A DNA stretch of 62,510 nt, counting the filler, from Hausera hauseri (Eukaryota): the NCBI GenBank assembly GCA_046269625.1. It is 11 parts of 11 records of this genome, joined end to end, with 100 filler letters (N's around TTAATTAATTAA, not from the genome) between each part and the next. Parts side by side here need not be neighbours in the genome. Positions count along the whole stretch, not along the records: positions 40,312 to 45,431 come from JBJURY010329826.1; 10 more parts are not named here. One strand, 5' to 3'. Shown here one piece after another: positions 1-62,510 of the stretch (positions are counted from its first letter, which is position 1; the number at the start of each line of letters is the position of its first letter). The notes under the pieces were generated by a model that saw nothing but the letters and a program-made list of their open reading frames with translations, ran no database searches and was not told where the DNA came from. The position numbers were made by a program, and so were the translations under genes.

Positions 1-85
1 ATGGCAAACCATAACGTAGAACAAGTGATTAAGTCAAAAGCTGATTTCACTCTCCCAATTAGAAAAGTTTTCAGGCAAAGAAGAT

Positions 86-895
86 GTGCAGGATTTCGTC
101 ATGGAGTATGAGGTATACTCAAGAAGTTTTGGTTGGAAGGACCAACAACGTATGGAGAGATTACCTCTCCACTTAAAAGGGACAGCCTTGACGATATATT
201 TCCAGATGCCAGAAGAAGATAAGAAAGATTGGAAAACCGTTAAAGAAAAGTTGCCGCAAAAGTTTTTAGTTGATCCCTCTGGAAAGGGAAGGATAGAAGA
301 GTTCATACAAAAAAGGCAACGAAAAGACGAAACGGTTCAAGATTATGTATGTGCACTGGAAAAGTTAGCAGCTAGGGCATACCCTGACGTAACGATAAGA
401 AATAACGCACTGTTGGCCCAATTCCAATACGGACTTGAAGAAAAGTTAAGAACGATAATCCTGCAAGCCGACCCACCGACGTTCCAAGAAGCCATAAGAA
501 AGGCACGTAAAGCCGAACGAGATGCGGAACTATATAGGTGGAGTAGGTCTAAAAATTATGAAAAGCAAAAGAACAATAGTACACAAAAATATCAACGCTA
601 CGATAGAAACCGTAGCCCATCTCAAACATCAGCCATGGAAGCTGAATCCGATATAAATAAGCAAGTAAGGTTTAAATTAAGGAATCATGGCGAAAAATCC
701 ACTTATGTAAAGTATCCTAAGAAGGATAAGAAAGATGGTAGATCCCTACCACCGATAGATTCGGAAGGAAGGCTAAAGTGTTTCAATTGCAACAGATATG
801 GACATATTGCAAAAGCATGTAGAGCGAGAAGAAATGCTAAAGACGACAAAAAGGAACCAAGAAAAGAATATATTTCAGCCATATCAGACGAGTAA
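86..895 (+). CDS. gag: Gag (capsid-like core plus zinc knuckle); the stop at 893 is probably a mutation
   Basis: LPLHLKGTA, QRKDETVQDYVCALEKLA, QFQYGL and CFNCNRYGHIAKAC motifs; the copy near 28160 has TCA where this one has TAA. Confidence 0.9.
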   Translation: MQDFVMEYEVYSRSFGWKDQQRMERLPLHLKGTALTIYFQMPEEDKKDWKTVKEKLPQKFLVDPSGKGRIEEFIQKRQRKDETVQDYVCALEKLAARAYPDVTIRNNALLAQFQYGLEEKLRTIILQADPPTFQEAIRKARKAERDAELYRWSRSKNYEKQKNNSTQKYQRYDRNRSPSQTSAMEAESDINKQVRFKLRNHGEKSTYVKYPKKDKKDGRSLPPIDSEGRLKCFNCNRYGHIAKACRARRNAKDDKKEPRKEYISAISDE

Positions 896-2573
896 TCGGA
901 TGAAGAATACGAAACAGAATGAAGCATTAGCGAATACGAAAGCAAAAAGGAAAGTAAAAAGGACAAAAAGAAGGAAAAGAAAGGAAGTATTAGTTTTATA
1001 GAGGATATTGTATCTCAACATATAAAGACTCAATTAGCAATAGAGTTAAACGATTATAAAACACAACAGAAGAGACTGAAGGAAAACGGTATTTACACAT
1101 TAGAGGATAAAACTCAAGTGGGAAAATCTCGCCAAAGTAGAAAGAAAGGAAACAAGAAAATAATTGAAATTAGCTCAAGAGAAACGTCAGTCGAGAAAAG
1201 CGAGACTGTAAAAAGAAAAGAAAAAAGTGGGACGTAAGAAAGATGCACCTGACGAAACCCCTTCGGAGGAAGGTAAGATAGAAACCCCACCAGTAAAATT
1301 ATTTGATGAAACAGTAATAGAGCAGGTAATAGCACAAGATGTCGAAGTGGATTTAGATGCGGAAGACGATATCATTCGAGCAATAGTGTATATTGATCCT
1401 GAAAATATAGTTGACATAAATCAGGCAACTACGTCAATATTAAAGATAATTGACAACAAAATATCAACGATAAAATTATATGAAATCTTATTCCAACTTC
1501 TTCTATTAGCCCATGATACTAGTCCTGTCAGAGATATTGCACGAACAGTACTGGCCAAAGAGGCAGATGACGAGAAGGGAAGAAACGAATTCGTTAGAAT
1601 AACACTAAAGGAAGAAAACCAGGACATGAGAGTAATAAGAATGAAGGAAACTGATGATATATTAGCCTTACGAGAAAAAATAGAAGTTATAACCCTTTTA
1701 TAAAGAAAAAGTATATGGACTGAATTTCTATGGGCGAACATTGTATGGTTATGATAACTTTTTTAAGAATTGGATGTAGAAGTGAGAACTATAAGGGCTG
1801 AGGAAACGATAAATGAAATAGTTCGAGAATTAGAACCACAAGAAAAGATGGCTCAACCCTTCCGTGACACTCAGAATGTTATAACTCAGACGGAAGCTAA
1901 ACGACGAGGTAGACCAAAAGGAACGAAAATAAGTGATATAAGGAATAAAAGGGATAGAAACGAAGAGATAGTTCGACGATTATTACTGGGGGGTACGGAT
2001 GTGGCAGCAGAATCAGTCGATATTGACCCTTTAATTAGAACTTTATTAGCACGATTGCATACTTCGTTTGCATCATTTGATATGCAAGTAACGATCCCAG
2101 ATGAACTATTCCAGTTAATACGTAATGCTCTATTAAGAATCAGTAGACAATTTTATGAAAATATTGCCGAAGAAAGGATTAACGAACTTTATGAACAAGA
2201 TATTTTAGAAAAGATGTTTGCAACCGGAATTACGAAAGATAAAGTATTAACAGTAATAGCATACCTGTTATACAAAATAATTACTATTAATTATCAGACA
2301 CAGAATTTAGACGAAATTGACCGTAATATTAAAGTAATTATTAAGGTTTTGCGAGACGCACTAGAAAATTGGGTGCAGTGCAGGGGCAGATGGGTGCAAA
2401 GTCTAACGACCACTATTATGGGACCAGAAATTCATGAAAGAATATCCGATGCGAGCCAACTAAGAATGCAAGCTACCAGGCAAGGTCTAACCAACATGTC
2501 CTTCACTGAAATTCTACAATTATTGTTAGTAGCCTCAATATGCATGCCTAAGGCTATGGACATAGTCACTTAA
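896..2573 (+). pseudogene. Spacer protein between Gag and glycoprotein (basic region, helical region, possible Ubl, AT-hook-like KRRGRPK, ending in a signal peptide)
   Basis: ORFs 1227-1703 and 1770-2573 align with 28555-29951; hydrophobic LLQLLLVASICMPKAM immediately precedes (Y)DC. Confidence 0.7.
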
Positions 2574-4340
2574 GATTGTTCAAAATTAAAGGAAGGACAA
2601 AAATATTCATTGGTAGATCTAGAGAAATGTCCAGAAGCGGACCCGGAGCACCTAATAACAACGACAGGCCACACCTATTACGTGTATCAGGAATCAGGGT
2701 TTATTAAGGTTAAGATAAGAGAGTGCGATCTAAAAAAGTCATTCTTTTTGTTCAACTGTACATATTATTCAGGTAATTCTGCAATAATGGAGCCTACAAC
2801 TCCGTTCGAACCAATAATTATTTTACGAGCTGAATGTCAGGATGCATATAAAATCGGAGTAATCACAGTCCAGAACGCTCAGATTCCAGCTGTACGAAAT
2901 AAAATAAAATACACTCGAATTTTCAGAGCTGGAAAGATTGACAAAACTAGTGAAGGGTCCTGCGTTGGAGTGAATTACGATGTAGGAGGTATTATTGCGC
3001 CAAGAACAGTTGCCATTGAGGATTATCAAGTCCAATTAAAAGAGTATGAAGCATTGTTTGATTCCAAAACTAAAATAATGACTACTATGAATGAATGCGA
3101 ATATGAAAACGGTGAATGTGACACTGGAGAATCTAAGATGACGTGGGAAGTATCAACGGGTAAATGCCATCTTACATTATTAAAAGAAGGGAGGTTCAAC
3201 AAAACGGTCGGAAAGACGACAGAAAAAGAAACAGCTACTTTTAAGGAAGGACAAAAAGATGTTAGAATGACGGAAGTCGCTACTGTGGTATACTCAGAAA
3301 ATCCTCAGGATATGATGCGATTTAAAATTACCGGAACGATAAGAAAATGTAATGAAGATATATCCAAAACCAATTATAAAGGCCAAAATTTGTCTTTAAA
3401 AGAAATCCCTGGTGCCAAAATGAAGCTAGATAAAAGGGATATAAAGTTAACGCAACACTTTGATAATAAAATTGATTTCTTAATCAACTATGTAAGAATA
3501 GAAATCAGAAGTCTATACCGAGAAATAATAATGAACGAATGCAAATTGAATTATGAAATAATGAGGAATAAACTGGCTGTAGTGATAACTAATCCAGATA
3601 TGGTGGCACCGGTAATGCCCTTTGGCCAAGGAGTAATCGGAAGGATCATGGGTGAGGCACTGATCACAATAGAATGTAAGAAAGTAGAAGTTAAGTTGAG
3701 ACCCACTACGGAATGCACGACGGAACTACCGGTGGACTACAATAACGAACCAAGATACGTAATGCCAGTAACAAGAATTCTTCTAGACGCTGAAGTTAAG
3801 CCAAACTTGTTGATAAACTGTACATATAATATGTCGCCGATGTTTAAGATAAATGATCAGTGGATAAGAATGCCAAAACGGGAACGTGTAACACCGCCTG
3901 AAACACTCAGCCTAATAAACTTACAGAAAAATCATAAATTTGAACCACTTACCGGTATACCTCAAGGAGGAATTTATACCGAACAAAATTTAGAGGATTA
4001 TAGACGAATGCTATTATTCCCACAACAGCGACAGCGAGTAATAACGGAATTAACCAGAAAAGTAATGTGGGACGGTGAAGGATCACCACAATGGGAAAAT
4101 CTGATGGGTCGAGATTATCTAAAAAAGGTTACTCGAAATGTAATGGAAAAGATGTGGGGAAAGTTTTTATATTTTGGCCAAGCAGCCTCAGGATTTTTAG
4201 CCATATATTTTATGATTAGCACATTGCGAACGATATTTACCGCTCTCAGCAAAGCTTATGGGATTCATGCAGCAGTTGGATGCTCATGGAAAATTATAAT
4301 AGCCGTTATACCAGCAGTAGCTAGTTGCTTCCTAGCAAGA
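2562..4340 (+). CDS. env: Chuvirus-like (gB-type/class III) envelope glycoprotein ectodomain plus transmembrane region
   Basis: N-terminal IV(A/T)YDC..YSLVDLEKC; GEALITIECKKVEVKLRPTTECTTELPV..PVTRIL; GGIY..L..YRRMLLFP; WGKFLYFGQAASGFLAIYFMI. This matches the motif series I recall for chuviral glycoproteins. A TAY>TAA nonsense change is at 2571. Confidence 0.8.
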
Positions 4341-4805
4341 CATGACGCAAAATGGAAAAGAAGGATACTCAAAGACAAAAATAAAGATTTAGAGAATAAC
4401 TCACCGTACAGTACGCTTAATAGAAAGGAGGATGATGAGAATAGCAACTCCCCAAACACAAGTAAACATATCAATAAATATATGAAAAGATTGAGGCGAG
4501 TTTCATGGACGTCATGGAATCGAAAATACAAGAAGACATTAATGTCACAATTACCGAAAATAAATTTCGCTGACGAATATAATGGTCAAGCTATTATGGT
4601 TCCAACAGCACCTCAATATACAGGATTGTCACCCCAATGTACGGGATCAATAACACCGGAGCAAGGATACCTTTCAGAACAGAAAGAGATGTATCCAATA
4701 TACCAAGTACTAAGAATGAAACGAAATTGTGACGAAAATCAGATGCCCTATAATCGCGATACCACTTGCAAGGTAAGTGAGGATTACCAAAAACAATCAT
4801 CAGCA

Positions 4806-5726
4806 AGGCCTGAAATAATGACTGACATAAATGGGTACCCAATGATTGCTCTAATAGACACAGGATCAACAACCACAATAATGGGAAGAAACCAATTGCC
4901 CCTGGAACTAGTAAAGAAACTGAGAAAACCCTCCGAGACGTTAATAAACGTCGAAGCATTTGGCACGGAAGAGAAGATAAGGACAGTCCTCGACGCCAAA
5001 GTTACAATATGTATTCAGGTAATTAAACACACCGTAAGGGTGGCAGAACGTTTAACAAATGAAATATTAATTGGATGTGATATCTTGAATCAGTTGGAAG
5101 ACGCATATATCGACTTAAGCACAGGTCAAATAAGGAAATTTAATACGAAACAGCATGATGGAGCGGTGTCATTGATAAAAGATATTGTAATTCCACCACG
5201 TTCCGAAATAATAGTATCTGAAAAAATAGAAGGCAAATCTCTCGGTAAAAACGTATATTTCGAACCATCCATAGTAACCATGGAAAAGTATGAAATACTG
5301 ATAGCACCTCATATAGACAGAATAAGAGACGGAAAAATCCATTTACGGATTTGTAACACGGGACGAAAAGAAATGAAGCTAAAAAGGAATACTAGAATGG
5401 GATGCGTAATGGTGGTGGAGGATACGCTAGAAAGTTCTAGGGAAGGCACTAATTCTGTCATCTCAGAAGTAGATACAATTGAAAAAATGATGGCAGCAAA
5501 ATTAAGTAACGCAATAAGCAAAGTGAAAACAAAAGACAAGACTAGTGTTATTAATTGGGATGAGAAATTACAGGATTCTAAAGTGTTGACAGACGAGGAA
5601 AAGAATAAGTTACAAGAACTCCTAATAAAAAATAATGATCGCTTTAAACAAAATGACTATGACTTAGGAGTTATGAACGTTATACAACATTCTATTAAAC
5701 TAAAAAACGGGCAAGATAAACCAATA
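4806..5726 (+). CDS. pol: Aspartic protease, dUTPase-like linker and RT N-terminus, in frame with the glycoprotein (ORF 2610-5726)
   Basis: ALIDTGSTTT (DTG at 4857-4865), ILIGCDIL, IVIPPRSEIIV..LRICN, DLGVMNVIQHSI. Confidence 0.9.
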
Positions 5727-5826
5727 NNNNNNNNNNNNNNNNNNNNNNNNNNNNNNNNNNNNNNNNNNNNTTAATTAATTAANNNNNNNNNNNNNNNNNN
5801 NNNNNNNNNNNNNNNNNNNNNNNNNN
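5727..5826. other. Artificial contig spacer (44 N + TTAATTAATTAA + 44 N); identical spacers at 10291-10390, 18332-18431, 26329-26428, 30552-30651, 35965-36064, 40212-40311, 45432-45531, 51470-51569, 58401-58500
   Basis: Ten identical 100-nt blocks whose 12-mer puts stops in all six frames; the sequence class changes abruptly across each one. Confidence 0.98.
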
Positions 5827-6389
5827 ATGCTCTAATTATCTTTCCAGGCTGCATCTCTAGTTCCATACTATCCCATTTTAGTCTTCCGGTTTCTCGAGCC
5901 TGTTTGCAGTGTTTTCTTTCTAAATTATCGAAGAATGTCCTTGCATTAATCCACAATGAGAAATACTACGAGATCGTCTCAGCATACATTCCATGCCGTC
6001 CAAGGATATCAACTCTTGTTGTTGGTATAGAAAATAACGCTTCTCCCTTTTTCTAATTTGTGGGATCTGGCATCCTCACATGCCTCTAAATCCATTAGTG
6101 ACTATTTTTGCCCAAGCTTAAATCTATCGCAGTCGTATACAGTAACGGCACCCATCTGTCTTATTAGCATCATTATGGTGAGTAAACTGATTAACCAATT
6201 AGATTCATTTTTCCGGTTGCTACTATCCGTTTTCGTCAAGTTCCGTGAAATGTCTTCGAGTCTATTGTTGCTACTGGTTCTTTTGTCTTCTTCCTTATCA
6301 AATAATCTTGACCACTTTACTTCTCAAGGAAGTTTACTTTTTTTTTTTTTTTTACTTTTTTTTAGTTTACTTTTGGATAACTTGAAACG

Positions 6390-7247
6390 TCAACTTCTTA
6401 TTGTCCTAGCTGCGTTACATATCGCTTTTTCTTTATCATCTATTGTGTCTCCTCGAAGGCTTGAATAATTTACGATTCGTATTAAATTTCTCATTAGTTC
6501 ATTTAATTCTTCGTTTTTAGTACGGAAAGTGGGAAGTGACAATTGCCTCAGTTCTCTAATCAATTCTTCGTTATAATCTGCTTCTTCTCGGGCCTTTCTA
6601 GGCCTACCGATTGGGCGTTTTGATTTTCGGGCAATAGTCGTTATTCCACTTGATGGCACTAGGTTCTTATCGTATTGTTCCTTGTCCTCATTTGTTTGTA
6701 AATATTCGAAATACATTGCAGCATCCCATACTCCCATGATTTGTCCTACGCACAGCTCTGTCTTAGCCTTACGCGTGGCTTCTTCCTTTGTCTCTGCATT
6801 AGCTATTATTACTACTATTCGATTTTTCTCACCAGGAATAATTCCAACGTCTGTTAGTAGTTCTAAATCATCGAGTATTCTACCTCTAAAGTGAAATCCG
6901 TAATTTAGCTCATTTGTTTCGCCATTCTTTAATAACCACTCCCTTATATCCTTTAGCTGAGAATGTGTAGCTAGCTTACACTCATTTTCTTCCATCCACT
7001 CGGATAATGTCATTACTTTTATTGATACCTCAGGTTTATCTCTCAAGATATTCGCATACTTTTTCATCAAAAGTTTCGGAACCGCGCTGTAGATTGTGTT
7101 CTTACTAGATAATTTCGTCAAGGACGAAATAAGTTGTCTTAGCTTATTTTCAGAAATATTTACGTTAATTAATTCAATTAGTTCCTTTTCGGTTATTGCG
7201 GAATCCAAGAGCATCTCCACATTGAATTTCCTGTTTTGCGGATACAT
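6390..7247 (-). CDS. Spacer protein with ubiquitin-like domain and AT-hook-like motif
   Basis: YGFHFRGRILDDLELLTDVGI resembles the Ubl motif LIFxGKxLxDxxxLxDYxI; RPIGRPRK at ~6595-6620. Confidence 0.55.
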   Translation of the reverse strand: MYPQNRKFNVEMLLDSAITEKELIELINVNISENKLRQLISSLTKLSSKNTIYSAVPKLLMKKYANILRDKPEVSIKVMTLSEWMEENECKLATHSQLKDIREWLLKNGETNELNYGFHFRGRILDDLELLTDVGIIPGEKNRIVVIIANAETKEEATRKAKTELCVGQIMGVWDAAMYFEYLQTNEDKEQYDKNLVPSSGITTIARKSKRPIGRPRKAREEADYNEELIRELRQLSLPTFRTKNEELNELMRNLIRIVNYSSLRGDTIDDKEKAICNAARTIRS

Positions 7248-7772
7248 TTCCGTTTCATTTAAATGTACCGGAGTTACCGGAATTTCGGCCGTTATTGTTT
7301 CTAAATAAGCATCCCATTCGGGTTCATTTCCAATATTTGGAAGTCCATAGTCTACTAGAGCTATGTTCGTTTTTGTACATTCTCTCGAATTTCTTTTAAT
7401 TTTGGTTGTATTTCTTTCATCTACGTAGTCCGGAAACCTATCCCGTTTCCACAGGCATACTGAATCATTTTTAGTAGTTCACCTAGTTTATAAGAATTGA
7501 TAAATCCTTTCTCGTGATAATCGATTAGTTCAATAATTACGTTTCTTTGCCATCTTTGTACAAATTCTCGCTTATTTTTGATTTCTGATTCCGTAAAAGC
7601 GTATTTATTCCGGTAGCTTTCAAACTCTTTTACTATTTTATCTAGTCTCATTGTTCTTCATTTCGTTCTGATGCACGTTTCTTCAACTTGTTGTAATTTT
7701 GGCATCAATTGCCTCATCTTTTCATCATTAATCTCCGCCATTTCCACCAATAAATAGGCTAGCCCATACATC

Positions 7773-9139
7773 TCATTTATAATTTTTTGAGTCGGGATCC
7801 ATTGCGTCCATCAATTTCTTAACGAACTTAGATTCTTCGACACTAACACGTTGATTGTTTCTTATTTTCGTCAACTCGTTATGACAATTCTGATCTGTAC
7901 CGGCCATCCATTCTCGTGCTTCATGCAAAAATTTTACTGCTTCTATTAGGGCTGCTCCATGTTCTGGACAAATACCTAGGGTTTCGATATCCTGGATTAA
8001 AGTCTCGTCAATAGGTTTCTCTGTTAAATGTTGGATTCCTTCTCGTCGGATGCTTCTTAATCTTGAATAAAAATTGCAAGTCATATTTCGCTTTTCTGTA
8101 AAATTCGTTTCTTCAATCATTTTATATATTTCTTCCAATATTGCCATTTTTTGCTTCTCCTTCATAAAATTTAATCGTCGTAATGATTCGAACCGTGTCC
8201 GGATGTCTATTTCTGCTTGTATGGTGTTTAAGTTACGTGCACCTTCTTCTAGTTGCTTTTTTACAGATGGTTCGCTTTCCGGAAATTCTTTCTTGCGGTA
8301 TTCTATTAATTTGCTTAATCTCGTTATTAATTCGGACCATTCTACAATTGGTTGGCAATTATCGGCTTTGCTAATATTGTCTTGTCTAACATTTTATATG
8401 CATCTTTCAATTCATTGTCGGGGTCTTTTATGAAGTTCATAATTTGGCTAGCATAATTGAGCTCATTCTTACATTCATCGAATTCTATGATGCAAGTCTT
8501 TATTATATATTTGGTTTCTTTACTATTCATGAACATGATTCGATTTCTTAAACTACTGATCTGCGATCTTTTTTCATTCGCCATTTTAATGCGGCTTTCT
8601 AAGTCCGCACATCGTCTGGTTTCGGCAAAGGCAATTTTTATCATTTCCATGAACAGAGGAATATCTATCGGGTCTACACCCAATATTTCCAAGTCGATAT
8701 CTCTTCCATTGCTAACCGGTTTTTCTCTAAGTCGATCAATCATTGCATAACGGATTTCATCCATCTTGTGTTCTAAGTTACGGGCCACTTTCTTTAACTT
8801 AGGATTAGTTTCTAAGGTAGATAGTAGTGTTTGCGCTTCAGCAACTTTTACATCGATACTATCTTTGTCTTTACTCCATCCTTCCGAAAATTCGACTCCA
8901 CTTTTAATCCATGACTCTAATTTATAGTTCCATTTTGTCAACGTATCATGCGACACCTCTTCCGGTTGTCTCAACTCGATTGCTTCTTCGAGCTTTCTTT
9001 CGCTAAGTAATTTTAAACTCTTGTATAGTTTCTTCACAAATTGTTGTTCTTTACCCGATATATCTGTTTGTTTACTGATCTGTTTAAGTCTTTCTAATTT
9101 ATGTTGGAGTACTTCCGGATCATGATATCTGGTTCTCAT
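7773..9139 (-). CDS. Helical spacer-protein fragments (ORFs 8342-9139 and 7773-8165), function unknown
   Basis: Long K/E/L-rich ORFs on the element's sense strand with mutual similarity (LREKPV..LEILGVDP / LTEKPI..IETLGICP). Confidence 0.5.
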
Positions 9140-10390
9140 TGATTTTAGTTCCTCGGCATTCTTCCATGAACGTCGAACTTTCCATTTTCTCGCACCGAAA
9201 TCATCATTGTCTTCCGTTTCTTACTCACTAGCGAGAAGCGGACAAATTTCATTTATTTCGTCGTTATTATTTATTGTCTCTGGTGTTCCCAACCCTTTTT
9301 CATTTCTTTTAGGGGTTCTAAAAGTATCTAAGGGCACGTCGCCTTCTAGAATAGTAATATAAAAGTCTTCTTTTCCTTCCACGTCCTTCTTTATGAGAAA
9401 CCGTGAGAGTCTTGGATTTTCTCCTAGGCTATGGGCTTTTACCTCTATTCGTCGTTATCTTGAGAACTAAAGGCCCAATAAATTCACTTTAGATCTCATC
9501 TGTTGTCTCATTTGGGTGGTACTTTTCAGATTCTGAATCTAAATCAACATTCTGAAATGTCTTTGGTTTCTCTAACTGGGCTATTCCTTGGGGAATAGAC
9601 TTTTTACGCGCCATATTGGCATTGTTTGATACCAGTGCATATTCTTCTTCGGTTTGTGGTTTTCTTAATCCGTGATAAACTTCCATTAGTCGTAATTTCT
9701 CTTCATATTCTTTCCTAGCCTTCATTACTTGAGGATTTGTAGATTCGCCTAAATTTCTCACATATTTACGTAGATCTTGCATTTCAATGATCAGGCTTAT
9801 ATCACCGCGTTTACCGTAGATGGCTTCTAAGTTATTTCTAATCATACTTGTTTTGTTCGGTTCGGTAAATGCGATACTTCTAGGATTCGGACATGACCTT
9901 GCGATGTGTCCTTCTTTGCCACATGTAAAACAAATTAAATTCCCATTCCGGCGAATCCTTTGTCGGCTATTTTTATTTACAGGTGATTTTGCTCTGTTTG
10001 TAATCTTATTCTGGCTTTGTAATATATGTTTGTTGTCACCGTCATATCTGTTATGATTATTCCGATTATCAGTGTATTTATTATTGTGTCGGTAAGCACC
10101 TTGGTTCCTGTCTGAATTGTAACTCGATCTATTATACGAGTTGTATGTATTTTGATTATTACTAAAATTTCTGTCATTTCTTTGATTCCTATTGTGAACA
10201 TTTTGATTTCTGTTATCAAAACTTCGGTTTCGGTTATTATCATTAAATCGTATGTTGTCCTGATTATCGTTTCTATTCCGGCTATTGCGGNNNNNNNNNN
10301 NNNNNNNNNNNNNNNNNNNNNNNNNNNNNNNNNNTTAATTAATTAANNNNNNNNNNNNNNNNNNNNNNNNNNNNNNNNNNNNNNNNNNNN

Positions 10391-10420
10391 GATGAAGACC
10401 TAGTGGTCGCAACGTAGCTT
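10391..10420 (+). ncRNA. Truncated, mutated hammerhead-ribozyme-like core (Penelope-type)
   Basis: (CT)GATGA-A-GACC-tagt-GGTC-GCAA-CGT; the core is cut by the contig edge and GAAA reads GCAA. Confidence 0.35.
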
Positions 10421-10588
10421 GTCTTTTTCATTTTCCTTACGTGAGACTTACCCTACCCTACTTTTGTATTCCTACCTCACCAGTGTGTTTTTGCCTACTT
10501 AGCTCTCTACAAACAACAGAGTATCACTGCAATGGATTCCTGCACACCAGCATACAAGGAAGTGATTGACACCTCCACATGACTAACA

Positions 10589-13500
10589 TTGCATAAGCTG
10601 ACTTTAGAAAGTCCAGAACTTTCTGAAGTACCACCCACCTTGTGGGCGCAAACAAAATATGATGTGGGATTGATAAAGGATCAAATACCAATTCAAATCA
10701 CTCCTAAAACATCTTACAGGCCAAAAATACCACAATACCCTTTAAAACCTGAAGCCATTACAGGCATTACACCTGTATTCCATTCACTTTTGGAAGCAGG
10801 GGTAATTGTTCCTTGCCCAACCTCACCTGTTAGGACACCGATCTTTCCTGTGAAAAAGATCCGCTCCACCCCTCCCGATGACTGGCGTTTTGTGCAGGAT
10901 CTCAGAGCGGTGAACGCTGCGGTTCAAGCACGTGCACCCATCGTTCCTAATCCATATGTGATCTTATCACAAATACCGCCTGGCTCCACCCATTTCTCAG
11001 TCATCGATTTAGCTAACGCCTTTTTTAGTGTTCAGGTTCATCCTGATAGCCAATTCTGGTTTGCATTTGAGTTTTTGGGTAAATCTTACACTTTCACAAG
11101 ACTCTGCCAGGGGTACTGTGAATCACCAACCATTTTCCACCAGGCCTTAAAAGACAGCCTGGCAGGTTTCAGTCTTCCACCTGGGTGTGCATTGCTTCAA
11201 TATGTTGATGATCTACTTCTTGCAGCTCCTGATGAGCAATCATGTAAAACACACACAGTCCGCCTTTTGCAATATCTTGCGGCTGAAGGTCATAAGGTCT
11301 CATTGTCCAAACTTCAGTTTGTGTTGCCATTAGTTACATTTCTGGGCCACAAAATCTCAGCAGCAGGAAGAGAGCTTGCAGCTACACGAGTTGCAGCCAT
11401 TGTGTCTCTACCACTTCCTGAAACTAAAAAACAATTGATGTCTTTTCTGGGGTTATGTAGTTATTGTCGACATTTTATACCAAACTACGCAGAGCATGAA
11501 GCACCCCTGCGCGCCGTTTGTCATGCTAAAGGCCTTCTAATGAGCTCTAAATTGACTTGGACTCCATCTGCATTGACTGCATTTGAGACCCTGAAATCTC
11601 AATTGCAAAAAGCACCCACCCTAGGTATTCCTAATCCAACACGCCCATTTGTGCAGGCTGTGGATGAAAGGGGTGGATGTATGACGTCTGTTTTGATGCA
11701 AAAGCATGGTGACCGGATGAAACCAGTGGCATACTTCTCATCAAAACTTGACCCAGTTGCTGCTGGACTTCCTCTTTGCTTGCGCGCTGTGGCAGCAGCT
11801 GAAAAATCTGTTTTGGCAAGCAGAGACATCGTGGGGTACGCAGATTTGACCTTGCTCGTGCCACACGCTGTCACTCAAATTCTAAATGAACAAAAAACCG
11901 CTCATTTATCGACCGCTCGTTGGCTGAGATATCATTCTACTCTTCTTGACATGCCCAACATCACCATTCAACGTTGCAACGTCTTAAATCCAGCCACTCT
12001 TTTACCTTCTCCTACTGAAGGAACTCCACATGACTGTTTAGCTGAACTTGAAGTGCTCTGCACTCCAAGACCTGACTTACAACAAGAACCTCTTGAGCAT
12101 CCCGACTGGGAACTTTTTGTAGATGGCTCATCTTCACGTGACCCTCACACTGGTTCTATTAACAGTGGTTATGCTGTCGTCACTTCCTCTTACACTGTTG
12201 AGGCTAATTCTTTACCACCTTGTTCAGCCCAAGCTTGTGAACTGATAGCGCTTACCAGAGCTTGTCAACTTTCTGAAAATAAATCTGTCAACATCTTCAC
12301 AGATTCCAGATATGCTTTTGGCATTGTCCACGACTTTGGAGCATTGTGGAAGCAACGTCACTTCCTGCGCTCTAACGGACAACCAATCTTAAATCATAAA
12401 CTTGTTTCTAATCTTCTTGAAGCCATCACTCTTCCCTCACACATTGCTGTAGTGAAATGTGCAGCACACACAAGAAACACTGACTATGTTTCTAAGGGAA
12501 ACGCAGCCGCTGACATTGCAGCTAAATCTGCTGCTACGTCACTTCCTGCTGCTACTTCACTTCCTGTCAATGTAAACTCTCTGTCACTCATGGTTCATTT
12601 ACCACCCAAGAACACAGAAACACCTGACTCATTCACTCTTGCAGACATGCAGAAACTTTCTACTCCCGCAGAAAGAGCAGCGTGGAAACGCTTGGGGAGT
12701 ACATTCACTGATGGCATCTGGCTAGGCCCTAACAACAATCCTTGTCTACCTCACCATTTCTTTCATTCCTTTGCAGTGTTGATACATGGGCGTGACCATG
12801 TATCCAAAGGGGGGATGCTGAGGGACATTGACACTCATTGGTTTACTGTGAAATTTTTGAAAGTTGCTGAACAATACTGTAACTCATGTCTGATCTGTGC
12901 AACTCACAATGTGTCCAAACCAATAAAAACTACTGCAACAGGTGCACACAAAACAGTGACCGCGCCTTTTCAACATCTAATGATTGACTTCATTGAACTG
13001 ACTCCTGTTCAAAACAAAAAATACTGTCTGGTTGTCGTGGATATGTTTTCAAAATGGGTTGAAGTTTTCCCCTCAAAACATAACACAGCAAACACAGTAG
13101 CCAAAATTTTGTTAACAGAAATCATTCCACGATGGGGAATTCCCCAAAAAATCTCAAGTGATAATGGTTCTCATTTTGCTAATGAAATCATGACTGAAAT
13201 ATCAAAAACATTGAACTTTGACCTAACAAAACATTGTGCTTACCACCCACAGAGTGGGGGAGCTGTTGAACGTGAAAATGGTACCTTGAAGAACAAGTTG
13301 GCCAAACTTTGTGAGGACACACAACAGAACTGGGTTACATGTTTGCCCGTCGCTGTAATGTATATGAGAATGCGAAGGAGGGCTAAGTTTAACCTTAGCC
13401 CTTTTGAAATTCTTTTTGCAGCTCCACCCAATCTTGGCATTGGACCAACGAGAGATCCCACCAGCGATCTAAAACACTGTGATCATAACATGATGAATTA

Positions 13501-13810
13501 CTGTATTGAACTAACCAAACATTTAACATCCATAAGGTCTCAGGTCCAGGGAGGACTTCCTGCTCCTGCGCAGAAACCTTTACATTGTATTTCTCCTGGA
13601 GACTTTGTTATGCTTAAATGTTTCAGGAGAAAGCGCTGGAACTCCCCCAGGTGGACAGGACCGTTCCAAGTACTGCTGACCACCCACACGGCTGTGAAGG
13701 TGGCTGAAAGAGCAACTTGGGTCCACGCCAACCACTGCAAACTCTTCAGGGGGACCAAACCAACCACGGAGGAAGGACCGGGAGAGCCAAATCCACACCA
13801 AGCACCTTAG
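10589..13810 (+). CDS. pol: Retroviral Pol (RT, tether, RNase H, integrase), fish epsilon/ERV1-like; the TTG start is not a real start
   Basis: WRFVQDLRAVN, IDLANAFF, LLQYVDDLLL, FVDGSS..SAQACEL..NIFTDSRY, H..H..CLIC, IDFIEL..SDNGSHF..GAVERENG, WTGPFQV; 1073 aa with no stops. Confidence 0.97.
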   Translation: MHKLTLESPELSEVPPTLWAQTKYDVGLIKDQIPIQITPKTSYRPKIPQYPLKPEAITGITPVFHSLLEAGVIVPCPTSPVRTPIFPVKKIRSTPPDDWRFVQDLRAVNAAVQARAPIVPNPYVILSQIPPGSTHFSVIDLANAFFSVQVHPDSQFWFAFEFLGKSYTFTRLCQGYCESPTIFHQALKDSLAGFSLPPGCALLQYVDDLLLAAPDEQSCKTHTVRLLQYLAAEGHKVSLSKLQFVLPLVTFLGHKISAAGRELAATRVAAIVSLPLPETKKQLMSFLGLCSYCRHFIPNYAEHEAPLRAVCHAKGLLMSSKLTWTPSALTAFETLKSQLQKAPTLGIPNPTRPFVQAVDERGGCMTSVLMQKHGDRMKPVAYFSSKLDPVAAGLPLCLRAVAAAEKSVLASRDIVGYADLTLLVPHAVTQILNEQKTAHLSTARWLRYHSTLLDMPNITIQRCNVLNPATLLPSPTEGTPHDCLAELEVLCTPRPDLQQEPLEHPDWELFVDGSSSRDPHTGSINSGYAVVTSSYTVEANSLPPCSAQACELIALTRACQLSENKSVNIFTDSRYAFGIVHDFGALWKQRHFLRSNGQPILNHKLVSNLLEAITLPSHIAVVKCAAHTRNTDYVSKGNAAADIAAKSAATSLPAATSLPVNVNSLSLMVHLPPKNTETPDSFTLADMQKLSTPAERAAWKRLGSTFTDGIWLGPNNNPCLPHHFFHSFAVLIHGRDHVSKGGMLRDIDTHWFTVKFLKVAEQYCNSCLICATHNVSKPIKTTATGAHKTVTAPFQHLMIDFIELTPVQNKKYCLVVVDMFSKWVEVFPSKHNTANTVAKILLTEIIPRWGIPQKISSDNGSHFANEIMTEISKTLNFDLTKHCAYHPQSGGAVERENGTLKNKLAKLCEDTQQNWVTCLPVAVMYMRMRRRAKFNLSPFEILFAAPPNLGIGPTRDPTSDLKHCDHNMMNYCIELTKHLTSIRSQVQGGLPAPAQKPLHCISPGDFVMLKCFRRKRWNSPRWTGPFQVLLTTHTAVKVAERATWVHANHCKLFRGTKPTTEEGPGEPNPHQAP

Positions 13811-14010
13811 GTTTCACCTAGGCTGCCAACTATTTCAGCACGCTCAACATCATCGGATGGTTGAGACTGCAGTGAAGGAGCACCTACGGGACCACACTCA
13901 CAGCTCAGGCTGCGGTCTACTGTGAGGCGGCGGGTACCAAGACCCACAACTAGGTTGAGGAAGCTGAGCCCAACCCCTCTGTCCTCTCTTTTATCCGAGA
14001 TTAGTATTCT

Positions 14011-14026
14011 TCCTTTACCTTTACAG
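14011..14026 (+). promoter_or_regulatory. Probable env splice acceptor
   Basis: Pyrimidine tract TCCTTTACCTTTACAG ending 25 nt before the env ATG. Confidence 0.55.
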
Positions 14027-14051
14027 CCAAAGAAACATTAAAAGATTCATC

Positions 14052-15824
14052 ATGAACTTGCTGGATAAACACCCATGGAAAACCATGCTGGTTTTAGGAC
14101 TACTCGCAGGTTTGACCTGTGGCATTATTTTTCTATGCAGACACTTTTGTTTATTTCCAGGAGAAGGACCCTGTTACGACCAAGAGACTCCTGCCCTACA
14201 TCGTGCCCGACGTGACCTAACTCAACGTGACCTAACCCACTTGCTAAAACCAGACCATGAACATCCCCATGACTATAGTACTAACTTGTGGTGGCAACTA
14301 ATGAATAAAACAGCCCATGAAGGTAACACGACTGACTGCTATGTATGTGCCCACATGCCCTACTCTACCCATAACTCAGGCCTCCGACCCTTGTCAATTG
14401 ACCCCAACCACCAAGCTTGTTTGTATGCTCTTAGCACCCATCCAGGTATGGTCGAATCCTGGCATGCTAGATCTTACACCAAACCAATCCCTTCTGGTAT
14501 GTTCAATAAAGACACTGATCTCTATCGAAGGTTAGCCATGAGTTCATTAATAGGTAATTTTTCTTCTCAATGTGATAACAATGATCTTGTGCCACTCCCA
14601 CAGACCACCATTAGCTTACCAGAGATCATGAATCTAGCCCATCTAAAACCAGGAAGTTTAGGAATTTTTGTATTCAATAATGGAACAAACCACATGGGAT
14701 ATCTCCCATGGAATCTGTGTGAAACAATTTACACCTTTTGTAATATTCCAAAATCCCAAGACAAAGACAGTCTCCAATATTTAGAGTGTTGTATTTGTAA
14801 ACATAGACATGAACGCCCAAGCCTTAAATTAAATCTTTGGAATGGAGTGGGTAAATACTCTTATGACCCCTGTAAGGAAGCTGATAATACATCTGATTGT
14901 TCAACCCTACTAATTAAACGTTCATTCAACCTCACAAAACTATCTAACGGCCGACATGACACAACTCAATGTAGTCTATATGTACCAGGAAATAAAGGCT
15001 CTCGAGTATTGACTGATTGGTATTTTCTGTGCGGCCATAAAGCATATATTGCACTCCCACCAAAGTGGGGAGGCCTTTGCGTTTTAGTCCAATTATCTAA
15101 CCCTATGTTTGTTTTAAGGAAACCTTCACAGAACCAAAGGCAACGACGGTCAACCATGCCTCATGTAACGAGATGGGGTGGACTGACCACGAGTACAGGA
15201 GTTCCGTGGGAATTCAGAATTTGGAATGGGGGTGAAAAATTCTTCCAATCACTATTCCCCTGGATAGGGGTAGGTGAAGTTCGTGATCATGTAGAAGTTA
15301 ACAGATACGCTCTCCTTCGGCTAATCAATGACACTTACATACTGGGAAATGGTACCCAAAATGAATTAAGAGCCATAAGAAACATGGTTATTCAAAATAG
15401 AGTTATTCTTGATCTTTTGACAGCCTCTCAAGGGGGCGTGTGCAAAATTATAGGCCAAGCTTGCTGTACTTTTATTCCAGATGAGACTAGTGACGGAGGA
15501 GCAATTCATGACGCCCTACAAGACCTGACCCAATTAAAAGAATATGTAGAAAGCGGCACCAAAGGAGCACAGGCCTTTGACTTTTGGGCCTGGCTGACCT
15601 CGGGATCTTGGTGGCAAATTCTCTTAAAGATATGTGCACCTCTTATCACCATTTTGATTTTGTTTTGTTTATTTTTCTTATGTATTGTTCCATGTATCAG
15701 ACACATGATGACAAAAGCCTTTACTGGAGTAACTTTGACCTCTGGCCCTGACACTGACAATGACATGCTTAACCCAACTAAGAAAATGTTGCCTAGAACC
15801 TCCACCACTTTTGTGTTAAAATAA
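14052..15824 (+). CDS. env: Gamma-type retroviral Env (SU+TM), uninterrupted
   Basis: Hydrophobic leader, CYVC, furin site RQRR, immunosuppressive-domain-like IQNRVILDLLTASQGGVC, CX6CC (CKIIGQACC) and a TM helix. Confidence 0.96.
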   Translation: MNLLDKHPWKTMLVLGLLAGLTCGIIFLCRHFCLFPGEGPCYDQETPALHRARRDLTQRDLTHLLKPDHEHPHDYSTNLWWQLMNKTAHEGNTTDCYVCAHMPYSTHNSGLRPLSIDPNHQACLYALSTHPGMVESWHARSYTKPIPSGMFNKDTDLYRRLAMSSLIGNFSSQCDNNDLVPLPQTTISLPEIMNLAHLKPGSLGIFVFNNGTNHMGYLPWNLCETIYTFCNIPKSQDKDSLQYLECCICKHRHERPSLKLNLWNGVGKYSYDPCKEADNTSDCSTLLIKRSFNLTKLSNGRHDTTQCSLYVPGNKGSRVLTDWYFLCGHKAYIALPPKWGGLCVLVQLSNPMFVLRKPSQNQRQRRSTMPHVTRWGGLTTSTGVPWEFRIWNGGEKFFQSLFPWIGVGEVRDHVEVNRYALLRLINDTYILGNGTQNELRAIRNMVIQNRVILDLLTASQGGVCKIIGQACCTFIPDETSDGGAIHDALQDLTQLKEYVESGTKGAQAFDFWAWLTSGSWWQILLKICAPLITILILFCLFFLCIVPCIRHMMTKAFTGVTLTSGPDTDNDMLNPTKKMLPRTSTTFVLK

Positions 15825-15825
15825 A

Positions 15826-16062
15826 ATGAAATTGTGCCTTAAAGTTAGAGACGAAGAAAGTACCCTTACTATTGACTCAGACTACACCGCTGACATTTTT
15901 GTGCTTGATTATGTTAGAGGTGAATCCTCTATCCTATCAGAATTTTCACCCATTTCATCCAGACTTGATCTTCTGAATTTGACAGCATTTTTTGTTCAAC
16001 TTTGTGTTTTTAGACTTCCACCTGAGTACCACGAACTCACAGGACAACATTTCCAAAATTAA
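15826..16062 (+). CDS. Small ORF immediately after env (possible accessory peptide or frameshifted Env tail)
   Basis: ATG one base after the env stop; 78 aa; no recognisable motif. Confidence 0.25.
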   Translation: MKLCLKVRDEESTLTIDSDYTADIFVLDYVRGESSILSEFSPISSRLDLLNLTAFFVQLCVFRLPPEYHELTGQHFQN

Positions 16063-16542
16063 CAATGTTTTCCTTATTTTTATGTTTTAACAATGTTTTC
16101 CTTATTATTTTTATGTTTTCATATTAATGTTTGATTTTCATAATATTCCTTATTTTTTCTGTTTATGTGTTATCATATTATAACCTCTATAATGAAAGGG
16201 TATTAGAAGTAGATTCGATCCTGATCACCTTAAATACACAGGACGACATTTTCAGAATTAAAGCATTTTTGAATAGTTCATTATTTCTTTTATTTTTATG
16301 TTTTATATCCAGTTTATTATTCCTTTATTTTTATGTTTTCTAAACTTATGCTTGCTACAAATCCAGGTTCTTTAAACCAAAAAAACAGCAACTAGCCATT
16401 TCTATTTGAAGTTTATGATAGGCTACTGTTAAATCATGACACATGATGCAGTAGTTTTGATGTATTTTCCTTCAAAGTCTATACTGTCATATGTACCTAT
16501 ATTATATGTTTTGTTTTTTGTTTTTGTCGTTCCTTTTGGAAC

Positions 16543-16554
16543 GAAAGGGGGGAA
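16543..16554 (+). promoter_or_regulatory. Polypurine tract of the retrovirus
   Basis: GAAAGGGGGGAA one base before the TG that opens the LTR. Confidence 0.9.
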
Positions 16555-16555
16555 T

Positions 16556-17284
16556 TGTTAAAGAATTTACTTATATGTATTGTTTAAATATACATTTGCT
16601 TATTTGATGCCCTGTTCAGACAGCAGAAAGGTTTTGTGTTCACCTTTGCTTCAACTCAGAGCAGTGGACATGTTCGTGTGTGTGTCTGTTTCACATCTGC
16701 TCATTAGACACGAACGCTTGTTTTCAACATCCGGATAAAGAAAGGTACCTTTGAACAGGTTGTTTGCATCATTTCTGACAAGTAAGATAAGAAGTCTTAG
16801 CTTGCGAGTTTTCTTTTTCTCATTAGACACAAACCTTTGATAAGTCTCAGGTTGCTGGCTAAAAGATGACAATTATTAAGTACAACTGTTGATAAAGTGT
16901 TTTGAGATTTTATACCATCAGAAGGAGGATGTTTCTTCAGGAATGCGATAATGAGAAGACTGTAACTTTTCAATATTGTTTTTAAGATTATGACCACTCA
17001 TTAGAGGACTGTTTTACCCTGCTCATTATTTTTGATAAATGTAAATGCTTATCTGTAATATGACGCACTAAGAAACTGCATAATAGTGTAATGTTGTACG
17101 TCTGACTCTCAGAGCGCATCAAGACTTCGTCCTGGTGTGTTCTCTCTTTGCAAAGATTAAATCAAGCTTTTTACCTTAAAAAGAGATGTCTTGCAGAATT
17201 ATTTCTTAGACTTAGCCTCTGAAAAGAATTTTTCAAGGAGGAAAGGTTTACTTTTTAATATTCTTTATTTTTTAATTTCCCACA
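16556..17284 (+). repeat. Retroviral LTR (~730 bp)
   Basis: TGT...ACA ends bounded by the PPT and the PBS; ATTAAA at 17156. Confidence 0.85.
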
Positions 17285-17288
17285 ATTT

Positions 17289-17306
17289 TGGTGTCAGAAG
17301 TGGGAT
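17289..17306 (+). promoter_or_regulatory. Primer-binding site, tRNA-Leu
   Basis: TGGTGTCAGAAGTGGGAT is complementary to the 3' end of vertebrate tRNA-Leu(CAA). Confidence 0.92.
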
Positions 17307-17620
17307 TCACTGGGAGTTTTATCTCCACCGCGGAGGACCAGAGACGGACGGGGCTGATCACCGAGACAATTCATTCTCCCTCCACAACCTCCGGTAGACT
17401 TCAGGAGTGAGGAGGACGTCCTCCTTTGATCCTCCGGGGAACGGGGAGCGGCTCCAGCTGGATTCTCGAACCAAAAGCTGCGAGACACCTAGTTAAGGTA
17501 AAAACAATCGTTCTCATATAAATTGTAAGTTCTAAACTTATAAGTTGGAACCGAGGACAGTAAGCTCTGAAATTAGAAGTAAGAGCCGAGAGTAGGTTTT
17601 TCACTAAGAAAAACTGAGTT

Positions 17621-17749
17621 TGTAAGTCTGAAATATTTTAGTTTTTTAGACCGAGGGTAAGTTTTCTTTAGGAAAGCCGAGGATATTGTAAGTCTGAAAT
17701 ATTTTAGTTTTTTTAGACTGAGTGTAAGTTTTCTTTAGGAAAGCCGAGG
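17621..17749 (+). repeat. Two ~65 bp tandem repeats in the retroviral leader
   Basis: TGTAAGTCTGAAATATTTTAGTTTTTTAGAC..GTAAGTTTTCTTTAGGAAAGCCGAGG occurs twice. Confidence 0.85.
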
Positions 17750-17831
17750 TTGTAGGTTGTTTTAGTAAGACAACTGAGGAAATAAGCTTATTTTTAATTG
17801 AGAAAAAGAGAACGAAAGATTAACAATAAAA

Positions 17832-18331
17832 ATGGGAGCGAATAACAGTAAATACCATGATTATATTCCTAATGGGCCTTTAATAGAAAAAATGAAACGT
17901 CTGCATGGAGATTTTTGTGTCAGATTTGTTCCACAATGGCATTATGAGTTTAATTTCCCCAAGCAAGGTTCTTTAGAACCAGAATACATTAGGAAACTTG
18001 AAGAGCAATTATTACAGCAAAAACAGAAGATGGTTTCAATGACAAAAATTCCACAGAAGGTATTTTTAGCAATGCACGAACATGAGGAAGCATTTAAAGT
18101 GTGGAAAAATGAATCTAAAAATGCGATTGGAAAAACAGAATCTAAAATGTTACAAATGACTCAAAAAATTGAACATTTACAGAAACAATGTGCAGAGAAG
18201 GACACACAGAAAGAAAATAGGAAGTCAAAACGGTTGTCTAAACATGGTTTGTCTAAGCTGAAAAACTCTTTTTTCTCTCTCCCTCACACACATGACACTG
18301 AGACGAATGGGTCCACTCCTCCGCCCCCCTC
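17832..18331 (+). CDS. gag: Retroviral Gag N-terminus (matrix), truncated by the contig end
   Basis: MGANNS myristoylation consensus, W..EFNFPKQGSL matrix motif and a proline-rich end; lies downstream of the PBS. Confidence 0.85.
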
Positions 18332-18629
18332 NNNNNNNNNNNNNNNNNNNNNNNNNNNNNNNNNNNNNNNNNNNNTTAATTAATTAANNNNNNNNNNNNN
18401 NNNNNNNNNNNNNNNNNNNNNNNNNNNNNNNAACTATTAGAACGTTACATAAAGAACGTTAACCAAATTCTGCAATATTATTGTCCTCAAAAAGACATGT
18501 ATATAAAAATAAATAATAAGTAAAATTATATATTTTTAATTTGTTTTAATATTGGATCTAAAATAAATACATTATAAAAATTGATTAGACTTCAATTGAA
18601 TTAATATTGATAAGTTTACAGGCTGTCCA

Positions 18630-19480
18630 TCTTAATTAACCGAAGGTTTCCTCATTGCAGATTTCTGAGGTTAATTTTGCCAAGACACCTTTTTCTGCTG
18701 TTGTTCCGGTTGATTTTGATATTTTTGAAAGGGGTTCTGCTGAAAGTTTTTCTTCTGTTGACAATTTTTCGACTTCTCATCATTTTTAGGATGTTTCTTG
18801 GTATTTTCAAGTCTCTCATAATTGACTTCAATTTTCCTAGCCTTATTGACGGCTTCTTTATATGTATCCGGATTTGCAACAATAATGTAATTCTGAATTT
18901 CCTTATTAACTCCATAACAGAATTAATCTAGTAGGGCATCTTCCCTTATATCAACATCTGCATAAGTACTCTGAGCCAATTTCTGAAGGACACATGCAAA
19001 CTCTTGCACCGTTTCACCTTTCCTTTGACGTGGCCTGTTGAACTCTCCTATTCGACCTTTTCTTGATGGGTCTACGAAGAGTCTTTCTTCCAGGGCGTCC
19101 TTAAGGATAGTCCAATCAGCTTTATCTTCTTCGTCTTTTATTTGTGTATAGACATTAAGTGCCATACCTATGGGATGTAAAGGGAGCCGTTTCGTCCTGA
19201 ACTCATCTGTCCAGTTAAAACTTCCAGAGTACATTTCTTATTACATGATGAAGTCTGCATAATCCTGGTCAGGTTTGGCCTCATATTTCTCCACTGGTAA
19301 TACCATAGTTCCTGACAAGTTACTGCCTAAGCTTGCACCTAATCCGCAATTCGACGTTTCTGGGTTCTCGTTCAAATTTATCTCGGAATTTGCGTCAAAT
19401 TTGGAACTACTCCTTGCCGAATCTGTAACAGAAATTGTATTAGTAGCGTGTATTTTACGTTTATTGCGTAAAGAATACGA
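18630..19480 (-). pseudogene. gag: Gag of the glycoprotein-bearing Gypsy group (decayed, truncated)
   Basis: RLPLHPIGMALNVY, LFVDPSRKGRIGEF and QRKGETVQEF align with the Gag at 86-895. Confidence 0.85.
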
Positions 19481-19492
19481 CGCCAGTGTGCC

Positions 19493-19510
19493 TCCTCACT
19501 CGAGGCACCA
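19493..19510 (-). promoter_or_regulatory. Primer-binding site, elongator tRNA-Met-like
   Basis: TGGTGCCTCGAGTGAGG one base after the LTR-terminal TATCA; close to the eMet complement TGGTGCCCCGTGTGAGG. Confidence 0.7.
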
Positions 19511-19511
19511 G

Positions 19512-20222
19512 TGATAAGTTTATGAGTTAGAAAAAGAGTTTGGGTTCTTCTCAACCCTAAACTTATACTATAAAATAATACTCAAAATAGTCTAGGGTAG
19601 TTTGCTCCCAAGACTTTACTTTCTATTCAATCTTATAAGCAGCCTGTGGGGTCTGCTTAGAGAATTAATTTGATGCACGTGTGTAACGATCGCTAGGAGG
19701 TACACTAGCATCGTATCCCCTTTTTATAAGATTTTGGACAACCGTCTTATGGACGGAATACCGAAAAGAGGGCCCTAAGTTTAGCAAATCTTTATTTAAC
19801 CTTATAATATATATAAAAGAAAATAATTTACTGTAAAAAATCTGTATTAAATATTACATAAAACAAAAATTACACAATAAAAATAATACTCACAGCAATT
19901 ATAATACATAGAAGTTTCGGCAATAATACGAAAGTGACACAAGACAAAAATATAAGTCTGTCTGTAATGATCTGTACACATGCTTATATACTATTCCATG
20001 TGATAAATGTGATAAAAAAATTCGGTCAATAATTAAATGACAATAAAAATTCAGGTCAATAATTACATGGTAATATCCATGTGATAAAAAATTCAAATCA
20101 ATAATTACATAGCAATATCCATGTGATAAAAATTCAGGTCACCGATATAATTTATATTTTTAGTTATTATTATTGTGTTATCTGGTTTTGCGAACCTCGA
20201 ACATAACTGTTAAGTATCAACA
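19512..20222 (-). repeat. LTR (~710 bp) of the Gypsy element, with ~41 bp tandem repeats at 19995-20140
   Basis: Starts TGTTGATA after the PPT and ends TATCA before the PBS; repeat unit TATCCATGTGATAAAAAATTCAGGTCAATAATTACAT. Confidence 0.8.
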
Positions 20223-21589
20223 CCTCCCTCCTCAGATGGCGTTGTCCTCAACACCAGAGGGTAGGTTTCTAAAATACCGTTTGCATATCGGTAATTGGCG
20301 GAATCTAACCGCAACCACTGATTGTCCTTCCGGATTTTCTTTTTCAAGGTGACTGTTTCACGGGTCGATCTTTTCTTTTTACTTTTTGTAAGGTCAATTA
20401 GAATGGAATCGTCTGAGTTTATAGTAGGAACCATTTCACTGGTAGTTGGTTGGTCCGAAATTGAAGTCTCTGAGGGTTTATCAATGTCCATTGGTTCAGA
20501 AATTGGATTAGAAATAATTTTTGATAAAACTTGTCGAGGAATTTTTATTAATTCTTGTGTATCAGATTGTACTTGTTCATGTGTCTCATCATTATCTGTT
20601 TTATATTCACAAATTGATTTATAGATTTTTAGCATTATAAGAGCCTTTTCTCGGGTACGAAGGGGATACACTATATCATTATATTTCATCAAAATTTGTT
20701 TTTGAGTGAGTTTCTTATCCGGATTTATTTCACAATGATACAGCAAGTCGCGGATACCGTGAATGGCATTAATGTCCATCAGATCCAGATGCAAATTAGT
20801 ATTGTATAGATCCATACCAACGATTAACCTTCCGTTTAATTTTTGTCTAATTAGAGATCTGGATTGATAAGAATCCATCTGTCCTGGGATATCTGCTTCC
20901 TTTAAGCCGGTAATCTGGCTATTGTAATTGTCGATTCTATCTCTTGGGGTGATGACTTCGTCGAGGATAATGTTTCCCTGTAGGTCCATAATGGTTACTT
21001 CTATCAACGTTATTTTCTTGTTTCGTAATGGCGTTAATAGATAGGCGGAGTTAACTGCTAAGACATATATTCTATTTTCTTTTACTTTTGGTAATCGACA
21101 GAAGGACATTCCAGATACCAATTGTTCTCGGTTTGGTAGGTTGGCAGGGTAAAGGGGTTTCTCGCATTCTATTTGGGGTAAATTTTCTCTCCGAGTCACT
21201 TCGATATAGACAATTGGGGCTTGTCTACCATATGCTCGTAATATAATCGTAACGTTCTTATAGAATCTTTTGTCCAATCTAACGGTTGAAAAAGGTGTGA
21301 CTTCAAGGATATCAGTAAAATCTTTTAGATGAGCTCTGCTTTTTACCTGCAACATTTCTTTCGCCACGGATATATATACAGAAGTTGTTCGCGTGGAGAT
21401 ATCAATAAGATCAGAAAGTTTTGTTGAGGCGTTTGGCAGTTTGATAATCAATCCAGCCCTTTGGTCGACCAGATGGCCTTTAAGATTATTTGGGATAAGA
21501 CTGGATTTTCCAAAATACATATAATCCTTCTCGACTGTCTGATTAATGTTGTTGAGGATATTGAAATAGAACGACTTTGTTCTTTCCAC
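20210..21589 (-). CDS. Retroelement 3' ORF with a DEDDh exonuclease-like (REX4/ISG20-type) domain; catalytic acids appear to be substituted
   Basis: VTIMDLQGNIILDEVITPRDRIDNYNSQITGL..LNGRLIVGMDL..IRDL matches the REX4/ISG20 scaffold. ExoI reads LAVNSA and ExoIII reads TREKA. Confidence 0.75.
   Translation of the reverse strand: MERTKSFYFNILNNINQTVEKDYMYFGKSSLIPNNLKGHLVDQRAGLIIKLPNASTKLSDLIDISTRTTSVYISVAKEMLQVKSRAHLKDFTDILEVTPFSTVRLDKRFYKNVTIILRAYGRQAPIVYIEVTRRENLPQIECEKPLYPANLPNREQLVSGMSFCRLPKVKENRIYVLAVNSAYLLTPLRNKKITLIEVTIMDLQGNIILDEVITPRDRIDNYNSQITGLKEADIPGQMDSYQSRSLIRQKLNGRLIVGMDLYNTNLHLDLMDINAIHGIRDLLYHCEINPDKKLTQKQILMKYNDIVYPLRTREKALIMLKIYKSICEYKTDNDETHEQVQSDTQELIKIPRQVLSKIISNPISEPMDIDKPSETSISDQPTTSEMVPTINSDDSILIDLTKSKKKRSTRETVTLKKKIRKDNQWLRLDSANYRYANGILETYPLVLRTTPSEEGGVDT
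20223..20233 (-). promoter_or_regulatory. Polypurine tract
   Basis: GAGGAGGGAGG immediately before TG; overlaps the last codons of ORF 20210-21589. Confidence 0.75.
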
Positions 21590-21974
21590 TGATTCGGATC
21601 CTTCTTGAACTAAAAAAATAGATTAACACCAACCAAGAAACGTTTGAAAGTGATTTATAACTGTAAAATCGTTTATTTGATTTGCAATTTTGGTAGGTCG
21701 TAAAAATCTTAACGGCCTTGTCTTGTACTACTGTACAATAATTTACAATTACATTCATTAATCGACTTTCTTGTCGTATAATCTTTTTATTTGTCCAATT
21801 CTTATCGGTAAAGAAGGTTGGCGGACAATTTTGCCGTTTATATTCGGTCAATTTTATATCTTGACAGTTGTCGTTATCAAACAGTTTATGTTCGGCAATT
21901 TGCCGATTTCCATTATTCAAAGAAGGCGCGCTTATACTATCTGATAAATCATCTTGGGAGTTTTCCCTTAACAA
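21543..21974 (-). pseudogene. Probable frameshifted upstream continuation of the 3' ORF
   Basis: Same strand, overlapping and of similar composition; no motif recognised. Confidence 0.35.
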
Positions 21975-22984
21975 TTTTAACTGCTTTATTATTTCTTTTA
22001 TTTTAGCTCATTCCGATTGGCAGTAAACTAATATGTTTTGACTTTGCGGGGCATTGGAAGGGTTACTTTTACTACTTTTCACTCTTAGATCCATGAGAGC
22101 ATCAATAAACATCAGAAAATGAGAATATGAGAATAAATCAAACTTCTCTATGACCGGTGTTCTGAAAAAGCCAATTTCAAATGTGAATATATTTTTCAAG
22201 AGCAGCATTTATGCCTGTGGTGCCATGAATTCTGTGCAGTTACCTAAAAAGGAATGAATATGTAGCTTTTTTTTATCATAATTTGTACAACTAAAAGTTA
22301 GAGAATTTGTGGTGCATATTTGCCCACATTAACCTTAGTATTTTATTGTAAAATTATTGTTTTAATATTTGGTCAATGGGCTGTAAATACAAAAGTTTTG
22401 TCCCTCAGTTAAATTTTTTGTTACTTATGCAAATTCCAAATTTGGACAACATAATCAAAAAGAATATCTCGAAAACTCGGTAAATTCGATTTGGAATTTG
22501 TCATATCGATTAATTTATCAAATCCAAATATTGAAATTATCGGTAGTTTGTAAGAATGTATTAATGTTGAAATTTTCAATCTGCTTAGGAACAATATTTC
22601 TTCGTTGAATTTATTTTGTCGTTTTCAAATGTTCGAATTTTAGATGTTTCATCGAATAAGATAACAATTCTCGCAAAGCAGTTTAAATGCGGCCAACGGA
22701 ACCAACAAAACTAGTCATTTTTATTATATGAATTTAAGATATATTCAAAATATATGTTTAAATACTTTACTGAATTAGTACTAAATTATATATATGGATG
22801 TATGAAGACTTAAAAATTGTGATGTATGTCAAAAATCAGTTTCAAAATCTAATTTTTCAAACAATTAAAAATCATACAAAAGGATGATGAGATTATTAAA
22901 AACAGATTTGCAGCTGTTGACGAACAACAAAAATTATCGATTATTTGAGGAACAAATCTCGAACTCCCAAAGACATGTGAACCA

Positions 22985-23245
22985 ACTTGATTGTCATGAA
23001 GATAATTCTTCATACATAGGAGAGACCTCGCGACATCTTTACACACAAGTTGGTGAACATTTCAATGGACAAGGCACGAAATCTGTGGTAATGGTAAACA
23101 AATAATTTCAAAATTTAAAATTCTAAAATCTAATTTAAGACACGAAAATAGAAGACAAATTGCAGAATCTGTTTGTATTAAGACGTTTGCTCCATCACTT
23201 AATAAACAGACAGATTTTGTGAAGTGCGTTTTTCTGTATAATGAT
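22985..23245 (+). pseudogene. Penelope-like GIY-YIG endonuclease remnant
   Basis: C..DNSSYIGETSRHLYTQVGEH ... NFKILK...IAESVCIK..APSLNKQ. Confidence 0.8.
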
Positions 23246-23343
23246 TAATTTGCAAGTATTTCACGGATTCGTTCTGTTACAGTTTGACATTGCAATTTAC
23301 TAGCGAAAAGCAGTGGAAAATTTGTTTCTATAACATTATTTTA

Positions 23344-23380
23344 CTGACGATGATGGAGAATCCATTGAAATATATTTTTA
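23344..23380 (+). ncRNA. Degenerate minimal hammerhead ribozyme of the Penelope remnant
   Basis: CTGACGA, stem ATGGA/TCCAT, GAAA, then palindromic ATATAT; about 100 nt 3' of the GIY-YIG end. Confidence 0.5.
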
Positions 23381-23487
23381 TAAATGGCGTTGTTTGATTT
23401 TATCTAAAAATTTGCCATTATTTTTCAGATATTTTGAATGTCGTCCTTTATTTTTTTAGAACACTGTTGATTCTGGAAGGCAGGCTT

Positions 23488-24408
23488 TCAACTGACTTTT
23501 GACAATGGGAATTTTTTTATTTGAATGCAAGCCCTTTTGGTTTTCATGATTAGACCAGTCATAAATGTTGACCTCATGGCAGCAACACTTCTCTTTGGAA
23601 ACATCCATAGACTCTCTATTGGATTAAGATCAGAGCTGCTGTCTGGCCAATCAAGAACTGAGATCTTCTGTGATTTAAGCCATAACTTGCCAATGTCAGA
23701 AATATGACTAGAAGCACCATTTTGATGGAAAATTTTCCACCTGCTTATGGTCATGTGAATTTTAAGTTTTCCTGAAGTATTTCTAGGTATTTCCTAGCAC
23801 TGATGGTCTCACTCAAAAGAATAACAGTGATTGATTCCCTTCCATTAGCAGACATTGTGCCCCAAATCATAATATTTGGAAGACACTACGACTGGAGGAT
23901 TATTGCGGGAATTTTGAGGTCGCTTAACAACCAATTTATAGGTACCATATTGGATAATGACAATTTCATCTGAAAATGTTACTTGTGACCACTCTTCTTT
24001 AGTCCATCCTTGATATTTCTTGCAAAATTTGATGCAGTCACTAATATTATTTTTGTTTAATAATGGGTTTATGCACATGGTTTACTACTTGGTAGGTTAA
24101 AATCATTTAGCAAACGTTTTCTAACTGTACGGGAACTGGCAGAAACATTCAAAAATGAAAGCATTTTTAATACATCTGAAAATATCATAATTTCAACAGC
24201 TACTTGTACAGTGTGACCTTCCACATCTTTTCTTTACTTCAGAACTACCAGTTAATTTGAAATTTTTCATAATTCTGCACATTGTAGATTGACTAACTTT
24301 CACAATATTCGCAATTCCTCGTGTAGAATATTCCTGCTCACAAAGAACTTGAATTTGGGTACGATTTGCTGCATCAGATTCACAAACTTTCACCATCAAC
24401 GACAACAA
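23488..24408 (-). pseudogene. Tc1/mariner transposase pseudogene
   Basis: Paired-like HTH (YSTRGIA..VSQSTMCRI..GR), WSQVTFSDE, FHQNGASSH, WPDSSSDLNPIESLW; frameshifted. Confidence 0.9.
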
Positions 24409-24708
24409 TTTAAATAACTCAGTAAAACAACCTCATTTTCATACGATTTATCGCTGCAACTGTTTTACAGAATATTTTTAACATCAGCGCAAGTATAATG
24501 GAAAATATGAAGGATTTTATGATTTCGTCATGCCGCCGCCGCCGCTGCACAGCCCTGCTATTGAAATATGTTCATAAAATATTACCATCCGCAGTTTGTC
24601 ATAAAGTTGGAAATGGAAATATCGAAATAAATGATTATATCGACATTTTGAATGAATGCAGACAGACAAATTTTACAATTGACTTTTTGTATTGTCTAAT
24701 TGACTTAC

Positions 24709-24795
24709 TGCTTTGATGATGACGGCTTGTTCGATTATTTGGATAATTTCCTTTTGATTTTTCTGTCGTGCCATATCCAATGGTGTTTGACCATT
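24709..24795 (-). CDS. Isolated host exon encoding a terminal ankyrin repeat
   Basis: CAG|NGQTPLDMARQKNQKEIIQIIEQAVIIKA|GTAAGT; 87 nt with canonical splice sites. Confidence 0.55.
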
Positions 24796-24821
24796 CTGCA
24801 GATGCAGTCAATATTCACATA

Positions 24822-25117
24822 CCTGTTAAACGAGGAACTCCCTTTTTATTTACGCAGCATACAACGGGCGCGAACTCTTTCACTAGGACGTGTCAGTACG
24901 TCACGCCCGGAGGACGTAATTTCATATTATTATTTTTTTTATTTATGCTTAAAATAAATGAAAAGACTATGAAATATATATTTTTTCGTTTATTTATATA
25001 TAAAGCACAAAGGAAAATCCAGGGCGCAACATATGTTTCAAGGACGTATTCATACGTCCTACCCGTTCCGATATTGTTTACGTTTGACGTATTTATACGT
25101 CCCGCTCGGTTAACAGG
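24822..25117. mobile_element. Non-autonomous TIR element (MITE), piggyBac-like
   Basis: CCTGTTAAACGAG...CTCGGTTAACAGG termini, TTAA on the right flank, internal GACG..CGTC palindromes. Confidence 0.65.
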
Positions 25118-25616
25118 TTAAAATGAGCAGAATCCGATTTTAGTATCCGAGCAGAATATTTCCAAATCAAAGTAAATAATAGATTACTTTTCGTCAAGTA
25201 TTCAAATCAAATCTGGTTTGTCAATTTAAATGTCATGGATGGGAAAATTCATACATCGTATAGACGAATCGTCACATCCGAATTAGAATGTTAGAACATG
25301 GGCAACAGAATAGAAATTCGTCCATACGTAGGCATATTTAGAAATAAGAAAATTGAAAATTTTAATAATTATTTTGAAAGGGTGACACGTGAAGATTCGG
25401 GCAGCGATTTCATTTCACTTTCACTATATTATCTGATGATGGTCATAAAGAGAATAATCATTTTGAACCGAGTTTAACATTGTTAAATACTGAAATTTGA
25501 TGAATATTGACCGTCATGAAATTCGACCAATATTAATGCACAACAATCGCATAAAAGTCGAACCATTTATTATCGATTTATTTTGTCTATTTTTGTAAAT
25601 ATCCCATTATTTTTAG

Positions 25617-26133
25617 GGTCTTATATCCGGTGGAGAATTGCCGTCATTTTTAGAGTAATGCCTTTGAACGAAATTCTTACTGGTTATCATTTTAGCACCT
25701 TAGTCAGTTCGTGTGATAAACCCACATATTTTACCCAACTCATGTCACCGGGCTCGTTGATATCGAGTTTACAGGTGGAAAATGAATTAGATAAACTCCA
25801 CATCAATCCAAATGGGTTGTCACTAATCAACGTTATAAATAAGTAATTTTCCCATCTCCACCACTTGATTGAATTTGCTATTTTCCACTCTAAGGTTGAA
25901 CATAACACCCGATGAAACGTCGAAAGGATTACGCAACAAGGAATTATTGAAAGAATCCATGAAATAGTACTTTTTTCCTGTATTTTTTGTGGATAATTTC
26001 TGCTGTCCTTCAGTGTTGTGAAGGGTGTTCAATTTTACCGAGACAAAAGGCACAATGAAGCTCTTCAGTGTTATAATCAAGCGCTGAATATAACGGAATT
26101 GAATGTCGATGCTTTTGTAGCTCGAGGAGCCTT
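25617..26133 (+). CDS. Partial host TPR-protein gene, TTC14-like; exons 25617-25654, 25696-25842, 25895-25966, 26014-26133
   Basis: Removing three GT..AG introns (41, 52, 47 nt, all phase 2) gives an open frame ending VVKGVQFYRDKRHNEALQCYNQALNITELNVDAFVARGAL, which resembles the first TPR of TTC14. Confidence 0.75.
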
Positions 26134-27094
26134 GTAATTTTCGGGTTTTTATTTATTACTCGTTGACTGGAAATTTGCCATCCACAACATTCATAAAAAT
26201 ATGATAATAAAAATTTAAGGTATTCAGAAAGTATTTGGTGATGACAATTGATGTTTAACTATTCAGTAAATGCATTGAAAATATTCAAATTTTTAAATTT
26301 AAATTTTCTGTATTGATTAAATGAATTANNNNNNNNNNNNNNNNNNNNNNNNNNNNNNNNNNNNNNNNNNNNTTAATTAATTAANNNNNNNNNNNNNNNN
26401 NNNNNNNNNNNNNNNNNNNNNNNNNNNNCAGTCATGCAAATTTTAACTGACAATACATTAATTAAAATTACACCAATCCCTGCTAATCCCTTTAATGTTT
26501 GATTTTGTATTGTTGGGATTGTATTTTTTAATGTGTGCAATGTATTATCTTATACGTTCTGTCAATTATGATGATTCTGACGTCTGCACAAATAAGTATA
26601 TATACGTGAATAATTTACACTCTCACTCATTAGACATTATCTGATAATACTCGCGTATAACTATTCAGTTGTAGTAAGTGTTGTTTATTACTTTCATTGT
26701 ATTTGCTTCATAATTTTTGTTCTTTATAAAACCAACATTTATTTTTAGAGTATCAGTATTTCTTTTTAGTCCTAAGTAATATAAGTAATTAACTAAAGAA
26801 ATCAAGTAATATATTGGAACAATTGCCGACCAGGTCAAACCTACCTGACGGCAGCCCGTTTATATCTAAATAACCAGTGTCAAGTAATACAGTAGAACGT
26901 AAAGTTTGAAAAAGCCTTATTGGCAGTCGTCCACGACACATTACCATACAGGATAGGGATAGGTAAGGAACCTTGTCTCTGTCTAGACTCAACTGCGCCT
27001 AAATAAATCCAGAATCAATTTTGTTCGTCCTATTAATTCTATTCCACGGTAAATAAGGCCTCTCTCAATATAGAATTAATGAGAACTGAACAAC

Positions 27095-27112
27095 TGGCAC
27101 CGTGACCCGGGA
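27095..27112 (+). promoter_or_regulatory. Probable primer-binding site (tRNA-His-like) after an LTR ending at ~27092
   Basis: ..GAACA-AC-TGGCACCGTGACCCGGGA upstream of gag; imperfect match to TGGTGCCGTGACTCGGA. Confidence 0.5.
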
Positions 27113-27255
27113 TAAAGAATTTGCTTTAGAGAACCAGAAGAAAAGAAGAACTCAAAATTACGACAAGAAAAGGTATCCAGTATCAGTTAACTCATAATAC
27201 AGCAGAACAACCTTTTGGATTAGAGTTTTTAAATAATCTAAGCGAAGAAGAAGAA

Positions 27256-30200
27256 ATGACAAATCAGAGTGCTAATATAATGGAGCATGTGATTCAGTCG
27301 AAAGCTGAATTCACCTTGCCCATGAAGAAGTTCTTAGGTAAGGAGGACGTGCAAGATTTTATTATGTAGTACGAAGTGTACTCAAAGAGCTTTGGTTGGA
27401 TTGACCAAAAGCGAACAAAAAGATTGCCTCTTCAATTAAGAGGGACTGCTTTGACAATTTATTTCCAAATTCCCGATGAAGACAAGAAGAATAGGAAAGG
27501 AATCAAAGAAAAACTGCCTCAGAAATTCTTTATGGATCCCTCTGGAAAGGGTAGAATAGAAGAATTTATAAGAAGAAGGCAACGTAAAGATGAAACAGTC
27601 CAGGATTTCGTCTGTGCACTGGAGAAGTTAGCCGCCAGAGCATATCCTGACGTTACTAGAAGAAATAATGCATTACTAGCCCAATTCCAATACGGGTTAG
27701 AAGAGAAGTTACAAACAATAATCTTGCAAGCAGATCCACTTACATTTCAAGACTCCATAAGAAAGGCGCGAAAAGCCGAACAAGATGACGAACTATATAA
27801 ATGGAATAATCCTAGAGGTTATAATAATTATGATAAACAAAGGAATAGTAATAAACAAAAAAATTATGAACGTTATAACAGAAGCAGAAGTCCATCCCAA
27901 ACATCGGCCACAGAAGCAGAATCTGATGCGGAAAAGAAGGTCCGGTTTAAATTAAAGAACGACGGTGAAAAAGCGAGTATTAAGAAGAAGTCTTTCCTAA
28001 AGATGAAAGAAACTTACCTAATATAGACGCTGAAGGAAGGTTAAAATGTTTTAATTGTAACAAATATGGTCACATAGCAAAAGCATGCAGATCACAAGAA
28101 AGGGAATCCTCAAAGCCTTATAAGCAAAAGAAAAAGGAATATACATCAGCCACATCGCACGAGTCATCTGATTAAGACTATGAAACAGAAGAAAGTGAAC
28201 ATGAAAAGAAGAATAAGAAGAAGGAAAGTGTGAATTATATTAATGATATACTATCTCAACGTATAAGAACTTAACTAGACATGGAGGTAAGAGATTATAA
28301 AACACAGCAGAAGAGATTAAAAGGAAAATAGTATTTACGTAGTGGAAGAAAAAACAAAAGGCAGAAAGCAGCGGCAAGGAGGAAAGAAAAGTAATAAAAA
28401 AATAATTGACAATATCGAATCAAGAGAAACTTCTGTGGAGAAAAGTGATGTAGAACAGAAGAAAAGAGGACGAAAGAATAGTGAGTTTACATCGTAAGAA
28501 AATGAAAAGAATGTCCCACCTACAAAAATTTGTGATAAAACCGTTATTGAACAAGTGATACACGATATAGAAGTAGACTTAGATGCTGAAGATGATCTTA
28601 TCCAAGCAGTAATTGCTATAAACCCTGAAAATATAATAAACGTAAATCAAGCGACGAGCACAATATTAAAGTTAATAGAAAATAAAGTATCTACCGATAA
28701 GATAAACGAAATACTATTTCAGCTATTATTAGTCGCCCACGATACGAGTCCAATAAAAGACATAGAACGAACAATATCGGCTAAAGCAGCTGAAGAGTAA
28801 AAAGGAAAAAACGAAACAGTAAGAATAACATTAAAGAAAGGAAACCAAGATATAAGGGTTATAAGAATGAATGAAACGGACGATGTATTTACATTACGAG
28901 AAAAGATTGGAGAACTAGAACCGTTTTATAAGGAAAAGACATATGGATTAAGCTTCTATGGCAGAACACTATACAGTTACGACAATTTGTTACGAGTGGG
29001 ATGTAGCAGTGAAAACTATAACCCAATTATGATAAGAGAGAGATACACTCCGATGCAAGAGCAGAAGCAACGATAGAGAATATAATAAGGGAACTGGAAT
29101 ATCAAGAGGTTGATGGATAACCATTAGGTGATACACAGGATGTTACGGTACAAACAGAAGCTCGGATGAGAGGGAGATCAAAAGGAAAAAAAATAAGCGA
29201 CTTTCGAAACAGAAAGGATCGAAACGAAGAAATAGTACGGTGATTGCTATTAGCAGGAACGGATACAACGCCAGAATCTGTAGATATAGATCCATTATTA
29301 AGAACGTTACTAGCCAAATTACATACGCCATTTGCATCGTTTGATATGCAAGTGGTAATTCCTGACTAATTGTTTCAGACGTTATATAACGGTATGCTAA
29401 AAATTAGCAGGCAGTTTTACGAAAATATTGGTGAAAAAAAAATTAATGAAATACATGAGCAAGATATATTAGAAAAGATGTTCTCAACAGGAATCACGCG
29501 AGAAAAAGTACAAACAGCTATAGCTTATCTATTATATAAAGTGATTGTGATCAATTACCAAACCCAAAATTTGGAAGAAATTGAGCGAAATATTAAAGCA
29601 GCGGTTACGGTTTTAAAGGACACGTTAGAAAATTGGGTCCAGTGTACAGGCGGGTGGTTATCAAGTCTTACCAAAAATGTAAGAACAAAAGGATACGGAG
29701 GACAAACAGAGATACCAATCTCAAACTTACACACACCAAGGCAATGCATAACAGGAATTACGATGATGGGGATCTTTCAGTTAATTTTAATAACATCGTT
29801 GCTGATACCCAAGACAATGGGAATAGTAGCATACGATTGTTCGAAACCTAAGGAAGGACAGAAATATTCCTTAGTTGATCTAGAAAAATGCCCCAAAGCT
29901 GACCCAGAACAATTAACGACGACCAGCGGTCACAGATATTGGATTTATTAGGAGTTTGAATTTATAAAAGTCAAGGTCAGGGAATGTTATGTAAAGAAAT
30001 CTTTCTTCCTGTTTAATTGTGCGTATTATTCCGGAAACTGCAATAATTGAACCAACAACACCATTNNNNNNNNNNCATAAAAGCCCAAAGCAAGGAATAT
30101 TATGTGAAGAAATCTTTTTTTTCTGTTCAGTTGTGCGTATTATTCCAGAAACTCTGCAATAATTGAACCAACAACATCATTTGAGCCGATAATACTATCG

Positions 30201-30551
30201 CGCGCCGAATGTCAAGATGTCTTTAAAATCGGAGTTATAACGATACAGAATGCACAAATAACAGCCGTAAGGAATAAGATAAAATATACTCAAATTTTTA
30301 GAGCCGGAAGAACAGATAAAACGATGGAAGGCACGAAGGATTATTCGACTCACAAACCAAACTCATGACGACAATGAGCGAGTGCGAATATGAAAGCGGC
30401 AAATGTGATACCGGCGAATCAAAAATGACTTGGGAAGTAACCGCGAATAGATGTCATTTGATCCTACAAAAGGAAGGAAAATTCAATAAGACAGTAGGAA
30501 AGACAGCCGAGAAAGAAACAACAACGTACAAGGAGGGCATCAAAGAACTAA
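27256..30551 (+). pseudogene. Second copy of gag - spacer - glycoprotein N-terminus (more decayed)
   Basis: Colinear with 1-3250; CFNCNKYGHIAKAC at ~28047; ILITSLLIPKTMGIVAYDCSKPKEGQKYSLVDLEKC. Confidence 0.9.
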
Positions 30552-30651
30552 NNNNNNNNNNNNNNNNNNNNNNNNNNNNNNNNNNNNNNNNNNNNTTAAT
30601 TAATTAANNNNNNNNNNNNNNNNNNNNNNNNNNNNNNNNNNNNNNNNNNNN

Positions 30652-33600
30652 GGAAATGTTTCCTATATCGTATACTAACTCCTTCAAGTTTAGGAAAGCT
30701 CCGTAGGTTCTGTGTGAGATTACTGGAGATCCATTCGTGTTCCCATTTTAATCCAGAATTTGTCTCTTAGGTACTGGGATCGCTGACTAACGGTCAACAG
30801 CCGGCTTATTTTTATATTCACTCCAGTCATGGCCTCTACCACTAACTTAAATCGGCCTTCCAAGTTTGGTGGTAGATGACCCTTTTTCGCTATGACCTTG
30901 ATTTCCATTTGTCCCATTACAGTTGGGTGGGTCTCTATCTCTCTCACTCCGACTATATGAGTTACTGATAGGTTTAATTTCTTTATCATTCTTTGTACTT
31001 GATACCCCACTAAGACGTATCTGTACAGCCATTGTGCTACTTCCTCTTGCACTAATTTGGAATCCTTCCGCGGATAATTGTTCTCTTTTAATTTTAGTCA
31101 CTTCAGCATAGGTTTCTTGTACCTTCTTTCTCGGGTTAATGATCTTTGAATAGATTTTGACCCCGTTCTCTTTTCGTATGGATATTTCAATTGGGATGTA
31201 GTTCCCTTCTTCTCCTTCTCCATAATTTATTGCGGAAATCCTGATATTCCTGTCATCGGTTACTAGTCTGAATGAATGTAGATGCGCGTCTTGTTCTTCT
31301 TCAGTGGGCCTTTGCCTAAATTCTAGGGCGGCAATGAGACGGGTGTTGTTTCCTCTTCAGTTTTCCCGACCATAATTTTTACAGGTAAGATTGCGATACG
31401 GAATTCCATCTCGCAATCGTGGAAATTCCTACTGTTAAATAAAAATGTGCTAACGGCTTCACGTCCATGCATCATAAAGAATGGCGTAAATCCTGTTGCT
31501 GGATGTGGTGTGGAATTAATTGCAAATTTAGTTCCTTCTAGAAATTCGTCCCAATTCTTTTGGTCCTTTGCCACTACTGTTGATAATATGCATATGACGG
31601 TAGCATTTATCCGTTCGACCATTCTGTTACTCTTAGGATGATATGCGGTGGTTGTTAATCGTTCGAATTTAAATATTTTGGAAATCTTCTCGAAAAGTTC
31701 ACTGGTAAAATTTCTTCCTCGATCTGTGAGTATCTGGTCTGGGGGCCCATATTGGCAAATAATTCTTTTTACTACGGCTTCTGCTAAAGTTTCGGCCTTT
31801 CGTTCGATTAATGCTATCAACTCGACAAAATGAGTTCGTCAATCGATACACGTCAAGATATACTTGTTGTTTTTGTGAGTTATATGGAGAGGTCCTACAA
31901 TATCCATCGACGTGGCTTGCATGAGCCTATCAGATACATCAATTGGTTTTAATTCGGCCATGTAATTTTTCGTCTTCTTTTGTTTAGTTGCACATACTTC
32001 ACGCGCATTTATCCAATTCTTCACATCAGTATAAATATTAGGCTACAAGTATTTATTCATTATTCTGTCTAATGTTTTCTTCCAAGACATGTATCCGGCT
32101 AAGTATGAATCGTGCTCTGACATCAGTACTTCGGTTCGTAACCCTTTTGGAATAACTATCAATTTTCTTCCTTTCCTTTGGTTATATAAAATATCTTCGT
32201 TACTCCCGTCATTTAAGACGCAGTATTTATGTCCGTGTCTGTGTAAATGTTTCTTTAGCTGTCGTCCCTTTGGTATGACATTCTTGCTAGCAAATTCTAT
32301 AATCTGCTGGATGACCTTATCCTTTCTTTGTTCTGTTGAAATTTTAATGGCCTTATCCATCGTTAAAGCGCGTTGGCGGTCTATTATCTCTTTGAGTTGA
32401 CTTTTCTTCATTACAGTGATTGCGCTTGTTTTGGTCTTTAGTCTGGACAGTGCATCTGCGTCTACATGTTTATTCCCTGGCTTATATTGAAATTCAATAT
32501 TGTATTTCGATATTTCTTTGATCTATCTGTTGAGTCTGCATGTCGGGTTATTTGCTCGGCCCTTCAAGGCTGTAACGGCCTTATGATCAGCGACAATTAT
32601 AATTTTCTGCCCGTATACATAAAAGTTAGTGTCGAAGTGCTTCTTTTACGGCTAGGGTTTCCAACTCAGTGACAGAATAATTTTTCTTTGCCTTTTTCAA
32701 GGAACGTCCTCCATAAGCAGTTGAGTGTTCTAATTCTTTATCTTCTCTTTTCTGTGCTAATTTATATCCAATGCCCTCTTTACTGGCGTCTGTCTTAATT
32801 ATAAAGGGTAAGTTAAAATCTGGGTATCGTAAAACAGGTTCACTTGTTAAGATTTTCTTCATTTCATCGAAAGCTTTCTGTTCGACGTCTGTCCATTTTC
32901 ATTTGATTCCTTTTTTAAGCAGACGATATAGGGGTGTATTTATTTTTGAATTATCTGGCACATAAGTTGCGTAATAACCGCAGAATCCTAGCCAGTGCCT
33001 TAACTCTTTCTGGTTTTGCGGTTCCATGAAATCTGATACTTTGTTCAATAACGATTTATCTGGTTTTGATCCTCCTTCTCCGACCATGTGGCCAAGGTAG
33101 GATACGGCATTTTGGGCCCATTTGCATGTCTTCGGATTTAACTTCAATCCGGCTTGTTCCATTCTCATCAGCGTATGTTCAATATTCTTTAAGTGTTCCT
33201 CTTCGGTCTTTGTCGCTATCATTACATCGTCTAAGTACGCAAAGCGTGATACAGTCCCATTGACATTTTGTTCATCATCCTCGTAAATATGGCTGGCCCG
33301 GTAGTGATTCCGAACGGCATGACGTTGAACTCATAAACACCGTCGTGTGTTTTAAATGTTTTCTTATAGCGGTTTTCGTCTTCAATCTCTACTTGCCAAT
33401 ATCCGGATTGTAAATCCAGAGTAGTAAACCATTTTGCTCCTGAGAGTCTGTCTAGGGTCTCCTTGACTGACGGTAATGGGAAGGAATCTTTCATCATAAG
33501 GTTATTTAAGGCTCTGTAGTTAATACAAAATCGAGGTTTTGTGGTACCTTTCTTAACCATGAGGATCGGTGAATACCAAGATCTGTAGCTGGGCCTGATT

Positions 33601-35964
33601 ATATCGGCTTTAAGCATTCGTTCCACTTCCTTTGTTATGTCGGGCCTTAGCGAATGTGGCGGAGGGTACCATTTCGGCATCTTCTGATCCTCAAGATCTA
33701 TTTCTTTATTCGAACCAGTCTTTTTTTAGCAGAATGGCCAGTTTTAATGTTTTCGCTTTACCAATATCTTCGTCTTTAGCAATAATTGATTTATATCGGC
33801 ATAATAATTCATAGAATCGACAATAAGACTCAGGTGGGAATTTAGTTTCAAGATGAGGTGGAAATTTGGCATACTTGTAAGGCTTTTCTTCAACAGTTAT
33901 TGACGATACTCTATACGTATCGCCTAGAGTAATATAAGCATGAAGTTTGACTGGAGTCTGGACATTATTAGCGATTCTGACCGGAACTCGACCGGAGTGC
34001 ACTCTCGTTAATATATTGCTGAGCATTATATTTGGATCTAACGTATTCTTTGGTTCAAAATATACCCGTTGATCGTCGTCTTGCTGTATTTGAGCGTAAA
34101 TTATCATTTCTGTTCTCGTTGGAATATCTTCGTCTACAGGTATCCATACCTCTCCAAATTTTCTATCCTTAGCGTTTTTCACGCCTTTATTTGGTCTGAT
34201 TTCTATCAATTTTTCTGTTTGCAAGTCAATTTGCAAGTCAGTTTGCAATCTTTTCAGTAAATTACATGCGAGAACTACGTCGTCGGTTAATTGCTCCAAA
34301 ACTGCAAATTCGTGACGGAAAAATTGTCCAGCTATTTGAACTTCTGGGTTCCATTTAAACATCGGTTTTGACATTTGACCAAAAGCTCCCATACTTCCTG
34401 TATCTTTTGCGGATGGAAGGTATAATTGTTCTCTCAGCGTTTGAGGTATTGAATTATTTTTAATGTAAGACATTTCCGATCCAGTATCGATTAAGTCATA
34501 AACTTCCCAATCTTCGATAGTGATTTTGGCGAAAGGTCTTCCTTCTATCACTGTCCCGAAACAGTTTGTTGCTACTTTTGGACGTTTAATTGCAGATATT
34601 TTATGTCCATTGACTTGACTTTCGGGGAGGATACTATATTTTCCGACAATTGTCTTAATTCTTCTTTTGGATATAACTCGTTGTTTTCTACGTGCAATTC
34701 TGCCGTTTCGTGTACTAACCAATGGTTCTCGATTGTTCTTGTGTAGTTCGGTATTCTGGAAGGTTTTTAACCTAGGATTGTCCCAAACCGTTGATCTAGT
34801 TTCTATATTTCGAGATTCTCTCGGAGAATACAACATCTTGGGAGCATCTGCGGATTGTCGGTAACACATCTTTTGTCGGATTCCGTAACGTTTTGTTTCT
34901 TCATAAGGGTCTTCTACGTTAATTGTTCTTTTATAGATTTCCGTCTGATATGAGCTCATTGATCGTTTGTCGCAGTCTTTATAAGTTGGAGCGGTAGGAG
35001 GTAACATAGGTAGTGTTGTTTTAATAACAGAATACGCTTTATATCTATTTATTCCCGAAAGTACTTCTCCTCCCTTAGTCTCGTTATCGTTTGAATCGTT
35101 TTTTCTTGTATTATGCTTTATAAATTTCCGCTTTTGCAAAAATATAGGTCTTTTTCTTCGTTTACGATTGTGATATCCGACGTGACGTTCTACGTCTGAT
35201 TTCATCTGTTTTCTTTGTATGTCTAAGAATTTTCCAAAAGGTGTTATGATCGCAGTTAAAATTTTGCAAGAAAATCCAGTTAACGTAAATATTTCGTACC
35301 CATTTATTACTGCTTGGATGACTGCATTAATCATTTATATTAGAAAATATATCGCTAAGAATCCGGATGCGGCTTGACCGAAAATTAAGAATCTTCCCTA
35401 AATTTTGTGGAGTATCTCTGTGGTTACTCGCTGGTAATGGTTTACGCCAAGTAAAGATTCCCATTTAGTTTGGTATTGTGTATCATCTACTACAGTAGCC
35501 ATAGCTCGATTTAACTGGTGTGTTCGTTGTTGTGGAAAGGCAAGGAATTGTCTGAAAGCCTCAATTTCCTTCGGTCTGTATATACCTTTCGATGAGGTGT
35601 CTTGAAATTTATCGTCTGTAATTTCTTTTGCGAGTTGTTCCTGTCAATTTATTTGGAGCGGCAATAATACCTCCATTTGGCAAGCTGACCCAGTCTGTCT
35701 CACTACGTCTAAACATAGGTTCTCCTAAGTTTGTCTTACAATTTTTAAGGATGGTCTGTTGGGTAGCGTTATCCAATAATACTCTCGTCAGCGGTGTAGC
35801 TAATCTCGGAATATTTTGGTAAATAACAGGAAGTTCCTGAATGCAACGTTTTTTTCCACGTTGATGGGTGCATCTCTCTTTTCACATTCATAGGTTAGCA
35901 ATACTTTGCCTGTCACCCGACCGAAAATTCCTTCTCTCATGGGAATTATTGGTGAAGCCAATTC
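30652..35964 (-). mobile_element. 3' half of a related element: glycoprotein C-terminus/TM - PR - RT - RNase H - integrase - further coding sequence
   Basis: CIQELPV..PLTRVLL and FLIFGQAASGFLAIYFLI (~35340-35400); LIDTGSE; LDLQSGYWQV; AYLDDVM (~33220-33240); TDASKEGIG; ILTDRGRNF..VERIN. Confidence 0.92.
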
Positions 35965-36064
35965 NNNNNNNNNNNNNNNNNNNNNNNNNNNNNNNNNNNN
36001 NNNNNNNNTTAATTAATTAANNNNNNNNNNNNNNNNNNNNNNNNNNNNNNNNNNNNNNNNNNNN

Positions 36065-37437
36065 AGTAACCAAGAACGAGTCAACAGGGCGAAGGAAGCT
36101 CTTCAGGTGAGTGACAACAAAGAGCTACTCAACATTATACAAAAATACCCAGAGGTATTCATAACCGACAAGTAGGACATAGGGTGTACATCTCTTATCA
36201 AACACCGAATAGGCACGACAGGAGCGCCGATTAATATCAATCTTCACAGGCAACCAATAAACCTAGAGAAAAAGATTGATGAGACCATCCGAAACCTATG
36301 GGGAAACGACACTATCAAGCCATATAACTCAGCATGGAATACACAAATGATATTCGCATGGAAGAAAGACTAGAACAATGTCAGAATATGCCTGTACTTC
36401 AGACAGCTGAATCTTATAGCGGAACGGCAGACCTTCCTCATGCCTAACGTGGTAGAGATATTGGACAGGTTATACGGGACCAAGTTTTTCACGTCAATCA
36501 ACCTAGGCAATGCATAATACCAAGTGCAATTATAGGAAGACTCCAAATTGAATACGGCGTTTTCAACCAAATTAAGACAATTCTGTTTCAACAGGATGAT
36601 ATTCGGTATAGCAACAGCTCCGGGAACCTTCCAAGAACTAATGTATAAAGTACTAGGGGTCATTGAACAAACAGTGGTATACCTAGATGATATACTAATC
36701 TTCTCTAAGACACTAGAGCAGCATTATAGGATACTAGAAAAGGTATTGCAGCGGATGAAGGAAGAAGATCTCAGAGTAAACCTACAGAAATGTCACATCC
36801 TCAAGAAAGAAGTAAAATTTTTAGGGTATATAGTGAATGATAAGGGGATACAAACAGACCCATCAAAATTGAAAGCAACTAAGTCCTTTGAGAAACAAAA
36901 TGTGTCAAGAATTTGAGAAGCATCTTAGGGATCTGCAACTATTACAGAAGATTTATCCAAGGTTACGCAGCAAAGGCCAAGACATTGGAACAACTATGCG
37001 GATTGAATAACAAGAAACTAATATGGACCGAGCAATGTAACGAGGCTTTCGAATCAATGAAAAGAGCCTTAGCCACACCGCCAATACTAGGCTTCCCGGA
37101 TTTCAACAGAGAATTTATCCGCGATACAGACGCAAGCTTCGACACGATTGGAGCGGCATTATCACACAAGGATAGCTTGGGGCGCGAGAAAGTGATTGCA
37201 TACGGATCACACGCAATGAACAACTATGAAAAAGGATATTGTATAACTCGGAAGGAACTACTGGCCATGTATTATTTCTGTCAACATGTCAACCATTACC
37301 TATACGGGAAACGGTTTACATTGAGAACGGACCACAAGGCAATAACGTTCATGGTAAAGACGAAAAAACCGATAACCGACCAATTTCAGAAATGGATCAA
37401 CTATCTATCCAGTCTAGACATCAACCTGGAGTACAGC
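36065..37437 (+). pseudogene. pol: Gypsy pol fragment (RT - RNase H)
   Basis: FNRMIFGIATAPGTFQ, VYLDDILI, TDASFDTIGA, RKELLA, LRTDHKA. Confidence 0.92.
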
Positions 37438-39562
37438 TAGGAAGAAGTTTTGTGACAAAATGTGCAAGACATGCTTTCTGAAATTCAGCTTCTTTGTTTT
37501 GTGCAATACGACGAAGATCGTCAGCAAATGGTTCTTTCTGCATGACATTATCGATTTCCTCCTTGATGTATTCATTGGTATTATCCCTGAACAAGGGTAG
37601 TACAACAAGATATTCACTGATATACCACAAATGTACCCTCATCTTTCGGTCAGCAACTGCTGAAGTTTTCTTGTCAGTATATTGTTCAATCAGTCGCAGC
37701 ATCATCAAGTTATTCATCGGGGCATCTGATGTTATGGGGGTTGCTAACCAGAAGCTTGTATCAATTGTTGTAACAAATAAACAGATCCTTCGCAGTGAAC
37801 TGTTCTCATATTTGCTCATGTTGAGCTGGTGTCAAAAGCCAAAGATCTTAATGCAGTAAATTGCCTTTACCATCCATCTTGCACGATGGCATACGCCTGG
37901 AGCACAAAACCCTGACCTAACATCCTCATTTTTTCCTAGAAGTCGAAGGGCAAGCCTTGCCAATTCACGGTAATCTTCTCCGGTTAATACTTTCAGGTGT
38001 TGCCGCAAGTTGTGGACCACAGAATCTCGTTGAGTTTAAACCCGTTTTCTCAGCAATGGTGAGGCATCCTTCGCCAACCTCATCTCTGTCAAGTGGATCA
38101 AACTTTGACTTGTCAATTAACTCCCACTGAGATTTCAGCCGACTGAGGATCTGTATATCAGGTCCCTTTGAAACAAAAAAGCATCGGAAACAGCAGCTGC
38201 ACAAATTTCTAGCATGTGATGTCTGCAAGCCAGAAACAGCAGCCACCGACTGAATTCTTCCTGAACAATATTTATGATCCCTGTGTAGATTCCAGTGTTG
38301 CTGGATGTTGTGTCAAAACAAAGACCAGCTAAGTTTTCCTTGATGCCATGCAATTCGTGTAGAAACTACAATTTTCTGACCCATCAACGCACCAGTTCCA
38401 GCTGACAGCCCAGTAGTTTTTCATTGTGTTGACCAGGAACGATTATGGGCAAACAGTCACGTTTAGCACAATTTAAATCTGGCAGAGGGTTGCCATCAAA
38501 ATGTGCAATAAGTGGAACCCTTGGCTGGAAATTTTGTCGACCTAAGGCTGAAAATTCTTCACGTGATGTTTCCCGTGTTTCCATGAGTGAAGTTCGTGAT
38601 AATGCCAACTGGATCACATGAACGCCTGCAGCAACCAGAGCTGGCGTTGCAATCATCATTGCCTGATGAGTGGATGTCCTGGTACTGTCAAGTGCTGCAT
38701 TGAAAAGGGGATTGTCAATTATACAACGTTTAGGTAGATGTTTCACTGAGTCTATGCTTGTAGATGGTGATGGTGACAACTGACGTTTACTTAATTGCGA
38801 TGTGCATGGAAAGAAGAGTTTTTAAAGTGGATACTGTGTTGTATTATCTGAAGAATCAGAATCGTCCGAAGTTAGATCTCTGAACGTGGCAGTATTAGTT
38901 GCTGCATCTTCTGAAATCCACTGTTCTGTATCCTGTCGATGACGCCTTTGACCAGCCTCCTTTCTTCTTTGATACATGGTAATGTTATTTAATCTCCGTA
39001 GTCATAACCATCTGTCATGGGTTACGCTGGTCAATCAAGAAAAGCCTGTCTTCAGGAATTTTTGTTAAACGTTCCCAGTCAGCGTGTGCGATGTCAAACA
39101 GCTGCTTCATGGATGCCGTAAATTCATCTACTGAACGGAACTGACTGACAGACTTTCTTTTTTGTGTTTGGAAACACAAACATGTTCCTGATGAATGAAC
39201 TTCAGTTTGGCGACAACGTGAGGTTTAGCCGTTGTTGCAATATTGGCCTTTGTTAGCCACATCCACATTATCTCATTAGAAACTAAATTGCAGGCTGCTA
39301 ACAATGTTGTCTTGTTACTCTTCATCTCATGGAGTACACGAGGCAGTGCAACACCATTTGTTAGTAAGTGGTTTTGTTCTTCAATGTCTAGTATTGGGTG
39401 TCTAACCAACCAGATCAGGGGGTTCAACGTGTGACAAGTCTGGCAGGTACGGACGGTCCTGTTGGGCGGTCATCAGACCCACTTGATTTCGACATGGTAG
39501 AAGACAATGGAGTTGACGTTGGTGAGGAATCTGAAGTAGTATTTACCGCCATTTGAGACACC
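37438..39562 (-). pseudogene. DDE DNA transposase pseudogene, hAT-related (hATm-like), 3' truncated
   Basis: HFDG, CFDTTSSNTG, LACRHHMLE (CxxH), DYRELA, PG..HRARWM.KAIY, HLWY.SE; the subfamily name is from memory. Confidence 0.7.
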
Positions 39563-40311
39563 TAAAATAAAAGAGAAGTATCATTACGTGCAGTGAATAT
39601 GGAACAGTTTCATTTGAAGTAAGACGTTAAATTAGTAGTCACGTGGTAATGATTAATGCATATTAGTACTGTGGCTTCCATAGAAAACGTATGCAGTTTT
39701 AGGATCAACTGAATGACATATTTACATCAATACAATAGAAGACAAAACTGTGGATTTTGTACGAATACTATAATTAAATTACGTACGGAAAATAACGTAA
39801 TCGTAGGTAAGTTAACGCCAAAATAAAATTACATATTTGTACAACAATGCATCTACAATATTTGATATCGAATTATTAACAGAATAGTGATCAAGAAAAT
39901 GCAGAATACTAAGTTTTCAAATTGAAGTTTACCGAATAAAGTGTCCAAATTTTCTTAGAGTTCTTCAATCGAGTAATTATTGAGATTTATAAATTTTCAT
40001 TTGCGACCTGATTTGTTGAATATTAAAACATTACATTTAATGTGGGCAAATGTGTACCACAAGTACTAGTAGTATGTTATCAGCATTCAGACAATGGGAC
40101 CTCTGTGGGACCACTTCTCATTACTCATTATTCAAGAAATTCCTCCTGAACACTACATCAAACCTCATAAATTGAGAGGGTGTGCAATATTCAAATAGAA
40201 AAATTTTTTCCNNNNNNNNNNNNNNNNNNNNNNNNNNNNNNNNNNNNNNNNNNNNTTAATTAATTAANNNNNNNNNNNNNNNNNNNNNNNNNNNNNNNNN
40301 NNNNNNNNNNN

Positions 40312-40493
40312 CGATCGGATCGAATACATTGACGACAGTCGGATGTACGTACAGCGCAATCCAATGTTTGCCCGGTAACGACAAACTGTGTGGATTGACG
40401 ATGAAACATCCGCCACCATTTTGTCGTAAGTCATGCGGCACACAGTCCAGCGGAAACACTGCGGAATTTCACACCACAGAGCAGTTTTCCATA
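40312..40493 (-). pseudogene. Polinton/adintovirus maturation cysteine protease (adenain-like), N-terminal part
   Basis: VFPLD..FIVN....PGKHWIALY....VFDP, directly downstream of the capsid gene. Confidence 0.8.
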
Positions 40494-40599
40494 GTGACTG
40501 AGTTCAGTTAAGCTAAACGTAAAACGTGATGCAATTATAAAAGTAATAATGGTAATAAATTACTTCATGGCTCAAACAGGAGGAAGAAGAAGGTTTTAT

Positions 40600-41780
40600 T
40601 TATAAAATGACCGTTCCGTTTTTCGTTATTTCAACCTCGGCATTAAATACATCGTAAATATACATCACAGTAGACTGCTCCAATGCTTTAGCAAAATAAA
40701 CCTCCAGTCGCAGGATTTCTTGCTGAGGTGGTTGAATCTGTACAGCGTTATAATTTGGAGCCAGGACAAAAGTGAAGAATGGATATGTGGACTTGAACAA
40801 ATCCATCGATATGCCATCGTCGACATTTTTGTTTATCAAACCCATGTTGCGCATGATAGATTGCATATATGTGCAAACATAATCGCCGGTCTCGAAATAC
40901 TGCTTGTATGTGTCAACGAAATCCGCATTCTTAACCAAACTAATGTATTTCATATTGGTATGGGTAAACGTTTCGGAATCTGAAGTATAACTACCCGTTT
41001 GTTTAACAGTCGTTTGAAATGTATCGAGTAAAAATTTCGGCAATCGCATGTCGCCAATCAGTATGTCCTTGTAAAACGTTGTTGAACCTTTGGGTATGGT
41101 GTAAAAGACCAGTTCTCTGCGTTGTAATGGGTAACAGGCATTTTGTGTTTCCAAGTCCAATCGATGTCCCATGAGCACATATGGTTTTACCTTTACACGA
41201 CGTACGTATAATCGTGCCTCGATAATTTTCAGTATAAATTTGAGATTTGCAACTGCGGTTTTCGAACAAAAGACACTGTCGCTGCGTGTGAGCCGAATCA
41301 CGGCTTTTACTTTGTGCAGCAGGTATTTTGGCTGATCGAAAAAGTCAAAGTACAGCTGTCCACACATGGTAAGCGCTTTTGATTCTGCCACCCATGCCTG
41401 AGAGTTTGCTGCAGTTGCGTCATATCCGATGGTTTTCTTCAAATGAGTCGTTTTCGTGCCTGCACTGTAATCCAGAGCCGTTTCAATGAGTGCTTTAATA
41501 CTGTATGGACTGGTGTTGCCTTCAATTTTGACACTGTTTAGAGTCAGTGAAGCCTACTGGAACAGTGTGAGGAAAAGTAATTGGCCGGTGTGACAGTGTT
41601 TGTTGCAGCGAGAACCGTTGATGCATCCTTTGTAACAATGATTTTTACATAGAGTAGCGGTTGAAACCTAATCAACGGAGTAGATTTCTTCAAATGCCGC
41701 ATTGTCAATAACAATTTGTGGTGCGCTATTGTCAAATTGCACTATTCAGATTTTGCAGATGCAATTTGTCTGCCTGTCTG
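40600..41780 (-). pseudogene. Polinton double-jelly-roll major capsid protein (frameshifted 5' part)
   Basis: KSE.. N-terminus, GQLYFDFFDQPKYLL..V.IRLTRS, LKIIEARLYVRRVKV, LRLEVYFAKAL...IY. Confidence 0.85.
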
Positions 41781-42131
41781 TCAATCGAAAATCGTACGAC
41801 GACGACGTTTGTTTATAGTTGAAATGCTAGCTGATGTACCATCACGTTTTCTCAAGCCACAACCAGCGAATTGATTTTTAACCGATTCAACGACTCCCGA
41901 TGCAGTGCTTTTTATTTCTGTGTTCCTCAGTGATGGTAAAATCGATTTGTTTTCATATAGTACGTCCTGTGCTGTTTTTGTTGCCACGGCTCCAATATGT
42001 TTCAACACCGAAAATGCTAAGCTTGCCGATGTGCACAACCATCCGGAGGCATACTGTTTACCAACGAAATACGGCAGTTCACCGCTATGCTGAGATGTAC
42101 TGTAAATGGAAACGATTTCATAATCAATCAT
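41781..42131 (-). CDS. Polinton core/PZ-like protein
   Basis: G..PYFVG.QY.SGW motif and a basic C-terminus KRRRRTIFD, between the minor and major capsid genes. Confidence 0.65.
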   Translation of the reverse strand: MIDYEIVSIYSTSQHSGELPYFVGKQYASGWLCTSASLAFSVLKHIGAVATKTAQDVLYENKSILPSLRNTEIKSTASGVVESVKNQFAGCGLRKRDGTSASISTINKRRRRTIFD

Positions 42132-42990
42132 GGTTTCGACGGAAATGAAGAGTTAGGGAGATTGTGGTACCATACGCAAATTCAATAAGGTAGCCCGTGT
42201 CACACAGCATATTCACTTCGACATTGTTTATAGATGTAGATGCCACTGGCAGGCACACTGGATTATGAAGATTGACAATGACATTGTCGCCAGCAGCATA
42301 CTTTCTGCTTTCCAGATAACCTGCATGTAGTAGCAGTACACGTACTCCACCGACCAAAATCGATTCGGTAACGTTCGCGTAAATGCACATTTGACTTAGA
42401 CATTTGAGTTTAAGTGTTGCAACATGTGCTGTTTTCGTATTTGATGCCTCAAACCGCTGTTTTTTCTATTAGAAAATCGTGTGGTATAATATATAAGCGG
42501 AATACTGATTTTGACTTAGTCCACTTTACTTTAATATCGGATTCCGTATTGGATGAAAGGTACAATTTCTCACCAATTATAACATGTCCACCTAGACGTA
42601 GACGTTTTGAGTTTACATTGACTTATTGAAAACCCCATGCCTAGGCATCAGCTATAGATTTATAATGCATTTCATTGGGATTTCGATGCATTCGTTTCAT
42701 AAGGTGGTTTGAAAAATATGCATAGGCCGAGAAATGTTGTCGCGAATAATTGCGAAGAGTGCACCGGTTATTGCGTCGGATTGTCCTTAAGCGACTTGAA
42801 ATAGGCTTCGTTTCTTGGCGGGCAAAGTAAATACCACTGTTCTGGTGTATTGTCATTGGTGAAAATGTAAATGTGAATTCCGTAAAAGCCACATCCCAAG
42901 CTCCGTGGCGTAAATCGACCGCTTGGTCCAAGTGTATGGTAAACTGTTTAGCGGTATTGTCATTATCTTTATGTTGTTATAATGATCTGT
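42124..42990 (-). pseudogene. Polinton minor capsid (penton-like) protein, fragmented
   Basis: NTA..FTIHLDQAVDL..AWDVAFTEF and IYANVTES.LVG...LL...YLPV..I..IEV..DTG.LI.F..G...LTLHFR. Confidence 0.75.
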
Positions 42991-42995
42991 TACTA

Positions 42996-43235
42996 TCAAG
43001 TGCCAAGTAACTGCTGCTGCTGCTCATTGAATCTGTGATGCCAAAATCCAACTCGGTGCAGAGTATCCGTGCCACTTGACGAAATATTGTTTATTCGAAC
43101 CTTTGCCACGTGAAAGTAGAATTTCCTGAATACGATACACACCGGGTTTTTTCCAGTAGTAATGCATAATTCCTTTATTATGTACCGGGCATTATCATCT
43201 TGGAAAACTTCAATATCTAAAAATCCTGTCGCCAT
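42996..43235 (-). pseudogene. Small DEDD-exonuclease-like Polinton ORF
   Basis: FLDIEVF....YIIKELCI start motif. Confidence 0.45.
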
Positions 43236-43322
43236 TACTTATCATGCACATAATCATTTTTTGTTTATAAAAAATCAAAAAAACTAACTATTAATATTTA
43301 ATCATCATTACAATAATTAAAC

Positions 43323-43786
43323 TTAGGTGGTTTTGTCCATATCACCAAAGCCAAATTCTTTGCGTTCATTTAGTGTCGATTCATTGAAACATAACAATCT
43401 CCATTGTTCCGGTGACATTACACTGAATTCTGTCTCTTCACAGCGAAGAAAAACAATTTATACAATTGCATTGTCTTTCGAAAAGCATGCGTTTCCCCGA
43501 ATTGGTTTTCCAGCAACAACTTAATATCACCACGAAAGTCTGAATCAGTGACGCCGCCCACAACCGTCAGTCCGGGCTTTGCCAGTCCATTTTTCGATAA
43601 AAGTTGGCCGTAGTAACAGGGTGGAATCACCGATCAAATCACAGTTGTTATGCACTTGATTGTACTGTCCGGAATTGTCGTATTGACATTGGAAAACACA
43701 TCGTAGCCTGCACTGTTTGCTGTAACACGTCTCGGTACAAAGGTATTTTTGTCTGTTTGGATAATCTTTACATCATTTATTATCAT
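43323..43786 (-). pseudogene. dut: dUTPase (stop plus frameshift)
   Basis: SAGYDV, GQLLSKNGLA, GGVTDSDFRGDI and R.EFGFG correspond to trimeric dUTPase motifs. Confidence 0.88.
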
Positions 43787-44589
43787 TATTCTTATGCCAA
43801 TATTATAATTACACGTATATTTATACCCGTTAATTCGGTTGATAAAAGAAGAATAAGAAGAACGATAAAACAACAAAATTTATTGATAATTACAATGTGC
43901 TTCAGCTACACGCCAAATCGGGCTTTTGATATCGACTTTTCCTTGTATCCTTGCAAATCAATATTCAGTCGACACTTTAAATCATCACCATCGCGTACAT
44001 GAAACATTTCGCCACCGATAAAAGCAAACAATTTCGTTTTCCGAGCCGGTAAGACCACACATTGCTGTTGCACGGTCGTTTTGTTCAACTTTAAATCCGC
44101 GTTTAATTAATACAAAGCATCAAAAAGTTTATCCAAATTTTCACCCGAAAGCCGTTTTACACTATAGCTGTACTCGGGTACGCATAGAGACACGGGATCA
44201 TTTAATGAAATTAGTACGGGCGTTTGCAGAAGATGCATTTCATACGACGTTTGGCGTGTTGGCTGTTTTAATTTTCGTTTACGTATTCCAATCATTGCAT
44301 TTCGTATTTTTAACGTTGGTTTTGCTGTTGCTGCTGCTGATGATTTCTGAGCAAGCTCCTGTTTCGTTTCCAGATAATCACACGGTTTTTCTAATTGTTG
44401 GACAGGTTCCAGCAGTTTGACATTAGAGTTGTCCTTTTTGTAGCCAAACAGCCATGACCAATCTGAACTTTCATTACTTTCATAATCGTCATGGAGTAAA
44501 ATCGTTTTGTTGTCGTCGTCTCCCATGGTAGTAATGTTTGAATGAGCATAAGAATGGTATTTATAGTTTGCTGTTGTGCAATGTACATT

Positions 44590-45065
44590 ATTTTCATTCA
44601 CTAAAACATTTATGTGGTTTTCAATTTGATTAATAATCGGTTCATAGTGTGCTGTCCGAATACCGAGTACAACAATTTTTCCACTTCTAAACACATTGAT
44701 ACAAAGTGGGCGAAACGATATCAGTCTTAGTGCAGAAAACAGTTCGGGTTTGTACGTACATTCAGCAGTGGCCATTGTTAATTTGTACAGATTAATTGCT
44801 TGGTGGTAGTCTAACTGAGTCGTTACCGTTATTGATTGGATTGGGTTAATGACAATTCCGAATGGTAGTAGTTCACTGTTACTATCAGCTGTAATTGGTT
44901 TTCAACAACCCATAATACGACACTTCCGTGATTCAAATACAATGCATATGAAATCTGGTGGACATTTGAAAACATACTGCCTTGGCGTCCATTGAATAAA
45001 GGTAGTGCGTTAATGTCATACTCGGTTACATGTCCGCGATAGTTAATATTAGTAGTGAAAATGGG
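44590..45065 (-). pseudogene. TATA-binding-protein-like gene with both repeats; frameshift near 44985 and stop at 44902-44904
   Basis: Repeat 1: NINYRG..PRQYVF..CIVFESRKCRIMG. Repeat 2: IQSITVT..INLYKL..YKPELFSALRL..PLCINVFRSGKIVVLG. Confidence 0.75.
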
Positions 45066-45094
45066 AGTTCTGTTTCACTTTCTGGAGGTGTGAG

Positions 45095-45295
45095 CGTCGA
45101 TAAATCGATAGTGCACATATCCTAATCGATAGTGCACACTGTGTACTATCGATCGGTAGTGTGCGAGGCACCGTTGCTAAGCACACTTTTGCATATTTCA
45201 CAAGTCAATTGCTGCACATATCAAAATTGATCGAATCGATCGAGACAAAGTGCTAGTCGATAGTGCACGTCAATGCGCATCGATTGGTGCATATA
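45095..45295. repeat. Cluster of ATCGATAGTGCAC direct and inverted repeats with a 29 bp hairpin
   Basis: Copies at 45104, 45125 and 45257; near-perfect palindrome at 45125-45153. Confidence 0.7.
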
Positions 45296-45531
45296 GCATG
45301 TGCGCAGCACATGTGCAAGTGTGCCAAAATCAATAATATCTGATTTCCGATATTCCCAATATTGATGATTGGCACCCGGAACCGGGTGCAATCGAAAGCA
45401 CACATGATGCACTGTGTGTATGTGGAGTTATNNNNNNNNNNNNNNNNNNNNNNNNNNNNNNNNNNNNNNNNNNNNTTAATTAATTAANNNNNNNNNNNNN
45501 NNNNNNNNNNNNNNNNNNNNNNNNNNNNNNN

Positions 45532-48500
45532 GAAACCAAGGAAGGCATGTACACGTGGTAGCAAAAGGAACCATGAAATGTTTTAACTGTGGACTGGAAG
45601 GACACAAAGCCAGACAGTGCAGAACACAGAGACAAGGACCAAAAGATGAGAGCAGATGTTTTAATTGCAATAAACCTGGACATTTTGCAAGAAATTACAG
45701 AAACAGAAATGGACAACCTACAACATACAGGAGAAGGGAAGATCAGAACACTTCAGTCAATCAGACGGGAAACGACAACCCCGCACAGTAGAGGGTTCGA
45801 ACTGTAGGGGGTCTAGAGAATTTAGAACCTAACAAAGAAGAATAGAGAAAACTCAGAGGTTTAGTGTTAATTTAGCAGAAGACCCAAACTCTTGTAAATG
45901 TCAATCAAAGAAGACTAAGACGTTTAGTTGATACAGGTGCAGAGGTCAGCTTGTTGAAAGAATCAGTTTATAGATCCTTGAAGAACAGAGACAGGCTATT
46001 CGACAGAAAGGCAAATTTACAGTCAGTTTCAGGAGAATCACTGAAGGTAATAGGGTCAGTCAATCTGAGGTTCAAATTAGGTAGCGTAGAGTTAGTACAC
46101 CAATTTTGTGTTGTGAGGGACATGAATCTGAGCATGATTTTGGGCAGAGACTTTCTTAGAAAAAATGGAGTTAGAATATACTTCGACTTGCAGAAACTGA
46201 GAATAAGAGATGAATACGTTGAACTACAGGATGACATACACATAGCATCGATACTGAGAGTGAGGCACAGTGCAACACTGAAGCCCAAAACAGTGAACTT
46301 GATAGTGGGAAGACTGAAGAAAACACACTATTTCGAGAAGGGATAAACAATAACAACAACAGAGGCAGATAAAGGAGACATCATTGATGAACCAGGGCTA
46401 ATTGTAACAGAAGGAATAGCAACTATAGGAAAGGGATTTGATGTGCCAGTGATGATTACAAACGGCACTAACAAGATTATAACTCTGAAGCAAGGATGTG
46501 TAATAGGCAGAGTAGTAGAACCAAAGGTGATTGAACAGGAAGACATAAAGGAGATGTGGGGTAAAAGAGAACACGTTAACAGGATACAGAGAGAACCAAA
46601 AGGAAGATACACAGCTCGGAACTATCAGAATAGGGACTACAATCCTAGGAACATGAGAGATAACAGAGCGATTAATGAAGTGAAGAAACAAAAGGAGAGA
46701 AATCAAGGAAGAAGATGGAATAAAGACAGGAATCAAAACAGGAATAATTCAAGCAGAAGATGGTGTCAGCACTCACAACCAAGGAACAACAACAGGATGG
46801 AACAACAAGGGAAAAGAGGGAAACATAATAGGAATCAGAGGAAGGGTAGGATGATAGAAAGGATGGAAACAAATGAAGTAGGATCACATAAACAAGAGAG
46901 AATACAGGAGTTAATGAAGCAGTTGAAAACCGAAGATGGACACAAACAGCTGTTAGAAAACTTTGTGAAGAAACATGCAGATGTATTTGCACTAAATGAT
47001 ATGGAGTTAGGCAGAACTCAAACAGTAACCATAGAGATTAATACAGGGGATCATCCCCCAATAAGCTTAAAGCCATACCGAACTCCTTTTAAGAACAGAG
47101 AGATAGTAGAAAAGGCTATTGATGACATGTTGCAAGCAGGAATTATTGAAAGAACAAGTTCAGAGTGGTCATTCCCGATAGCGATCATATCAAAGAAAGA
47201 CGGATCACATCGTTGTTGTGTAGACTACAGATCGCTCAATACGATAACTCGGCGTACCCTATGATTTTTATAGATGATATTCTTGGCATGCTGAACAAGA
47301 CAGATTATTTTACAACAAGGATACCATGAGTGGATTTTGGTGTATACCAATGTCAGAAGATGCAAAGAAGAAAAGCGCATTGTGCACCCATGTCGGAAGT
47401 TTCGCGTGGAATGTCATGCCATTCGGACTGAAGGGATCACTGGCAACATACATGAGTCTAATGGACATTGTACTAGAAGGCATGCAGAAATTTGCTATGG
47501 CCTACATTGATGACATTCTGATTCACACAGCAGGATCAATTGAGGATCATTTGAAACATGTAGAGTTAGTGTTTGACAGATTGAGACAGCACGCAGTAAA
47601 GCTGAAGCTCAGCAAATGTGAGTTCTTGAAAACAGAGACAAAGTATTTAGGATTTGTGATAAACAAGAGTGGCATCAAACCGGACGAAGACAAAGTTAAG
47701 GTTATCAGACAGATGCCAGCACCAAAGACAGTGAGAGAAGTGAGAGGATTTATTGGGACCTGCGGATACTATCGGAGATTTATTCCGAACTTTTCGAAGA
47801 TTGCAGAACCAATCATCGCTCTTACGAGAAAATATGCGAGATTCAAATGGGATGACAGTTGCCAAAGAGCATTTGAATATCTGAAGGAGAGTCTTACGAC
47901 TGTACCATTGTTAGCTTACCCGGAAATGGACAAAGAATTAATATTATACACGGATGCTTCAGACTCAGCAATTGGTGCGGTATTAGTCCAAACAACAGAT
48001 GAAGGAGGGGAAGGAATTGTACCAGGGACAAAGAATGAAAGACCAATACACTTTCTGTCTCATAAGCTGAGTAAATCACAACAGAAATGGTCGACAGTGG
48101 AAAAGGAAGCATACGCTATATATTACGCTTTGCAGAAACTGAACTTCTATCTTCACAATGCAAACTTTGTGATAAAGTGTGATCACATGCCGTTGAAGAA
48201 CTTGTTGAAATCAGATGTTCAGAATCGGAGGATTCAAACATGGGTTTTGAACTTGCAGGGATATGATGCAAGGATTGAATATATCCCAGGACCAGAAAAC
48301 ACATGTGCAGATTTATTATCGAGGATCCCACATGACAACGAACAGGAGGACGACAAGGAAAGCATACCAGACATTGATGATAGACATTTACAGGTCAACA
48401 TAATCAATGCGAACCAACCAGAGCTGTATGAAGCAGACAGTCAGGAAGGAGACAAGGAAGAAGAATCAGACACTGGAGATTCAACCTTAGAAATGGACAT

Positions 48501-50561
48501 GAAGTCAGAGCAAGAAAAGGATGAGGAAATTAGACAAATAAAGACAGACTTAAAATCAGGAATTGAGGAAAAATCAAAGAAATGGAAGAACTTTTTGGTA
48601 CTACAGGAGGATGATGAGGTGTATAGAATCTTAAAAGAAGAAGGGAAATTACAAAAGTACATACCACTACATCTGAGAGGAGATGTATTGAAACAATATC
48701 ATGAAGGAAATGGTCACATGGGAAGAGACAAAACATATGAAGCTATCAGAAGAAAATATTATTGGCCAGACATGTTTAAAGAGGTATATGATTATGTTGG
48801 AAACTGTGAAACATGCAGGTTGAGAAACATGAGACCTATTAAACATCCAATGCAGGAAATGGACTATCAAGATTATCCAATGCAGAAGATCAGCATGGAT
48901 ATTTCAGGACCTCACCCGATCACAATGTCAGGAAACAAATACATCCTACACATCGTGGACAGTTACAGCTTATGACCAGAAGTTTATGCCTTACCTGATA
49001 AGACGAGTGAGTCCATGGTGAACATCTTAATAGAACAGTTCATTCCGAGATATGGAGCACCTCAGATATTACTTACAGATAACAGGAAGGAAATTACAAG
49101 TCATGCTTTCGTGGATACCCTGAAGAAGATGAACATCAAGCACATAACAACAGCCTACTATAATCCTCAGAGTAACGGAAAAAATGAGAGACAACATAAA
49201 ACTATGTATGACATCATAGCAAAATATGTAAAGGATAATCAGAGGAAAGGGGACTGAGTATGAATGAAAACGGAAGCACAAGACATGCACCATTTGAATT
49301 GCTTTACGGGAGAGAAGCAATTCTGCCTCTAGATTTGTTACTAAAACCCCACATGAAATATTTAGGGGAAGAGTTTCGTGAAATTCTATTGCAAGAAATG
49401 CATAGAACATATTTGAAAGTATATAGGAACTTGAAGAAGAGATTTTTGAAAAGGAAACAATATGCAGACAAAAAGGCGGAACCACAGAAATTTAAGGTAG
49501 GTGAAAAGGTATATTATAAAGCACATAGCAGAGATTCTAAGTTTAATAACAAGTGGATTAAGGGATACATTATTATCGAGAAAAAGGGACCAGTCACATA
49601 CAAGATAAGGAATCATTTCAACGAACATCAAGCAAAAACAACCACGTCAGACTTGAGAAAAGATGACAAGCGATGGGATGAATTAGAGAAAACAGAAGGA
49701 GATAAAGGACTCCGAAAGACCAGATATCTATTATCACCAGGCCCAACAGACGAGGAGGAAACACAAATCAGGCATGAAGATGATCTGTTAACAGACCTTG
49801 AAGAGGGATCAGCCATGGGAGATTTAATCCCATTAGCTTATCCACAAATAGGCAGAGAAAGAGAAAGACACGATGATGACGGGAACATACCATCAGCAGG
49901 AGAGGATGAAGAAGCAGATAGCGAATCTGAAGGAGAGATGGGTGCACCATACCAAAACACTAGGACAGCAGCAAAGAAGAGAATGGAAGCAGCAAAACAG
50001 AGACAAATGAAGCGAATTAGAAGAATGAGAGAACATTCTTCGGAAGAAAGTGAAATACCTATACCAGAAAGACAAATGAGGTTAGCAGACAGAGATGAAA
50101 GGATTAACCAGGAGCAAAATCAGATACATACGAATGAGGAAGAAGATGAGATAAGTCAAGGTGGACAGGAAGAACAATCCTCAAGAATAACCAGCGAGGA
50201 CAAGAGTGAAGAAGAAATGGAGGAAAATAGGAGAGGAGCCATAAAAAGACAGCTCACAGAGGACAGTTCAGGCGAAAATGGACCGGTAGTAAAAAGGAAA
50301 CATCAATCAGCAGTGCGGAGGAGGAAGAAGAAACAAAACAAAATTGAGGAAGTTAGGTTGGAAGTAATGCAGCAGGTCGAAACCACGATCAAAACCAATC
50401 CAAAATCTGCAGGGAAGCAATCGAGATCGGAGGAAATGGAAACACAGATGGATGCAAGGCAAAAACGAACTAACGAAGTAAGGAATCAGAATCTAACCGA
50501 GGAAGTCGGGAAGAACGAATTAAATAGGCAGATCATAGCGTTGCTGTCTAAAATGATATGA
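45532..50561 (+). mobile_element. Gypsy gag-pol (two CCHC knuckles, PR, RT, RNase H, IN, long acidic tail), decayed
   Basis: CFNCGLEGHKARQC and CFNCNKPGHFARN, LVDTGAEVS, AYIDDILI, TDASDSAIG, EKEAYA, H..GHMG..CETC, LTDN..NGKNER. Confidence 0.93.
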
Positions 50562-50635
50562 GGAGATTTTAAGAGAGAGTAGCCGTATTAACAGACAATT
50601 AACTTTAGGTTATCTTATTTCAGGTTCGAAGACAA

Positions 50636-51469
50636 ATGGACAAGTGGATTCAGATTCTATTGTGGTTAGTGATGGGTATCACTGCAACCCTTAGCAAACA
50701 AGAAGAGAATAACATAGTGGTGAGAGACAACACAGTGTTCATAAAGACAAAGGAAGTATCAGACATCAAAGCACATTGGAAATTAACCATCGTCACAGAC
50801 ATGCAACCATATGAGGAAGCATTAGTGAATGCTACCAAACAGGTGATGAACTTACAGGATATCATTGACAGAAGTACAAAATCGTACAAGACGAGGAGTA
50901 ATGTTACTTATGCTAATACATTGGAGACTTTACGAGAAGAGAACTTAATGTTACAGTTTTATCTTCTCAAGGAATATAAGACATTTACATCAGTAATGAA
51001 CACTCATAGAAGGAAGAGATCAGTTCTACCGTTTATTGGGGATATGTTAGGATTTTTATTTGGCACCGCTAATTAAGCAGATGTTGAGGGAATGAGAAGA
51101 GACATAAAGATAATTTCAGAAAATCAAGGGAAATTGTAACATGTAGTAGAGAGAATTATTTCTATCTTGAATATAACAAGAAAGAAAGTACAAGAGAACA
51201 GAGATCACATAAATAGAGCTTTTAGAAGGTAGATTAAGGAATTTGGAAGAATTTACGCAACGTTCTTTCAGAATTCTAATCACAACAGATAAGTGCAGGG
51301 AACTTATGTATCAAGTGAGAGATGCAGTAGAGAAGTTGTTAACGAGCTTAAACTTATCAGTGAATAGAAAATTAACCACAAATCTAATTATGCCAGCAGA
51401 ATTAAAGAATATATTGGAAGGATTAAAAAGGATACTACCTTCTAATTTACAGTTACCAATTGACATAGA
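50636..51469 (+). pseudogene. env: Errantivirus/baculovirus-F-type env with internal stops
   Basis: Splice acceptor TATTTCAG at ~50623, signal peptide, RRKR|SVLPFIGDMLGFLFGT furin site plus fusion peptide, heptad region. Confidence 0.8.
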
Positions 51470-51569
51470 NNNNNNNNNNNNNNNNNNNNNNNNNNNNNNN
51501 NNNNNNNNNNNNNTTAATTAATTAANNNNNNNNNNNNNNNNNNNNNNNNNNNNNNNNNNNNNNNNNNNN

Positions 51570-54500
51570 CAATTGAATCAATTACGTGCCGAAAATGCGG
51601 CACTACAACACACAATCAACACCATCAATGATAAACTGAATGACTTTTCCTTACACCGACGCAATGCTTCCGCGCCTCATCAAACACGTTCTGCTTCCAG
51701 AAATCGGACACCGTCACCAACACGGTCATTCATATGTTATTACCACAACAAGTTTAACAACAAAGCAAATAAATGTTGTTTAGGGTGTAGAAATTATTCA
51801 TAGAATCTACTCTAATAATATAATTTGCATCTATCATGCAAAATTCGGATCTAGAGCTCGGAGTTGTATCTCAGGTTGTAACAATAAAACTAACAGAAAC
51901 TAAACCACTGATAAACATCCCAGTTTCTCTAAAAATAGCCGTCCTAACTCACCAATCCAAAAAACTGATTTCGCCGCCAGTATTTTCGGCAGATCCTGGC
52001 AAAGGCAATTTATCTCATTTCTTTTGCCGACACACTTCATTTGCAGTCTTCACACTAAAAGCTGCTATCTCTAATTCTAACATTCAGTCCACAGATTTTC
52101 TAATCGATACGGGCGCAGCGATCTCACTACTCTCACTTTCTTTTCCGGTTCAACATTCTTCATCTAAAATAAAACCTTTATACACTGCATCTGGTTAATC
52201 TCTTCGTATTGCCGGAACTTGCAAATTATCTTTCACTCTACCAAACTTTTCTTCGTCATTTCATTGGACTTTTATAGTCGCTAACGTCCAGACGGCAATA
52301 CTTGGCTCAGATTTCCTTTCGAATTATAATTTGTTAGTTGATTATAACCTACACTGCCTGAAATCAAATACACCTGTAGACGGTACCACAAATATAGACA
52401 GCATCCCAACGACAGCACAGGCAATAGAAAGTAAGCAATCTATTTTAAAACAGTCAGTTCCTCGTTCTAATTCCAATAACTATCACGTTTTACATAGTAA
52501 GCTTCCAAAGGACAATGTCGGCAGCCAATCACTGCCAAATGTTGACAATGACATTCTGGTATTTTCTGTAAAATCATTGAACAATAACACCTATTCAAAC
52601 ACGGTTCCGAACCCGACCATCCTACTCCAAACTACACTTGATTCCTCATCAACAACTAATAATCATATACCAAGTACTGCTAGCAACCTCGGTTCATCGT
52701 CAGTTACAACATTCCAACAAGTTTACAACAATTCGTCTATACTTCGTGTCCTGGTATATTTTAGAAAGATAGGAATTTTCACTCCAGTAAACAGCATTTA
52801 CCACCACATAATTAGAAGACATCAAAGGCCAATTAGACAAAAAGTCCGTCCATTGTCACCGCGACGCAGACAGGCAGTAGAAGCTGAGTTTATGGAACTC
52901 GAACAATCAGGTGTCGTCCGTAGATCTAAATCACCATGGTCTTCGCCTCTCCACGTTGTACAAAAAAGATGGATCTTTCCGACCATGCGGCGATTACCGC
53001 CAACTTAATACTTTAACCACAATGGACGCATATCCAATACCATTAATCAAAGACATTCCATCGGCTTAATACCACTTCAGTTTATTCGACAATCGATTTA
53101 ACCAAAGCTTACCACCAAATCCCTGTCGCACCAGAAGACATAGAAAACTGCAGTTACCACACCATTCGGTCTTTATGAGTACTTGTATATGCCTTTCAGT
53201 CTCCGGAATGCTGCACAGACTTTTCAACGACACATCGATTCAATACTTTCATACTTCACTTTTGCACATCCATATATTGACGACATCCTGGTTGCCTCTT
53301 CATTAGTAACACGAAGAACATCTAGGATGTATCTTCAAACGCGTTAACCAGTTCAATCTACAGATCTATTGTGCGAAATGCAAATTCTTTCAAAAACGCG
53401 TTAATTTCCTCGGATAAATTATCTCATCAGACGGCCATTCACCTCAGCCTGATCGAGTTGAGACTCTTAAAAATGTCCAGCTACCTAAGACAACCACAGA
53501 AATGCGCAGTTTCTTTGGTACCTTACATTTTGTCCACAAATATATTCCGTATTGTTCGGAACTCATGGCACCTTTTGCACACTTAAGCGCAGGAAAAAAA
53601 CATCAGAAAATCGTGTGGACACCACAACTGCTCAACGATTTTGACAGGCTACGTGAAGGACTAAAGACTGTCGAAATACATGCATTTCCTAAACCTGACG
53701 CTGGGTTAATTTTAACTATAGATGCATCAAATATCTCAGTAGGTGCGCTATTACACCAGTCGTGTAAAGGAAAAAATCAACCTCTAGAATTTTTTTCCCG
53801 AAAATTAACGCCAGCAGAACCCAGATATTCAACCTTCGATCGGGAACTGTTGACAATAGTTTTTGCTTTAAGACACTTTTCGCACTTACTTACAGCTCGT
53901 CATTTTGTTATACAGACTGATCACAAGCCTCTGATTAATATAATTACAATAAAACTTCCTTCAACTAGACAAGAACGGAAAATTTCATATTTGTCCACAT
54001 TCAACTTTAACATCAAACAAATCGAGGGCGTTGACAATCTAGTTGCCGATTTCCTATCTAGATCAGTCGGTGCGATCAATTTTTCGCCAATCTTCACTCA
54101 GACAAAGCTACAAGAAAACCAGTCATTGCAGGATATTTTCAAATTGTTCAAATCTCACCAGATAATCGACGGCGTGGCCTAGGATATCTCCAAACCAAGA
54201 CAATCAAGGATAATTCTTGCTCCATCTTTACACAAACAAGCATTTCAAAATGTACATTCATTACATCATCCTGGTGCCAAAGCAACTTTTCGCTTACTTC
54301 AGCGGCAAGTAATATGGCCTACTATGAGTTCTGATGTGCAAGCGTGGGTTAAGGAGTGCGTGGCCTGCCAAAAATTTAAAATCACCAAACATTTGAAGCT
54401 ACTCTTATACCATTTCCCTTGCACATCACGCTTCGAGTCTGTTTATGTTGATCTTGTCGGCGCTTTTCCTCCTGACAACGGTCATCAGTTCATGTTGACC

Positions 54501-55469
54501 ATGATGGATTGTTTATCACGTTGGCCAGAAGCCGTTACACTACGGAGCACCAATGCGGATACGATAGCCGACGTTTTCATACGCACGTGGATCAGTAGAT
54601 TTGTATCCCCTAGATTAATTATTACAAACCAAGGTACTCAGTTTGAGTCCAATTTGTTTAAATCTCTTGTTAACCGATTAGGAATTAGAGATTCCACAGA
54701 ACACTAAAAACGTCAATGAGAATTGCGTCACCGCAAAATCCAATAGCAGTTGGACTACTCTCCTTCCATTTGTTCTTCTGGGTTGGCGTAATACACCTTC
54801 TACTTCTACAGGTTGTTCATTTACAGAAGCCTTTTTGAAACACCAGTACGCTGATTGTTCAAGTTAACGGCCTTGAAAGAAACACCGACAGACGAAGCTA
54901 TTCGAGCAGCACAAGACCATTTTGTTTACGTCAGCAAAGATTCCTTCTGTAGGATCCTGAATAACAATAAAACATACCTACCGGAGGATCTATACTCGTC
55001 AAAATTCGTATGATTGAGAAACCAGACACCGTCCGGTTTTTAATCACGGTATTTAGGACCTTACAAATTAGTTCAATTGCACTCCCATAATGCAATTATT
55101 TTCAAAGATGGCAAAGAACTAGCGGTGCACATAAACAATGTAAAGCCCGTCTTTTTCGACCATGATTCACCTCAAACGGAACTTTCTACACTTTCTATGA
55201 CGCCACCGCTTTTTCCAGTTTCTATTCCTCCAAACGCTTCATCTACCACGCTACTAGAACCTACCCCTAAAATTCCTACCACTAATCTCACCAATTTTCT
55301 CCCAGTTTCTCCTACATTTTCTCTTCCAGCCCATTCCTCGTCGCTGAACGATATACCACCCTCAACAACAACGTCCGACATAGTTTTATCTCTATCGACT
55401 TGTCAATCAGATTCAACGATACTAAAAAAGGCAAATCGTTCACTTTCAGTACCTACGGTAGAGTGCTAA
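51570..55469 (+). mobile_element. Gypsy element of CsRn1/Boudicca type (CHCC Gag), decayed
   Basis: CYYH..F..KA.KC..GC Gag motif, [49 protein letters not shown]. Confidence 0.88.
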
Positions 55470-55508
55470 ATACTGAAGGAATACAACGCCTTGTACATAC
55501 AAAGTTCA

Positions 55509-55888
55509 CATAGTCAGTCCACACTGTTTCGTTTGTATTCGTTTATATTTCCTTTTATTCTTACAGTTCACATTTTGCCACGATGCAACAACAACGTCTC
55601 GATATTATTTTGTAAAATTAATTTTGTCCAATTTGTTACAACCGGTTACGTATAATTCTTTCCTTTCGCTTGTGAGAAATTTGTAAAAGTAAAACTAACT
55701 ATACGAAGACCGTATAGATAGTTCACTTTATTTCGCTTTGCGTTCGTTTCGTATTTCCTTTCATCTTTACAGTTCATCAATCGACACTAATTCATTTACT
55801 AAAAGACCACATAGTTGTTCCAGACTGTTCCGTTTCTGTGTCCGTTTAGTATTTCCTCTTATCCGTATAGTTCACACTTTGCCACGGG
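55509..55888 (+). repeat. Three degenerate ~75 bp repeats in the 3' UTR/LTR region
   Basis: ..CGTTT..TATTTCCT.TTAT..TA.AGTTCA.. at about 55509, 55718 and 55810. Confidence 0.5.
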
Positions 55889-56535
55889 AGGTGATGTTGT
55901 TTCTACATTTGTTTCGTTTTCTACATTTGTTACTCTTTGTTATGTAATCATCGACGAATTGACAATGTTTCATCTCGTCGAAGTACTTCATCATGACCAC
56001 AACAATCCGTATTTTGTATATCCCTTGGTTCGAGATGTGATATAATGTTCTGTCAAAATGAAAGTATTTATCGAATAGTTAGTCTATAACCTACAATTGA
56101 TAGTCTCAAATCGGCAATCATCTGCCTCAACAAAAAGAAACTGCCACGACAAGAAAATCATTCTACAATTATATTAATGTAGACAATAATAAGAAGGACA
56201 ATGGTGATATTGAGTTATTGATTTTTTTGTAGCTAAGAATTTTGAAATAACAATAGATGTTTTGTCGTTATAATCTTTCGTTTTTTTTGAATGATTTAAT
56301 TTAATCATGCGACACATTTATCAATGAAACAACAGTTGGATTTTCTTTTTTCTTTCATTTATAAATTCTAGATTTGTCACTTCAACTATTGTACGATTAA
56401 AAATGGAACGACACGATATCCAAATATTATGGAGTGAAAATCGACGGGTCCCAATTTTAAAATTGTCCTGCATGCGAGGCTGTATTTGGTTTACAATTCC
56501 CGGCATTTTGTAATCAGCATATATATCATCTGGCA

Positions 56536-58400
56536 ATGTTTAACAAACCAAAGAAAAACATACAGCAAGAATTTCGAGAAATGATAAATATGGCAAAACA
56601 GTTTGTAGCAGAGCAACGACATTCGATAATTGATAAACCAGCTAAACAGCCGATGAAACAAGCAACATCATCTAGTCAGCCGGGTAAACGACTAATGAAC
56701 CGAAATTCAGATAAACCAGCAAGGAAATCGAAAATGGATTCTGTGAAAAAGCTACGACTTAATGTTCAAACGATGATAGCTAATAATTACGTGAACCTTT
56801 GCTTTGACATTTCGCCTGACAAACTCATTTCTACTCGACCATCTGAAAAAATTCTGAATACTGTAGATATGCACACTTCTCGATTTTCTTCGTCTAAGAT
56901 TCAATACGGACTTGAGAGTCTGTTCGCGAATGCTGAAGGTGACTTTAAGGAGGCATATATTTCACATCGAACTGCCCCTTATGAAAAGGTTTACCCTCAA
57001 TCAGTAGCTGATACTTTGCGTGAGCAAGTTGAGAACTTTGCTAAAATGGGTAGTGGTTAAAAGGTAGTAAAAATTCTGAAATACTGTTTTCATATATTTA
57101 GAACAAGTCCACTGCCCTATCTGTCTGGAAAATCCTATCTACCAACACCTGGCGCATTGAAAAATGCTATGGCCGGTGTTAATATAGAGAACCAGGACAA
57201 TTTATGTTTCCTATACTCGATTCTTGCCGTGACCAAATATTCTCTATTTGATAATCATAGATATGGACTTAGCAATTACGTTCCTTGTTTAAGCCAGCTG
57301 AAATATTCTTTGGATGATATGTATATGAAAATATGCAACATAGGTAAATTTGAAAGGCAGAATCCACAGTTGTCAATTATTGTTTTCTTGTTTCACGATA
57401 AGGATAATGTGGACTTCGATGACGATATATTGAAAAATCCATTCGTCGATATTTTGTATAGAAGCAAAAATCCAAATGGTACTGTAGTGAACTTTATGAT
57501 TTTAGAAAATGANNNNNNNNNNGTTGAACATACCATTTAACGGAATGAGAATACAATGTAAACATTGGTGTGAGAAATGTTTGCATGGATTCAGGCTTGA
57601 CACTGCGTATGTTAAGCATTTACCAATGTGCATGTCTTCTTCCAGATGCACAAAATCCAAATAGTACTGTAGTTAACTTGCTGATTTTAGAAAATAATGA
57701 TCATTTTCACTATGTTGCAATTCCCAATCTTAATCGACTGTTAAACATACTGTCTAACGGTATAAGAATTCAATGGAAACATTGGTGTGGAAAATGTTTA
57801 CATGGATTTAGGCTTGACATTGCTTATGCTAAGCATTTACCAATGTGCAAATCTTCTGCCAAATATACGACTTTGTACAAAATGTCCGAAAATGAGTTTT
57901 GAAAGTTTAAGGACTGGACCAAATCTATAAATCCTCCTTTCGTCAGATATGCTGACTTTGAATATGTTCTGTGTCCTGATGATAAAGTCAAGCATATTCA
58001 GTTGTCTGCTGCAGTCGGTCTTTTGCTAGTTTCATCAACGGGTATTGAATATAGACAGTTTGTTGGTGAAAATTCTATCGTTGAGTTTCTGAGTCGTTTA
58101 GAGGAAATTGTGAAAAGCTTGGTTTTCGCCTGGTACGAAAATGCAAAAAACCCAATGATCATACTAACATCAGCTGAATGGTTTCGGTTTAAAAACGCCA
58201 CATATTGTTATCTCTGTCATGAAAGCGGTACGCAATTTGTTCGAGATCGCTGCCATGTTACAGGTAAATTCTTAAGCCAAGCATGTATTAAATGTAACCT
58301 GGCTCGACAGATTAAGTACAATTTACCTGTTATGTTCCATAATTTGCGTGGATATGATCTTAATCGTATTTTAAAACACGCATTAAGTAAATTCGCATGT
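56536..58400 (+). pseudogene. Protein-primed DNA polymerase B (Polinton/adintovirus) N-terminal half with an endonuclease-VII-like insertion
   Basis: GSG(W), NIENQDNLCFLYSILA, HYVAI.NL.RLL, YADFE, CYLC..VRD.CHVTGKF...C..CNL, FHNLRGYD. Confidence 0.88.
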
Positions 58401-58964
58401 NNNNNNNNNNNNNNNNNNNNNNNNNNNNNNNNNNNNNNNNNNNNTTAATTAATTAANNNNNNNNNNNNNNNNNNNNNNNNNNNNNNNNNNNNNNNNNNNN
58501 ACCAATATACTAATCTCTATACTTAGCAATATCTGTCAATAAAGTTCAACAAGCTCAAGATGAGGACTGGTGAGTGTCATACGTACAACAGACTGTTGAC
58601 TATATGAAGTCTTACTGTTTTCCACTATTGAATTTGAATTAATTATAATACAGCATGTTACAGATTTTGTTTTTCCTATTTAATACTAAGGAGATTAGAA
58701 TATTTATGAACTGCTAAGAAAACTGATAGTGGTGGGGGAAAAATCGAGTGAATTGCACAGCATTAGAAGCTACATGGTAATGACATCAGGACAGTTGTAT
58801 CATTGTGGTCTTTAAAAAATAAAAAGTCTGAATACTATTGCTGAATCTGAATAAAATACACTGAAAAAAAACAATGTACAAAATAGAATTTTCAATAATT
58901 GTCACAATATCCAGATCAGATTGAATTGCCTGTATCTCATCTGATGTGACATCACCGAACGTGT

Positions 58965-61900
58965 TTTATTTTAACTTCCAATGTCCATACGCCCAACGCT
59001 TATTTCGCCCCACCCACTTTCGTTTATCATAGTTACATGACAAAGCGACTTTCGCTCTAGTTATTGCATACAGTTGGTGCTCAATTGATCGGATGATCGT
59101 TTGAGACACAAAATCCACTTATTGTCCTCCTTCTTCATAGATACGTCGATAACCACCGTGACCGATTTCCGTCTGTCTCAGCTGAACTCCTTTTGCCCGC
59201 ATTTTCGGTCCACAATCCGTCAGAAGACTGTAGCACTTTGGGCATAGGAATATCCATTCCCTCTACCGAACACGACCTTTGCTTTCATACTTGAAGCAGC
59301 CGATTTTGTTTGTGTTGGCTTTGCTGTTCAATGAATGATACTGTGGGTAATTGACCATGTCATGTAATCCGTCTGCCATCATTTGTCGCAGTAGTTGTTC
59401 ACGATTGACGTTTTTCAGTTTCAAGAAAAAACTATCTGTGTCACCGGCAATTATATTGATCTTACATCCGTCGCCGAACGTTTGCCGACAACGTGACAAA
59501 TTGCGATACTGGAGTTCATGCATCAGCAACTTGCTCGGATCCAATACCAGCCGGTCCAGTACGACTTCTTCTCTGTTTAAAAGCACGGCAACCAATCAAT
59601 CGGCAATGTGCATTAATCGCCGAAACTGTGCCTTGGTGGCATACGTAACCAGTCGCTTTTCCGATTTATATAGGTGCATATTGAGCCGCTTTTTCAGATT
59701 CTCCACTGTTTTCCGTACAGGGAATTGTTTTACATCTTGTAGTGGTCCTTTTCAAACTTTGTACAAGCTGCGGCTGATTCTCAGAATTTCAATCCATATA
59801 CGCCTTGAATATGGAAGCCTGAGTAAATCGGATTGCACGATGAAGCTCTGTGACACGTACATCGAGCTGCATGTGGAACTGTAGCAGACTACAATGGACT
59901 ACGTAATTCAGCTTCGGTTCATGCGTCATGAGCAGCTTTTTTACTTTTGAGCCTGTCGGATATTGGTTAAATCGTGCGACCGGTAAATCGTCCAAAACGT
60001 CATGCAGCTCATTTGGTACCACGAGATAAACCTCCATCAGGTATCCAACTGAGTTTGTCATGTCTGCTGGTGGTAACTTGAGCATTGTGTCGTCCAGATC
60101 TTGTCTGCCAACTACCAATTCGAATGAACCGTACAGCAAGGGTGCGAAAGTGCCCAGACGTACAGGTTATTAATATCAATATAAAACAGTGATAATATAT
60201 CGGTAGCACCGACATGATGCTTGTTGACAAATGTCATGCCACCGCGAATACCAACATCAAACATTTGGTACATTTCTGGGTCTTGCATCCGCTCAATGTC
60301 TCGATCCAGTGACATTAGAGTTGACGCCAAATTCATTCCCGGTATGGAATAAAAGTTGAGTAGCTCCAACCCACTTTCCGCTAGCGCTTTGGTCCAAAAT
60401 GTTTCGAATACATCGGCCAATAAGCAAACGCTCAGTTTAAGATACTGGAGCATGTAATCCAACATGTTTCTACAGCCCAGTTCTGTCCAAGATTCTTGTG
60501 CTCTCTGATATTCATCTTCAGTGATTTCTGTCCATCGCGGCGGTAATTCCTGTGCTGTCGGGAGTCGCTCATATGATGTTGCAAAGTCATATGGAAATAT
60601 GTCTTTGTTACGTTCAATATGTGTTGGGAAACTGCGTTGATGTTATCGGTACACCCGGCAAGGCATTTACCAGCTTCGCCAATAATTCATCGAGTAATTG
60701 CAATAAATCAAGGAACCGTACCTGGCACCGGTTTAAGCGTTCTGACAGGGACAGGTACTTCTCCATTGCTGTTGGGATTATGGACAGTTCCCTGTGCGGA
60801 AATCCGTTGATGGCCGATTTCAGTATGAAAGGTCACCGGTAGGAATGGCCGCACGCGCCTTGTTAAATTGCATGTGTTGCATGCTGCTCCCAGGTATCGA
60901 CTGGTGAAATGATCATGGTCCGGTACGAGCAGTTCCCGTGCATCAAAAGTCAATATTTTGTGGCAGAGGTAGCATTCATCGGTGGCAGCGAAAAGCAGCG
61001 GTTCATATTCGTCTGACCATGTCAAGGGCTTAGTGTTATTGTTACTGTACCACGGTGCGATTTCCGTTTCCTCTATCGTTTCCAACTGTTTCAGGAAATC
61101 GAGCATACAGTTCCAGCCATAAAAAATGTAATATTGCAGTTGTCCGGTGGTTTTTATTGGAACAATCGATATACCGACGGCGATTGGAATGTGCTTTTAG
61201 TCGTATACATTGTGCCGCGGTAGGATTGCCTCGATATCGACATATACCACATATTCCTGACTGCCTGTTTTCGACCAGTTACCGAATCTCAGCTCCTTTT
61301 TGACTGACATGACGTACATTGTTGTCCCTGATAAATTTTGTCTGCACAACGCCACATGTTTTTCCCATGTCGTTTTTGACCTGCGACCACGCAAAAATGT
61401 AGGGTATCATTTACAATTTATACGCTTTTTGATGAATTGGTGGTTATCCATTTTCCGAAGTCTGTCCAAATTGGTTAATGCCACGTAGTTAAATTTATCT
61501 TCTTGCTCCAACAGCACCAAATTTACTGAGCGTCCATTTGGGTTTTGACTGCGATAAATTATATCCACGTGTGGGTTTTTGTATATCTCTTCGCCTGCTG
61601 GTATTTCTACGATTATGTTGTACCGGAACACGTTGACTGCCAGTGTTGTATTACGCCGTTCAAAAGCCGGAATGGTTTTGAGTTTCATCGGCATCCAACA
61701 CTCGTCGTAGTCCAACTCTGAGAAATACTTACTGTACTTCTTTGGACAATTTGCATGACGTCTGGACACTTGATCATACTTCAATATGGCCAGAATGCTG
61801 TAAATAAAGCAGTATTCATCGTTAGTATTTTGTACATTCACTACCGCCAAAGACTGCTTCAAGGATGCAGATGTCGGTATGCATAAACGTCCAGACAGGT

Positions 61901-62446
61901 AAATCATGTCACTCGTCTTGGTCAAAATAAAGCCGAGAGTGACAATCTTTAAAATTCGCCAACCACTGCCATTTTCGATTTTGTTGGCGATATTTTCGTC
62001 AAGATTTTCGCCTACATCGGCAAGAAAATCCTCAGAGTATGTTACGGCTCGATGTGACAGGTACCATTGTTTTCTGTCACCCTGCAGGTTTTAAAATTCT
62101 GCAAGTGGATATATTACACTTTGCAATGGTGTTCTTGGAATTTGGCCACCTCTCTTTCCAACCGGTTACGCACATTAGCGGGTACATCTTTCAATTGCGT
62201 TGCTGTTTTCGCCGAAATGTCCACCTTCATGTCTACGCACGATATTTTCCGGTCATACTTGACAGTAATGAGCGGTTTACGTTCATGCTGCTGCTGCTGT
62301 TTCTGTCTTCTGTTGTTTTGAAAGTATTCGTCAAGGCTTGCTGATGCTTGACGTTTCCTGATGCTTCTTGCTGCTTCCATTAATATTTCCTTTTTGGACC
62401 TCTGAAACTGGTTCATGTGGTCCTTGTGAATGTTGTAGAAGTGCAC
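58965..62446 (-). pseudogene. Near full-length protein-primed DNA polymerase B, heavily decayed
   Basis: VNVQN..CFIYSILA, DHDHFT..YLGAACNTCNL, IRGG, YIDINNLY, GDTDSFF, PKCYS, DKR; the HNLxGYD motif is deleted near 60825. Confidence 0.9.
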
Positions 62447-62510
62447 GTAGTTGATTTCATCAACTATAGAACAACCGGGACAAACTTAGGCCCGTTTACC
62501 ATGCACCGTT

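Follow-up and report, generated by a model that had tools for sequence, protein, structure and literature searches.

Broken Ty3/gypsy copies, probably from a flatworm, with a predicted class III glycoprotein placed after gag and before pol

The window, the whole 62,510-nucleotide stretch of DNA that was analysed, consists of 11 contigs joined by spacers, and its first contig carries a retroelement fragment in the order gag, Bcl-2-like domain, internal signal, glycoprotein, protease and pol start. The features of this contig, followed by those of its relatives elsewhere in the window, are listed below with the evidence in brackets.

29..892, plus strand: gag, with a Ty3-type capsid at ~56-580 and one CCHC zinc knuckle at ~776-823 (Pfam)
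893..1211, plus strand: charged linker after gag (stops at 893 and ~920; frame change at ~1210-1230)
1212..1793, plus strand: helical segment followed by a probable ubiquitin/SUMO-like domain at ~1560-1790 (similarity to the relative P0001)
2028..2405, plus strand: predicted Bcl-2-like domain (Pfam, profile search, predicted model)
2487..2573, plus strand: internal signal-peptide-like hydrophobic stretch (hydropathy)
2574..4163, plus strand: predicted class III fusion glycoprotein ectodomain with five N-glycosylation sequons (PF24664, predicted model)
4164..4352, plus strand: membrane anchor region, with two hydrophobic stretches (4164-4226 and 4254-4352) and then a basic cluster (hydropathy)
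4803..5099, plus strand: retropepsin-type aspartic protease, RVP (PF00077, E 1.9e-7, residues 744-842)
5172..5405, plus strand: possible dUTPase-like domain between protease and reverse transcriptase (RT) (PF00692 at a weak E of 0.17 only; Burro-like position)
5550..5726, plus strand: lead-in to RT (tblastn with P0007, P0010 and P0152)
5914..10289, minus strand: contig 2, a distant decayed relative (domain and homology searches)
18719..21622, minus strand: contig 4, a fifth relative (LTR ends by eye)
27095..30551, plus strand: contig 5, a second subfamily with many stops (domain and homology searches)
31386..35964, minus strand: contig 6, a distant relative in Ty3/gypsy order (domain and homology searches)

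Contig 1 starts within gag or at the gag start, and gag is recognised by PF03732 (E 1.3e-8), PF19259 (E 2.6e-7) and PF00098 (zf-CCHC, E 1.1e-4). From gag to env there are about 860 codons (2.6 kb) with one knuckle. The segment at 1212..1793 resembles residues 376-525 of P0001 (27%, E 6e-9), and the ubiquitin-like assignment comes from a weak Pfam match to residues 473-522 of that protein (E 0.031), with none on pieces of the window; the segment is broken at ~1690-1795, where the frame changes three times and a short piece is deleted. Further downstream, ahead of the Bcl-2-like domain, is an RGRP motif at ~1902-1916 that is presumably AT-hook-like. Pfam found no match to MATH/TRAF, BIR, RING or ankyrin domains in the ORFs of contigs 1 and 5.

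Immediately before env lies a predicted Bcl-2-like domain, overlooked in the initial annotation, for which the individual scores are modest and sequence and fold agree. The Pfam Bcl-2 matches (E 0.0037 in contig 1, 5.5e-5 in contig 5) both fail the curated cut-off, a profile search with the region reaches Bcl-xL (E 7.6e-4), and residues 79-204 of the predicted model superpose on Bfl-1 (Z 6.5, rmsd 3.9 over 112), as well as matching MCL1, GIV66 and BHRF1. A BH2-like motif is retained and the BH1 signature is altered. A keyword search of the open literature on Bcl-2 in enveloped flatworm LTR retrotransposons returned no paper, but the domain is described for planarian Burro (PMC6431247).

The frame from 2574 to 5726 has no stop and holds both the glycoprotein (PF24664, Monjiviricetes_fusion, E 7.9e-81, residues 9-630) and the retropepsin, so that the glycoprotein, downstream of gag, is indeed open into the protease as initially proposed. 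The same frame had been said to run to the start of RT; it does reach the lead-in, the last ~170 bases matching only the pre-RT lead-in of relatives, but the contig ends ahead of the RT core. Rfam gave no matches.

The glycoprotein is predicted to be a class III fusogen, as the first reading implied, and of the herpes gB-like type; Pfam, Foldseek and the VIA model comparison agree on this. Its model, with pLDDT mostly >90, retrieves HSV gB (E 1.9e-14) and, among the best viral matches, chu-like virus G (E 7e-40) in Foldseek, and compares to gB in VIA with Z 9.5, rmsd 9.4 and 416 aligned residues. Of the 35 rows of a profile search, 33 are herpes gB, and every row is weak (best E 0.014); a single-sequence search against PDB sequences returned nothing, and the ESM Atlas gave PF24664 and rhabdovirus clusters only, with a recognition value of 1914, under the 2300 mark. 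The topology of signal and anchor is read from hydropathy and conservation only. The proposed internal signal-like stretch precedes the glycoprotein in all 16 relatives examined (by eye), and in contig 1 the stop codon at 2571-2573 marks the boundary of signal and ectodomain. The second hydrophobic stretch of the anchor region, once thought to complicate the polyprotein topology, is not peculiar to polyproteins: both stretches are present in 8 of 8 glycoproteins examined from outside the env-in-the-middle clade, and the second is also found in stand-alone viral glycoproteins.

Env is flanked by both its gag and its pol side in contig 1 only. The claim that three other contigs repeat the order was therefore overstated, none displaying both sides of env, but contigs 2, 5 and 6 each show half of it, and all the halves are compatible with one order. 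Contig 2 (5827-10290, minus strand) carries a zinc knuckle (~9932-9885) and the first ~70 residues of the glycoprotein (~6200-5914), along with ~3.7 kb of unassigned coding remains. Contig 5 has gag from 27256 and continues past the Bcl-2-like domain into the glycoprotein, of which the first ~230 residues (its first third) are present, with a primer-binding-site-like motif at 27095-27106, 10 of whose 12 bases equal the His(GUG) tRNA end, and a scaffold gap with an overlapping duplicate at 30066-30075. Contig 6 supplies the other half, with the glycoprotein end and anchor (35964-35200, last ~240 residues), a protease at ~34542-34234, and then RT, RNase H and integrase, interrupted by stops and frame changes. 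Contig 4, missed at first, has a DEDD-exonuclease-like ORF (21622-20210), a purine tract, a probable ~710-base LTR (~20222-19512, ends placed by eye, this stretch being present once), a primer-binding-site-like motif at 19510 and a gag (19357-18719) that is 72% identical to that of P0001; no glycoprotein lies on the contig. No contig covers a whole element, and an LTR pair is therefore not visible on any.

The copies in contigs 1, 2, 5 and 6 are all broken, with none intact in the window, and the long protein would not be makeable from them. The family is of high copy number, as 9047 records of run X1 were placed on it, 375 of them at 99% or above, and the window's own copies differ from one another by up to ~70%. 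Contig 5, previously regarded as a sister copy of contig 1, belongs instead to a separate subfamily, with 69% DNA identity (2860 columns) and saturated synonymous sites. Between these two, dN/dS is <=0.07 in 4 of 4 blocks, indicating purifying selection before decay, and in the upstream blocks this selection extends right up to the signal.

The breaks listed initially for contig 1 (stops at 893, ~920 and 2571 and a frame change at ~1220) are present, while the matching places in contig 5, read by eye, are all open. At the junction ~1790/29060, cited as a caveat, both copies are out of frame as stated, but this is not one shared lesion, because the deletion in contig 1 removes the stretch where contig 5 shifts. 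A programmed frameshift at ~1790 was rejected, less firmly for the subfamily of contig 5, given these different lesions and given that P0001 and one related X1 contig (joint read by eye) join the two sides in frame.

Intact relatives (P-numbered) are metagenome proteins, so that the host of the elements is deduced, and they bear out the suggestion of a single Gag-Env-Pol ORF. Glycoprotein and protease occur within one ORF in 13 of the 21 proteins scanned, and gag or a zinc knuckle shares an ORF with the glycoprotein in P0001, P0008, P0015, P0019 and P0011. The 2146-aa P0019 holds capsid, knuckle, glycoprotein, protease (PR), RT, RNase H and integrase (IN) in one ORF. P0001, the nearest relative (SH 99 in the glycoprotein tree), is one ORF from gag into the glycoprotein, open at every contig 1 break up to that point. 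P0152 has 4844 aa, with ankyrins, and several long relatives begin at a called ATG just upstream of the signal, themselves lacking gag. Searches for related loci gave 128 pattern matches in viral contigs and 524 in metagenome contigs, none confirmed.

Taken together, the contigs are very probably broken copies of several Ty3/gypsy subfamilies. These likely belong to the planarian Burro/GYPSM1 group and likely come from a flatworm, and in working condition they likely encoded a single polyprotein in which a class III glycoprotein separated Gag from Pol. Such a polyprotein would be threaded through the ER. Gag and the accessory domains would be made in the cytosol, after which the internal signal would begin translocation and be cut by host signal peptidase. 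The ectodomain would enter the ER lumen and be glycosylated there, the anchor region would halt transfer with one net crossing, and the basic tail would return to the cytosol, where protease, RT, RNase H and integrase would be made and released by the element's own protease. What is left of the signal after cleavage would remain attached to the Bcl-2-like domain ahead of it and serve as its tail anchor. The unspliced RNA would yield Gag, Env and Pol in equal numbers, without an env splice.

Equal output of Gag and Pol is unusual, and errantiviruses and retroviruses as a rule make Env from a spliced mRNA. Both points fit a different arrangement, in which env is in frame but is translated mainly from a separate mRNA, either spliced or started internally, the hydrophobic stretch being an ordinary N-terminal signal and the long ORF serving only partly for Gag-Pol. 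This arrangement is doubtful, since intact relatives have no break in the frame before or after env, purifying selection acts in the blocks immediately upstream of the signal, and Pol, being downstream of env, must be read through env anyway.

The assignment to Ty3/gypsy follows from the PR-RT-RNase H-IN order with a gypsy-type RT in contig 6, and from the Ty3-type capsid with a CCHC knuckle; as capsid and RT are gypsy-type, the elements do not belong to BEL/Pao. In trees made with FastTree (SH support), env-in-the-middle glycoproteins form their own clade (19 of 129 rows, SH 98) beside the stand-alone chuviral/Anakin-type proteins, and the RTs of env-in-the-middle relatives form a corresponding one (12 of 128 rows, SH 97), so that the suggested comparison of the two trees yields matching clades. 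The contig 6 RT falls inside the latter on a long branch, with odd composition and a small best blastp margin (322 vs 318 bits), and IQ-TREE on 14 rows did not resolve its placement. P0103, whose glycoprotein is preceded by a DUF5641 domain, groups with the stand-alone clade.

Shared membership of one Pfam family, and the chu-like virus glycoproteins that are the best viral structural matches, would also suit the idea that the gypsy elements of this genome recently acquired their glycoprotein from a chuvirus, an origin proposed for mosquito Anakin. Such an event is very improbable: identity to stand-alone glycoproteins is 21-30%, the env-in-the-middle proteins are one deep separate clade with a corresponding RT clade, and copies in the window differ by up to ~70%. 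The glycoprotein tree is midpoint-rooted and so shows no direction of transfer, in either sense. The initial term 'chuvirus-like' suits these glycoproteins as to family and fold, but, with a clade of their own beside the stand-alone ones, they do not demonstrate that a chuvirus was the direct source.

The layout itself, initially put forward as novel, is already published (PMC6431247, PMC13524379), a circumstance the initial annotation had itself named as counting against its claim. Burro elements, first entered as Burro/GYPSM1 in Repbase Reports (Jurka 2007, via PMC6431247), are described as giant gypsy-like LTR retrotransposons of planarians, with thousands of copies that are decaying in some species, and an in-frame gag-BCL2-env-PR-dUTPase-RT was reported in 2019, with a one-ORF order of Ubi/SUMO-BCL2-env-PR-dUTPase-RT (PMC6431247). 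The likeness extends to one ORF with gag, CCHC knuckle, BCL2-like domain, an env related to mononegaviral fusion glycoproteins, PR, RT, RNase H and IN, whereas the Ubi/SUMO-like and dUTPase-like domains of Burro have only the weak counterparts given above; for contig 1 it is a match to the published description. The homology searches brought up no named Burro protein. Contig 1 differs in being compact, without the MATH/TRAF, BIR, RING and ankyrin cargo of giant Burro, and the 3' DEDD-like ORF on the contig 4 relative is absent from the Burro list as given in PMC6431247. From its domain content, 'Burro-like, compact' would be the apt label for contig 1 rather than strict Burro.

From Platyhelminthes, Bryozoa and Nematoda, Chary and Hayashi describe GAG-ENV-POL Ty3/gypsy 'ancient errantiviruses' whose env is of the gB type (PMC13524379), in which a gB-like class III ectodomain lies between a signal/TM and a TM, as in contig 1. 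Schmidtea errantivirus 1-6 (type C1a; PMC13524379) have gene order, Ty3/gypsy pol and gB-type fold in common with contig 1, and all six ENV rows share ectodomain motifs with its glycoprotein (by eye), whereas the bryozoan ENV and the 15 nematode C1 rows that were compared lack these motifs, likewise by eye. Unlike the broken copies here, the published elements are intact, each in multiple copies at 98% identity; 'polyprotein' is absent from the main text of that paper and accessory domains are not discussed in the sections covered. The nematode endogenous retroviruses (NERV), cited there, place env before pol in a metavirus and differ in env lineage. Anakin (Dezordi 2020, PMC7642597) has the same glycoprotein family and gB-like fold, but is BEL/Pao rather than gypsy. 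For NERV, Sacco et al. 2022 reportedly found a continuous gag-env-pro-pol ORF.

In decayed repeats of a methylated vertebrate genome, CpG hypermutation is expected. The observed/expected CpG ratio is 0.97-1.19 in contigs 1, 2, 4, 5 and 6, which have no CpG loss, and 0.46 and 0.47 in the CpG-poor contigs 3 and 9; transitions number 41 of 168 at CpG sites versus 189 of 819 elsewhere. Contig 3 carries gamma/epsilon-type pol and env (MLV-like, a vertebrate-type retrovirus) and, because of the CpG contrast, looks like DNA of a second organism. The presence of this retrovirus in the same window might instead mean that the gypsy copies belong to the vertebrate carrying it, and they would then be the first gypsy elements of the gB type known from a vertebrate; Chary and Hayashi (PMC13524379) report no intact elements of this kind in vertebrates, so that decayed ones could have been overlooked. 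A vertebrate host is nonetheless highly implausible and was rejected on the CpG evidence, the decayed gypsy copies being neither CpG-poor nor hypermutated at CpG. The host of the gypsy copies is probably a flatworm.

A bolder reading, which is unlikely, is that the env signal has two roles, its cleavage leaving the upstream Bcl-2-like domain tail-anchored in the ER in the manner of cellular Bcl-2 proteins, such that a death regulator would be set beside the fusogen at each translation, and that the host is a fish-associated parasitic flatworm whose genome was swept by an enveloped retroelement family. For that flatworm group, Chary and Hayashi (PMC13524379) list 50 of 50 screened genomes without an annotated element and with at most one ENV-POL env match, and no report of Burro in parasitic flatworms was found in the open literature.

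A fusogen inside a Gag-Pol polyprotein is an unusual design that has been in print since 2019, and these contigs add subfamilies of compact size, with models that check the class III and Bcl-2 folds at the level of structure. As dead copies they are poor experimental material, for which the intact natural relatives are better suited. The finding would gain weight if the Bcl-2-like domain acted as a death regulator anchored by the signal, or if a parasitic flatworm were the host; a fish-parasite host, if true, would be new.

The glycoprotein of the decayed Ty3/gypsy copy on contig 1 follows gag and precedes retropepsin, and Pfam places the domains as follows.

29-892, + strand: gag (contig 1)
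2574-5726, + strand: open frame with glycoprotein domain PF24664 (E 7.9e-81), then retropepsin (contig 1)

The initial annotation, which had described this order, was largely right: its breaks in contig 1 are present in the sequence, and contig 5 (27095-30551, + strand) is open at matching sites. The RT core is absent from contig 1 because the sequence stops short of it. The claim that the same order recurs in contigs 2 (5827-10290, - strand), 5 and 6 (30652-35964, - strand) holds by halves, with the gag side to the glycoprotein start in contigs 2 and 5, the glycoprotein end to integrase in contig 6, and both sides in none. Contigs 1 and 5 share 69% DNA identity, with synonymous sites saturated and dN/dS at or below 0.07 in all four blocks, and thus represent two subfamilies that separated while still functional and fell into decay afterwards; glycoprotein identity is ~30-39% for contigs 2 and 6. 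The family is abundant in sequencing run X1 (9047 records, 375 at 99% or more), a run that may be the source sample and is not independent support. On contig 2, ~3.7 kb of unassigned coding remains (6200-9900, - strand) extend from a zinc knuckle to the glycoprotein. They include a GRP motif, stretches resembling coiled coils, and a segment at ~7000-6750 that looks ubiquitin-like but received no confirmation from Pfam; the remains had no match among the proteins compared.

A junction at ~1790 is out of frame in both contigs 1 and 5, as first noted, but the lesions differ. In contig 1 the reading frame changes three times, and a short deletion takes out the stretch where contig 5 shifts. A programmed frameshift here is unlikely, given two different lesions and a junction that is in frame in P0001, the metagenomic protein nearest to contig 1, and in one X1 contig; the case is less certain for the contig 5 subfamily.

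Intact relatives bear out the reading of a single ORF. A representative protein search returned 1083 relatives at E 0.001, and from the best 150, which were listed, 21 that were longer or flanked were scanned with Pfam. Glycoprotein and protease lie within one ORF in 13 of the 21, several with duplicated proteases. For instance, P0019 is a single ORF from capsid through integrase, and P0001 reads unbroken from gag through a Bcl-2-like domain to the glycoprotein. All 16 upstream regions printed have a signal-like stretch ahead of the ectodomain. Among other features of the relatives, P0005-P0008, P0012, P0015 and P0152 have two to seven retropepsin-like domains downstream of the glycoprotein, and P0152 (a 4844-residue ORF) also has ankyrin repeats, a C2H2 finger and more hydrophobic stretches. 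P0010, a complete env-PR-RT-IN ORF that NCBI lists under a bacterial metagenome-assembled genome as a hypothetical protein, is probably animal contamination of that bin.

In a FastTree phylogeny of 129 glycoproteins (matches covering <430 residues excluded, P0001 inserted by hand), the window glycoprotein falls in a 19-row clade (SH 98) that includes 16 of the 19 long-flanked rows. The remaining three are P0133, with env after integrase, P0103, with a BEL/Pao-type domain before the glycoprotein, and P0037. The contig 6 RT, on a long branch, groups with all seven RTs of env-in-the-middle relatives, in a clade that takes in 12 of 128 rows (SH 97); IQ-TREE on 14 rows gave no resolution.

The proposal that the glycoprotein is a class III fusogen is supported by a structure model of 1794-4400 (stop entered as X, 120 sequences in the alignment), in which ectodomain pLDDT is mostly >90. 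All 32 rows listed by Foldseek against the PDB are herpesvirus gB (best E 1.9e-14), chu-like virus glycoproteins head its viral matches (E 7e-40), and the top four VIA-align matches are gB chains (Z 9.5, rmsd 9.4, 416 aligned), in a list that also has thogotovirus and rhabdovirus glycoproteins. A second hydrophobic stretch after the ectodomain had been seen as complicating the topology. It is common to all eight glycoproteins printed from outside the clade, seven of which terminate soon after, and it is thus part of the family's anchor. In gB, one helix spans the membrane and another lies on it. A similar anchor, with the basic cluster that follows the second stretch, would make one net crossing and leave Pol in the cytosol. 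The polyprotein mechanism first proposed is plausible, its membrane topology being predicted from such features.

The Bcl-2-like domain occupies model residues 79-204, at low confidence (block pLDDT ~41-74). Its match to Bfl-1 (Z 6.5, rmsd 3.9, 112 aligned) is followed by MCL1, GIV66, BHRF1, Bak and DPV022, with Z values no higher than the chance range for helical domains; the sequence evidence is concordant (Pfam Bcl-2, E 0.0037 and 5.5e-5; BOK, E 0.035; Bcl-xL, E 7.6e-4 with a profile from four sequences). The BH2-like motif is retained and the BH1 signature altered, so that ordinary BH3 binding is not assured. The domain is optional (5 of 16 upstream regions printed), and 57-87 residues separate the BH2-like motif from the ectodomain start in seven sequences. 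Part of the env signal may serve, after cleavage, as a candidate tail anchor for this domain, an idea for which the open literature searched held no report.

The window comprises 11 contigs of 4-8 kb separated by N spacers, and a Pfam scan of 39 open frames placed gypsy-type relatives of the element on contigs 1, 2, 4, 5 and 6, further gypsy pols on contigs 7, 9 and 10, and Polinton-like remains on contigs 8, 10 and 11. The last (40312-45431, 55500-62510) retain Polinton/adintovirus-like protein-primed DNA polymerase B and endonuclease VII, with a TBP-like domain at 44107-44901 (Pfam, E 6.6e-8). Contig 4 has an intact 470-codon ORF (20210-21622, - strand) that weakly matches DEDD exonucleases of the ISG20/REX type (E 0.002), with an apparently altered first catalytic motif; it runs up to a purine tract and probable LTR, beyond which lies gag (72% identity to P0001). 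Rotifer LTR elements are known to have additional DEDDy ORFs (PMC5408684, available part). Also on contig 4, short remains at 22800-24500 resemble, by eye, the GIY-YIG endonuclease of Penelope elements and a transposase of the Tc1/mariner group. Contig 3 (10391-18331) is a nearly intact, CpG-poor, MLV-like endogenous retrovirus of gamma/epsilon type (RT match to XMRV, E 1e-137), with a 1075-codon pol, a 618-codon env with TLV_coat and a gag-like start after env; it probably reflects a vertebrate in the same sample. Contig 9 (45532-51469), also CpG-poor, is a gypsy element with pol and a long acidic tail; at 50609-51076 a frame without a Pfam match starts with a signal-like stretch, a furin-like site and a hydrophobic peptide, F-type-env-like by eye.

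CpG observed/expected is 0.97-1.19 in the decayed copies, 0.46 in contig 3 and 0.47 in contig 9. Between contigs 1 and 5, transitions are not elevated at CpG relative to elsewhere (41/168 versus 189/819; 43/162 versus 176/797). The CpG kept in decayed copies and low in contigs 3 and 9 indicates that the assembly is most likely a mixture of an unmethylated invertebrate and a vertebrate. The host is likely a flatworm. In the PMC13524379 supplement, the six Schmidtea ENV rows have motifs in common with the window glycoprotein by eye, motifs not seen among the rows shown for nematodes (15) and bryozoans (10). The genome table of the same paper gives 5-253 ENV-POL env hits for five free-living flatworms, and 0, blank or 1 for 50 cestode, monogenean and trematode rows, none annotated.

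Novelty of env between gag and pol is not supported, the layout being already published. In the available text of Chary and Hayashi (PMC13524379), GAG-ENV-POL gypsy elements with gB-type ENV are known from flatworms, bryozoans and nematodes, and 114 arthropod elements have a chuvirus-like glycoprotein adjoining gypsy pol. Anakin is the subject of Dezordi 2020, and the available portions of Kojima 2025, PMC11089739 and PMC13238120 hold nothing specific to these elements. The elements are compact, decayed, newly found copies within a described layout. What is still new is the idea that the Bcl-2-like domain may take its tail anchor from the env signal, together with the possibility that the host is a parasite.

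Follow-up and report, generated by a model that had tools for sequence, protein, structure and literature searches.

Introduction

Late domains are usually found on Gag or matrix proteins. In two retroelements of Hausera hauseri (assembly GCA_046269625.1), a PTAP word is encoded elsewhere, namely in frame between the membrane anchor of the envelope protein (Env) and a retropepsin, which raises the question of whether the tail of a fusion protein may carry a late domain and from where such a motif could have come. In the available text of the sources, P(T/S)AP is described to bind TSG101 and YPXnL to bind ALIX (PMC8402826), and late domains are reported to work at any position and to swap for one another (PMC8402826; PMC2958808).

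Both words were noticed in a preliminary description of the window, i.e. the whole stretch of 62,510 nucleotides analysed here, in which short contigs are joined by 100-base spacers. There, PTAP was regarded as a late domain which is conserved at the same position of two elements and has shifted to the tail of Env, and the element was taken to bud as an enveloped particle. In this study, we annotated the elements of the window, determined the position and the chance frequency of the PTAP pair, and counted late-domain motifs in the tails of related database proteins.

Materials and Methods

Element A is located on the contig at positions 1-5726, and element B on the contig at 30652-35964, which was read on the minus strand. 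The contigs end inside the elements, and the LTRs fall outside the contigs.

The homologue set comprised 151 proteins. After removal of 18 proteins without a complete membrane region and of two with tails shorter than 20 residues, 13 Env-protease linkers and 118 'stand-alone' tails (set 1) remained, the latter including a few that do not strictly stand alone (P0019, P0035, P0102, P0116, P0134, and P0137). A second set of 118 tails (set 2) was made of closer relatives at the level of 90% clusters; its rows are mostly without names, and the named ones are from ant genomes and from one chu-related virus. A word-indexed homologue search with the region from env over the tail to the protease returned one protein only, and an env-alignment search found no long fused Env form among 2088 candidates, which is weak evidence.

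Results

Gene order of the elements in the window

In element A, gag is followed by a spacer and a Bcl-2-like domain; next come the signal peptide and the fusion protein, and then an in-frame retropepsin (Table 1). Its gag, with a Ty3-type capsid and a CCHC knuckle, matches that of Ty3/gypsy (Metaviridae) elements, and the arrangement in which a class III env of the gB-like type separates gag from pol is that of GAG-ENV-POL gB-type errantiviruses. The model of the element A Env had a mean AlphaFold pLDDT of 80.5 and matched herpesvirus gB in Foldseek (E 2e-14). Reading of the ORFs showed that the start of gag is broken and that stops and frame changes follow downstream; in addition, the reading frame is interrupted by a stop (2571-2573) right after the Env signal peptide. 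The contig stops at 5726, short of RT, and the region between protease and contig end (5130-5498) gave no Pfam match.

Table 1. Coordinates of annotated features in the window. Element A, element B, and copy C are related retroelements on separate contigs.
Feature	Position	Strand	Evidence and remarks
Element A gag, capsid and CCHC zinc knuckle	29..895	+	Pfam Retrotrans_gag E 1e-8, Ty3_capsid 3e-7, zf-CCHC 1e-4
Element A spacer ORF between gag and env	1212..1703	+	No Pfam match apart from one at E 0.1; counterpart in sister copy C with 63% identity
Element A Bcl-2-like helical domain	1962..2400	+	BH1-like 2214-2264, BH2-like 2370-2393
Element A Env internal signal peptide	2502..2570	+	Hydropathy peak 1.77
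Element A fusion glycoprotein ectodomain, class III (gB-like, chuvirus-type)	2574..4163	+	Pfam Monjiviricetes_fusion E 8e-81
Element A membrane region	4164..4337	+	TM helix at about 4164-4226, then weaker hydrophobic/amphipathic stretch 4260-4337
Element A putative cytosolic Env tail (Env-protease linker)	4350..4802	+	Basic cluster at its start; predicted disordered
Element A PTAP, candidate TSG101-type late domain	4602..4613	+	Translation; context VPTAPQY
Element A MYPIY, imperfect ALIX-type YPxL-like word	4689..4703	+	30 residues past PTAP; outside the counted pattern YPx[LIVM]
Element A retropepsin protease, in frame with Env	4803..5099	+	Pfam RVP E 2e-7
Copy C, close relative of element A	27322..30551	+	gag, spacer, Bcl-2-like domain, env start; nucleotide blocks 71-76% identical; tblastn
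Element B pol	31323..34542	-	Protease, RT, RNase H, integrase; Pfam RVP, RVT_1, RT_RNaseH, Integrase_H2C2, rve
Element B PTAP	34987..34998	-	Translation; context PPTAPTY
Element B Env, C-terminal third	35146..35964	-	Anchor 35338-35391, basic cluster 35146-35166

The pol of element B has the gene order of Ty3/gypsy elements (Metaviridae) and contains several stops and frame changes. Its Env is 30% identical to that of element A over 253 aa (tblastn); one fragment matches Pfam Monjiviricetes_fusion (E 0.008), and stops and a frame change break env. In the env tree, A and B are sisters (support 99/96; 33% identity over 216 columns). Copy C ends ahead of the anchor, so that no tail is present in its contig. 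Altogether, the tail is reached in two of the four related window copies (A and B), while the other two stop earlier at contig ends. No intact multi-copy ORF was found in the window, every related copy having stops or frame changes. The window copies are decayed relatives of GAG-ENV-POL gB-type errantiviruses.

In copy C, a short env duplication at 30030-30120 flanks a 10-N gap and is probably an assembly artefact. A further related element at 5827-10290 (-) has a zinc knuckle and long spacer ORFs without assignment, and ends at the env start. At 18719-21622 (-), a gag fragment with 45% identity to the gag of element A is located near a 470-aa ORF without Pfam match, which looks similar to an exonuclease.

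The remaining contigs contain other kinds of elements. A vertebrate-type endogenous retrovirus at 10583-15824 (+) has a TLV_coat env and a pol in which RNase H and an integrase end of MLV type were recognised; its GC content is higher than that of the neighbouring contigs, so that more than one host may be represented among the contigs. At 45532-51469 (+), a gypsy gag end and pol precede an ORF (50609) which starts like a signal peptide and contains a basic word resembling a cleavage site; this ORF gave no Pfam match and is, as we presume, possibly an F-type env. The ORFs at 40600-44901 and 56461-62090 resemble fragments of the capsid and DNA polymerase B genes of polintons/adintoviruses; no Pfam match was obtained for 40600-41553.

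A Bcl-2-like domain ahead of env

A Bcl-2-like domain is located directly ahead of the env signal peptide in element A (1962-2400, +), in copy C (29370-29700, +), and in the database proteins P0003, P0005, P0011, and P0013, and is missing from several relatives (P0002, P0004, P0006). The Pfam Bcl-2 matches had E values of 0.008 (element A), 0.0002 (copy C), and 0.001 (P0005), all under the curated cut-off. BOK and BAK were among three PDB matches, with E values of 0.1 and 2.2, and the best three Foldseek rows were Bcl-xL (E 0.1-0.2). With VIA-align, Z scores reached up to 6.2, no higher than those of unrelated helical rows, and this comparison was discarded as support for the fold. The NWGR word that is usual for BH1 is missing from the BH1-like stretch. 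Each test is weak and the tests agree, so the assignment is weak but consistent. The env signal peptide may serve the Bcl-2-like domain as a membrane anchor.

Topology of the Env tail

The reading as a late domain depends on the side of the membrane on which the motif is exposed. A hydrophobic signal-peptide stretch ahead of the ectodomain was present in all 11 relatives displayed. Of the 15 Env-protease rows, 14 have a first hydrophobic segment after the ectodomain that reaches a KD value of 1.6, and in one row the second segment does so; for the 118 stand-alone rows, the counts are 98 and 13, respectively. On average, three to four basic residues follow the membrane segments. Element A is an exception in that its second hydrophobic peak is the higher one (1.96 vs. 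1.56), which leaves some doubt on the topology of this copy. RT and integrase must be cytosolic. Since signal peptide, ectodomain, one clear TM segment, basic cluster, and Pol follow each other in the same chain, we infer that the PTAP-bearing tail is on the cytosolic side, and not on the luminal side, which the preliminary description had named as the position that would speak against it. Residues 602-709 of the element A model have a pLDDT below 50, so that the tail is predicted to be disordered, and PTAP is an exact P(T/S)AP motif within this predicted disordered stretch. The density of N-glycosylation sequons was uninformative as a topology test, being higher in the tails.

Position and chance frequency of the PTAP pair

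Both words translate as initially described, and a six-frame scan of the window revealed further P(S/T)AP words only at 61508 and, in an antisense frame, at 2382. The same position in both elements was confirmed with respect to the anchor, the motif being located 142 (A) and 127 (B) residues past the shared anchor word GQAAS, and was not found with respect to the protease, the catalytic Asp of which follows after 85 (A) and 170 (B) residues. This spacing, similar to the anchor and not to the protease, indicates that the motif is placed relative to the anchor. That the linkers are otherwise unalignable proved roughly right: their local alignment score of 46 was equalled or passed in 159 of 2000 shuffles.

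By chance, the linker of A contains P(S/T)AP in 0.23% of 200,000 shuffles, and that of B in 0.35%. Any common 4-mer is found in 37% of 5000 shuffled linker pairs, and the linkers of A and B have a second common 4-mer, KRRI. Because common words are frequent in shuffled pairs and a second one is present here, the PTAP pair taken alone is only suggestive. Moreover, A and B are sisters, so that their common PTAP represents one inherited event and not two independent ones. It was retained at an env divergence of approximately 1.8 changes per site. No YPxL word is present in the element B linker.

Late-domain motifs in Env-protease relatives

Among the 13 database Env-protease linkers, P(S/T)AP was found in one, a count reached in 56 of 1000 shuffles. 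Judged by these sequences, PTAP itself is not conserved across the family, and the literal motif is, contrary to the preliminary description, absent from most relatives. YPx[LIVM] was present in eight of the 13 linkers (shuffle mean 0.81; 0 of 1000 shuffles reached the count), and five linkers had neither motif. Upstream of env, P(S/T)AP was absent and no motif enrichment was detected in 6120 residues of 14 relatives; there was also no motif enrichment from the protease onward (13 proteins, 10,007 residues). In P0006, P0007, P0010, P0014, and P0018, one ORF encodes zinc knuckle, Env, and protease together, and in some relatives it includes RT and integrase as well. Past the env tail, at least two tandem aspartic protease domains were observed in P0002, P0003, P0004, P0006, P0009, and P0014, with up to four matched stretches in P0006.

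Late-domain motifs in stand-alone envelope tails

In set 1, P(S/T)AP was present in 18 of 118 tails (shuffle mean 1.04, maximum 5; 0 of 300 shuffles reached the count) and absent from 54,378 residues of ectodomains; the best of 11 permuted control words reached six. YPx[LIVM] was found in 49 of 118 tails vs. 4.06 in shuffles, mostly preceded by L, I, M, or V, and Y[not P]x[LIVM] was not enriched (33 vs. 27.1). In set 2, the alignment seed of which contained 10 of 35 rows picked for P(S/T)AP, this motif was present in 27 of 118 tails vs. 0.88 in shuffles, and YPx[LIVM] in 51 of 118 vs. 3.82. Here, Y[not P]x[LIVM] was enriched too (49 vs. 25.3), and for this reason some of the tyrosine signal may be due to ordinary sorting motifs.

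Both sets together have P(S/T)AP in 45 of 236 tails; at least one of the two motifs is present in 118 tails, including 27 with both, and neither in the other 118. The enrichment of P(S/T)AP in tails of the wider family was 17- to 30-fold with low permuted controls, the controls being shuffles, permuted words, and ectodomains. In 32 of the 38 tails with both words, [PA][ST]AP is located ahead of YPx[LIVM], with a median gap of 26. The motif-bearing tails include that of a named chu-related virus glycoprotein (P0235). Thereby, the view that these Env tails carry late domains gained support for the motif types, which are enriched in the family, and lost it for literal PTAP, which is not family-conserved.

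The 18 PSAP/PTAP tails of set 1 are mutually unalignable (a score of 60 was reached by none of the 153 pairs), and the number of changes on the env tree is similar to that with shuffled labels (P(S/T)AP, 19 vs. 19.8; YPx[LIVM], 42 vs. 42.4). Unalignable tails and such a label-like scatter are expected of a short motif gained and lost repeatedly. PPxY was not clearly enriched (8 of 118 vs. 3.4 in set 1; 2 of 118 vs. 2.9 in set 2) and PTAPxY was rejected in the tail counts; both were dismissed as family features. The ant-derived tails P0152, P0170, P0201, P0211, P0216, and P0220 have a common TY-x-[LF]-x-L-[KR] ending past YPxL.

Discussion

Comparison with known systems

The layout of the elements has already been published, and the late-domain motifs in the tails appear to be the new part; our literature search, with most subscription papers beyond its reach, found no description of such motifs in these envelope tails. 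The giant gypsy-like Burro/GYPSM1 elements of planarians have Gag, a BCL2-like domain, an in-frame env, protease, and RT, and their env, which lies downstream of gag and upstream of pol, has matches to mononegavirus fusion proteins (Burro section of PMC6431247). By this description, Burro and element A share the order Gag, env, and protease, and the putative Bcl-2-like domain of element A would correspond to the BCL2-like domain of Burro; however, element A is compact, with about 1.6 kb from gag to env, whereas Burro has a giant ORF with BIR, MATH, and ankyrin domains (25-30 kb) (PMC6431247). No Pfam match to BIR, MATH, or ankyrin was found in element A. The Burro section reports a dUTPase-like domain between protease and RT from HHpred, whereas 5130-5498 of element A was searched with Pfam, and it does not mention late domains (PMC6431247). 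On its domain content, element A is Burro-like, not Burro proper.

GAG-ENV-POL HSV/gB-type errantiviruses are described from flatworms, nematodes, and bryozoans and share the Ty3/gypsy pol, the gB-type env, and the gene order with the window elements; by eye, Schmidtea env rows in supplement 2 resemble the window env (PMC13524379). In contrast to these viruses, the window copies are broken and their LTRs lie outside the contigs. The errantivirus study covers ectodomains, its main text is without late-domain, ESCRT, or budding terms, and its supplements contain PSAP three times, the two displayed ones in nematode ectodomain rows (PMC13524379). Chuvirus glycoproteins and the env of Anakin, a BEL/Pao element with chuvirus G, belong to the same Pfam family and have tails with the same motifs, and the main texts of both papers are without the words 'cytoplasmic' and 'motif' (PMC7642597; PMC10084718); unlike the window Env-Pol, they are stand-alone with short tails. 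Troyka and Kuafuorterviruses were considered and set aside, the descriptions at hand lacking the gag-env-protease-pol layout.

HIV-1 p6, with PTAP plus YPXnL, and MLV, with PSAP, LYPAL, and PPPY, resemble the tails described here in motif types, co-occurrence, order, disorder, and exchangeability, as far as described in PMC8402826. Retroviral late domains are, however, on Gag, whereas the motifs here are on a fusion-protein tail and PPxY is not clearly enriched. Membrane proteins which recruit ESCRT by a motif in their cytosolic part, as proposed here, are reported with bluetongue NS3 (PMC4452911) and E-cadherin (PMC9511404), neither of which is, by these reports, a virion fusion protein.

Proposed function and alternatives

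We give a slightly better than even chance to the reading that the class III Env tail bears a late-domain cassette with interchangeable TSG101 and ALIX motifs, which came with env and releases an enveloped particle. The element would make a Gag-(Bcl-2-like)-signal peptide-Env-tail-Pol polyprotein, which is one ORF in database relatives and broken in the window. Cleavage by signal peptidase would leave Gag tied to the membrane via the signal peptide and Pol via the Env anchor, so that both would collect at the cytosolic side of the membrane. The unstructured tail would then recruit ESCRT via P(S/T)AP (TSG101) and/or YPxL (ALIX), thereby severing the neck of the enveloped particle, and the protease would free the enzymes later. 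Across lineages, the two motifs would substitute for each other, and they would have arrived with the envelope gene and not from Gag. The order PTAP-then-YPxL is the same as in HIV-1 p6 as described in PMC8402826. Against the cassette speak the rarity of P(S/T)AP in the database linkers (one of 13), the lack of both motifs in five of these linkers and in half of the stand-alone tails (118 of 236), the missing YPxL of element B and the imperfect one of element A, the higher second hydrophobic peak of element A, the fact that A and B count once, and the broken state of both copies. The tyrosine signal and the seed of set 2 weigh on the same side.

The main rival is ESCRT sorting of Env: the motifs would bind ESCRT for Env traffic, either directing Env and the Pol tethered to it to multivesicular bodies or exosome-like vesicles, or removing the fusogen from the surface. 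Identical motifs drive the vesicle sorting of ordinary membrane proteins such as E-cadherin (in the available text of PMC9511404), and here they are located on a membrane protein and not on a capsid; YTGL, a YxxL word, directly follows the element A PTAP (4617-4628), and general tyrosine motifs are enriched in set 2. Pairing and order of the motifs, however, match viral late-domain cassettes (as described in PMC8402826), and the Gag-side regions, with no P(S/T)AP in 6120 residues, offer no such motif to do the budding. We consider sorting as the sole role rather unlikely, albeit worth serious attention, and the two uses are compatible. It is improbable that the A/B PTAP was merely left behind without function, or arose by coincidence, in a linker that drifts fast. 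Its absence from 12 of the 13 database linkers, the ease with which shuffled linker pairs share some 4-mer (37%), the single independent event, and the dead state of both copies would fit a leftover; but the word persisted through a divergence of about 1.8 changes per site, over which the linker around it became unalignable, and the 17- to 30-fold enrichment in the wider family exceeds the permuted controls.

As to the origin of the motif, the preliminary description implies that this lineage transferred the late domain from Gag to the tail of Env; alternatively, it could be a relic of a Gag end left ahead of the protease after env insertion. The location just ahead of the protease, as in HIV-1 p6, and Gag regions without the motif would suit such a transfer. 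Yet stand-alone envelopes without protease, including P0235, carry the same motifs in the same place, with P(S/T)AP at least as often, and on this ground the transfer is disfavoured; the spacing is constant to the anchor and not to the protease, and the 14 relatives have no P(S/T)AP in the 6120 residues upstream of env. A transfer from Gag is thus very improbable, and the late-domain cassette that arrived with env is the reading we retain.

Implications

More tentatively, and with somewhat less than even confidence, the whole family of chuvirus-type/gB-type class III envelopes (Jingchuvirales, gypsy, BEL) may carry its own p6-like TSG101/ALIX tail cassette. To our knowledge, no matrix protein has been recognised in chuviruses, and a matrix domain is absent from gypsy Gag. 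If true, the cassette would explain how viruses without a recognised matrix protein and retroelements without a matrix domain bud. Chuviruses are described to encode NP, G, and RdRp, and segmented forms add a further viral particle protein (available text of PMC7642597). For envelope-carrying retrotransposons outside Drosophila, the mechanisms of transmission 'remain elusive' according to PMC13524379. The PTAP at 4602 would be a minor instance of a wider tail-motif pattern. If that pattern holds, the capture of one env gene would provide a retrotransposon with entry and exit machinery, i.e. with a late-domain cassette on the fusion-protein tail, budding and fusion would be acquired in one step by env capture, and the pattern would extend to chuviruses.

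Follow-up and report, generated by a model that had tools for sequence, protein, structure and literature searches.

Burro and GYPSM1, giant gypsy-like elements of planarians, carry env in frame between gag and pol, where it encodes a mononegavirus-type fusion glycoprotein, with ubiquitin/SUMO-like (Ubl) and BCL2-like motifs ahead of env, a dUTPase-like domain between PR and RT, accessory ORFs downstream and an internal region of up to 25 kb (PMC6431247). In the part of that description considered here MATH, BIR, ankyrin, Smc and midasin are named, and no exonuclease or AlkB-like gene is. Planarian PIWI is reported to silence BURRO1. The GAG-ENV-POL errantiviruses of nematodes, bryozoans and flatworms have their genes ordered gag-env-pol and encode a class III-type fusogen (PMC13524379); the text and 7 supplements of that work, to the extent covered here, mention neither exonuclease, DEDD nor cupin, and do not annotate accessory ORFs.

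Cargo of related kinds has been described in other elements. In the rotifer elements Juno, Vesta and Athena/Terminon a DnaQ-like DEDDy exonuclease (ORF3) lies between pol and the 3' LTR (PMC5408684), for which 3'-end processing was proposed by the authors, and Ty3/Gypsy elements of Phalaenopsis contain an ORF for an AlkB-type 2-ODD, a functional m6A demethylase closely related to plant ALKBH (PMC9289625). The host proteins Exuperantia and Exd1 exemplify dead DEDD folds that serve as RNA binders, with the active site lost or kept depending on the lineage (bioRxiv 10.1101/2025.08.03.668247). Host DEDDh nucleases are reported to restrict retroelements, and the arenavirus ExoN to dampen immune signalling.

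The locus analysed here lies in a 62,510-nt stretch of DNA from the Hausera hauseri assembly (hereafter the window), which consists of 11 contigs with N spacers between them; the accessory ORF is on the minus strand of contig 4 (18432-26328). The element group of the window shares with Burro, as far as the latter is described in the part considered, the gag-env-PR-RT-RH-IN layout with accessory ORFs downstream, and with the errantiviruses the gag-env-pol order and the class III-type fusogen; Ubl and BCL2-like stretches ahead of env are candidates for a further likeness to Burro. It is thus likely not a new group, its assignment to Burro being made by layout. Unlike Burro, the relatives of the accessory gene locus (L001-L004, see below) look shorter (contigs of 13-17 kb), and MATH, BIR and ankyrin were not seen in the pieces available, which are partial (in the slices scanned there was no Pfam match to any of the three or to a dUTPase-like domain). 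A mononegavirus-type G (Monjiviricetes fusion glycoprotein, E 1e-73) occupies window positions 2787-5774 in frame and is followed by PR on a contig other than that of the accessory gene; RT-RH-IN and gag are also present on other contigs. A Bcl-2-like stretch of the window (E 3.5e-4 and 0.008) and the ubiquitin (E 0.01) and Rad60-SLD (E 0.032) matches of the relative L001 are under curated cut-offs. On contig 2, positions 6393-6860, immediately ahead of where G begins, look ubiquitin-like by eye, with a weak match to the L001 N-terminus and none in Pfam.

Other contigs of the window carry unrelated material. On contig 3 (10583-15824), long open frames encode a pol and an env of retrovirus-like type, the former with matches to RNase H, rve and MLVIN_C and the latter to TLV_coat (E 4.5e-12). 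The presence of a retrovirus of vertebrate type next to elements of invertebrate type hints at contigs from more than one organism. Mutually similar ORFs at 40600-41553, 56461-58445 and 60115-62090 appear by eye to be polymerase/capsid pieces of Polinton/adintovirus type, with no Pfam match.

Like the rotifer ORF3, the accessory gene is an extra ORF with a DnaQ-like exonuclease fold; the rotifer protein is of the RNase D-like DEDDy type, intact and, in the part of the source considered, has no reported AlkB-like domain, whereas the family described here is of the DEDDh ISG20/REX4 type and repeatedly dead. The Tyr that would mark DEDDy enzymes in ExoIII is absent from the intact relatives, which have His and match RNase_T/ISG20. 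With the Phalaenopsis elements it shares accessory cargo of large gypsy elements with an AlkB-like fold, here predicted; the 2-ODD described there is active, whereas the barrel in the window is fused to an exonuclease and has no conserved HxD/E. The dead DEDD fold is kept as in Exuperantia and Exd1, where the site is likewise lost in some lineages only; those two are encoded by the host, combine the fold with SAM or further domains and have had their binding established by experiment, while here binding is our extrapolation. The kind of element, exonuclease cargo (rotifer) and AlkB cargo (orchid) are therefore known; as far as we found, no published report describes an AlkB-like/ISG20-like fusion or its repeated inactivation in retroelements, and the primary Burro papers may annotate an exonuclease.

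The accessory gene and its LTR

The frame of the accessory ORF is stop-free over its 459 codons (the chance of such a frame in contig 4 is ~2e-13), contains the polypurine tract (PPT) in its last codons and ends in a stop codon 11-13 nt into the LTR; a primer-binding site (PBS)-like sequence and a gag follow (Table 1). This arrangement had been read from the sequence in a preliminary description and holds in each part. PPT, TG...CA LTR and PBS are hallmarks of Ty3/Gypsy elements (Metaviridae). The U3 of the LTR has 42-nt tandem repeats at 20015-20128, and an AATAAA is found at 19796; an enrichment of GATA sites in the LTRs was considered and rejected (p ~0.1-0.3). There is no second copy of the LTR within the window.

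Table 1. Features of the accessory gene and its surroundings on contig 4 (window coordinates)
Feature	Position	Strand	Remarks
Accessory ORF, 459 aa as given	20210..21589	-	frame open from 21622; first ATG at 21520 (436 aa); start codon uncertain
AlkB/2OG-Fe(II)-oxygenase-like double-stranded beta-helix, without HxD/E iron motif (predicted)	21185..21589	-	residues 1-135; predicted structure
ISG20/ISG20L2-like DEDDh exonuclease fold, all five catalytic positions replaced (predicted)	20579..21082	-	residues ~170-337; predicted structure and alignment
S/T/P/D-rich tail, variable, probably disordered	20213..20578	-	tails of relatives not conserved
Polypurine tract GAGGAGGGAGG	20233-20223	-	within the final codons of the ORF; TGTTG next, at 20222
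LTR, single, 711 bp, TG...CA	19512..20222	-	ends TATCA at 19512
PBS-like sequence	19493..19510	-	putative; starts TGG (TGGTGCC from 19510), 1 nt past the LTR end
Broken gag, capsid part	18641..19306 (about)	-	interrupted by in-frame stops; lacks a clear zinc knuckle; AT-rich non-coding DNA follows
Splice-acceptor-like site	21610..21625	-	putative; T-run, then AG at 21611-21610; precedes the conserved coding part
Element-related repeat DNA ahead of the gene	21626..22110	-	depth bins, a weak measure

The gag of contig 4 is 45% identical over 192 aa to that of the G-bearing contig 1 and 42-45% identical to the gags of the G group, while the gags of contigs 1 and 5 share 74%. Neither pol nor G is present on contig 4, which carries one LTR only, and apart from the gag homology it has no overlap with other contigs of the window; an overlap with the IN-bearing contig 6 was considered and rejected, none being present. 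Contig 4 thus comprises one LTR flanked by a 3' and a 5' fragment, i.e. either a tandem remnant or an assembly path via the LTR. Beyond ~22100 depth drops and the contig continues as low-depth unrelated DNA. A very deep repeat at 22920-23450 (5,000-6,000 in run X1), by eye a broken GIY-YIG/Penelope remnant, is unrelated to the accessory gene.

Summed contig depth, which is a weak measure and gives no copy number, amounted in X1, a run that may be the source of the window itself, to ~490-850 over the gene, 6 at the contig 4 minimum and 12,000-23,000 over U5 and gag. Around the LTR (19488-20222) depth over U5 and gag exceeds that over U3 and the gene ~20-80 times, and one joint between contigs omits 19788-20207, i.e. 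420 nt of U3; LTR variants with another U3 and a far commoner family with the same U5 and gag are both candidate explanations. Since the difference between U5/gag and gene/U3 is ~20-fold, most elements with this gag may carry a different 3' end.

Relatives behind glycoprotein-bearing polyproteins

A metagenome scan revealed four loci with the accessory gene (L001-L004); scans of viral contigs and a first metagenome scan had yielded no relative of the accessory protein. Both long loci, L001 and L004, encode one ORF of 3,000-3,200 aa with G, proteases, RT, RH and IN, and the accessory gene is downstream, with a short ORF in between in L001 and none in L004. Their G matches Monjiviricetes_fusion (E 9e-84 and 5e-94) and is 33-38% identical to that of window contig 1. 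No PPT or LTR was found behind the gene in these two loci, L004 stopping at the contig end; in L002 and L003 the gene lies 95-100 nt ahead of a purine tract and TGTTG, the tract being the same as in the window. The accessory proteins of all four loci are catalytically intact; over the aligned parts their identity to the window protein is ~27-32%.

Several further features of these polyproteins were noted. Two or three aspartic protease-like domains are arranged in tandem between G and RT in L001 and L004, as also at window positions 33706-35334. Past IN (L001 7709-9037, L004 8308-9621) hydrophobic stretches surround beta-rich repeats that are fibronectin-III-like by eye (Pfam gave weak transmembrane-type matches only for these regions), and an insert between the proteases of L004 (4078-4800) resembles them. 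Small coiled-coil ORFs adjoin the nuclease gene (L001 9207-9872, L004 11583-12005), the one in L004 terminating in a PPPY late-domain-like motif.

In 4 of the 6 accessory ORFs of L001-L004 a YAG lies no more than 2 nt from the ATG (two coincide with the ORF-defining in-frame stop). Together with the acceptor-like AG in the window this makes it a fair inference that the accessory gene is expressed via a spliced subgenomic RNA. Indels among the copies of the window gene fall at 21611-21653, upstream of the acceptor-like site, and none is listed in 20600-21100.

From these relatives, the status of the gene as cargo of G-bearing Ty3/gypsy elements can be regarded as confirmed for the family on the basis of sequence, any link of the dead window gene to G being extrapolated from the relatives. 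The LTR-Gag-Ubl-G-PR-RT-RH-IN-X-Exo-LTR map drawn in the preliminary description is, for the window itself, a composite across contigs. G and the exonuclease occur together in L001 and L004, with intact forms of the gene; the contig of the dead gene is without G. An explanation that we regard as possible, if on the unlikely side, is that the dead gene belongs to a non-autonomous family (gag and accessory gene, no pol or G), or that the Exo-LTR-gag order is an assembly path via a shared LTR, so that the gene is cargo, not of the G-bearing element. The single LTR, the short and broken gag running into non-coding DNA, its lower identity to the G-group gags than that between contigs 1 and 5, the joint in U3 and the fact that none of the listed contigs crosses the full PPT-LTR-PBS path all fit such an origin; the position of the gene behind G-Pol in the relatives and the frame that stays open across the PPT as far as the LTR argue against it. 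This alternative concerns linkage, not protein function, and can be combined with the function favoured below.

Fold, active sites and selection

On its own, the accessory ORF has no match in Pfam, NCBIfam or PHROGs and matches ISG20 only weakly (E 0.002). The AF2 model based on 45 aligned sequences has a pLDDT of 88.6 and a pTM of 0.86 (the single-sequence prediction reached a pLDDT of 31.8), and in the ESM Atlas the whole protein resembles RNase_T clusters at 0.90-0.92. For the N-terminal barrel, a domain absent from the preliminary description, which had recognised the exonuclease, the best structural matches of the predicted structure are ALKBH6 (Z 11.4, rmsd 3.1, 131 residues aligned), Ofd2 (Z 10.6), ALKBH7 (Z 10.4) and cupins (Z 9.2-9.4). 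As the cupin scores are close below those of AlkB proteins (10-11.4), the choice between AlkB and cupin seems not firmly settled for this model, the core being a double-stranded beta-helix. At the sequence level the barrel does not match AlkB (identity to any AlkB 6-14%). The Hx[DE] iron motif is absent from the window protein, and the 5 of 33 members that do contain one carry it at positions that do not align; the sole conserved His of the barrel, found in 28 of the 33, is Ser in the window protein. With no conserved HxD/E among these members, the barrel seems to be metal-free throughout the family.

The exonuclease domain possesses the DnaQ-like fold and the ExoI-III spacing, and its predicted structure superimposes on ISG20 (1wlj, Z 17.9, rmsd 2.8, 160 residues aligned), ISG20L2 (7yw5, Z 17.4) and SDN1 (5z9x, Z 13.8), with PAN2 also matching; the family profile identifies ISG20L2 (E 1.8e-31), ISG20 (2.6e-19) and SDN1 (2.7e-15). 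Fold and motif spacing are therefore those of ISG20/ISG20L2/REX4/SDN1, in agreement with the ISG20/REX4-like fold and the replaced acids first recognised by inspection. Unlike these enzymes, the window protein retains none of the five catalytic residues (A178, N180, T264, L310 and K315 in place of D, E, D, H and D), is fused to the beta-helix barrel and belongs to an element-borne clade apart from host-like proteins. Because 29 of 47 relatives keep the residues of which it has none, the window protein is best regarded as derived from the ISG20/REX4-type family and not as a working member of it. A basic patch in its tail (KSKKKR...KKKIRK) is possibly a nuclear localisation signal.

An exhaustive protein search at E<=0.001 gave 51 matches, of which 31 match RNase_T at E<=0.01; word-indexed homologue searches returned one already-known row and no new relative. 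The family is unnamed (none of 20 members looked up has a usable name). P0025 was dropped as a false match (bacterial SH3), and P0008 (host-like, four repeats) served only as outgroup. Among 47 element-type rows, 29 have all five catalytic residues, 11 none (including the window protein), 1 has one and 6 are incomplete. Intact members read D, E, D/E, H, D, most of them as the DEED variant, which the rotifer ORF3 also has. The 'pseudo'-exonuclease of the preliminary description is hence correct for the window protein; the family is mostly intact, L001-L004 included, and the dead state is derived and probably arose more than once. P215, R216, D239, G258, G278, R280 and Y323 are retained in every dead row that covers them. 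The nearest relative, P0002, is 30% identical and has lost the same catalytic sites. An intact member, P0050, stands for a cluster of 24 near-identical records; of the 15 listed, 11 come from contigs 15.6-17.0 kb long, perhaps the size of its element.

In a tree of the exonuclease domain (without P0027, P0042 and P0043, which are too short), 44 element-type domains are split from 9 host-like ones by a 100/100 branch, and 12 of 13 dead rows group together (82/93, long branches). A second tree was confined to the 33 rows with both domains (9 of them dead) and calculated with the catalytic columns removed; 4 changes are reconstructed on the best tree, at least 2 are forced, and a single clade of dead forms is rejected (p-AU 0.016), even though the exonuclease-only tree leaned towards a single origin. 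Catalysis was thus likely lost more than once, the number of losses being uncertain in view of the grouping in the first tree. A higher positive charge of the dead forms was rejected, their domains having no higher net charge than intact ones (p=0.21).

Copies of the window gene were compared over 20600-21100 (501 bp) in 112 + 19 contigs from two runs, mostly <90% alike, and no indels are listed. Of the best-supported 40 of 123 differences (80% likeness filter), 29 are synonymous, against an expectation of 21-30%, which corresponds to a pN/pS of 0.10-0.16 (p<1e-7); none of these 40 creates a stop, and among them 4 of the 5 catalytic-equivalent codons vary synonymously only. This excess, including the dead catalytic codons, shows purifying selection on the dead form, which is thus a trait conserved in the subfamily and not the decay of one copy. 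The intronless frame, the many divergent copies and the LTR junction rule out a spliced single-copy host gene and support the earlier reading of the gene as element cargo.

Proposed function and its alternatives

The explanation we favour, with a little more than even confidence, is that the accessory gene is the last gene of a Burro-like glycoprotein-type Ty3/gypsy element and that its dead product would, without cutting, bind RNA 3' ends on the element's behalf, holding or shielding them. Within this reading an RNA-end binder or shield has roughly even chances, a protein-only scaffold is unlikely and other variants are less likely still. The dead DEDD domains of Exuperantia and Exd1 are precedents for such binding, and the silencing of BURRO1 by planarian PIWI also fits. 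Counting against it are the net charge of the dead domains, which is no higher than that of intact ones, the Ser at the one conserved His of the barrel and the low identity (about 32%) of the intact, G-linked relatives to the window protein. An ancestral element would have captured a host REX4/ISG20L2-type nuclease together with an AlkB-like domain that was already metal-free, and the gene would be expressed from a subgenomic RNA made by splicing. Probably, intact members trim RNA 3' ends, either of host small RNAs or of the element's own RNA; several lineages would then have dropped cutting and kept binding. The dead form would accordingly block RNA ends of this kind, by capping or sequestering them, and so protect element transcripts from host 3'-5' nucleases or PIWI-pathway factors.

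Rather unlikely, in our opinion, is a protein decoy or adaptor, in which the dead folds mimic a host nuclease of REX4/ISG20L2/PAN2 type or an ALKBH protein and titrate its partners or bring a target to a ubiquitin ligase, with any nucleic acid binding incidental. Such a role would agree with the loss of both active sites under conservation of the folds, with the positive charge not gained in dead domains and with the ubiquitin and apoptosis modules of Burro-type elements in the part of PMC6431247 considered here; on the other hand, a RING motif is present in none of P0001-P0052, the family started as an intact nuclease, and the dead DEDD domains known from the sources considered are mostly RNA binders. 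We consider improbable a housekeeping function in the element's own cycle (export of the Rev/CERV-like kind, packaging, or protection of the ends of genomic RNA or cDNA) without any counter-defence. The fixed position at the 3' end, the acceptor-like sites before the ATG and the basic patch in the tail are reminiscent of retroviral regulatory genes, and the processing role suggested for the rotifer protein is of this kind, but the repeated loss of catalysis and the long branches better suit a conflict-driven gene. Most gypsy elements, moreover, live without such an accessory gene. That the gene is the decaying remnant of an active nuclease with no present function, as the broken gag next to it, a window copy that may be a dead insertion and the uncertain start codon could suggest, is very improbable and largely refuted by the synonymous excess among copies (29 of the best-supported 40 of 123 differences), with non-catalytic residues kept at 4 of 5 sites, a frame that is open though all five positions have changed, and P0002 dead at the same sites.

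Extending the favoured reading of an RNA-end binder, we speculate, tentatively and well short of even confidence, that the gene is a counter-defence of Burro-type elements against small RNAs, consisting of an AlkB-like reader of modified nucleotides and an SDN1/ISG20-like trimmer of piRNAs, which in several lineages independently turned from cutting to capping, so as to sequester piRNA or to shield the RNA ends of the element. If this is true, it would be a retrotransposon-encoded suppressor of PIWI silencing that occurs naturally in live and dead versions; to our knowledge, few animal retrotransposons have factors aimed at host RNA metabolism. The Burro-type layout gains an unannotated gene, and with it an unnamed family of AlkB-like/ISG20-like fusions at the 3' end of enveloped gypsy elements, whose natural live and dead forms offer a direct test of whether PIWI or nuclease defence is fought by cutting or by shielding RNA.

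Follow-up and report, generated by a model that had tools for sequence, protein, structure and literature searches.

A shortened TATA-binding protein (TBP) homologue is conserved across one lineage of Polintons, where its gene is tied to the capsid modules. We describe it from a broken copy in a 62.5-kb stretch of DNA (the window), and that copy is a fossil whose worth lies in the family to which it belongs. Our preferred reading, to which we assign a probability of about 0.6, is that the intact protein (mini-TBP) is made early, binds the box TATAAACA, and brings host TFIIB together with RNA polymerase II to packaging and capsid genes. A stronger version, wherein a regulator-proof minimal TBP, having lost helix H2, serves a widespread Polinton lineage as a private late switch that reads TATAAACA and not the host TATA box while directly engaging host TFIIB, is offered more tentatively, at slightly less than even odds.

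A decayed element with a TBP-like pseudogene

The window consists of 11 short contigs with N/TTAATTAA spacers between them, and the genuine context of the TBP-like gene is therefore limited to the contig spanning positions 40312 to 45431 (Table 1). The element on this contig is an internally deleted, decayed Polinton derivative in which most genes are broken. It is called internally deleted because an ATPase match was not found anywhere on the contig and because a 40-codon integrase tail abuts a MAEL-like fragment, a junction that marks the deletion. The intact ATPase and integrase required of an autonomous Polinton are lacking from this copy. The gene set suggests an animal host.

Table 1. 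Features of the TBP-bearing contig, in window coordinates.
Feature	Position	Strand	Remarks
Four copies of a 12-nt word	45105..45268	.	three are exact and the fourth, inverted, has one mismatch; upstream of TBP-like gene
Mini-TBP pseudogene	44590..45059	-	start absent, frameshift ~45000, stop 44904-44902; identified by Pfam TBP, P0086 identity, and tree
Canonical TATAAATA box	44558..44565	-	~35 nt before P0173-related gene
P0173-related gene, broken	43883..44526	-	one stop, one frameshift; 49% and 68% identity to P0173
TATAAATA box of dUTPase gene	43825	-	dUTPase sits behind it
dUTPase gene, stop-interrupted	43421..43825	-	Pfam dUTPase 26.8 bits (cut-off 22), second piece
TATAAACA box	43262..43269	-	before MAEL-like fragment
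MAEL-like (DEDDh-fold) gene, first 40 codons	43119..43238	-	matches N-termini of relatives
Integrase, last 40 codons (chromodomain)	43030..43149	-	matches integrase residues 311-350 of relatives at 62-70% identity
Minor-capsid-slot gene, degraded	42136..43024	-	label by synteny
TATAAACA box	42232-42225	-	upstream of 115-aa gene
115-aa conserved gene	41787..42131	-	open frame between the two capsid-slot genes; "PZ-like" in the sequence-only reading
TATAAACA box	41810..41817	-	within last codons of 115-aa gene, before major-capsid-slot gene
Major-capsid-slot gene	40603..41770	-	stops near 5' end; labeled from its synteny and size
Adenain-type protease	40313..40462	-	cut at contig end; 50-55% identity to relatives

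The TBP-like gene is intronless. One of its frames (44901-44110) matches the Pfam TBP family PF00352 at 32.7 bits (E 6.6e-08; cut-off 22.9), and a piece read through the stop as X (44997-44590) gives 32 PDB sequence matches, all of them TBPs (best E 1.6e-08). Among intact relatives the closest, P0086 (149 aa), is collinear with the copy at 70% identity over two frames: its residues 4 to 19 correspond to positions 45050-45000 and residues 20 to 148 to positions 45000-44596 in the other frame, with one stop. No in-frame ATG was found on the contig ahead of the conserved start, the copy departs from the family at several nearly invariant positions, and one of the two acidic positions that contact TFIIB is non-acidic. 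Because of the missing start, the frameshift and stop, and the altered near-invariant positions, this gene is a pseudogene, and no working factor comes from it. Its open frame continues into the downstream gene, which belongs to a separate family (P0173). Single-sequence searches using the window TBP piece recovered zero relatives, and none of the candidates drawn from viral contigs could be confirmed as a locus.

The sequence-only reading had described an intronless two-repeat TBP-like gene on an element with its own basal transcription factor. The lack of introns, the kinship to TBP, and the two repeats all stand, but the first repeat of mini-TBP is truncated and the copy is broken; likewise, the element does bear a TBP homologue, but this copy is dead and the element deleted. 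The co-oriented neighbors named there do share a strand, and the dUTPase scores above its Pfam cut-off, but most of these genes are broken and the capsid labels come from synteny only. That list was also incomplete, having missed the P0173-related gene, the MAEL-like fragment, the integrase chromodomain fragment, and the deletion.

Relatives of the P0173-related gene adjoin TBP in three related loci (L013, L017, and L039). The gene aligns weakly to its locus relatives and has no match in Pfam or Atlas; a single-strand DNA-binding role for its product is a guess. The integrase remnant reaches 20.3 bits against Pfam Chromo, below the cut-off. The 115-aa gene is 45% identical to its relatives, and its family is found in 54 of 70 fetched loci. 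For the major-capsid-slot protein, a protein search returned 41 relatives (best 79%), and alignment to P0003 places two stops in the gene. The proteins in both capsid slots, relatives included, lack any Pfam or PDB sequence match and are labeled by position and size.

Upstream of the TBP-like gene, a short-repeat cluster at 45085-45431 combines four 12-nt words with five ATCGAT sequences. Four of the six window matches of the 12-nt word fall in 45105..45268, and neither the word nor the cluster is present at the matching place in five related loci. Elsewhere in the window, positions 1-5726 and 26429-30551 hold two related Gypsy-type elements that are 71-76% alike in matched stretches; the first encodes gag and then a frame of 1050 aa in which a mononegavirus-type fusion glycoprotein (272 bits) precedes the protease domain. 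Positions 10583-15824 hold a retrovirus-like pol whose integrase tail is of the MLV type and, after it, an env-like frame (TLV_coat, 45.6 bits). Broken Polinton PolB pieces at 56416-58394 and 58969-62105, on two other contigs, are 27-55% identical to the PolB of the fetched loci.

A family of short TBPs in one Polinton lineage

Alignment of the major-capsid-slot protein was used to fetch 70 metagenome loci. These show a Polinton module in which ATPase, integrase, and protease genes are joined by two capsid-slot genes and, on the opposite strand, PolB. Domain matches include DNA_pol_B_2 (48.7 bits) for the PolB of L057, rve (48.3 bits) and Pox_A32 (26.7 bits) in L017, and Peptidase_C5 (32.2 bits) for the protease relative in L033; L013 and L017 have long genes that group with the L057 PolB and for which Endonuclease_7 is the only domain match. 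The lineage, as represented by L013, L017, and L057, therefore has the protein-primed PolB, retroviral-type integrase, packaging ATPase, and adenain protease by which Polintons are recognized. The endonuclease VII-like domain borne by these PolB genes (L013:9122-12391, L017:10209-14105, and L057:13684-17724) recalls the HNH-bearing pPolB2 class described in the available text of 10.1101/2023.08.22.554363. The minor-capsid-slot gene is present in two tandem copies in L015, L017, and L018, and L017 also encodes a ubiquitin-conjugating enzyme.

The MAEL-like gene sits after the protease (L017:9591-10055, with relatives in 17 loci). The structure model of an intact relative has a Maelstrom/DEDDh fold (Z 13.0, rmsd 2.7, 145 residues aligned), in agreement with the "MAEL" that the Fig. 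S2 text of PMC8502044, in the part available, labels on adintovirus maps together with SSDBP and dUTPase. This places a piRNA-pathway-like protein behind a late-type box. As a TFIIB-like partner of mini-TBP the neighbor was rejected on the strength of this model, and the TFIIB family has no match among the locus genes scanned, which are a subset of the ORFs from loci that may be incomplete at their ends.

TBP relatives occur in 8 of the 70 capsid-bearing loci by tblastn and in 9 of 70 by profile, most of the 70 being too short for a test of TBP presence. All three loci that unite ATPase, integrase, capsid genes, and PolB (L013, L017, and L057) have one, as do 8 of the 10 loci that extend far enough on the TBP-bearing side; L002 and L020 have no TBP gene on the side covered. 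The gene is present in other elements, so the sequence-only reading is not refuted on the ground that other copies lack it. All seven locus relatives scored against Pfam TBP reach 46-65 bits. A six-sequence profile matched 585 of 1449 candidate proteins, of which those beyond the 120 listed may include cellular TBPs; the 120 matches listed are 125-193 aa long (median 150). Four TBP matches listed share an unusual longest-sequence size with a capsid match (22064, 20066, 18985, and 16200), an indirect sign of TBP-capsid linkage.

To this family belongs the window copy. A tree of 81 rows, which omits L003 (frameshifted), L051 (a fragment), L035, and most of 264 listed relatives, and which is without the host's own TBP, groups the copy with P0086 and P0104 (99/99), the three falling within a clade that comprises 42 short forms (99/93). 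The short forms are placed among 19 others in which helix H2 is retained, and together the two sets are joined at 100/97; six canonical eukaryotic TBP rows stand apart, where all group labels, outgroup included, are our reading of the sequences. The tree suggests a picture of a single old capture that may have been followed by stepwise shrinkage.

An intronless and broken gene is what would be expected of a one-off retrocopy of a host TBP gene inside a Polinton, an origin that would have refuted the sequence-only reading. To this origin we give practically no credence, short of a host TBP that is itself of this type. The copy is 70% identical to intact short relatives and only 27-33% identical to canonical TBPs in short local matches, the synteny is conserved in other elements, and forcing the copy into the six canonical eukaryotic rows, which were picked after inspection of the tree, is rejected by the AU test (p=0.000172).

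DNA-face residues and an oriented upstream box

A TBP fold is predicted by a structure model of the intact relative P0044, which was built from 120 sequences (pLDDT 96.4). The model retains the two-lobe TBP saddle, has TBPs as its best matches (TM 0.61-0.78 among TBP chains), and superimposes on human TBP with Z 14.1 and rmsd 2.4 over 148 residues; the 149 residues of P0044 cover yeast residues 66-240. The N-lobe lacks helix H2, strands 46-52 and 63-76 having no helix between them, and the H2 region is filled at a median of 9 of 22 positions in relatives versus 22 of 22 in canonical rows. A saddle without helix H2 is thus the predicted fold of mini-TBP. According to the available text of PMC7221094, the basic patch for TFIIA, TAF1, Brf1/2, and Mot1 lies largely on H2, and two C-lobe glutamates (E284/E286 in human numbering) contact TFIIB.

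Residue counts were made over the 120 relatives listed, with yeast numbering taken through P0258, whose alignment to yeast TBP is gap-free. Four phenylalanines of canonical TBP intercalate DNA. Of the corresponding positions, F116, F190, and F207 are invariant (120/120 each), but the F99 position is never Phe, being Pro or Gln by alignment. Both TFIIB-contact positions are kept among the relatives listed (E188 in 120/120; position 186 acidic in 120/120). On the DNA face, the residues fixed in the family are 71 N, 122 R, 124 M, 159 S, 161 T, 194 R, 203 C, and 205 N, and DNA-face residues are the most conserved positions of the family. Among these same 120 relatives, V71 is replaced by N in 115, V122 by R in 119, I194 by R in 119, V203 by C in 120, and L205 by N in 119. 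Positions 194, 203, and 205 are those that alter TATA specificity in yeast TBPm3, as described in the available text of PMC1636458. Most DNA-face changes are common to the short and H2-keeping forms, from which we infer that the rewiring of the DNA face probably preceded the loss of H2.

A candidate target for this rewired face lies upstream of packaging and capsid genes. The hexamer ATAAAC occurs 12-75 nt upstream (mostly 30-45) of the ATPase gene in 9/9 cases, the MAEL-like gene in 13/17, the major capsid gene in 40/55, two small genes in 6/8 and 7/7, the minor capsid gene in 12/20, the protease gene in 12/23, the 115-aa gene in 17/39, integrase in 2/10, and PolB in 1/2, against a coding background of 22/1440 windows. 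Upstream of the TBP genes themselves it is found in 0/7. The motif also precedes a few accessory genes, and its orientation is biased (290 on the coding strand, 51 on the opposite strand). When near-copies were clustered (69 loci into 20 groups), ATAAAC was still the top 6-mer (24/69 versus 260/5799), with the consensus TATAAACA, and the motif preceded major capsid in 9 of 17 clusters. Where it overlaps a coding end, the motif fixes codon choice: Ile-Asn codons spell it in 68/82 cases near gene ends and 38/262 elsewhere, kin sequences being counted. All three TATAAACA sequences of the window lie on the coding strand of the TBP-bearing contig; three in the whole window is not above chance (4.7 expected), and it is their placement alone that stands out. 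On that contig, the P0173-related, dUTPase, and protease genes have canonical TATAAATA instead.

ATAAACA fits the forkhead consensus, and the motif overlaps gene ends, so TATAAACA could be a host forkhead site, a start-site element, or a poly(A) signal that is independent of mini-TBP. This we consider improbable, since the motif is strictly oriented, led by T, and held at a fixed distance. Among 179 upstream stretches, ATAAACA occurs 96 times and GTAAACA once (3 and 1 for the reverse-oriented forms), and TATAAAC occurs 88 times versus 6 for AATAAAC.

Under our preferred reading, the mini-TBP gene would be expressed early from a promoter read by the host. The rewired DNA face of its product would read the TATAAACA box, with a preference for TATAAACA over TATAAAAG expected, and the retained acidic stirrup would engage host TFIIB and so bring in RNA polymerase II. 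Loss of H2 might free the protein from control by TFIIA, TAF1, Brf1, and Mot1. Packaging and capsid genes would then be switched on late, giving a two-stage, early-then-late program. Of the late-promoter role proposed earlier, the matching, oriented motif ahead of packaging and capsid genes is found as such; the role itself, be it activation or host-TBP mimicry, is one that we infer.

Several observations weigh against this reading. The motif is TATA-like, so host TBP or a paralogue could read TATAAACA. It is missing before many genes, including those for the protease, the 115-aa protein, and integrase. The pairing of protein and motif comes from seven loci, and a differing TBP is joined to an absent motif pattern in L057 only, where the TBP (195 aa) keeps H2, differs at the specificity positions, and, in this single case, is accompanied by no motif pattern ahead of the ATPase and capsid genes. 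In L020 the motif is present with no TBP gene within 2.5 kb upstream of the ATPase, where three relatives have one. L057 is a divergent element in which the TBP gene is clustered with a MAEL-like gene and two other genes (L057:11597-13445), and a TTAAG-type word, a candidate alternative motif, lies ahead of 7 of its 18 genes.

In an alternative that we judge unlikely, host TBP or a paralogue reads TATAAACA and mini-TBP is a decoy that dampens host transcription by sequestering TFIIB or occupying host TATA boxes. Retained TFIIB-contact residues together with a lost H2 regulatory surface fit an unregulated competitor, PDB titles show wild-type TBP bound to single-base TATA variants, and the motif of L020 stands without a TBP gene in the stretch covered. 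However, a pure TFIIB sink would need no invariant DNA face, yet this face is the most conserved part of the protein; moreover, selection with yeast TBPm3 disfavored C at box positions 6-9 (available text of PMC1636458), whereas the motif has C7. Highly improbable, in our view, is a role outside transcription, in which mini-TBP binds the element ends or origin for replication, integration, or packaging. Its gene lies beside one that might encode a single-strand DNA-binding protein and beside a dUTPase gene, and the saddle fold is shared with rolling-circle initiators (Z 6.8), but the acidic TFIIB stirrup is retained in 120/120 relatives listed and the motif is enriched ahead of genes rather than at ends.

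A matched factor and promoter box would bear on how Polinton capsid genes are activated and hence on the virus-like behavior of these elements. Should the stronger version hold, we would know of no smaller orthogonal TBP-promoter pair in nature, and it would be direct evidence of a viral early-late program in these elements. Mini-TBP is also a natural test of how much of TBP initiation requires, and it might serve as an orthogonal transcription part.

Comparison with known TBPs

Viral TBPs are already on record from large DNA viruses and herpesviruses. Within a literature coverage that leaves out subscription papers and repeat databases, we found no account of the short TBP family or of the motif. 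The one link that we found between TBP and this virus group is Starrett et al. 2021 (PMC8502044) and its preprint, where "TBP" appears in the Fig. 5 legend, in a section on non-animal datasets, for MELD viruses with adintovirus-like PolB. The label puts a TBP-like gene in a linear DNA virus, midsize and from the same broad group, but it is a legend entry without analysis in the available text, and its comparison with the mini-TBP family is by label. The earlier statement that TBP lies outside the standard Polinton gene set thus needs qualifying, given that such genes are not wholly unrecorded in small linear DNA viruses. The available supplement text carries no TBP label in Fig. S2 and none by short-motif or term search, although its maps, tables, or slides could name the gene. 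The terms TBP and TATA are absent from the available text of PMC11161782, 10.1101/2023.08.22.554363, 10.64898/2026.06.19.733378, and 10.64898/2026.10.13.758929.

Cellular TBP (PDB 1cdw and 1ytb) has the same two-lobe saddle as the P0044 model (Z 13.7-13.8, rmsd 2.5-2.6, 148-149 residues), and mini-TBP shares with it three intercalating phenylalanines and both acidic TFIIB-contact residues. Unlike cellular TBP, mini-TBP is about 26 residues shorter, lacks the N-lobe H2, has a shortened H1 and stirrup, carries a residue other than Phe at the F99 position, and is fixed for polar or basic residues at 71, 122, 194, and 205. Large dsDNA viruses likewise encode TBPs of their own (Ravarani et al. 2020, PMC7221094, whose main text, as available, does not mention Polintons), and these keep the L5.1 Phe and have lost N-lobe regulator signatures. 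Most of them are accompanied by a viral TFIIB, and C.L3.2 is kept in ~40%, whereas in mini-TBP C.L3.2 is acidic in 120/120 relatives listed and no TFIIB-like gene was found among the genes scanned. The viral TBP of beta- and gammaherpesviruses (ORF24, BcRF1) is a TBP mimic and functional analogue that reads late promoters using host RNA polymerase II, and BcRF1 gives a weak fold match (E 2.8e-03). In the available descriptions, ORF24 and BcRF1 are large proteins that act in a six-member viral complex and contact RNA polymerase II directly, whereas mini-TBP is a stand-alone saddle of 150 aa whose putative partner is host TFIIB.
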